A stretch of DNA of 32,845 nucleotides, the filler included, from Tricharina praecox (Eukaryota): the NCBI RefSeq assembly GCF_024521635.1. It is 7 parts of 7 records of this genome, joined end to end, with 100 filler letters (N's around TTAATTAATTAA, not from the genome) between each part and the next. Parts side by side here need not be neighbours in the genome. Positions count along the whole stretch, not along the records: positions 6,674 to 12,941 come from NW_026250494.1; 6 more parts are not named here. The stretch is one strand, 5' to 3'. Position numbers and translations under genes: made by a program. Numbering within the stretch: position 1 is the first letter of the stretch; the number at the start of each line of letters is the position of its first letter. The notes under the pieces were generated by a model. The model was not told where the DNA came from and did not search any database. It saw only the letters and a list, made by a program, of their open reading frames with translations. Positions 1-32,845 of this stretch are shown here, one piece after another.

Positions 1-72
1 TCTGCACTGCCCCCCAATTCTCCCGATCCTTGTGCCGACCCTCCCTTCGTCATTCCGTCGTGAGCCGTGACA
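1..72 (-). mobile_element. 5' end of a family-A LTR (window-truncated), inserted in a family-B LTR
   Basis: Reverse complement matches the LTR start at 380 (TGTCACGGCTCACGACGGAATGACGAAGGGAGGG); no PPT on its outer side. Confidence 0.9.
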
Positions 73-379
73 CACAGAAGCAAACGGATTCCAGAGTCTA
101 GACAGTGATCGGAGATACAGGTGATTGGAGTAACAAGTCCAGAGGACTTCGAGATCTGCGTTCATAGGGCCCCCGCAGTAGAGGAACTCCGATCCAGGGA
201 AAACTGTTATGACGAGAGAATTGAACATCGGCCTATGGGGCCGAGAACTTCGAGCGAACAACTCTTGCCGGCGCATGAGGGAGATAAGTGCTCGGAAACT
301 CCAATTCATGTTGGGCGCGTGTCCTTACCGCCTGCCTAGTCGAGAAGACTATCCGAAGAGAGCTGACGACGACTCCAGC
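73..379 (+). mobile_element. Internal fragment of a family-B LTR (host of two family-A insertions)
   Basis: Aligns by eye to ~16903-17200 (GCAAACGGATTCCAGAGTCTAGACAGTGATCGGAGAT...GAGCTGACGACGACTC). Confidence 0.9.
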
Positions 380-938
380 TGTCACGGCTCGCGATGGAAT
401 GACGAAGGGAGGGTCGGCACAAGGACCGGGAGAGTTGGGGGGCAGTGCAGAGGCAGTGCACCGGCAGTGCAAGGATGAGTCGCAGAGGATTTGGGGCTGT
501 GTGCAGGGAGCAGGGATAGCGCAGCAATGAGTCGCAGGAGATTGGGGCTGTGTGCAGGAAACAGGGGTAGTGCGGCTGCGCAGGGTATGAGTCACGGAAG
601 TGGGGTACTGGCAAGGTGGATTTCTCAGGGTCTGGCACACGCCCACGGTCATTGTCAGGTTGCGGGAAGAAGTGGAGGATTTTCTATATAAACGGGCCGT
701 TGCCCCTCTGTATTTAGTTCTTCACGCAACAACTTGTTAATTCAACCACTGTTACCTCTGTCCTTGCCTCGGCTGCCGTCTGCGCCGTAGTCCTTGTCCC
801 TGCCTCTGTTCTCAGTTGCCGTCTGCACTGAGCCCTGCCTCACCTTGTCTCCTGAACCCGTCTTGCCTCTACTGAACCCAGAACCCGATCCCCAGCCCGA
901 CTTCGCTACCTGGAGCCTTGCCCGACCGTGCCGTTACA
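380..938 (+). repeat. 5' LTR of A1 (559 bp)
   Basis: TGTCACGG...CCGTTACA imperfect terminal inverted repeat; repeated at 6014-6572. Confidence 0.97.
685..692 (+). promoter_or_regulatory. TATA box of family-A LTR
   Basis: TATATAAA present in every family-A LTR copy covering this region, ~30-40 bp upstream of the inferred transcript start (724). Confidence 0.7.
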
Positions 939-940
939 CT

Positions 941-949
941 TTGTTGCGT
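941..949 (+). promoter_or_regulatory. Self-priming primer-binding site, family A
   Basis: TTGTTGCGT, 2 nt after the LTR, is the exact reverse complement of ACGCAACAA at 724-732; no TGG tRNA-type PBS. Confidence 0.85.
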
Positions 950-977
950 CCCCTATCTCTCCACCTAGCGAACTACC

Positions 978-2174
978 ATGGCCACCAACACTCAGGTACC
1001 CGACGTCCCCCAGCAGGACGAAGTACCAGTGGCACCCCCCTTCTACCGAGAAATTCCCGCCGCCATCTACGAACAACTCGAAATCATCGTCAATCATGAT
1101 GTACCCGCCGATGATGCAACCCTGATGGGGTTGTACAATGAATTCAGAATCCTCGCCCGCGCAATCACCCAGTCCCCAATAGCCGTACCGACCTGGCGAT
1201 TCGACGACCTCGAAGAACAACTTGCCGACGCCCGCCGCATCGCCAACCGCCTCGCAACCGTCGAAACCCAACCTCAAAGCCGCGCTGAGCGTGTCCCAGA
1301 GCCAGCCATGTTCGACGGAAACACGCGAGAAACTGGAAGGGTTCGTTGCGCAACTTCGACTCAAGCTGTACAGCGACCCAGCCCGTTTCCCAACTCCAGC
1401 ACTCCGAATGGCCTATGCCTTCAACCGCTTGGAAGGCCGCGCCCAAGCCCAGATCCTGCCGTACATCGAGAATCACAACATCACCCTCACCGACGCTGAT
1501 GCGATCATCACACTCCTGAACAACGCATTTGGTGACCCTGACCCAGCGGCCACCGCTCGAGCCAAGCTACACCACCTGAAACAAGGCAATAAGGAGTTCA
1601 CCTCCTACTTTGCGGAATTCCAGATGCTTGTCTCCAAGCTCAATTGGGACGAGCATGCGAAACTTGACGCGCTGCGAGAGGAGTATCCATCGAACTCCAC
1701 CGGCAACTTGTGGGCCGTACTCAGGGCCTCAACTACGATGAGTTTGTGGCCCTCTGTCAACGCCTTGACTCCGAGCTGCGTGCCCTCCAACTTTCGTGAG
1801 GGACGTCGCACCACCAACCCCCCTCGGCAGAGTAGCGCCCCACACCCGACGGCGCCGCTCAGGCACACCACCCACAACACCATGCCCGCGACGACCACTG
1901 CCACAGGAACGGCCCCGGAGCCATGGACTTGAGTGCCAACAGCCGCAGGATCCCAGACCAAGAGCGTGCTGCCCGGCTCCGCGAAGGCCGCTGCCTGTAC
2001 TGTGGGGGAAGTGGCCACATGGCCAGGCACTGCCCCAACAAGAACCGAAATCCGTTCCGAGCAGCCGTTGCCCGGCTGGAGTCAGCCCAGCCCACCAACA
2101 CCACCCCGACTCACACCTATCACAACTGCAACCAGGATTGCGGCGAGACCTCCCAGCAGTCGGGAAAAGCCTAG
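978..2174 (+). CDS. gag: Gag of A1 (frameshifted in this assembly)
   Basis: ORF pieces 978-1499, 1222-1932 and 1923-2174 are collinear with the intact 400-aa Gag at 14018-15220; CLYCGGSGHMARHC zinc knuckle. Confidence 0.9.
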
Positions 2175-2207
2175 ACCAACAACCGCTTGATGGCACTGTT
2201 GTTGGTC
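2162..2207 (+). promoter_or_regulatory. Predicted -1 ribosomal frameshift signal (gag-pol)
   Basis: G GGA AAA heptamer in gag phase at 2162-2168; 5-nt spacer; perfect stem GACCAACAAC (2174-2183)/GTTGTTGGTC (2198-2207); -1 frame open. Confidence 0.8.
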
Positions 2208-5200
2208 GTACCCAGGATAAGTCTTTGTCTCCTATGTCCCCTATTTTTCGTTTGTCTAGTCTTTCAGTGTCAGGAATGGTTGTGGAAGAATCATCAATGG
2301 AAGGAAAACATCTTGTTGTATTGTGTAACCTTTCGTTTGGTGACAAAAACTATTGCCACGCATGCGCTGATCGACTGTGGGGCAACCGGAATTGCATTTG
2401 TAGACAAAGACTTCGCCCGCCATCACCACCTACCCCTCGTACCCCTGAAATCCCCGCGAAGTCTCGAAGTCATCGATGGCCGTCCCATCGAGTCAGGCGA
2501 CATCACACATGTTGCCACCACCACCCTGTCCATACAGGAACACCACGAGGAAATCCCTATGTTTGTCACCAAACTAGGCCACTACCCCGTTGTACTCGGA
2601 ATCCCCTGGATGGACCTCCACGATGTGGCCATCCGGTTCAGCTCCCGAACCCTCACCTTTGGCTCCCAATACTGCACAGCCAACTGCAATGCGGTGCCCA
2701 CAGTTGCACATGGAATCACCACCGACCCACCTGACGTATCCACCTATGCTCTCGCGTCAAAAGCAGCTCAGCAAGAGCCAGCGGTAAGCGCGGGGGCCGG
2801 CGACATCGTGGCCCGCTACATTACGTCTCCCCCAAGGAAGAATCACCAAGAATGCACTAACCTTTCAAGGGAAAGCACAGTCAGAATCTCAGCCTTACAG
2901 ATGGAGTCATTCCAAGAACTGGTCAACAAGGAAAGCCTCACGATTTTCAACACCACGCTTGCCGAGGTCAACGGCGCACTGGAAGGAAACAAGGACCCCA
3001 CGGCACATATCCCTCACGAATACCACGAGTTCCTACCGCTATTCTCTGAAGCCCTTGCCCAGAACCTGCCCCCGCACCGACACTACGACCATAAGATTCC
3101 ACTCAAGGAGGGATTTACGCCCCCATACGGACCCCTGTACTCACTTTCGAAAACGGAGCTTGTCGCACTGAAGGAATGGCTTGACGACAACCTCCGCAAA
3201 GGTTTCATCCGTGCCTCTTCCTCTCCAGCAGCATCGCCAATCCTGTTTGTCAAGAAATCGGACGGCTCCCTACGCCTGTGTGTGGATTACAGGGGCCTGA
3301 ACGAAGGAACAATCAAGAACAGGTACCCACTCCCACTCCTCCAAGAAACTCTGATGCGGCTATCCGGGGCAAAATACTTCACTACCCTGGATATCCGTGG
3401 TGCCTACAACCTTGTGCGGATGGCGGAAGGAGAAGAGTGGAAAACTGCCTTCCGGACACGCTATGGGCTCTTCGAATCCCTCGTCATGCCCTTCGGCCTC
3501 ACCAACGCCCCTGCCGACTTCCAAGCTCTGATCAATGATGTGCTACGCCCGTTCCTCGACGACTTCTGTACCGCATTCATCGACGACGTCTTCATTTACA
3601 GCGGATCCTTAGATGAACACCGGAAACATGTCAGGAAAGTACTTCAGGCCTTATCAGCAGCCGGTCTGCATCTCAAACCCGAAAAATGTCATTTCCACCA
3701 GACCGAAGTCAAGTATTTGGGACTGATCATTACAACAAACGGGATCAAGATGGACCCATCGAAAGTCTCCTGCATACTGGAATGGGAGGAGCCGAGTACC
3801 GTCACCGATGTGCAATGCTTTCTGGGATTTGCGAACTTCTACCGGCGATTCATCCAAGACTATTCCAAGGTGGTATCCCCATTGACAGCATTGACCAAGA
3901 AGGAGGATGGAAAGTATGTTCCCTTCGTGTGGGGACCGGAACAGCAGAAAGCATTCGACGAACTAAAAACAGCATTCACCTCGGCCCCGATCCTCCGGCA
4001 CTTCGACTACGATCGGGAGATAGTAGTGGAAACTGACGCCTCCGACTACGTCTCTGCCGGAGTCCTATCTCAGTACGACGACGAGGGAATCCTGCACCCA
4101 GTGGCATTCTATTCCAAGAAACACTCCCCGGCAGAATGCAACTACGAGATCTATGACAAAGAACTCCTTGCAATCATCCGCGCCTTTGAGGAGTGGAGAC
4201 CACACCTGGAGGGCGCTCCTCACCCCATCCAAGTCCTAAGCGACCACAAGAATCTGGAGTATTTCATGACAACGAAACTACTCAACCGACGACAAGCGCG
4301 ATGGTCAGAGTTCCTTTCCCGTTTCCATTTCAAGATTGTCTACCGACCAGGCAAAGCGGGAGGAAAACCGGATGCACTGACCAGGAGGTCAGGAGACCTC
4401 CCTAAAGAAGGGGATGAAAGACTGCTTGCCAACCAGCAGGCAGTCCTGAAACCGGATAACCTACCGGAAGAGCTCCGGTTGGCAGCAACCAACACACCCG
4501 AACAAGACCGTCCCCTCCTCACGTCACTGATAACAGAAGGCTACGACATAGACCCCGTCCCAAATCGAATCCTCGAGCTACTCCGAAATGGTACACGCCA
4601 CTCGAAGGAGATCTCCTTGGCCGAATGCCGTGAAGTCAACGGGCGACTGATCTACCGAGACTGCCTCTATGTTCCAGAGTACGACCGACTCCGACTACGA
4701 CTGATCCAGGACCACCACGACCCACCAACCATGGGGCACCCAGGGCGCGCAAAAACCCTGGAACTACTTGCTCGAAGGTACTACTGGCCACAGATGCGAA
4801 AGGACGTTGACCAGTTTGTCCGAAACTGCCACACCTGCCGACGAACCAAGGCCACCCGGCACGCACCCTATGGTGTCCTGCGCCCCCTCCCAGTACCCGA
4901 GAAGCCATGGCAACACATCTCAGTCGACTTTGTCACTGGCTTACCGGCCTCAAAGGGGTTTGACGCCATCTGTGTTTTTGTTGACCGACTGACCAAGCAA
5001 CGCCATCTCCTACCATGTACCACGACCATCACCTCGGAAGGACTGGCCGAGCTGTTCTGCGACCGGATCTTCAGGTACCACGGGTTGCCAGAAACCATCG
5101 TCTCGGATAGGGGTCCCCAGTTTGCCTCGAGATTCTGGAAACACCTATGCTCATGCCTCAAGATCGAGCCACGCCTGTCAACTGCCTTCCACCCCCAGAC

Positions 5201-6164
5201 CGACGGCCAAACCGAACGGATGAACGCCGTCATGGAACAGCACCTCCGTGCGTACGTCAGCTACCTCCAGGATGACTGGGTCGACTACCTCTTCTTGGCC
5301 GAATTCGCCGGCAACAACCAGGTCTCCGACACGACTACCCTGTCCCCATTCTTCGCTAACCTAGGATACCACCCACGGTGTGACTTTGAGCTGGATATCC
5401 GTGTCGACACCAAGGAGGAACATCAAGCTCAGAGTGCAGCGGAACGGTTGCATCAAATCCACGACGTCGCCCGCAGCCAAATGCGGTATGCCCAGGCACG
5501 GCAACAGGACGACTCCGACCGACACCGAACCCCTGCGCCAGCCTTCCAACCAGGCGACATGGTATGGGTGGATGGTCGGAACTGGCGCACCGAGAGACCC
5601 AGTCGCAAGCTGGAAAACAAACACCATGGTCCCTACCGTGTGATTCGGACAATCGGAACCCACGCCTACGAATTGGACATCCCGGACACCGTTCAGAAGC
5701 ACCGAACATTTCCTGTATCCCTCCTTCATGCCTCCGCTGACGATCCCTTCCCTGGACAAATTCCACCGCCACCACTTCCGGTAATCGTGGACGACCAAGA
5801 AGAATGGGAGGTTGAAGAGGTCCTCGACAGCCGGAACCTCAGGGGCAAACTCCAGTACCTGGTGAAATGGAGAGGCTACGCGGCACCAACATGGGAACCA
5901 GAGGAGAACCTTACCGAGGTACAAGCTGTGGACGACTTCCATCGACGATACCCCATGCAGCCTGGACCAGTCGAACTTGCTCTCGTGGGAACTCGAGCCT
6001 TAGGAGGGACTACTGTCACGGCTCGCGATGGAATGACGAAGGGAGGGTCGGCACAAGGACCGGGAGAGTTGGGGGGCAGTGCAGAGGCAGTGCACCGGCA
6101 GTGCAAGGATGAGTCGCAGAGGATTTGGGGCTGTGTGCAGGGAGCAGGGATAGCGCAGCAATGA
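2162..6164 (+). CDS. pol: Pol polyprotein of A1: protease, RT, RNase H, integrase, chromodomain
   Basis: LIDCGA; RLCVDYRGLN, MPFGLTNAP, FIDD; ETDASD; HHCC, VDF/SDRG/ERMN; GPY; EWEVEEVLD..YLVKWRGY..TWEP. One extra A near 2345-2349. Confidence 0.95.
6002..6013 (+). promoter_or_regulatory. Polypurine tract of A1
   Basis: AGGAGGGACTAC immediately before the 3' LTR; AGGAGGGGCTAC at the same place in copy A2. Confidence 0.75.
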
Positions 6165-6572
6165 GTCGCAGGAGATTGGGGCTGTGTGCAGGAAACAGGG
6201 GTAGTGCGGCTGCGCAGGGTATGAGTCACGGAAGTGGGGTACTGGCAAGGTGGATTTCTCAGGGTCTGGCACACGCCCACGGTCATTGTCAGGTTGCGGG
6301 AAGAAGTGGAGGATTTTCTATATAAACGGGCCGTTGCCCCTCTGTATTTAGTTCTTCACGCAACAACTTGTTAATTCAACCACTGTTACCTCTGTCCTTG
6401 CCTCGGCTGCCGTCTGCGCCGTAGTCCTTGTCCCTGCCTCTGTTCTCAGTTGCCGTCTGCACTGAGCCCTGCCTCACCTTGTCTCCTGAACCCGTCTTGC
6501 CTCTACTGAACCCAGAACCCGATCCCCAGCCCGACTTCGCTACCTGGAGCCTTGCCCGACCGTGCCGTTACA
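6014..6572 (+). repeat. 3' LTR of A1 (559 bp)
   Basis: Same length as 380-938 and no difference found on reading. Confidence 0.97.
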
Positions 6573-6573
6573 C

Positions 6574-6673
6574 NNNNNNNNNNNNNNNNNNNNNNNNNNN
6601 NNNNNNNNNNNNNNNNNTTAATTAATTAANNNNNNNNNNNNNNNNNNNNNNNNNNNNNNNNNNNNNNNNNNNN
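6574..6673. other. Artificial contig spacer
   Basis: 44 N + TTAATTAATTAA (stops in six frames) + 44 N. Confidence 0.99.
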
Positions 6674-6757
6674 CTTGCCAGTACCCCGCTTCCGTGACTC
6701 ATACCCTGCGCAGCCGCACTACCCCTGCTTACTGCACACAGCCCCAATTCCTCCGGC

Positions 6758-9700
6758 TCATTCCTGCATTGCCGCCCGCGCAGCCCCTTGCACTGCCCCC
6801 GCGCTGCCTTCCCACCCCTGTTCCGACTCTTCCTCGAACGTCCCGTCGCGAGCCGTGACAGTAGCCCCTCCTAAGGCTCGAGTTCCCACGAGAGCAAGTT
6901 GAACTGGTCCAGGCTTCGTTGGGTACCGTTGGTGGAAGTCGTCCACTGCCTGTACGTCCACAAGGTTCTCCTCAGGTTCCCACGTCGGTGCCGTGAAACC
7001 CCTCCACTTGACTAGGTACTGGAGTCTTCCCCTCAGCGTTCTGCTGTCCAGCACTTCCTCCACCTCCCATTCTTCTTGGTCGTTCACAATTACCGGTAAC
7101 GGTGGCGGCAGGATCTGGCCGGGGAGGGCGTCGTCGGCCGATGCATGGAGGAGGGACACTGGGAAGGTGCGGTGCTTTTGGATGGTGTTCGGGATGTCCA
7201 GTTCGTATGCGTGGGTTCCTATGGCTCGGGTAATCCGATAGGGTCCGTGGTGTTTGTTTTCCAGTTTTCGGCTTGGCCGCTCCGTCCGCCAGTTTCGGCC
7301 GTCCACCCATACCATGTCTCCAGGCTGGAAGGCCGGTGCGGGGGTTCGGTGCCGGTCCGTGTTGTCCTGCTGCCGTGCTTGGGCGTAGCGCATCTCACTT
7401 CGGGCAACGTCGTGGATCTGTTGGAGTCGCTCTGCCGCTGTCTGCGCCTCTCGCTCTTCGTTCGTGTCGGTTCGGATGTCGAGCTCGAAGTCGCAACGGG
7501 GGTGGTAGCCTAGGTTAGCAAAAAACGGGGACAGGGTAGTGGTGTCGGATGCCTGGTTGTTGCCAGCGAACTCTGCTAAGAATAGGTAGTCGACCCAGTC
7601 GTCCTGCAGGTAGCTCACGTATGCCCGGAGGTGTTGTTCCATTACCGCATTCATCCTCTCTGTTTGACCGTCTGTCTGCGGGTGGAACGCCGTGGAGAGC
7701 CGTGCGTCGATCTTGAGGCAAGAGCATAGATGTTTCCAAAATCGTGAGGCAAACTGGGGGCCCCGGTCCGATACGATGGTGTCGGGTAGTCCGTGGTATC
7801 TGAAGATTCGATCGCAGAATAGTTCGGCGAGTCCCTCAGAGGTGATGGTCGTGTTGCAGGGGAGCAGGTGTCGTTGCTTGGTGAGGCGGTCCACAAATAC
7901 GCAAATGGCATCGAATCCTTTTGAGGGAGGGAGTACGGTTACGAAGTTGACGGATATATGTTGCCAGGGTTTCTCGGGTACTGGCAGTGGGCGGAGCACA
8001 CCGTAGGGGGCGTGTCTTGTTGCTTTGGTTCGTCTGCAAGTGTGGCAGTTCCTCACGAATCGGTCAACGTCCTTCCGCATCTGGGGCCAGTAGTAGTTCC
8101 GGGCCAGGAGTTCCAAGGTTTTTGCTCTTCCGGGATGGCCCATAGCCGGCGGGTCGTGGTGGTCCTGGATCAGGCGAAGTCTGAGTGGGTCGTGTTCAGG
8201 AACGTAGAGGCAATCGTGGTAATGTAATTGTCCGTTGACTTCGCTGCAGTCGGCGAGCGAGATGTCCTTTGAGTGGCGTGTTCCGTTTCTGAGCAGTTGG
8301 AGGATCTTGTTCGGCACTGGATCTGCCTGATATGCTTTGGTTATCAGGGTAGAGAGTGCGGGACGGGGTACTTCCAACGGGTTGGTTGCTGACAATTTCA
8401 ATTCTTCCGGCAGGTTTTGGGGCTTGAGGACTGCTTGTTGGTTCGCCAGCAGTCTTTCATCCCCCTCCTTAGGGAGGTCTCCGGACCTCCTTGTCAATGC
8501 ATCCGGTTTCCCTCCTGCTTTACCAGGTCGGTAGACGATTTTGAAGTCGAAACGGGACAGGAATTCCGACCATCGTGCTTGCCGGCGGTTGAGCAACTTG
8601 GCTGACATGAAGTATTCCAGGTTCTTGTGGTCGCTCAGAACTTGGATCGGGTGCGCGGCTCCTTCAAGGTGTGGTCTCCATTCTTCAAAGGCCCGAACAA
8701 TCGCCAATAATTCTTTGTCGTAGATTTCGTAATTGCATTCCGCCGGGGAGTGTTTCTTTGAATAGAAGGCAACTGGATGCAAGATTCCATCGTCGTCGTA
8801 CTGGGAGAGGATACCGGCCGATACGTAATCCGAGGCATCAGTTTCCACCACTATTTCTCGGTCGTAGTCGAAATGTCGGAGGATCGGGGCGCTAGTGAAG
8901 GCAGTCTTGAGAGTGTCGAAGGCTTGCTGTTGGTCAATACCCCATTCGAAGGGGACGTACTTCCCATTTTCCTTTTTTGTCATTGCCGTCAGGGGAGATA
9001 CCACCTTAGAGTAGTCCTGGATAAAGCGTCTGTAATAAAGTACACTGGGAAAGTACTATACCACTCGACCAAAAGGTATTTTGATGGCTGATGGCCATCA
9101 TCCCAGTAGCTACTTAAGGCCAGGATTTCTGAACTGTGACAGCGTCGGTAGAAGTTCGCAAAGCCCAAGAAACACTGCACATCCGTTACCGTCGTCGGTT
9201 TTTCCCATTCGAGTACGCAAGAGACTTTGGCAGGATCCATCTTAATACCTTCCGTGGTTATGATCAGGCCCAGGTGTTTGACCTCCGCCTGGTGGAAGTG
9301 GCATTTCTCCGGTTTTAAATGCAGTCCGGCCGATGAAAGGGCGCGTAGCACTTTGGTGACCTGTTTTCGGTGTTCTTCCAGTGACGCGCTGTAGATCAAG
9401 ACGTCATCTAGGAAGGCGGTACAGAAGTCGTCCAGGAACGGTCGTAAAACGTCGTTGATCAGGGCTTGGAAGTCGGCTGGCGCGTTGGTTAGCCCGAAAG
9501 GCATTACCAATGATTCGAAAAGTCCGTAGCGGGTCCGGAAGGCCGTTTTCCATTCCTCCCCTTCTGTCATTCGTACCAGGTTGTAAGCACCGCGGATATC
9601 CAGTGTTGTAAAATACTTTGCACCGGACAGTCGCATCAAGGTTTCCTGGAGCAGGGGAAGTGGGTAGCGGTTCTTGATGGTTCCTTCGTTCAGGCCTCGA

Positions 9701-10824
9701 TAGTCCACACACAGTCGCAAGGAGCCGTCCGATTTTTTGACAAACAGGATCGGTGATGCCGCTGGTGATGAGGACGCACGGATAAATCCCTTGCTCAGAT
9801 TGTCGTCAAGCCATTCCTTGAGTGCGACCAGCTCGGTTTTCGAGAGCGAATAGAGGGGTCCGTAAGGGGGCACAAATCCTTCCTTTAGTGGGATCTTGTG
9901 GTCGTATTGCCGATGGGGTGGTAGGTTCTGCGCCAACCTTTCGGAGAAGAGGTGGAGAAATCCGTGATATTCGGGGGGAATGTGGGCGGTTGAGCTCTGT
10001 TTTTCTTCAGATAGAACTTCATTGATCTCCCTCAGGGTCGTGGTGAAGATGGTGAGGTTCTCCTTTCCTGCCATCTGCTGGAAAGACTTCATTCGGAGGG
10101 CTGAGATTCTGACCGTGGGTTTTCTCTGGTTAGCATCCTGCTGGTGTTCATTGATCTGGGGAGACGTAACGTATCGGGCCACGATGTCGCCGGCCCCCGC
10201 ACTTACCGCTGGCTCCTCCAGAGCTACGTTTGGTGCGAGAGCGTAAGGTAGTTCCGGTGGGTCTGTGGTGATACCGTGGGCTACTGTGGGTACCGTATTG
10301 CAGTGTGCAGTGCAATATTGGGAACCAAAGGTGAGGGTGCGTGAGCTGAATCGGATGGCCACGTCGTGTAGGTCCATCCAGGGAATTCCGAGTACGATTG
10401 GGTAGTGCCCCAGTTTGGTGACGAACATCGGGAGTTCTTCATGGTGCTCTTGGATTGACAGGGTGGTGGTGGCAACGTGTGTGATGTCACCGGACTCGAT
10501 GGGGCGGCCGTCGATGACCTCAAGGGCGCGCGGGGATTCAAGGGGTACAAGGGGTAGGTTGTGATGGCGGTCGAAGTCTTTGTCTACAAAGGCGATTCCG
10601 GTTGCTCCACAATCGATCAGCGCATGCGTGGCAATGGTTTTGTCACCAAACGAAAGGTTACATAGTACAACGAGATGTTTTCCTTCCATTGATGATTCCT
10701 CCACTACCATCCCAGACACTGACAAATTGGACAAACGAAAATGAGTAGAAAAGGGAGAAAAAGACTTATCCTGGGTACGACCAACAACGGTGCCATCAAG
10801 CAGTTGTTGGTCTAGGCTTTTCCC
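6758..10824 (-). pseudogene. pol: Pol of A2, disrupted by a 111-bp insertion
   Basis: ORFs 8989-10860 and 6758-9004 join when 9031-9146 is removed; FLDD; first integrase Asp changed to Asn (VNF, 7946-7948); slippery site at 10818-10824. Confidence 0.93.
9031..9141 (-). mobile_element. 111-bp TG...CA mini-element (mini solo LTR / TRIM-like), copy 1
   Basis: TGTCACAG...TTATTACA on the minus strand; perfect TSD GCGTC at 9026-9030 and 9142-9146; interrupts pol at FYRR/FIQD. Confidence 0.92.
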
Positions 10825-11327
10825 GACTGCCCTTGGTTGTCGCCACAATTCTGGTTGCAATTGTGGTATGGGTGGTCGGGGGTCAGGGTTCCAGGTTGCT
10901 CGTGCGTCAGCTGTGCAGCTGCGGCACGAAAAGGGTTCCGATTCTTGTTCGGGCAGTGTCGGGCCATGTGGCCACTGCCTCCACAGTATAGGCAGCGACC
11001 CTCGCGGAGACGCGCAGCTCGTTCTTGATCAGAGATCTTGCGACTGTTCGCGCTGAGGTCCATAGCCCCTGGGGCTGTTCCGGTTGCAGTGGTTGCCGGT
11101 GGTGTACTGTTATCCGTTTGATTCCTCGGCGGAGCTGGGGGTTGCGAGGTGGGGTTTTGTCGCTGGGGGTTGCGGCCGCCTTCACGGAGTTGGAGGGCAC
11201 GTAGCTCGGAATCGAGGCTCTGGCAGAGAGCCACGAACTGGTTGTAGGTCAGTCCCTGAGTGCGGCCCACCAGTTGTCGGTGGAGCTCGATGGAGACTCC
11301 TTCGCGGAGTGCGTCGAGTTTGGCATG
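10812..11327 (-). pseudogene. gag: 3' part of A2 gag
   Basis: HAKLDALREG...CLYCGGSGHMARHC...QSGKA*; cut by the LTR ending at 11328. Confidence 0.9.
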
Positions 11328-11837
11328 TGTAACGGCACGGTCGGGCAAGGCTCCAGGTAGCGAAGTCGGGCTCGGAATCGGGTTCTAGGTTCGGCAGAGA
11401 CAAGACAGGTTCAGAGGACAAGGTGAGGCAGGGCTCAGTGCGGACGGCAACTGAGAACAGAGACAGGGACAAGGACTACGGCGCAGACGGCAGCCGAGGC
11501 AAGGACAGAGGTAACAGTGATTGAATTAACAAGTTGTTGCGTGAAGAACTAAGTACAGAGGGGCAACGGCCCGTTTATATAGGAAACCCTCCACTTCTTC
11601 TCGCAACCTGACAATAACTGTGGGCGTGTGCCAGACCCTGAGAAATCCACCTTGCCAGTACCCCGCTTCCGTGACTCATACCCTGCGCAGCCGCACTACC
11701 CCTGCTTACTGCACACAGCCCCAATTCCTCCGGCTCATTCCTGCATTGCCGCCCGCGGAGCCCCTTGCACTGCCCCCGCGCTGCCTTCCCACCCCTGTTC
11801 CGACTCTTCCTCGAACGTCCCGTCGCCAGCCGTGACA
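11328..11837 (-). mobile_element. Complete family-A solo LTR (510 bp) with non-matching flanks
   Basis: TGTAACGG at 11328 to CCGTGACA at 11837; flanks GCATG versus GGTAT; no PBS or PPT. Confidence 0.92.
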
Positions 11838-12192
11838 GGTATGAGTCACGGAAGTGGGGTACTGGCAAGGTAGATTTCTCAGAGTCTGGCACACGCCCAT
11901 GGTCATTGTCAGGTTACGGGAAGAAGTGGAGGATTTCCTATATAAACGGGCCGTTGCCCCTCTGTATTTAGTTCTTTACGCAACAACTTGTTAATTCGAC
12001 CACTGTTACCTCTGTCCTTGGCTCGGCTGCCGTCTGCGCCGTAGTCCTTGTCCCTGCCTCTGTTCTCAGTTGCCGTCTGCACTGAGCCCTGCCTCACCTT
12101 GTCCCCTGAACCCATCTTGCCTCTGCCGGACCCAGAACCCGATCCCCAGCCCAGCTTCGCTACCTGAAGCCTTGCCCGACCGTGCCGTTACA
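11838..12192 (+). mobile_element. 3' portion of a family-A LTR
   Basis: Matches ~584-938 and ends CCGTTACA; followed by family-B pol rather than a PBS. Confidence 0.92.
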
Positions 12193-12702
12193 ACCGCGGC
12201 GCCTCCCACGAGAGCACAGATTCCACCTTGTCCTTAGCCATCTCAATTCCATCTTGGGATATCATGTATCCTCGGAACTCGACTCTCCCTGTTGACCCGA
12301 CACACTTCTCTGGTGAGATTGCCAGCTTATTGTCTTTCAACCTCTTTAGTACCTCGATGACTATCTTGTCATGCTCTTCCTGCGTTTTCGCACAGATGAG
12401 TATGTCATCGATGTAGGCGAGCAGCCCCAGGTCCAACGTATCCTGAAGTATATGGTTAATCATGTCCTGGAACGTTGCTGGAGCGTTGGTCAGCCCAAAC
12501 AGCATGACCAACTACTCGAATAGTCTGTATTGACAGCGGAAAGTCGTCTTCCACTCGTCACCTTCCTTGATGCGAATAAGGTCATAGCCATTGTTCAGAT
12601 CAATTACAATGAAGACTTTCGCACCTCTGACTCGGTCTTGCAACTCTGCCATGGTCTGGAGTGGGTAGCGATTGGCTACGGTAATCTTCTTGATACCGCG
12701 AT
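12193..12702 (-). pseudogene. pol: Family-B reverse transcriptase fragment
   Basis: FGLTNAPATFQ...AYIDDILI...SWEAPR; near-identical to 25955-26111 where they overlap. Confidence 0.9.
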
Positions 12703-12813
12703 TGTCACAGTTCAGTTATCCTGGCCTTAAGTCGCTACTGGGATGATGGCCTTCAGCCATCAAAATACCTTTTGGTCGAGTGGTATAGTACTTTCCCAGT
12801 GTACTTTATTACA
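12703..12813 (+). mobile_element. 111-bp TG...CA mini-element, copy 2
   Basis: 4 differences from copy 1; flanks GCGAT/ATTAG do not match. Confidence 0.92.
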
Positions 12814-12941
12814 ATTAGGTACTAGGTTCGGCAGAGGCAAGACAGGTGAGCAGGACAAGGCAAGGCAGGGCTCAGTGCGCAAGGCAACTGAGAATAGAGG
12901 CAGGGACAAGGGCTGGGGCGCAGAAGGCAGCCGAGGCAAGG
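12814..12941 (-). mobile_element. Diverged family-A LTR fragment (U5 region)
   Basis: Aligns to ~11377-11503. Confidence 0.85.
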
Positions 12942-13041
12942 NNNNNNNNNNNNNNNNNNNNNNNNNNNNNNNNNNNNNNNNNNNNTTAATTAATTAANNN
13001 NNNNNNNNNNNNNNNNNNNNNNNNNNNNNNNNNNNNNNNNN
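12942..13041. other. Artificial contig spacer
   Basis: 44 N + TTAATTAATTAA + 44 N. Confidence 0.99.
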
Positions 13042-13406
13042 CCCAAGATAGATCGGAGTTTCCGAGCAATTATCTCCCTCATGCGCCGGCAGAGTTCTTC
13101 GCTCGAAGTTGTCTGCCCCCATCGGTCGATGTTCGATTCTCTCGTCATAACAGTTTTTTCCTGGATCGGAGTTCCTACTGCGGGGCCCTATGATCGGAGA
13201 TCTCAAAGTCCTCTGGACTGTTATCCCGATCTCCCGCATCTCCGATCACTGTCTAGACTCTGGAATCCGTTTGCTCCCTCCTTCCTATCTTGTCCCTGAT
13301 CGCTTCTAACTATCCTTTCGGCTCGCAACTCTATTCTAATCACCCGAATTATCTAATCACATCTCTTGCGACCGTCGTGTCCTCCGATAGCTATCGGGGT
13401 GTCACA
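13042..13406 (-). mobile_element. 5' half of a family-B LTR (contig-truncated)
   Basis: Reverse complement of 16772-17136; begins TGTGACACCCCGATAG. Confidence 0.93.
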
Positions 13407-13468
13407 TCGTAGGCGTGGGTTCCAATTGTCCGAATCACGCGGTAGGGACCATGGAGTTTGTTTTCCAG
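13407..13468 (-). pseudogene. 62-bp remnant of family-A integrase (GPY region)
   Basis: Reverse complement matches ~5610-5671 (LENKxHGPYRVIRTIGTHAY). Confidence 0.88.
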
Positions 13469-14017
13469 TGTCACGGCTCACCACGGAATGTTTGAGGAAG
13501 AGTCGGAATAGGGGTCGGAAGGCAGCGCAGGGGCTGCGCAGGGGGCTGCGCAGGCGGCAATGCAGGAATGAGTCGGAGGAATTGGGGCTGTGTGTTGGAG
13601 ACAGGGGTAGCGCGGCAGCGCAGGCTGTGAGTCACTGGAGCGGGGTATCGGCGAGGAGGATTTCTCAGGGTCTGGCACACGCCCACGGTCATTGTCAGGT
13701 TGCGGGAAGAAGTGGAGGATTTCCTATATAAACGGGCCGACGCCCCCCTGTAATTAGTTCCTCACACAACAACTTGTTAATTCAACCACTGTTACCTCTG
13801 TCCTTGCCTCGGCTGCCGTCTGCGCCGTAGTCCTTGTCCCCGCCTCTGTCCTCAGTTGCCGTCTGCACTCCGCCCTGCCTCACCTTGTCCCCTGAACCTG
13901 TCTTGCCTCTGCCGTACCCAGAACCCGATCCCCAGCCCGCCTTCGCTACCTGGAGCCTTGCCCGACCGTGCCGTTACACTTTGTTGTGTCGCCCATCTCT
14001 CCACCTAGCGAAAAACC

Positions 14018-15220
14018 ATGGCTACTAACACCCCAGCACCAGACCTTCCCCAGCAGGAGGAAGTACCGATGGCACCACCCTACTACCGAGAAATTCCCGC
14101 CGCCATCTACGAACAACTCGAAATCATCGTCAACCATGATACACCTGCCGACAATGCGACCCTGATAGGGTTGTATAACCAATTCCAAATCATCGCACGC
14201 GCAATTACCCAGTCCCCCACAGCAGCACCAACCTGGCAAGTAGACGACCTCGAAGAACAACTCGCCAACTCCCGTCGCATCGCTAACCGGCTTGCCACCC
14301 TGGAAACTCAACCCCAGGGCCGTGCAGAACGTGTCCCGGAACCTGCCATGTTCGACGGCACCAGGGAAAAGCTTGAGGGATTTGTGGCCCAACTCCGACT
14401 CAAGCTATATAGCGACCCCACCCGTTTCCCGTCACCAGCACTCAGAATGGCGTGCACCTTCAACCGCCTTGAAGGGCACGCCCAAGCCCAGATCCTCCCC
14501 TACATCCGGAACACCATCATCAGCCTGACCGACGCCGATGCAATGATCACCATCCTCGAGAACGCCTTTGGCGACCCTGATCCAGCCGCTACAGCCCGAG
14601 CCGAACTCCACCACCTGAAACAAGGAAACAAGGACTTCACATCCTATTTCGCGGAGTTCCAGCGACTGGTGTCCAAGCTGAACTGGGACGAGCACGCAAA
14701 GCTCGACGCGTTGCGCGAGGGTGTTTCTATTGAACTCCACCGGCAACTCGTGGGCCGCACCCATGGGTTGACCTACAACCAGTTTGTGGCACTATACCAA
14801 AGCTTGGACTCAGAGTTGCGCGCCCTCCAGCTGCGTGAAGGACGTCGCAATGCGAACAAACCACACAACTCCTCCCCGCCGGCCAACCAAACCCAAACCC
14901 AGCCCCGTCAGCAGCCTCAGAACCTTGTCCCCCACTCCACGAACACGACACCGGCACCCCCGGGGCCCATGGAGCTTAGCGCGAACAGTCGGAAAATCTC
15001 TGACCAAGAGCGTGCAGCCCGGCTCCGTGAAGGACGTTGCCTGTACTGCGGAGGCAGTGGCCATATGGCCGGGCACTGCCCCAACAAGAACTGCAACCCT
15101 TTCCGCATTGCGGCAGCACAGCTGGGCCCTGACCAGCCTGGAACTCCGACCCCCGACCATCCCTACCACAACTGCAACCAGAACTGTGGCGACAACCAGG
15201 GACAGTCGGGCAAAGCCTAG
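14018..15220 (+). CDS. gag: Gag of A3 (intact 400-aa ORF)
   Basis: Retrotransposon Gag capsid-like region, PMELS motif, CLYCGGSGHMAGHC knuckle. Confidence 0.93.
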   Translation: MATNTPAPDLPQQEEVPMAPPYYREIPAAIYEQLEIIVNHDTPADNATLIGLYNQFQIIARAITQSPTAAPTWQVDDLEEQLANSRRIANRLATLETQPQGRAERVPEPAMFDGTREKLEGFVAQLRLKLYSDPTRFPSPALRMACTFNRLEGHAQAQILPYIRNTIISLTDADAMITILENAFGDPDPAATARAELHHLKQGNKDFTSYFAEFQRLVSKLNWDEHAKLDALREGVSIELHRQLVGRTHGLTYNQFVALYQSLDSELRALQLREGRRNANKPHNSSPPANQTQTQPRQQPQNLVPHSTNTTPAPPGPMELSANSRKISDQERAARLREGRCLYCGGSGHMAGHCPNKNCNPFRIAAAQLGPDQPGTPTPDHPYHNCNQNCGDNQGQSGKA

Positions 15221-16500
15221 ACCAACAACCGCTTGATGGCACTGATGTTGGTCGTACCCAGGATAAGTCTTTTTCTCTCTTTTCTACTCATTTTCGTTTG
15301 TCCAATTTGTCAGTGTCTGGATGGTGGTGGAGGAATCATCAATGGAAGGAAAACATCTCGTTGTACTATGTAACCTTTCGTTTGGTGACAAAACCATTGA
15401 CACGCATGCGCTGATCGATTGTGGAGCAACCGGAATCGCCTTTGTAGATAACGACTTCGCCCGCCATCACAACCTACCCCTCGTACCCCTAGAATTCCCG
15501 CGCGCCCTTGAGGTCATCGACAGCCGCCCCATCGAGTCTGGCGGCATCACACACGTCGCCACCACTACCCTGTCAATCCAAGAGCACCACGAAGAACTCC
15601 CCATGTTCGTCACCAAGCTGGGGCACTACCCAATCGTACTCGGAATTCCCTGGATGGACCTACACGGCGTGGCCATCCGATTCAGCTCCCGCACCCTCAC
15701 CTTTGGTTCCCAATATTGCACTGCATACTGCAATACGGTACCGACAGTAGCCCACGGTATCACCACAGACCCACCAGAACTACCCTACGCTCTCGCACCA
15801 AACGTAGCTCTGGAAGAGCCAGCGGAAAGCGCGGGGGCCGGCGACATCGTGGCCCGATGCATTACGTCTCCCCAGATCAAAGAGCACCAGCAGGATGATA
15901 ACCAGAGAAAACCCACGGTCAGAAACTCAGCCCTCCGAATAAAGCCCTTCCAGCAGATGGCGGAAAAGGAGAACCTCACCATCTTCGCCACGACCCTGAC
16001 GGAGATTGATGAAGCTCTATCCGGAGAGAAACAGAGCTCAACCGCCCACATTGCCCCCGAATACCACGAATTTCTCCATCTCTTCTCTGAGAGGTTGGCG
16101 CAGAAGCTACCACCCCGCCGGCAATACGGCCACAAGATTCCACTAAAAGAAGGATTTGTGCCCCCTTACGGACCCCTCTATTCGCTCTCGAAAACCGAGT
16201 TGATCGCACTCAAGCAATGGCTTGACGACAATCTGAGCAAGGGATTCATCCGTGCCTCCTCATCACCAGCGGCATCACCGATCCTGTTTGTCAAAAAATC
16301 GGACGGCTCCCTGCGGCTGTGTGTGGACTATCGAGGCCTGAACGAAGGAACCATCAAGAACCACTACCCACTTCCCCTTCTCCAGGAAACCCTGATGCGA
16401 CTATGCGGTGCAAAGTATTTCACAACACTGGACATCCGCGGTGCTTACAATCTGGTACGAATGGCAGAAGGGGAGGAATGGAAAACGGCCTTCCGGACCC
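15208..16500 (+). pseudogene. pol: Truncated pol of A3 (protease + N-terminal RT)
   Basis: LIDCGA, RLCVDYRGLN; slippery site altered to GGGCAAA; apparent 1-nt loss near 15320; ends before the catalytic DD. Confidence 0.9.
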
Positions 16501-17492
16501 TCTACGAAAGGTGATAAGAAGGATTGGCAATGGACGCCCGAGATGCAGAAATCCTTTGACGATCTGAAGAAACGCTTCACTACCGCTCCGATACTGGCCC
16601 ACTTCCAGCCCAATGAACCAGTTATCGTTAAAACAGACGCATCGGATTTTGCCCTCGGTGCCGTCCTATCCCAGAAGGATGAAGACGGAAGACTGCACCC
16701 TGTCACCTACCATTCGAGGAAATTCTCTCCCGCGGAAATCAACTACGAAATCCACGACAAAGAGCTACTCGTGTGACACCCCGATAGGTATCGGAGGTCA
16801 CGACGGTCGCAAGAGTTGTGATTAGATAGTTCGGGTGATTAGAATAGAGTTGCGAGCCGAAAGGATAGTTAGAAGCGATCAGGGACAAGATAGGAAGGAG
16901 GGAGCAAACGGATTCCAGAGTCTAGACAGTGATCGGAGATGCGGGAGATCGGGATAACAGTCCAGAGGACTTTGAGATCTCCGATCATAGGGCCCCGCAG
17001 TAGGAACTCCGATCCAGGAAAAAACTGTTATGACGAGAGAATCGAACATCGACCGATGGGGGCAGACAACTTCGAGCGAAGAACTCTGCCGGCGCATGAG
17101 GGAGATAATTGCTCGGAAACTCCGATCTATCTTGGGCGCGTGGTGTTTACCACCTGCCTAGTCGAGAAGACTATCCGAAGAGAGCTGACGACGACTCAAG
17201 GCTAGGCCGCGGAACTCCGATGCAAAGGAAGCAACGGAGCTACGTTAGGCCGCACTCTAGAGGAATCACGTGCTGAGGATTGGGACGACTATAAAGTCGA
17301 ACCGAGCGGGCAACCGAACAAACTACAATCATCGCACCGAACAAACCATCGAACAAACACCCTTAAGATTATTCCGTTGTGAATTGTCGAAATCCCTGAC
17401 TTTTATTCTATCCTCGATATCACCATAGACTCCGACGACACCAACCCGTCCCAGTCTCACAACTCGCCATTGTCGATGCTTTCAAGCACTGG
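16501..17492 (+). pseudogene. pol: Family-B-type (B2) RT connection/RNase H fragment, interrupted by a solo LTR
   Basis: [20 protein letters not shown]...KTDASD...YEIHDKELL, resuming AIVDAFKHW after 17466; paralogous to 29267-29400. Confidence 0.9.
16772..17461 (+). mobile_element. Family-B solo LTR (690 bp)
   Basis: TGTGACAC...GTCTCACA with perfect TSD ACTCG (16767-16771, 17462-17466). Confidence 0.96.
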
Positions 17493-17613
17493 GGTTAGGG
17501 TTAGGGTTAGGGTTAGGGTTAGGGTTAGGGTTAGGGTTAGGGTTAGGGTTAGGGTTAGGGTTAGGGTTAGGGTTAGGGTTAGGGTTAGGGTTAGGGTTAG
17601 GGTTAGGTTAGGG
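17492..17613 (+). repeat. Telomeric (TTAGGG)n tract at contig end
   Basis: About 20 units, one TTAGG variant; G-rich strand runs toward the contig end. Confidence 0.95.
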
Positions 17614-17713
17614 NNNNNNNNNNNNNNNNNNNNNNNNNNNNNNNNNNNNNNNNNNNNTTAATTAATTAANNNNNNNNNNNNNNNNNNNNNNNNNNNNNNN
17701 NNNNNNNNNNNNN
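17614..17713. other. Artificial contig spacer
   Basis: 44 N + TTAATTAATTAA + 44 N. Confidence 0.99.
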
Positions 17714-18301
17714 AGGAACTCGAGTTTCGTAAGACACTCTGGTGCTTTTCTGTGCCAACCTCCAAGATCTCCGTCCAGTATCCATGCATTATTCCATCAT
17801 CCGAGTACCAACCCCAACCCCAACCGCAACCCCGAATTCCCAGGCCGGTGGTCTTCTCGGGTTCGTCAGTATTAGCTCCACTATATATTCTACCAGCGGA
17901 GGGGCTGGGAATCTTGGCGGCGAGGGTCATACGGGCGCAAAGTGTTTCGGGTAACACTTTCCCCTTTGGGTAGCCGGACCGAGAGACGGATGTACCCGCG
18001 TGAAATTGCTCGATATATATCCGAGGAAATATGTATGCATCCCGCAGCCTGCCGATGTACTACCCAGCTGGCTTTGTGGCTGTCACCAGTTTCATCTCAG
18101 ACGTGTAGGTAATGCTTGGAGATTGGCTCGCGTGAGTTGCGAGTAGATGGTGGTTTAACCGAGGATTGAGGCTCACGTCACGTGAGACTCCTGAGAGAAG
18201 CCTGGATCTGGTGCGCGACAACTTCCAGTGCCTGGCCTGAAACTAGAGTGGTTACTATGGAGAACTTGCTGCTACCAGATATCGGAGGCTACGCCTGGGA
18301 A

Positions 18302-18727
18302 AAGCAACGAGCAGCCAATCGGAACGTTTTTAACACGGAATTTCCCGCAACCACTGAGCCGTCCATGTCGATACGGTTCACGACTCGCCTGGTTCCTGGT
18401 ATCCGCCGATACGGTACTCCACTGTCTCATGGATCAGGCCTCACACAGTGGTAATGCACATGACCTTCAAAGTGGACGGTTCCCCGCGATTCTGGTCCAC
18501 GTAAGAATGCGCACCTTTGGTAGCGTTGTAAGCGTCGCAGAAGTTTCTTATTTCGAACCTTCCACGCGCAAATCACGGGCGCTCGCTCTCCTGTACCACC
18601 GGGCATCCGACTACGCTCCCATACTGATCGATGGGGGACGAAGTAAAACGCAATGCGAGTCACAGCTGATGAAGCAACGAGCAGCCAATCGGAACGTTTC
18701 TAACGTGGAACTTCCGGCCAAAACTGA
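18302..18727 (+). repeat. 56-bp imperfect direct repeat, 370-bp spacing
   Basis: 18302-18357 and 18672-18727; first 28 nt identical (AAGCAACGAGCAGCCAATCGGAACGTTT). Confidence 0.85.
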
Positions 18728-18904
18728 ATGCCGCGGATTTTCGGTACCCTCCCTACACCCGTCTCTCATCACAGCAAACGCTGTAACCACGAAATGGTAG
18801 GTGTTATCGGTTCTCCGCTCTCGGTCGCAGTTGCACCCCGCTGGATGTGCTCAGGTATTGCGATGCGCGGGTGCTGGACGCCATTCAAGCGCGGCACATT
18901 CGGC

Positions 18905-18973
18905 GCGTTCTCACCCGATGAGCAGCTCCTCGCATCGCGGTCGCGCGAATATACCGCTCAACTCTGGAATCCG
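18905..18973 (+). pseudogene. Single degenerate WD40 repeat (fungal NLR/HET-E type)
   Basis: AFSPDEQLLASRSREYTAQLWNP resembles AFSPDGxxLASxSxDxTVxLWD. Confidence 0.6.
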
Positions 18974-20732
18974 ACCTCCTGCCGACGACATGTGCCTGTA
19001 GTCGGAGCCCGGTGCTTCCATCCGCAGTACCCGTGGTGCCTGTTATCTTCGTCGATGAGCCCATGTAAGAGACTAGCGCAATGCTTCTCTCGTGGGCAGC
19101 TAACCTCGCCAGCTAGCACTGTGTTCACGTTTGTCTGTTGCACCGCTCATCGTAGGCGACTTAGATCGCAATGTATCACACTCGGCCCACGTTCCTTTTT
19201 TTCCACCTGCGGTTCGGTAACGGTCTGGGCCCGATACCCTTGTTGCTCCGTCCTGCGCCAACGTCTCTTTCCAGTTTCGATATCGGGATCGCAGACTTCG
19301 ATCGGCGGCTGTTGAGATCGGTCTTCGGGAGGGATCACGCCTGCGGTCAGTGATAGTACATAGCAGCCCGTGTGGACGCGTCAGCTCGTGTCGTTGGTTT
19401 AAGCTTAACGATGTGGCCGACAGGGATACCAGGGCATGGTAGCGTCATCAGATGTGGATTAATGGCCTCCTGGTTCCAATTCCGACTCAATTCGTTGCCC
19501 TAAAACGTCGCTCTCGGCTATCGTACCTTCTTCCCTCTGTGACTCACGCTTTTTTTCCCCGTACCCGGGGTGGTCAACTTATGACCGGACTACAGGAGAG
19601 AGGCAAAAACGGATGAGGAACAAAAACGTGAATGATTCGAAGAGAGTTCGATTATGATGACGACGATGATAAGAAAACAAGGACGGCAGAAATAGTCGCG
19701 GCAAAAACATCTAAGCATAGGACGACCGCATCAAGTCTTCCTTTAGAAAGATTGGCATCAGTGTCACCCCCAAGACAGCCGGTCTCACCAGGTCCCGGCA
19801 AAGTCACTCTTAGAGCCGATAGTAGGGTCCCGCTCTTCGGCAATTGGTCTCACTCAGGTCTGACGAAGCCCCGCTCCTTCGGCGCTCACCGATGATGCCA
19901 TTGAAACGCAGCCGGCAGATACAAAGAAATCAGATAGCCTCACAGATTTCACGCACACATTAGCAGCCACCTGCAGATGGCATTTAACTTGGACGACTCG
20001 AAATCCGACCAGATGCGTGGCATACGAGCCCGGAATCACGTCAACTCCATCCATAGGCAGAACCCGACTATCAAGACTCCAAGTCTCCCCTCCTTAACAC
20101 ATTATGGCATCTATTCACAATAATATTTTTCACGATTTACAAGAACGGGATCGGAGAAGTGAGTGAGAGCAAATGATCCGATGCACAAAACGTTCTGATT
20201 GATCAACACGTAGTCATGAGGATGCACTCGTTTGTGCTAGCAATTGCTACGATTGGCGATGAAATCGGATGTTCCGAGCGTGCGATCATGCACGAGATCA
20301 TCAAGCAGGTAACTTGTGTCCAATATAAGTTGTCAGCGGCACAATAGTCGAGATGAAAGTAGCGTGGAAACGGGGGGGGGGGCGGGGTGGGATGGGTGGA
20401 TATTGCGATGATCTACATCGGACGCATGCAATCTATGAATAAATAAAGAAAATCTCAGCGAGGCAGAGCAGTAAGGAGCGGAAGCTGTTTTTCTTAGAAT
20501 CTGTTTTTTTCAGGTGCGCTGTACCTCTATCGATGGGACTGGCCAGGGCGCAGGGTAGGGTAAGCCACATCGGGCTGTTCGACAAAAGTTGCGATAGAAA
20601 GTGGCGTGTAAACAGAGTATGGATATTGCTATGTTCTAGCTAGGTAGGTCGCATGGAATCAATGTTGAAACAAGATAACAGCTTCTAGAGGTACTTGATA
20701 CATGGCCCCAACAAAAAAACACTTTATGTAGA

Positions 20733-21772
20733 TCAGTCCAGCGGCGTCTGTCCGCACAGACCACTTGGCTGCTCCCTGGTCGATGAGACGCTGGCTCCTC
20801 GATCAATCAGCAATCGGGCCACTGCCTCGCGCCCTTTGTCGCGGCCATGTGCAGTGGCGTCCACCCGTCACTATTGGCTGCCAAGACGTCGGCTCCTCGA
20901 TCAATCAACAGTCGGGCCACCTCCTCGTTCCCATATACAGAAGCCAAGTGCAGTGGCGTCCACCCGTCACCAGCGGCTGCCGAGACGTCGGCTCCTCGAT
21001 CAATCAGCAGTCGGAATATCGGATTGTGCCCTCTCTGCAAGGCCAGTGCCAATGCCCCTCGCCCTTTTTCATCAACAGTAAAGACGTCGCCTCCCACATC
21101 CAGCAATAGCTGGAGAATTTCCAGATCTCCAACCAAGGACGCTTGCAGAAACAACCGGTCTATGCATGCCTGTTCTACAATAGTAGACTCCAATGCAGTC
21201 GTAAACCACCGTACCAAGCCAAACACACAGACCGAGGAAAATGCATCGCGGTATCCATCCTGCATCGTCTGAGACCTCTCCCAACAGTCGTTTGGATCCT
21301 AACTCGAGATCTGAACACACGATCGATGATACTTCACCCATCGATCGTGGTTATCGCCTGATAAAAATGTCTTCCAAAGACTAGCCAATATCTGACGACT
21401 GATGTTTCCGTCTTCGCACTGACGGAGGTGCCATGGCCAGAAAGCCGCCGAATACAAGAGCAGGTGACAATTGCTGTGATTCAGGGTGCTCCATACAAGG
21501 TTCACGTCGTACTCATTCCAAGCGACAGGAGTGCTTGGCAGGGAAAGGCACACTTTCGCTATTTCCGTGTGACAATCGACCTCGCGCAGTTGTGTTTCCA
21601 AGTATTCGTCCACGGAGAGGTGTGCGAAGCGGAAAACGTCCAGGCCTTCGTCCAGAATGAGTAGGTTCTGGCAGGCTTTCAGCAAGTCATTCGGCTTGAG
21701 TAGCGTGTCGTGCAAAAATTCTCCCGAGTCCGAGTCAATTTCGACGGTGATTGCGTCGCGCAGGATTTTCGA
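20733..21772 (-). pseudogene. 3' part of an NLR-like (NACHT-type winged helix + ankyrin repeat) gene, disrupted
   Basis: LLKACQNLL...VFRFAHLSVDEYL, then ankyrin repeats (GADV...DGWTPLH). In-frame TAG at 21299-21301, 1-nt frameshift near 20835, final TGA at 20733. The NACHT domain itself is not in the contig. Confidence 0.82.
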
Positions 21773-21872
21773 NNNNNNNNNNNNNNNNNNNNNNNNNNNN
21801 NNNNNNNNNNNNNNNNTTAATTAATTAANNNNNNNNNNNNNNNNNNNNNNNNNNNNNNNNNNNNNNNNNNNN
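21773..21872. other. Artificial contig spacer
   Basis: 44 N + TTAATTAATTAA + 44 N. Confidence 0.99.
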
Positions 21873-22195
21873 AATGGAAGATACACAATGTCTTCCATGT
21901 CTCGCTTGTCGAACCCTACCGACCAGGCAACCGAGATCCCCCCGACCCGTCGAAAATACTCCGGGAAGCGGATGACGTCGAGAGCAACGAGGAATACGAT
22001 GTCGAGGAAGTTATGGGTAGCACCAAGAAAGGACGGCGCGTACTCTACCTTGTGAAATGGCTCAACTATCCCAGTAAACGAGATTGGACTCATGATCCTT
22101 TCGACAACTTTTCAGTAGGTGGTCGGGAGAAACTGCGGGAATTTCACCGCAAGAATCCGGACGCACCGAGGGACTATCAGCTCACAGAAGACTGA
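21873..22195 (+). CDS. pol: C-terminus of family-B (B2) integrase with chromodomain (partial)
   Basis: WKIHNVFHVSL...EEYDVEEVMGS...YLVKWLNYP..DWTHDP; paralogous to 28115-28436. Confidence 0.9.
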
Positions 22196-22334
22196 GAGTT
22201 TTTTCCCACTGGGTTTTTCTCTTGAGCGAGCCGAGCGATAGTAGGATGCAGGGGTTGGAGAACTGCATTCACCGTATATAGACTAGATAGAACTCAGCAC
22301 TCTTCGGGACGAAAGCGCCGGAGAGGGGAGATGG

Positions 22335-23071
22335 TGTGACACCCTGGTCGCAGTCGGCCTGACTTCAGGGTTCGGCTTCTTACCAACGTAAGTTCGGGAA
22401 AAATAGTTAGATAGATCGGGGAGCGAGGAGGAAAACCTTTAGATTAGTCGTAGCTAGTCGGAGACGAGATAGGAAGGAAGGAAGCAAACGGAACAAGAGT
22501 CTAGGTGGGATCAGAGGCGCAGCGATACGCACGAAAAGTCCGATACAGTCATGCTCGACTTGAGGCAGGCGAATCGCGAACAAGCGAAGAGAAAACTCGG
22601 ATCGGAGGAAAACCACTATGACGAGTGTTGCCCCTCTTCTCGCGTCTTAAGCAAATAAGAGCCGTGCCGAAAGGTGCAGCCGTTGCCCAGCGAAAAGATA
22701 GCTGAAACCGGACTATGCTCGGGTAACGATTGGTGCGCCATACCTGCCTAGTTTGTATAAACTATCCTGAAGGCTTACGACGACTCTGATGACATGGCGG
22801 AGAAAGTCTCCGCACCAGGTGCAGAGATTTCACGCCAGGGTTCCATCCGGCAACAAGCTACGGCAACGGCTGGCACGTGACCCGACCAAATCACCCAACT
22901 GTATAGACTTCTGACGACACGGCGAAAGATTCATCATCAGGATCAGCAACCAGAAAACCATCGACACTACCCCTTAAGATTATTCCGCTTGTGAAAAGAA
23001 TACTATCTATTTTCATTCTGAACCCCATTCTATCAATCGACTCCGACGACCAAAAGCGTTCCAGTCTCACA
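22335..23071 (+). mobile_element. 3' LTR of a divergent family-B subfamily (737 bp)
   Basis: PPT GGAGAGGGGAGATGG directly upstream; TGTGACACCC...CCAGTCTCACA; followed by family-A U5 sequence. Confidence 0.9.
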
Positions 23072-24343
23072 CCGTGTGTACTGAGGCCTGTCTGGCGTTT
23101 CCTTCCGGTCTTGCCCCGCTTTTGCCCAGCGCAGTTCCTGTCCATCTGTCCACTTGTCTTCGCTACCCGGAGAACAGCCTGACCGTGCCGTTACACTTTG
23201 TTGCGTCTCCATCTCTCCACCTAGTGAACCATCATGGCTGCCAAACCCAAGCTCCAGACCTACCCCAACCAGAGGTAGCCACTGCAGCGCCCCCCTTTTA
23301 CCGAGGAATTCCCGCCGACATCTATGCACAACTTCAAGTGACTGTTAACCATGACCCACCCGCCGAAGATGTGACCCTGCAGGGGTTGTACAACGGTTTC
23401 AAGGTTTGCGCGTTAGCACTCACCCAGGCACCAAGAGCAGCACCAACATAGCTCATTGACGACCTCAAGTAATAAGTTGCCAGCGCAGGACACGCCGCCA
23501 CCAAGCTGGCCACTATGGAAGCCCCGCCTCCAAGCGGCGCCGAGTGTGTCCCGGAACCCGCCATGTTTGACGATACCTGCCAGAACTGGAAAGCATCCGT
23601 TGCACAACCTCCACTGAACCTGTACAGCCACCCAGCCCATTTTCCCGTCCCCACACTGCAACTGGCCTATGCCTTCAACCGTTTGGGCGGCCGTGCTCAA
23701 GCCCAGATCTTGCCATGCATACAAGACAAGAACATCACGATCACCGGCTTAGATGCTATCATCACACTACCGAACAATGTGTTTGGTAATCCGAACTCCG
23801 CTGCCACCGCTTGAGCTTAGCTCCATCACTTGAAGCAAGGCAACAACCAGTTCACCTCCTGTGCAAAATTCCAGATGGTTGTCTCCAAGCTTCAATTGGG
23901 ACAGGCATGCGGAGCCAGATGCGCTGCGCAAAGCAGTATCCATCGGACTCCATTGGCAAATGATGAACCGTACTCAGGGCCTCAACTACGATGAATTTGT
24001 GGCCCTCTGTCGACGTCTCGAATGCAAGCTGCATGCCCTCCAGCTTCGTGAGGGACGCCGCAACACCAACCCTGCTCAGCAGCGTAGAGCCCCAAAGCCC
24101 ACGGCGCCGCTCAGGCAGACAACCCAGAACACCATGCCCCCGACTACCGCTGCGAATGGAACGGCCCCTGGAGCCATGGACTTGAGTGTAAACAGCCGCA
24201 GGATCTCAGACCAAGAGCGTGCCGCCCTGCTCCGCGAAGGCTGCTGTCTGTACGGTGGGCGAAGATGCCACATGGCCAGGCACTGCCCCAATACGAACCG
24301 AAACCCGTTCCGAGCAGCCGTTACTCAGCTACAGGCCACGCAG
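23072..24343 (+). mobile_element. Old degenerate family-A element: U5 remnant to 23195, PBS 23198-23206, gag pseudogene from 23234
   Basis: CCGTTACA-CT-TTGTTGCGT; gag homology with several stops and frameshifts, and a damaged knuckle. Confidence 0.9.
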
Positions 24344-24950
24344 TGTCACGGCTCGCGACGGAATGACGAAGGGAGGGTCGGCGCAAGGATCGGGAGAGTT
24401 GGGAGGCAGTGCACAGGCAGTGCACAGGGGCAGTGCAAGGATGAGTCGCAGAGAGTTGGGGGCGGTGTGAAGGGAGCAGGGATAGGGATAGCGCAGTAAT
24501 GAGTCGCAGGGGATTGGGGCTGTGTGCAGGAAGCAGGGGTGGTAGTGCAGCTGCGCGCAGGGTATGAGTCACGGAAAGCGGAGTGAGAGTGAAGTAGGAG
24601 TATTAGTAGAGTAGAGTAGTACTGGCAAGGTGGATTTCTCATGGTCTGGCACACGCCCACGGTCTTGTCAGGTTGCTGGAAGAAGTGGAGGATTTTCTAT
24701 ATAAACGGGCCGTTGCCCCTCTGTATTTAGTTCTTCACGTAAGAATTGTTAATACAACAACTGTTACGTCTTGTCCTTGCGTCGGCTGCCGTCTGCGCAG
24801 TAGTTCTTGTCCCTGCCTGTGTTCTCAGTTGCCGTCTGCACTGAGCCCTGCCTTGCCTGGTCCTCCGAACCCGTCTTGCCCCTGCCAAACCCACCACCCT
24901 ATCCCCCGCATTACTTCGCTACCAGGAGCCTTGCCCGACGTGCCGTTACA
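24344..24950 (+). mobile_element. 5' LTR of another family-A element nested in the old gag
   Basis: TGTCACGG...CCGTTACA, then CT-TTGTTGCGT PBS; A1-type U3 with an AGT-rich insert. Confidence 0.92.
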
Positions 24951-24964
24951 CTTTGTTGCGTCCC

Positions 24965-25547
24965 TGTGACAACCCGATAGGTTTCGGAGGTCACGACGGT
25001 TGCAAGAGATGTGATTAGAGATGCGGGAGATCGGTATTTATAACAGTCCAGAGACTTTGACATCTCCGTTCATAGGGCCCCGCAGTAGGAACTGCGATCC
25101 AGGGGACAAAACAACGTTGCGACGAGAGAATCGAACATTGACCGATGGGGGCAGAGAACTTTGAGCGAAGAACGCTGGCGCATGAGGGAGATAATGCTCG
25201 GAAACTCCGATCTATCTTGGGCGCGTGGTGTTTACCACCTGCCTAGTCGAGAAGAAGACTATCCGAAGAGAGCTGACGACGACTCGAGGCTAGGGCGGGA
25301 ACTGCGATGCAAAGGAAGCAATGAGCTACGTTAGGCCGCACTCTAGAGGAATCACGTGCTGTGGATCGGGACGGCTATAAGCCGGACCAAGCGGGCAACC
25401 GAACCAAAAACTACAATCATCGCACCGAACAACCATCAAAGAAACACCCTTAAGATCTTTCGGTTTGTGAGTTACTGAAATCCTGACTTTTATTCTACAC
25501 TCGATATCACCATAGAATCCACGACACAAACTGGTTCCAGTCTCACA
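24965..25547 (+). mobile_element. 5' LTR of a family-B element (internally deleted by roughly 110 bp)
   Basis: TGTGACAA...GTCTCACA; followed by PBS and gag-like ORF; lacks the segment seen at ~16830-16935. Confidence 0.9.
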
Positions 25548-25549
25548 CT

Positions 25550-25560
25550 TAATCTTAAGG
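25550..25560 (+). promoter_or_regulatory. Self-priming PBS, family B
   Basis: TAATCTTAAGG, 2 nt after the LTR, is the reverse complement of CCTTAAGATTA in family-B LTRs (17361, 22972, 29166). Confidence 0.82.
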
Positions 25561-25582
25561 TTACAGTCCGATTTCTATTGAA

Positions 25583-25854
25583 ATGTCCTGCTCAAACCTC
25601 GACATGCTCCGCTTTGAACTTCCTCAGATCCGGAGACATGCGCTGGTTAGCATCCCGAAACCACCGAAACGTCGAAGTACGAAACCCGGCAGCCTGGCTC
25701 AGGCTGATGAACCACCAATACCAAACGGCACAAAGAGACCTGCGCCAACTTTACCACGCATGCAATCAGAAGTTCAACGAAGAGGACTCCCGAATGCGGG
25801 AGATTAGAAGGAAACTACGAACATCTCTGCGATGGGGTCAAGTATGTGTACAAC
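25583..25854 (+). CDS. Probable N-terminus of family-B Gag (partial, early frameshift)
   Basis: First ATG after the PBS; removing 1 nt gives MSAQTSTCSALNFLRSGDMRW...; called by position only. Confidence 0.55.
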
Positions 25855-25954
25855 NNNNNNNNNNNNNNNNNNNNNNNNNNNNNNNNNNNNNNNNNNNNTT
25901 AATTAATTAANNNNNNNNNNNNNNNNNNNNNNNNNNNNNNNNNNNNNNNNNNNN
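25855..25954. other. Artificial contig spacer
   Basis: 44 N + TTAATTAATTAA + 44 N. Confidence 0.99.
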
Positions 25955-28436
25955 CACTAAAGAGGTTGGAAGAAAATAAGTTGGCAATCTCACCAGAGGT
26001 GTGTCTGGTCGACAGGGAGAGTCGAGTTCCTAGGATACGTGATATCCCAAGATGGAATTGAGATGGCCAAGGACAAGGTGGAATCTGTGCTCTCGTGGGA
26101 GGCGCCGCGGTCGCTGAAGGAAGTACAAGCCTTCCTTGGGTTCGCCAATTTTTACAGGCGCTTCATCAAGGATTTCTCAAAGATCACGAGACCCTTGACC
26201 GAGAGCACAAAAGAAAAAGGGAAAGATTGGAAATTGACAGGGGAGATGGAACTGGCCTTCGAGGAGCTGAAGTCTAGGTTCACCACGGCCCGATTCTCGG
26301 GCACTTCAACCCAGGACCTACCTGTCGTGGTCGAATCCGACGCTTCGGACTTGCGTTGGGCTGCGGGTCCTGTCTCAAATGGGCAGAGGATGGAAGTTAC
26401 ACACCGGTTGCTTCCACTCAAAGAAGTTTACCCCAAGCCGAAATCAACTTTGAGATTCACGATAAGGAGCTACTCGCAATAGTAGACTCTTTCAAACGCT
26501 GGCGGCAATACCTCGAGGGAGCAAAATACCAGATCCAGGTGTACAGCGACCACCAGAACCTTGAGTACTTCACAACCACGAAAGTACTCAATCGTCGGCG
26601 GGCGAGATGGGCACAAGAACTCGCTGGCATCGACTTCAAAATCTACTACCGGCCCGGCAGCCAGAATGGCAAGCCTGACGCATTATCCAGGCGCCCGGAG
26701 TACTGCCCTGAAAAAGGGGGGGGTGAAGATCAGCCGATTACGACGATCCTGCATAAATCACACTTTGCAGGCGACGATTCGAGAGTTTCATCAATCAGCA
26801 CCGGAGGCGAAAGCACCGTGTTCCTGGCTTCGTCAACTCGGCTACAATCAATCCCGGTGCCAAAGTGGAATGAAGAATTTCTGGGTTGGGTCAGGAAGGC
26901 TGGAAAGAAAGATGCTGGGTATTTGGAGGCTCTGAGTAGCATCAAGGATACGAACGAGGACGCGGCTCAGAAGGACACTGAGTCGGAGGGCCGAAAGGCC
27001 TGGGAACTGGCCGCCGAGAGTAGGGACTCCGGCAGGATGGGTCGAAAGGCCAGGATTTTGAGGATGGAAGAGGGGTGCCTGTATAGGAAAGAAAGGCTAT
27101 GGGTACCAGACGACAAGGAACTCGTCAGACACATCCTCGAGTCGGAACACGATACGAAAGTCGTGGGGCATATGGGCCAGGACAAGACTATCGAACTTAT
27201 CCGACGCAATTTCTGGTGGCCAAAGATGGACGAGCAGATTATAAACTTCGTCCGGAGTTGCGCGCAGTGTCAGAAGGACAAAGCAACAAGGCACCAGCCG
27301 TATGGACTACTCAATCCCCTCGAGTTACCATACACCCCATGGCAATCAATAGCCATGGACTTCATTACCGACCTACCGGAATCCAACGGATGCGACCAGC
27401 CATGGGTGGTCGTCGACCGCTTCACCAAGATGGCGCATTTCATCCCCCAACCTAAGGATGGAAAGATAGCCGAGGATCTCGCGAAGATTTTTGCCCGCGA
27501 GATATGGCGCTTTCACGGATTACCAGCAGACATAGTGTCAGATCGGGACTCACGGTTTACCTCGGGTACATGGAAAGAATTCATCCGGCTGCTAGGCATT
27601 AAGCCCCGGATGTCAACAGCGTTCCACCCACAGCTGATGGACAAACGGAACGCCTCAACCAGACGATCGAAGCATACCTCCGTTCCTTCGTCAACTACGA
27701 GCAGAACGGTTGGGTGAATCTCCTACTGATGGCTGAATTTGCCTACAACAACTCGGTTACATCGGAAACCGCAATGTCGCCATTCTATGCGAATTTCGGA
27801 TACCACCCTTCGGCGACAAACCCTGCTGCAGCAAATTCTCCTAACCCCGCCAGCAAGGTCTACGCTCACTGGATGCATACAGTCCACGAGGAAAACATCA
27901 AGACCCTCGAACGAACGCGCGAACGAATGCGCAAGTATGCAGACCAACACCGTCAGGAGGCACCGGCTTATCAAGTAGGAGACTTGGTAATGCTCAACGG
28001 GCGGAACATTCAAACCCGCCGACCCTCGCGGAAGTTGGACCACAAGAACCATGGTCCCTTCCAAATCGAGAAGATCGTATCGCCGCTCGCTGTCAAGCTC
28101 ACTCTGCCAAGGAAGTGGAAAATTCATAATGTCTTTCACGTCTCGCTCATTGAACCGTTCCGAGCCGGCACCCGAGCACCACCGGATCCCTCCCAAATCA
28201 TACGAGAGGCCGATGATGTGGAAGGCAACGAAGAATACGACGTCGATGAGGTTTTGGGCAGCTCGAAGAAAGGTCGACGAGTGCTCTACCTCGTCAAATG
28301 GCTCAACTACCCCGAACGACGGGACTGGACGAACGAGCCATTCGACAACTTCTCAGTAGGCGGTCGGGAAAAGCTACGCGAGTTTCATCTCAAAAATCCC
28401 GATGCGCCGAGGGACTACCGGCTCACAGATGAGTAA
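25955..28436 (+). pseudogene. pol: Family-B (B1) pol: RT end, RNase H, integrase, chromodomain; several frameshifts
   Basis: FLGFANFYRRFI, ESDASD, EHD..GH..CAQC, MDF/SDRD, HGPF, EEYDVDEVLGS..YLVKW. Confidence 0.93.
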
Positions 28437-28577
28437 GAGTTTTTTCCCATGTGGTTTTCTCGAACTCGGGCAGGTAGTAGGATGAAGGGGATGGAGGACT
28501 TCATCCACAGTTATCAAGTTAGGATAAAGGCGAGGACTTGGGTGCTTCGGGCCGAAGCCTCGTGGGAGGGGAGATGG

Positions 28578-29266
28578 TGTGACACCCCGATAGGTATCGG
28601 AGGACACGACGGTCGCAAGAGATGTGATTAGATACTTCGGGTGATTAGAATAGAGTTGCGAGCCGAAAGGATAGTTAGAAGCGATCAAAGACAAGATAGG
28701 AAGGAGGGAGCAAACGGATTCCAGAGTCTGGACAGTGATCGGAGATGCGGGAGATCGGGATAACAGTCCAGAGGACTTTGAGATCTCCGATCATAGGGCC
28801 CCCCAGTAGGAACTCCGATCCAGGAAAAAACTGTTATGACGAGAGAATCGAACATCGACAGATGGGGGCAGACAACTTCGAGCGAAGAACTCTGCCAGCG
28901 CATGAGGGAGATAATTGCTCGGAAACTCCGATCTATGTTGGGCGCGTGGTGTTTACCACCTGCCTAGTCGAGAAGACTATCGGAAGAGAGCTGACGACGA
29001 CTCAAGGCTAGGCCGCGGAACTCCGATGCAAAGGAAGCAACGGAGCTACGTTAGGCCGCACTCTAGAGGAATCACGTGCTGAGGATCGGGACGACTATAA
29101 GTCCAACCAAGCGGGCAACCGAACAAAACACAATCATCGCACCGAACAAACCATCGAAGAAACACCCTTAAGATTATTCCGTTGTGAATTATCGAAATCC
29201 CTGACTTTTATTCTGCACTCGATATTACCATAGACTCCGACGACACAAACTCGATCCAGTCCCACA
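28578..29266 (+). mobile_element. 3' LTR of the B1 element (689 bp)
   Basis: PPT GGGAGGGGAGATGG at 28564-28577; near-identical to 16772-17461. Confidence 0.95.
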
Positions 29267-29614
29267 CCTATCCCAGAAGGATGAAGAAGGAAGACTGCAC
29301 CCTGTCGCCTACCATTCGAGGAAATTTTCTCCCGCGGAAATCAACTACGAAATTCACGACAAAGAGCTACTCGCCATTGTCGACGCTGTCAAGCACTGGA
29401 GACGATACCTCAAAGGCGCACAGCACCAAGTGCAAGTCTTTAGCGACCACCACAACCTCGAGTACTTCACAACCACAAAAGTACTCAATCGACGCCAGGC
29501 ACGATGGGCACAGGAGCTCGCCGGCATCGATTTCAAGATCTACTACCGACCCGGAAACCAGAATGGAAAACCTGATGCTTTTTCCCGGCGCCCGGAATAC
29601 CGCCCTGAAAAAGG
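29267..29614 (+). pseudogene. pol: B2-type RNase H fragment (host of the B1 insertion)
   Basis: [39 protein letters not shown]...SDHHNLEYF. Confidence 0.9.
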
Positions 29615-29714
29615 NNNNNNNNNNNNNNNNNNNNNNNNNNNNNNNNNNNNNNNNNNNNTTAATTAATTAANNNNNNNNNNNNNNNNNNNNNNNNNNNNNN
29701 NNNNNNNNNNNNNN
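29615..29714. other. Artificial contig spacer
   Basis: 44 N + TTAATTAATTAA + 44 N. Confidence 0.99.
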
Positions 29715-30789
29715 ATGTTTTGCTACACGATATTTTTGATTGTTTGTGGCGTTGGGCCTACATCTAGTGATATGCCTCCGCCGCGTTTTGGCTTGGTGCC
29801 ATGGTGCCTGTCGTCTGATGATTGCGGGCAGTGCTAGCGAGCTAGATGTCACCCGGTTCGTGTTTGACCGACAGAGGATACTTTTCAGCATTTCCAAGGC
29901 GATATCAGTTTTTGTTGCCCAGATTGAGGTTGCACCCAGTGATATACCTTCAGCGGCATCCACGACGAGTAGGCGACTGTGGCGTTGCTGCTGGCGGAAT
30001 CGGGTCTTCTCTGATCGGCGGAGATTGGGTCGGGCACCGTAGTGCCACCAATCTTCTGTTTTCGAACAGCGTGAGTACACTCGTTATCATTCTCTTCTCC
30101 TTCTGTCCGAAGTGGAGGCTTCCCGGTGCCCTCTGAGGTGGAATTGGCGATGGCGGCCCCTTTATAAGGTCAGCTTTGACTTTACTGACGATCGGCACTG
30201 AAATTTAGCAGGTACCGATTGCGGGAGGATGATTGAACTCGGCGATAGTTCGCTTTTGACTGGGTGTGTGAGCCGCGGAAGTTGCGCTGAGATGTAAGGT
30301 AATGCCAGAAATAAGAGGTTTCTGAAGTGAGGAGTTTATGATTCATATTTCCTCTACAACTCTGCTTTTCAGCGAAACCAAAAATCAGACTAACCTCTTC
30401 CTGGCGCACCTCTTCTCCGAGCAATGCCCTGTCTAGCCTAGCGTCCTTTATGTGACTGTGAAATCATGCTCCGCACACGTGTAATTCCCCCATAGCCGAT
30501 GCTAACTGAAGCTCTCACGTGGAAGACGTCACAGGCACGGGGTACACCGCCAAGATATCGCCTTCCCGCACTGCGCAGATACAATCCGTCAATTTTGGCG
30601 CACAACACACGAGCTATAGATAGGGATAGCCATCCAAACCGTGATCACGTCAACTATACGTATCGCCGTCGAGCCGTATGAAGTGTATTTGAACCGCCAC
30701 CTGCATTTTTCGGGCTGGGCACATCAGGGATTGTTTTCTTTGAGCACGTAGTCTCCTGCGGTTATACGATTTGCCACGCTGGATACGTG

Positions 30790-30900
30790 GAGTGCGTTTG
30801 AAGCGTCAGAACGGCTCCACGTTATCATACGGCGTGATCAAGACGTCAAATATTGCGTTAGAACACGAAGGGTGGATTATGGTTCGGCGAAAATGGGCTT
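30790..30900 (+). pseudogene. Possible protein kinase relic (catalytic loop to DFG-like motif)
   Basis: Across two frameshifts reads ERLHVIIRRD/KTSNIALEHEG/VDYGSAKMG. Confidence 0.45.
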
Positions 30901-31384
30901 TTCCGGTGTCAAACGGCCCTGGGGAAAACTTTTTGAGGTGGCACTGTATACAATCTCAGTATTTACACCGCGTCGTCTCCCTCAACCCTTCCGTGACCTC
31001 ACCCTGGAGGAGGTACCCCTTGATTCAGCTGCTCTCTCGGTTGTTGGATATCTGCCAAGACGCCGACAATGCAGAAGGCGGCTCGGTTTGCGTATGTGTG
31101 GTGGGAAGAATGGAGGCCCAGGCGAGGACTCGCTCATCCAACAGTGCTATGTCCTGCGGTCGGAACTCGTCCGGCTGGGCATAGCATGCCTACATAATAC
31201 AAACACAGCTAGACCAGCCACACGACGTGCGACCAGTGGGCCCCGCTTTGTTGGATAAGCGAGTAGCAGCAGCTACAATGGTATGCAAAGCAGCAGTTTG
31301 CTTCTATATGTTTTCGTTGTCCGGCCCCTTCATTCAAGTTACCTCGCCCTTGAATGATCGACTGACTCGGCTGTCTCCCTCACC

Positions 31385-31620
31385 GTTCTCCCTCCTCCAC
31401 CATCAGCATCCTCTCTCTCTATCTCTTCCTACCTTTCTTCGTCCTCCACGTTTAACATCCTCTCTCTCTCTCTCTCTCTCCCTCTCTCTCTTCCCACTTT
31501 CCTTCATCCTCCGCCATCAACATCATCTCTCGCTCTCACTCTCTCTTCTTGCCACAGTGCTACTACACCATCAATTGTCTCTTTCAAGGCTTCCCTTCAA
31601 AAACTTTCCCCCCCCCCCCC
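31385..31620 (+). repeat. CT-rich low-complexity tract with (CT)n runs, CCATCA-containing units and poly-C
   Basis: Read directly from the sequence. Confidence 0.85.
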
Positions 31621-31622
31621 GC

Positions 31623-31988
31623 GGCATCAGCGAAGCATTGAACGACGACGAATTGAAGGAAAAGATTGACCTCAGTAAGTTTCAAAATCTATCTCACATA
31701 TGTCGGCAGAGATGACTGAGTCATTGCAGGTGACGGGGCGCACCGTGACGACCACAGTCAGCCGCGCGCGCGGCGTTCAGTTCGGGCCGCCGATGAGCAG
31801 ATTCTTGGGAGCGATCTGAAAACAAATCTGTTTGCAAGTGCGGATAAGGAAGCGGTAAGTTTTCTTTCCGTCCTTCATCTAAACATCGGGAATGTGGGCA
31901 CTGACAATGGCCGGGCGGATAGATCTTCAGATTACCGGAACAGCACGCAGTGGAATCCTTCTGCCGCACTGTCGGGGGGTTTAATTAG
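31623..31988 (+). CDS. Possible small spliced gene segment, unknown product (start undefined)
   Basis: Introns 31675-31729 (GTAAGT..ACTGAG..CAG) and 31855-31922 (GTAAGT..ACTGAC..TAG); frame open through the middle exon. Confidence 0.4.
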
Positions 31989-32845
31989 ACGAGAGGCGGA
32001 GAACAAGTGATTAAATTGACTGTCTACTTAGTCGAGTGGGCCGGAGAGAATCAGCTCAGGCTTCATGCTATGGAGCTGATCCAAACCCTCGGCCTCGGCC
32101 AACCTGGCCAGCGTTGTGATTTGAGGGTATGTGCTCCCTGCAGCCGATGCATCAGTGCTAACTCTTGTGCAGGGCCTCGCCAGCGCACTCTTATCAGACT
32201 GCACGCTCTCCCTCCGGGCAGCCCATTATCTGCTGCAAGTGTCGATCCAGGCTCCCCGTTTCTTCCGCGCCTAATGAAGAGGACTTCAAGGAGCACGCAG
32301 AGAAACTCTCCGAGTCGGCTCTGATGACGGAGACTCCGAGGAGGAAGAGCGCAAGCCCATTAACACCCCCCCCGGCTGACCGTCCCGAGGGTTAGGCCAT
32401 TCTTTCCTGGCGGAATCGTTTCGCCCGGAAATTTCTATTCCATCACCGCAAAGCGGTGATGGACTGGTGCAAGATCACCCACTCGTGGGAGGAGAAGTTT
32501 GCTCTTATCCTCCACATCTTTGGAGTCAAGAACTACGAGGAGATCGGGGTTGTCTTCCGGTTGGATGTGCTCCGAATGTGGGAATGGACGCGAAAGACCA
32601 GAACAACGCGAAGTGATACTTACTGTATCTTCCAATCGGAGTCATTCGTAAGGTTGCGCGGCAATCCGATCGGAATCTGCTCAATTGCAAAAGCTCAGTT
32701 GCTGGCGGCTAGCGGGGACGGAGGGTTTCTGATGGATTCCGTGCGTTTGCTTTCTTTCTGTTTTTCTTTTGTTTCTGTTTTTCTTTTTTCTTTCTTACAT
32801 CATGGTATGTCAATTGAAGCTAACACTTCCGGAAAGACAATGCGG

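Follow-up and report, generated by a model that had tools for sequence, protein, structure and literature searches.

The window analysed here, i.e. the whole stretch of 32,845 nt taken from the Tricharina praecox assembly GCF_024521635.1, is made of seven joined parts, positions 6,674-12,941 originating from NW_026250494.1. It amounts to a chain of small unplaced contigs containing repeats only. The features relevant to the present analysis are a 111-bp unit found in two copies and the retrotransposon sequences listed with it:

380-6572, plus strand: element A1, candidate autonomous partner, with identical LTRs at 380-938 and 6014-6572
724-732, plus strand: putative self-primer segment of A1
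941-949, plus strand: putative primer binding site (PBS) of A1
6002-6009, plus strand: polypurine tract (PPT) of A1, followed by CTAC
6674-11837, minus strand: host element A2, a chromovirus of family A that is defective (RVT_1, RNase H, Integrase_H2C2, rve, SH3_Tf2-1, Chromo)
6674-6860, minus strand: 3' LTR of A2, cut by the contig start
11328-11837, minus strand: 5' LTR of A2
9026-9030: left target-site duplication, GCGTC, present as a single copy in the empty-site contigs
9031-9141, minus strand: copy 1 of the 111-bp unit (TGTCACAG...TTATTACA), read as a solo LTR, its boundaries confirmed through loose ends and the empty-site joint
9142-9146: right target-site duplication, GCGTC, seen in the sequence and in public-run contigs
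12193-12702, minus strand: piece of reverse transcriptase from another, family B-like, chromovirus type, with one in-frame stop, adjoining copy 2 on its left
12703-12813, plus strand: copy 2 of the 111-bp unit, with 4/111 differences from copy 1 and no target duplication
12814-12941, minus strand: truncated and inverted stretch resembling LTR A (approximately positions 383-510 out of its 559 bp), extending from the right flank of copy 2 to the contig end

Both A2 and A1 display the Ty3/gypsy domain order (RVT_1, RT_RNaseH, Integrase_H2C2, rve, SH3_Tf2-1, Chromo) with a C-terminal chromodomain on the integrase, which identifies them as chromoviruses. The LTR pair of A2 shows 2 mismatches in 188; the element itself is defective, its pol being split by copy 1 and its PBS and gag N-terminus being deleted. 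Family A as such is intact and young, as the LTRs of A1 are identical and an open frame of 1329 aa (2175-6164, a start codon not being required) carries all the domains. The family A PBS is not of the tRNA type and is complementary to an LTR segment located 34 bases after the TATA box; one compensatory double LTR/PBS change links A1 and A3. Family A therefore appears to be self-primed in the manner of Tf1, judging from this complementarity. It shares with the self-primed chromoviruses Tf1, Tf2 and Tj1, as presented in the relevant part of PMC4600332, the SH3_Tf2-1 and Chromo domains and an LTR-complementary, non-tRNA PBS, and differs from them in that its own self-priming is deduced from base pairing alone.

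Copy 1 is an insertion into A2. The pol ORF of this element is interrupted at ..FLGFANFYRR|FIQDYSKV.., and the paralogue A1 carries the uninterrupted sequence CFLGFANFYRRFIQDYSKVV at the matching site (3815-3875). Read on the minus strand, copy 1 runs from TGTCACAG to TTATTACA and thus displays the TG...CA termini of LTR retrotransposons. Loose ends in the public runs X3, X4 and X13 place its boundaries at 9030-9032 and 9141-9142. The empty site was recovered in two of four public runs (X1 and X3), where a joint leads from 9024 to 9141 and skips 116 bases, i.e. the 111-bp unit and 5 bases of duplication, with 6 letters fitting either side. The contig of X1 (depth 18.5) displays 0 other letters in 225 flanking bases and that of X3 (depth 100.6) a single one in 255. 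The duplicated GCGTC and the empty site are both those of an LTR retrotransposon insertion. The first-pass annotation had claimed a 111-bp unit with a perfect GCGTC/GCGTC duplication splitting the A2 pol, as well as a second copy with 4 differences at 12703-12813; both are real, on the minus and plus strands, respectively. An assembly artefact at copy 1 could be imagined, given that the window consists of small unplaced contigs strung together and that no X1 contig among those listed bridges the filled junction. An assembler, however, would not create a perfect 5-bp duplication where an empty form exists, and the ends of the unit agree with those at dozens of other loci; we give this explanation practically no weight. 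Copy 1 was also considered as an intron and rejected, as a GT..AG removal leaves 5 extra bases and as both the paralogue and the empty site show a duplication.

Comparison of the 111-bp unit with the window using BLAST returned two matches only (E values of 1.35e-60 and 4.75e-51), the next-best match being a 13-base word (E 0.041). Copy 2 departs from copy 1 at element positions 14, 15, 31 and 50 and is bordered by GCGAT and ATTAG, with no target-site duplication. Since the duplication is lacking and the two flanks come from two different elements, copy 2 reflects either a recombination between copies or an assembly chimera. Copy 1 consequently provides the only certain 5-bp duplication of the unit; a possible second one, GATGC / GATGT (4/5), is found in X13, provided that two loose ends, each represented by a single contig, are parts of the same record.

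The 111-bp unit is dispersed, as many different flanks begin exactly at its ends in the public-run contigs. In X3, the flank contigs diverging at 9030, 9031 and 9032 number 9, 10 and 3, those diverging at 9141 and 9142 number 10 and 11, and the consensus agreement across these flanks is low (0.42-0.53). The whole unit also occurs with 9-12 differences in six X3 and two X13 contigs, among those listed. The summed contig depth, which is not a copy number, amounts to 2000-4000 over the unit and 100.6 on the flanks in X3, and to 160-305 and 0, respectively, in X13. The latter run was set aside as evidence of expression, its RNA label being a guess. Neither a 22-mer taken from the element's 3' terminus nor a two-ended pattern matched anything in metagenome_contigs, viral_contigs or genome_contigs, collections that may not cover this organism; the same 22-mer was not found in a literature text search and is absent from the supplement of the Helenus paper (PMC10886601).

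The structure in which the unit would normally reside is indicated by cyclic contigs of ~298 bases, composed of the 111-mer and ~187 further bases, obtained from two samples of the organism (runs X1 and X13). Record 2 of X1 (328 bases) reads through unit positions 10-111 plus one base, continues over 185 bases and, after one further base, re-enters the unit at positions 1-39, so that one and the same stretch of the unit makes up its first 30 and its last 30 bases. Record 11 of X13 (327 bases, depth 78.4), which comes from another sample and another study, follows the same arithmetic (37 + 185 + 105), its second piece being deduced from 'side 37' and not itself listed. The cyclic contigs fit a two-LTR element of ~409 bp, and a tandem array of the 298-base unit or a circular DNA would look identical. 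We infer from these contigs, as opposed to a reading of the structure at a locus, an LTR-internal-LTR architecture rather than a tandem array, and hence a TRIM-type non-autonomous LTR retrotransposon of ~409 bp. The suggestion that the 111-bp unit might be a whole micro-element is not favored. BLAST and motif searches detected no full-length two-LTR element in the window, and the internal-region motifs derived from the loose ends are absent from it at up to 3 mismatches, which indicates that no hidden internal fragment lies there.

Two other origins of these data deserve consideration, and we regard them as about equally improbable. The 111-mer could be the solo LTR of an autonomous element with unusually short LTRs located outside the window, the small form being a deletion derivative. 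TG..CA ends, a 5-bp duplication and dispersal do fit any LTR element, and the sequence available for comparison was that of the window; nevertheless, the sole assembled continuation from the LTR 3' end to an LTR 5' end, seen in two samples, measures 185-187 bases, and neither copy is bordered by coding sequence that could represent an internal region. Alternatively, the 298-base cycle could be a tandem, satellite-like repeat that contains the 111-mer, the latter spreading by another route. A cyclic contig is expected from a tandem array, X4 and X3 contain head-to-tail joints for which just 2 letters are listed between the sides, and TRIM tandem arrays are on record, namely LTR-11_DR (in part of PMC10886601) and Wukong (in part of PMC4528315). 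An integrase-type insertion is nonetheless needed to account for solo copies that have exact ends, a duplication and an empty site, and the letters beside the LTR resemble a PPT and the family A PBS. As TRIM arrays arise secondarily by unequal crossing-over, tandem repetition would be an addition to the LTR-internal-LTR reading more than a rival to it.

The tips of the unit had been reported to match the ends of the family-A LTR (TGTCAC / TTACA). The shared tips are real, the 5' tip agreeing with family A at 7/8 positions, but family B, whose ends are TGTGACAC and GTCTCACA, comes almost as close (6/8), and the 3' tip scores 5/8 with each family, so that the tips do little to tell A from B. The interior had been described as unlike either family, and indeed its local alignment scores against the A and B LTRs (14-18) are no better than those of shuffled sequences (means of 15.9-17.5, with 90-193 of 200 shuffles scoring at least as well).

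Beyond the tips, in element orientation, the X4 loose-end consensus 'behind 9142' (5 contigs, agreement 0.69) reads ..AAAGAGGGGATAC|TGTCACAG and that of X3 (11 contigs, agreement 0.43) reads ..GAGGGGAAAC|TG; both display, at consensus quality, a polypurine tract directly upstream of the LTR, as found in TRIMs. The LTR upstream junction of A2 is ..TTAGGAGGGGCTAC|TGTCACGG and the family A PPT junction is ..GGAGGGGCTAC|TG; counted by eye, the 14 bases preceding the LTR match A2 at 11/14 positions versus 7/14 for B. On the opposite side, the X4 consensus 'before 9030' (2 contigs, agreement 0.73) reads TTACA G TTTGTTGGTTG..., and family A continues after its 5' LTR as TTACA C TTTGTTGCGTC, the 7-mer TTTGTTG being common to both at the same offset. 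The PBS-like start of the internal region can accordingly be written G TTTGTTGG.. versus C TTTGTTGCG.. in family A. The letters of the miniature element were each derived as a consensus from a small number of short contigs (agreement 0.43-0.73), and they suggest that the putative PPT and PBS-like start of the miniature element resemble family A, not family B. Finally, G TTTGTTGGTTG can pair with positions 52-62 of the element's own LTR by 9/11 Watson-Crick pairs, a score equalled by 34/5000 shuffles, or by 10/11 if G-U pairs are allowed, a score equalled by 1902/5000.

The membership of the unit in other classes of small repeats was also considered. Small size, high copy number, exact ends and a 5-bp duplication would fit a MITE, for instance of a superfamily making 5-bp duplications. 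The inverted tips, however, match at 5/8 positions and contiguously only over TGT/ACA (by eye), compared with ~10 bp or more in a MITE, and MITEs do not display a head-to-tail cycle in which a purine tract precedes the 5' end; this assignment is very unlikely. A SINE, or another retroposon derived from a small RNA, would be evoked by two box-A-like words, TGGTCGAGTGG (unit 71-81) and TAGCT...GGG (30-40), identified by eye against a consensus; a rough estimate puts at ~0.04 the chance of encountering one in 111 bases when both strands are counted. Against it, neither ARAGORN nor Rfam yields a tRNA match, and the unit lacks an A-rich or simple-repeat tail and terminates in TG..CA; we hold this origin to be more improbable still. 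More precisely, ARAGORN detected no tRNA in the unit (standard, -ps and -ps80 modes) or across the head-to-tail junction, the laxest mode (-ps60) giving one match in copy 2 only, on the complementary strand, which was dismissed as noise; in Rfam, nothing of tRNA type came up at E values up to 10, and no GGTTC was seen by eye. A tRNA-derived LTR with boxes A and B, as in Helenus or TRIMp3, was rejected on these ARAGORN and Rfam results, the box-A-like words being within chance. An Rfam scan of 8900-9300 at E values up to 10 revealed no 5S rRNA-derived sequence of the Cassandra or Ajax kind, its sole match being a chance proV outside the unit. Nor was a Retrozyme-type hammerhead ribozyme found, as no such Rfam family matched and the sole CUGAUG word is followed by G, not A (by eye). 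RNA folding of the unit was uninformative (z of -1.94 and -2.01; 7 and 6 of 200 shuffled sequences were at least as stable).

Taken jointly, the best explanation, to which we assign a probability of roughly 0.7, is that the 111-bp unit is the LTR of a ~409-bp TRIM, that copy 1 is a solo LTR and that family A acts in trans. The element would comprise a 111-bp LTR, a non-coding internal region of ~187 bp and a second 111-bp LTR. A full miniature element would have inserted itself into a family-A chromovirus copy, within pol, producing the 5-bp duplication, and its two LTRs would then have recombined to leave the solo LTR at 9031-9141; copy 1 may alternatively have arisen by direct integration of a shortened form, with no LTR-LTR recombination. 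The miniature family would be high-copy and recently active. The reverse transcriptase, RNase H and integrase of the Tf1/Tf2-like family A most likely copy and insert it in trans, a partnership proposed because of the common LTR tips, PPT-to-LTR junction and first bases after the 5' LTR. The first-pass annotation had proposed the solo LTR of a very small non-autonomous element, a view that the empty site, the dispersal with exact ends, the ~298-base cycles and the PPT/PBS-like signals now strengthen. It had also invoked a chromovirus integrase; the PPT/PBS-like letters do resemble family A, although the link is drawn from consensus letters of low agreement. Its further idea that the element lands in other retrotransposons would, as a preference, be drawn from a window of repeat-only unplaced contigs.

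The element apparently represents a known kind of genomic parasite in the form of a new family. Its similarity to TRIMs would lie in a total length below 1000 bp, the lack of coding sequence, direct repeats of 100-250 bp at both termini, TG..CA ends, a 5-bp duplication and reliance on an autonomous partner. Solo LTRs, tandem arrangements and products of inter-element recombination are likewise on record for TRIMs (Cassandra and Wukong, in the portions of PMC4079214 and PMC4528315 devoted to them), and known TRIMs and SMARTs share the anatomy proposed here (PMC3281118 and PMC10886601, in part). It departs from TRIMs in having no sequence similarity to anything searched, in a two-LTR structure deduced from cyclic contigs and in an internal start, devoid of TGG, that is unlike a PBS for a tRNA 3' end. 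The SMART (FRetro129) of grasses, according to a section of PMC3281118, measures 292 bp with 85-bp repeats and a 122-bp internal region, and has 5'TGT..ACA3' ends and a 5-bp duplication; its solo LTRs, 79-87 bp long, likewise lie between 5-bp duplications. Very small size, ends, duplication and solo LTRs are thus similar; in contrast to SMART, the present element is larger (~409 bp), belongs to another kingdom and is unrelated in sequence, and its unit is seen here inside retrotransposons whereas SMARTs favor genes. The Helenus elements, as portrayed in part of PMC10886601, include fungal TRIMs (basidiomycetes) with 5-bp duplications, many solo LTRs and hundreds of copies, and Helenus-1_SMo of the plant Selaginella has 120-bp LTRs, a size similar to the 111-bp unit. 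The likeness therefore extends to a fungal TRIM, a 5-bp duplication, solo LTRs and LTR size. The Helenus LTR nevertheless contains tRNA-derived boxes A and B, none of which was detected in the 111-bp unit, and fungal Helenus elements have PBS regions in common with Copia and were assigned Copia partners, whereas the junctions of the miniature element resemble a Ty3/gypsy chromovirus.

A more tentative extension, which we consider possible though doubtful, would make the miniature element a parasite specialized on a self-primed chromovirus of the Tf1 type, with its own self-primer and a tRNA-free start. The element would then copy the LTR tips and PPT junction of the chromovirus, and its LTR positions 52-62 would pair with the bases following the 5' LTR. 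No description of a self-primed TRIM was found in the literature searched; in the portion of PMC6934838 dealing with bivalve TRIMs the idea is raised only as a possibility, and TRIMs are stated to be often devoid of an identified partner.

In practical terms, a dispersed 111-bp repeat breaks short-read assemblies, as perhaps illustrated by the chimeric flanks of copy 2, and could be used as a strain-typing marker; it is otherwise an ordinary component of a repeat-rich region. If the present interpretation is true, a recently active, high-copy TRIM of ~409 bp and a plausible intact autonomous partner would coexist in one organism. Such a pair with matching PBS, PPT and tips would offer a system for defining the cis signals sufficient for mobilization in trans, especially useful if priming is performed by the element's own RNA.

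The 111-bp unit is found twice in the window, and both copies are carried by the single contig at 6674-12941. A BLAST search of the unit within the window returned these two copies only (E 1.35e-60 and 4.75e-51), the third-ranked match being a 13-base word (E 0.041). The features concerned are as follows.

9031-9141, minus strand: copy 1 of the unit
12703-12813, plus strand: copy 2 of the unit
11838-12192: 5'-truncated family-A LTR, between A2 and a family-B-type RT fragment
16772-17464: family-B LTR, 27 bases from a telomere-type (TTAGGG)n array at the contig end (16772-17613)
6574-6673, 12942-13041, 17614-17713, 21773-21872, 25855-25954 and 29615-29714: artificial linkers (44 N + TTAATTAATTAA + 44 N) joining seven small contigs

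Neighbours across any of the six linkers carry no adjacency meaning, and the linkers themselves emerge from the repeat search as an 18-copy repeat family. The contig end at 17492-17613 consists of (TTAGGG)n. A short internal repeat is visible around 20786-21014, ORFs of 150-200 aa on contigs 17736-21772 and 29737-32845 gave no Pfam match, and the sequence of the window is present in metagenome runs from soil, sediment, phyllosphere and air. A fungal source is suggested by this occurrence together with the (TTAGGG)n contig end and the Tf2-like chromoviruses.

Copy 1 reads TGTCACAG...TTATTACA on the minus strand, is flanked on the left and right by GCGTC and breaks the ORF of its host, A2, at ..FLGFANFYRR|FIQDYSKV... 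The paralogue A1 is uninterrupted at this position. The first-pass annotation had described a 111-bp unit splitting the A2 pol with a GCGTC target-site duplication, and a second copy with 4 differences; the former is borne out by the sequence, the ORF break and the intact A1, the latter by a count of 4 differing bases in 111. A2 is a chromovirus on account of its RVT_1, RNase H, integrase, SH3_Tf2-1 and Chromo domains. Its two LTRs show 2 differences in 188 bases, and it lacks about 700 bases after the 5' LTR (11328 and 9143-11327), comprising its primer-binding site (PBS) along with the beginning of gag, the LTR being directly joined to the equivalent of A1 position 1654. Around 11838-12192, the contig 6674-12941 is a nest of at least three insertions.

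Contigs from four public sequencing runs were compared over 8900-9270: X1 and X4 from one sample of a single organism, X13 from another sample and study of that organism, and X3 from a soil metagenome. The empty site was observed in one contig of X1 and one of X3, with a joint from 9024 to 9141 that skips 116 bases (111 + 5); six letters at the joint fit either side, and the flanks display 0 (X1) and 1 (X3) other letters. An uninterrupted pol with essentially identical flanks therefore exists, and the insertion of copy 1 is recent. Contigs of X3 depart from the unit at 9030 (n=9), 9031 (n=10) and 9032 (n=3), and at the other end at 9141 (n=10) and 9142 (n=11), with a consensus agreement of just 0.42-0.53, so that the unit must have many differing flanks; contigs of X4 and X13 depart at the same places. 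Complete units with 9-12 differences were present among the listed pieces in six contigs of X3 and two of X13, which means that there is an older subfamily as well. Summed contig depth, which is not equivalent to copy number, reached 2000-4000 over the unit against 100.6 on the retrotransposon flanks in X3, and 160-305 against 0 in X13; by this measure the unit is far commoner than its host element. At other loci the unit is itself interrupted (loose ends at 9037 in X13 and 9138 in X4). By eye, one interrupting contig runs into the 3' end of a family-A LTR and another into the start of a family-B LTR; nesting thus runs in both directions.

Record 2 of X1 (328 bases) contains the unit from position 10 to its 3' end plus 1 base, 185 other bases, then 1 base plus unit positions 1-39. 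The same 30 bases stand at both ends, so the contig is cyclic, with a length of 298 bases. Record 11 of X13 (327 bases, depth 78.4) describes the same cycle as 37 + 185 + 105, its second piece being worked out arithmetically from the piece that is listed and from 'side 37' in the joint table. In length the cycle corresponds to one LTR and a 187-base internal region, which is what a de Bruijn assembly gives for a 409-bp element with two LTRs; the same outcome would come from a tandem array or from a circle with one LTR.

Copy 2 lacks a target-site duplication (GCGAT and ATTAG). On its left, family-B-type RT homology extends up to 12702, in a frame with one stop further on; on its right, inverted homology to the family-A LTR runs from 12814 to the contig end. 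Unrelated flanks that meet precisely where the unit begins and ends indicate one of two things: copies at two separate loci recombined, an inter-element event of a type reported for Cassandra (PMC4079214), or a short-read assembly jumped between loci via the repeat.

Other identities were also considered. ARAGORN searches of the unit for a tRNA (standard, -ps and -ps80, also across the observed head-to-tail joint) found none; the laxest setting, -ps60, produced a single hit, confined to copy 2 and lying on the complementary strand, and this was taken as noise. No part of the unit matched Rfam at E up to 10, which rules out Helenus, Cassandra, Ajax and a retrozyme. A MITE is ruled out by inverted tips that match at 5 of 8 positions, a SINE by the lack of a tail, and an intron by the five duplicated bases that would be left over.

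The letters adjoining the unit were taken in element orientation from loose-end consensuses, which derive from short contigs with low agreement and were weighted accordingly. In contigs also matching the preceding base, the unit 5' end is preceded by ..CTTTAAAGAGGGGATAC|TGTCACAG in X4 (5 contigs, median 14 letters, agreement 0.69) and by ..GAGGGGAAAC|TG in X3 (11 contigs, agreement 0.43). In this low-agreement consensus, a purine tract lies three to four bases upstream, the expected place of a polypurine tract (PPT), and its position before the 5' end fixes the orientation as the minus strand previously given to copy 1. The corresponding junctions are ..TTAGGAGGGGCTAC|TGTCACGG in A2, ..TTAGGAGGGACTAC|TGTCACGG in A1 and ..GGGAGGGGAGATGG|TGTGACAC in family B; by eye, the 14 bases preceding the LTR of the miniature element match A2 at 11 and family B at 7. 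The 3' end continues as TTATTACA G TTTGTTGGTTGCC... in X4 (2 contigs, agreement 0.73), and as CCGTTACA C TTTGTTG(C/T)GTC.. in four family-A copies, the 7-mer TTTGTTG standing at an equal offset in both. Local alignments of the unit interior with the family-A and family-B LTRs scored 14-18 (shuffle means 15.9-17.5), 90-193 of 200 shuffles scoring at least as high; the earlier description of family-A-like tips around an interior unlike either LTR family thus holds. The tips, PPT junction and first internal bases appear to resemble family A and the LTR interior does not, a pattern that a non-autonomous element has in common with its helper.

A1 (380-6572) would be a credible active source of reverse transcriptase, RNase H and integrase. 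Its two LTRs are identical (561/561 bases, counting one base of flank at either end) and it contains a 1329-aa open frame that carries every pol domain, so the copy is probably very recent and possibly active. It lacks a tRNA-type PBS. Nine bases following the 5' LTR (TTGTTGCGT, 941-949) are complementary to ACGCAACAA at 724-732 of the LTR, 34 bases downstream of the TATA box TATATAAA; an equally good 11-base match occurred in 31 of 1000 shuffled A1 LTRs. Both primer and PBS segments are kept in three family-A copies: pairing is 9/9 in A1, 9/9 in A3 (13469-14000) with a compensatory double change relative to A1 (ACACAACAA with TTGTTGTGT), and 7/9, or 8 with one G-U pair, in an older copy at 24344. 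Family A thus appears to be self-priming like Tf1, with the layout that PMC4600332 describes for self-primed Tf1, Tf2 and Tj1. In the miniature element, the 11 bases past the leading G pair with positions 52-62 of its own LTR at 9/11 by Watson-Crick rules (reached by 34 of 5000 shuffles) and at 10/11 with G-U pairs allowed (1902 of 5000); this complementarity is suggestive only.

The proposed anatomy is that of TRIMs, which are shorter than 1000 bp and have repeats measuring 100-250 bp (PMC6934838), and also fits the smaller SMART elements, described in PMC3281118 as 292 bp long, with repeats of 85 bp, TGT..ACA ends, a duplication of 5 bp and solo LTRs that are likewise flanked by duplications. 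Fungal TRIMs are known: PMC10886601 describes Helenus, which makes duplications of 5 bp, is often present as solo LTRs and reaches hundreds of copies; the paper assigns it to Copia helpers. The first-pass proposal, a solo LTR of a very small non-autonomous element, is supported by the empty site, the dispersal, the cycle and the adjoining letters. That the unit belongs to an LTR-type miniature element is likely; the whole statement, which makes it the solo LTR of a roughly 409-bp TRIM, is given a somewhat lower probability of roughly 0.7. Family A is slightly favored as the helper. Our literature search turned up no account of a TRIM that primes itself, an idea that PMC6934838 raises as a possibility only. 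What may be novel is a family devoid of any small-RNA module, with cis signals that imitate those of a self-primed chromovirus; this family may already be catalogued in Repbase or Dfam. Such a helper-parasite pair would be tidy and recently active, and is not surprising to a specialist.
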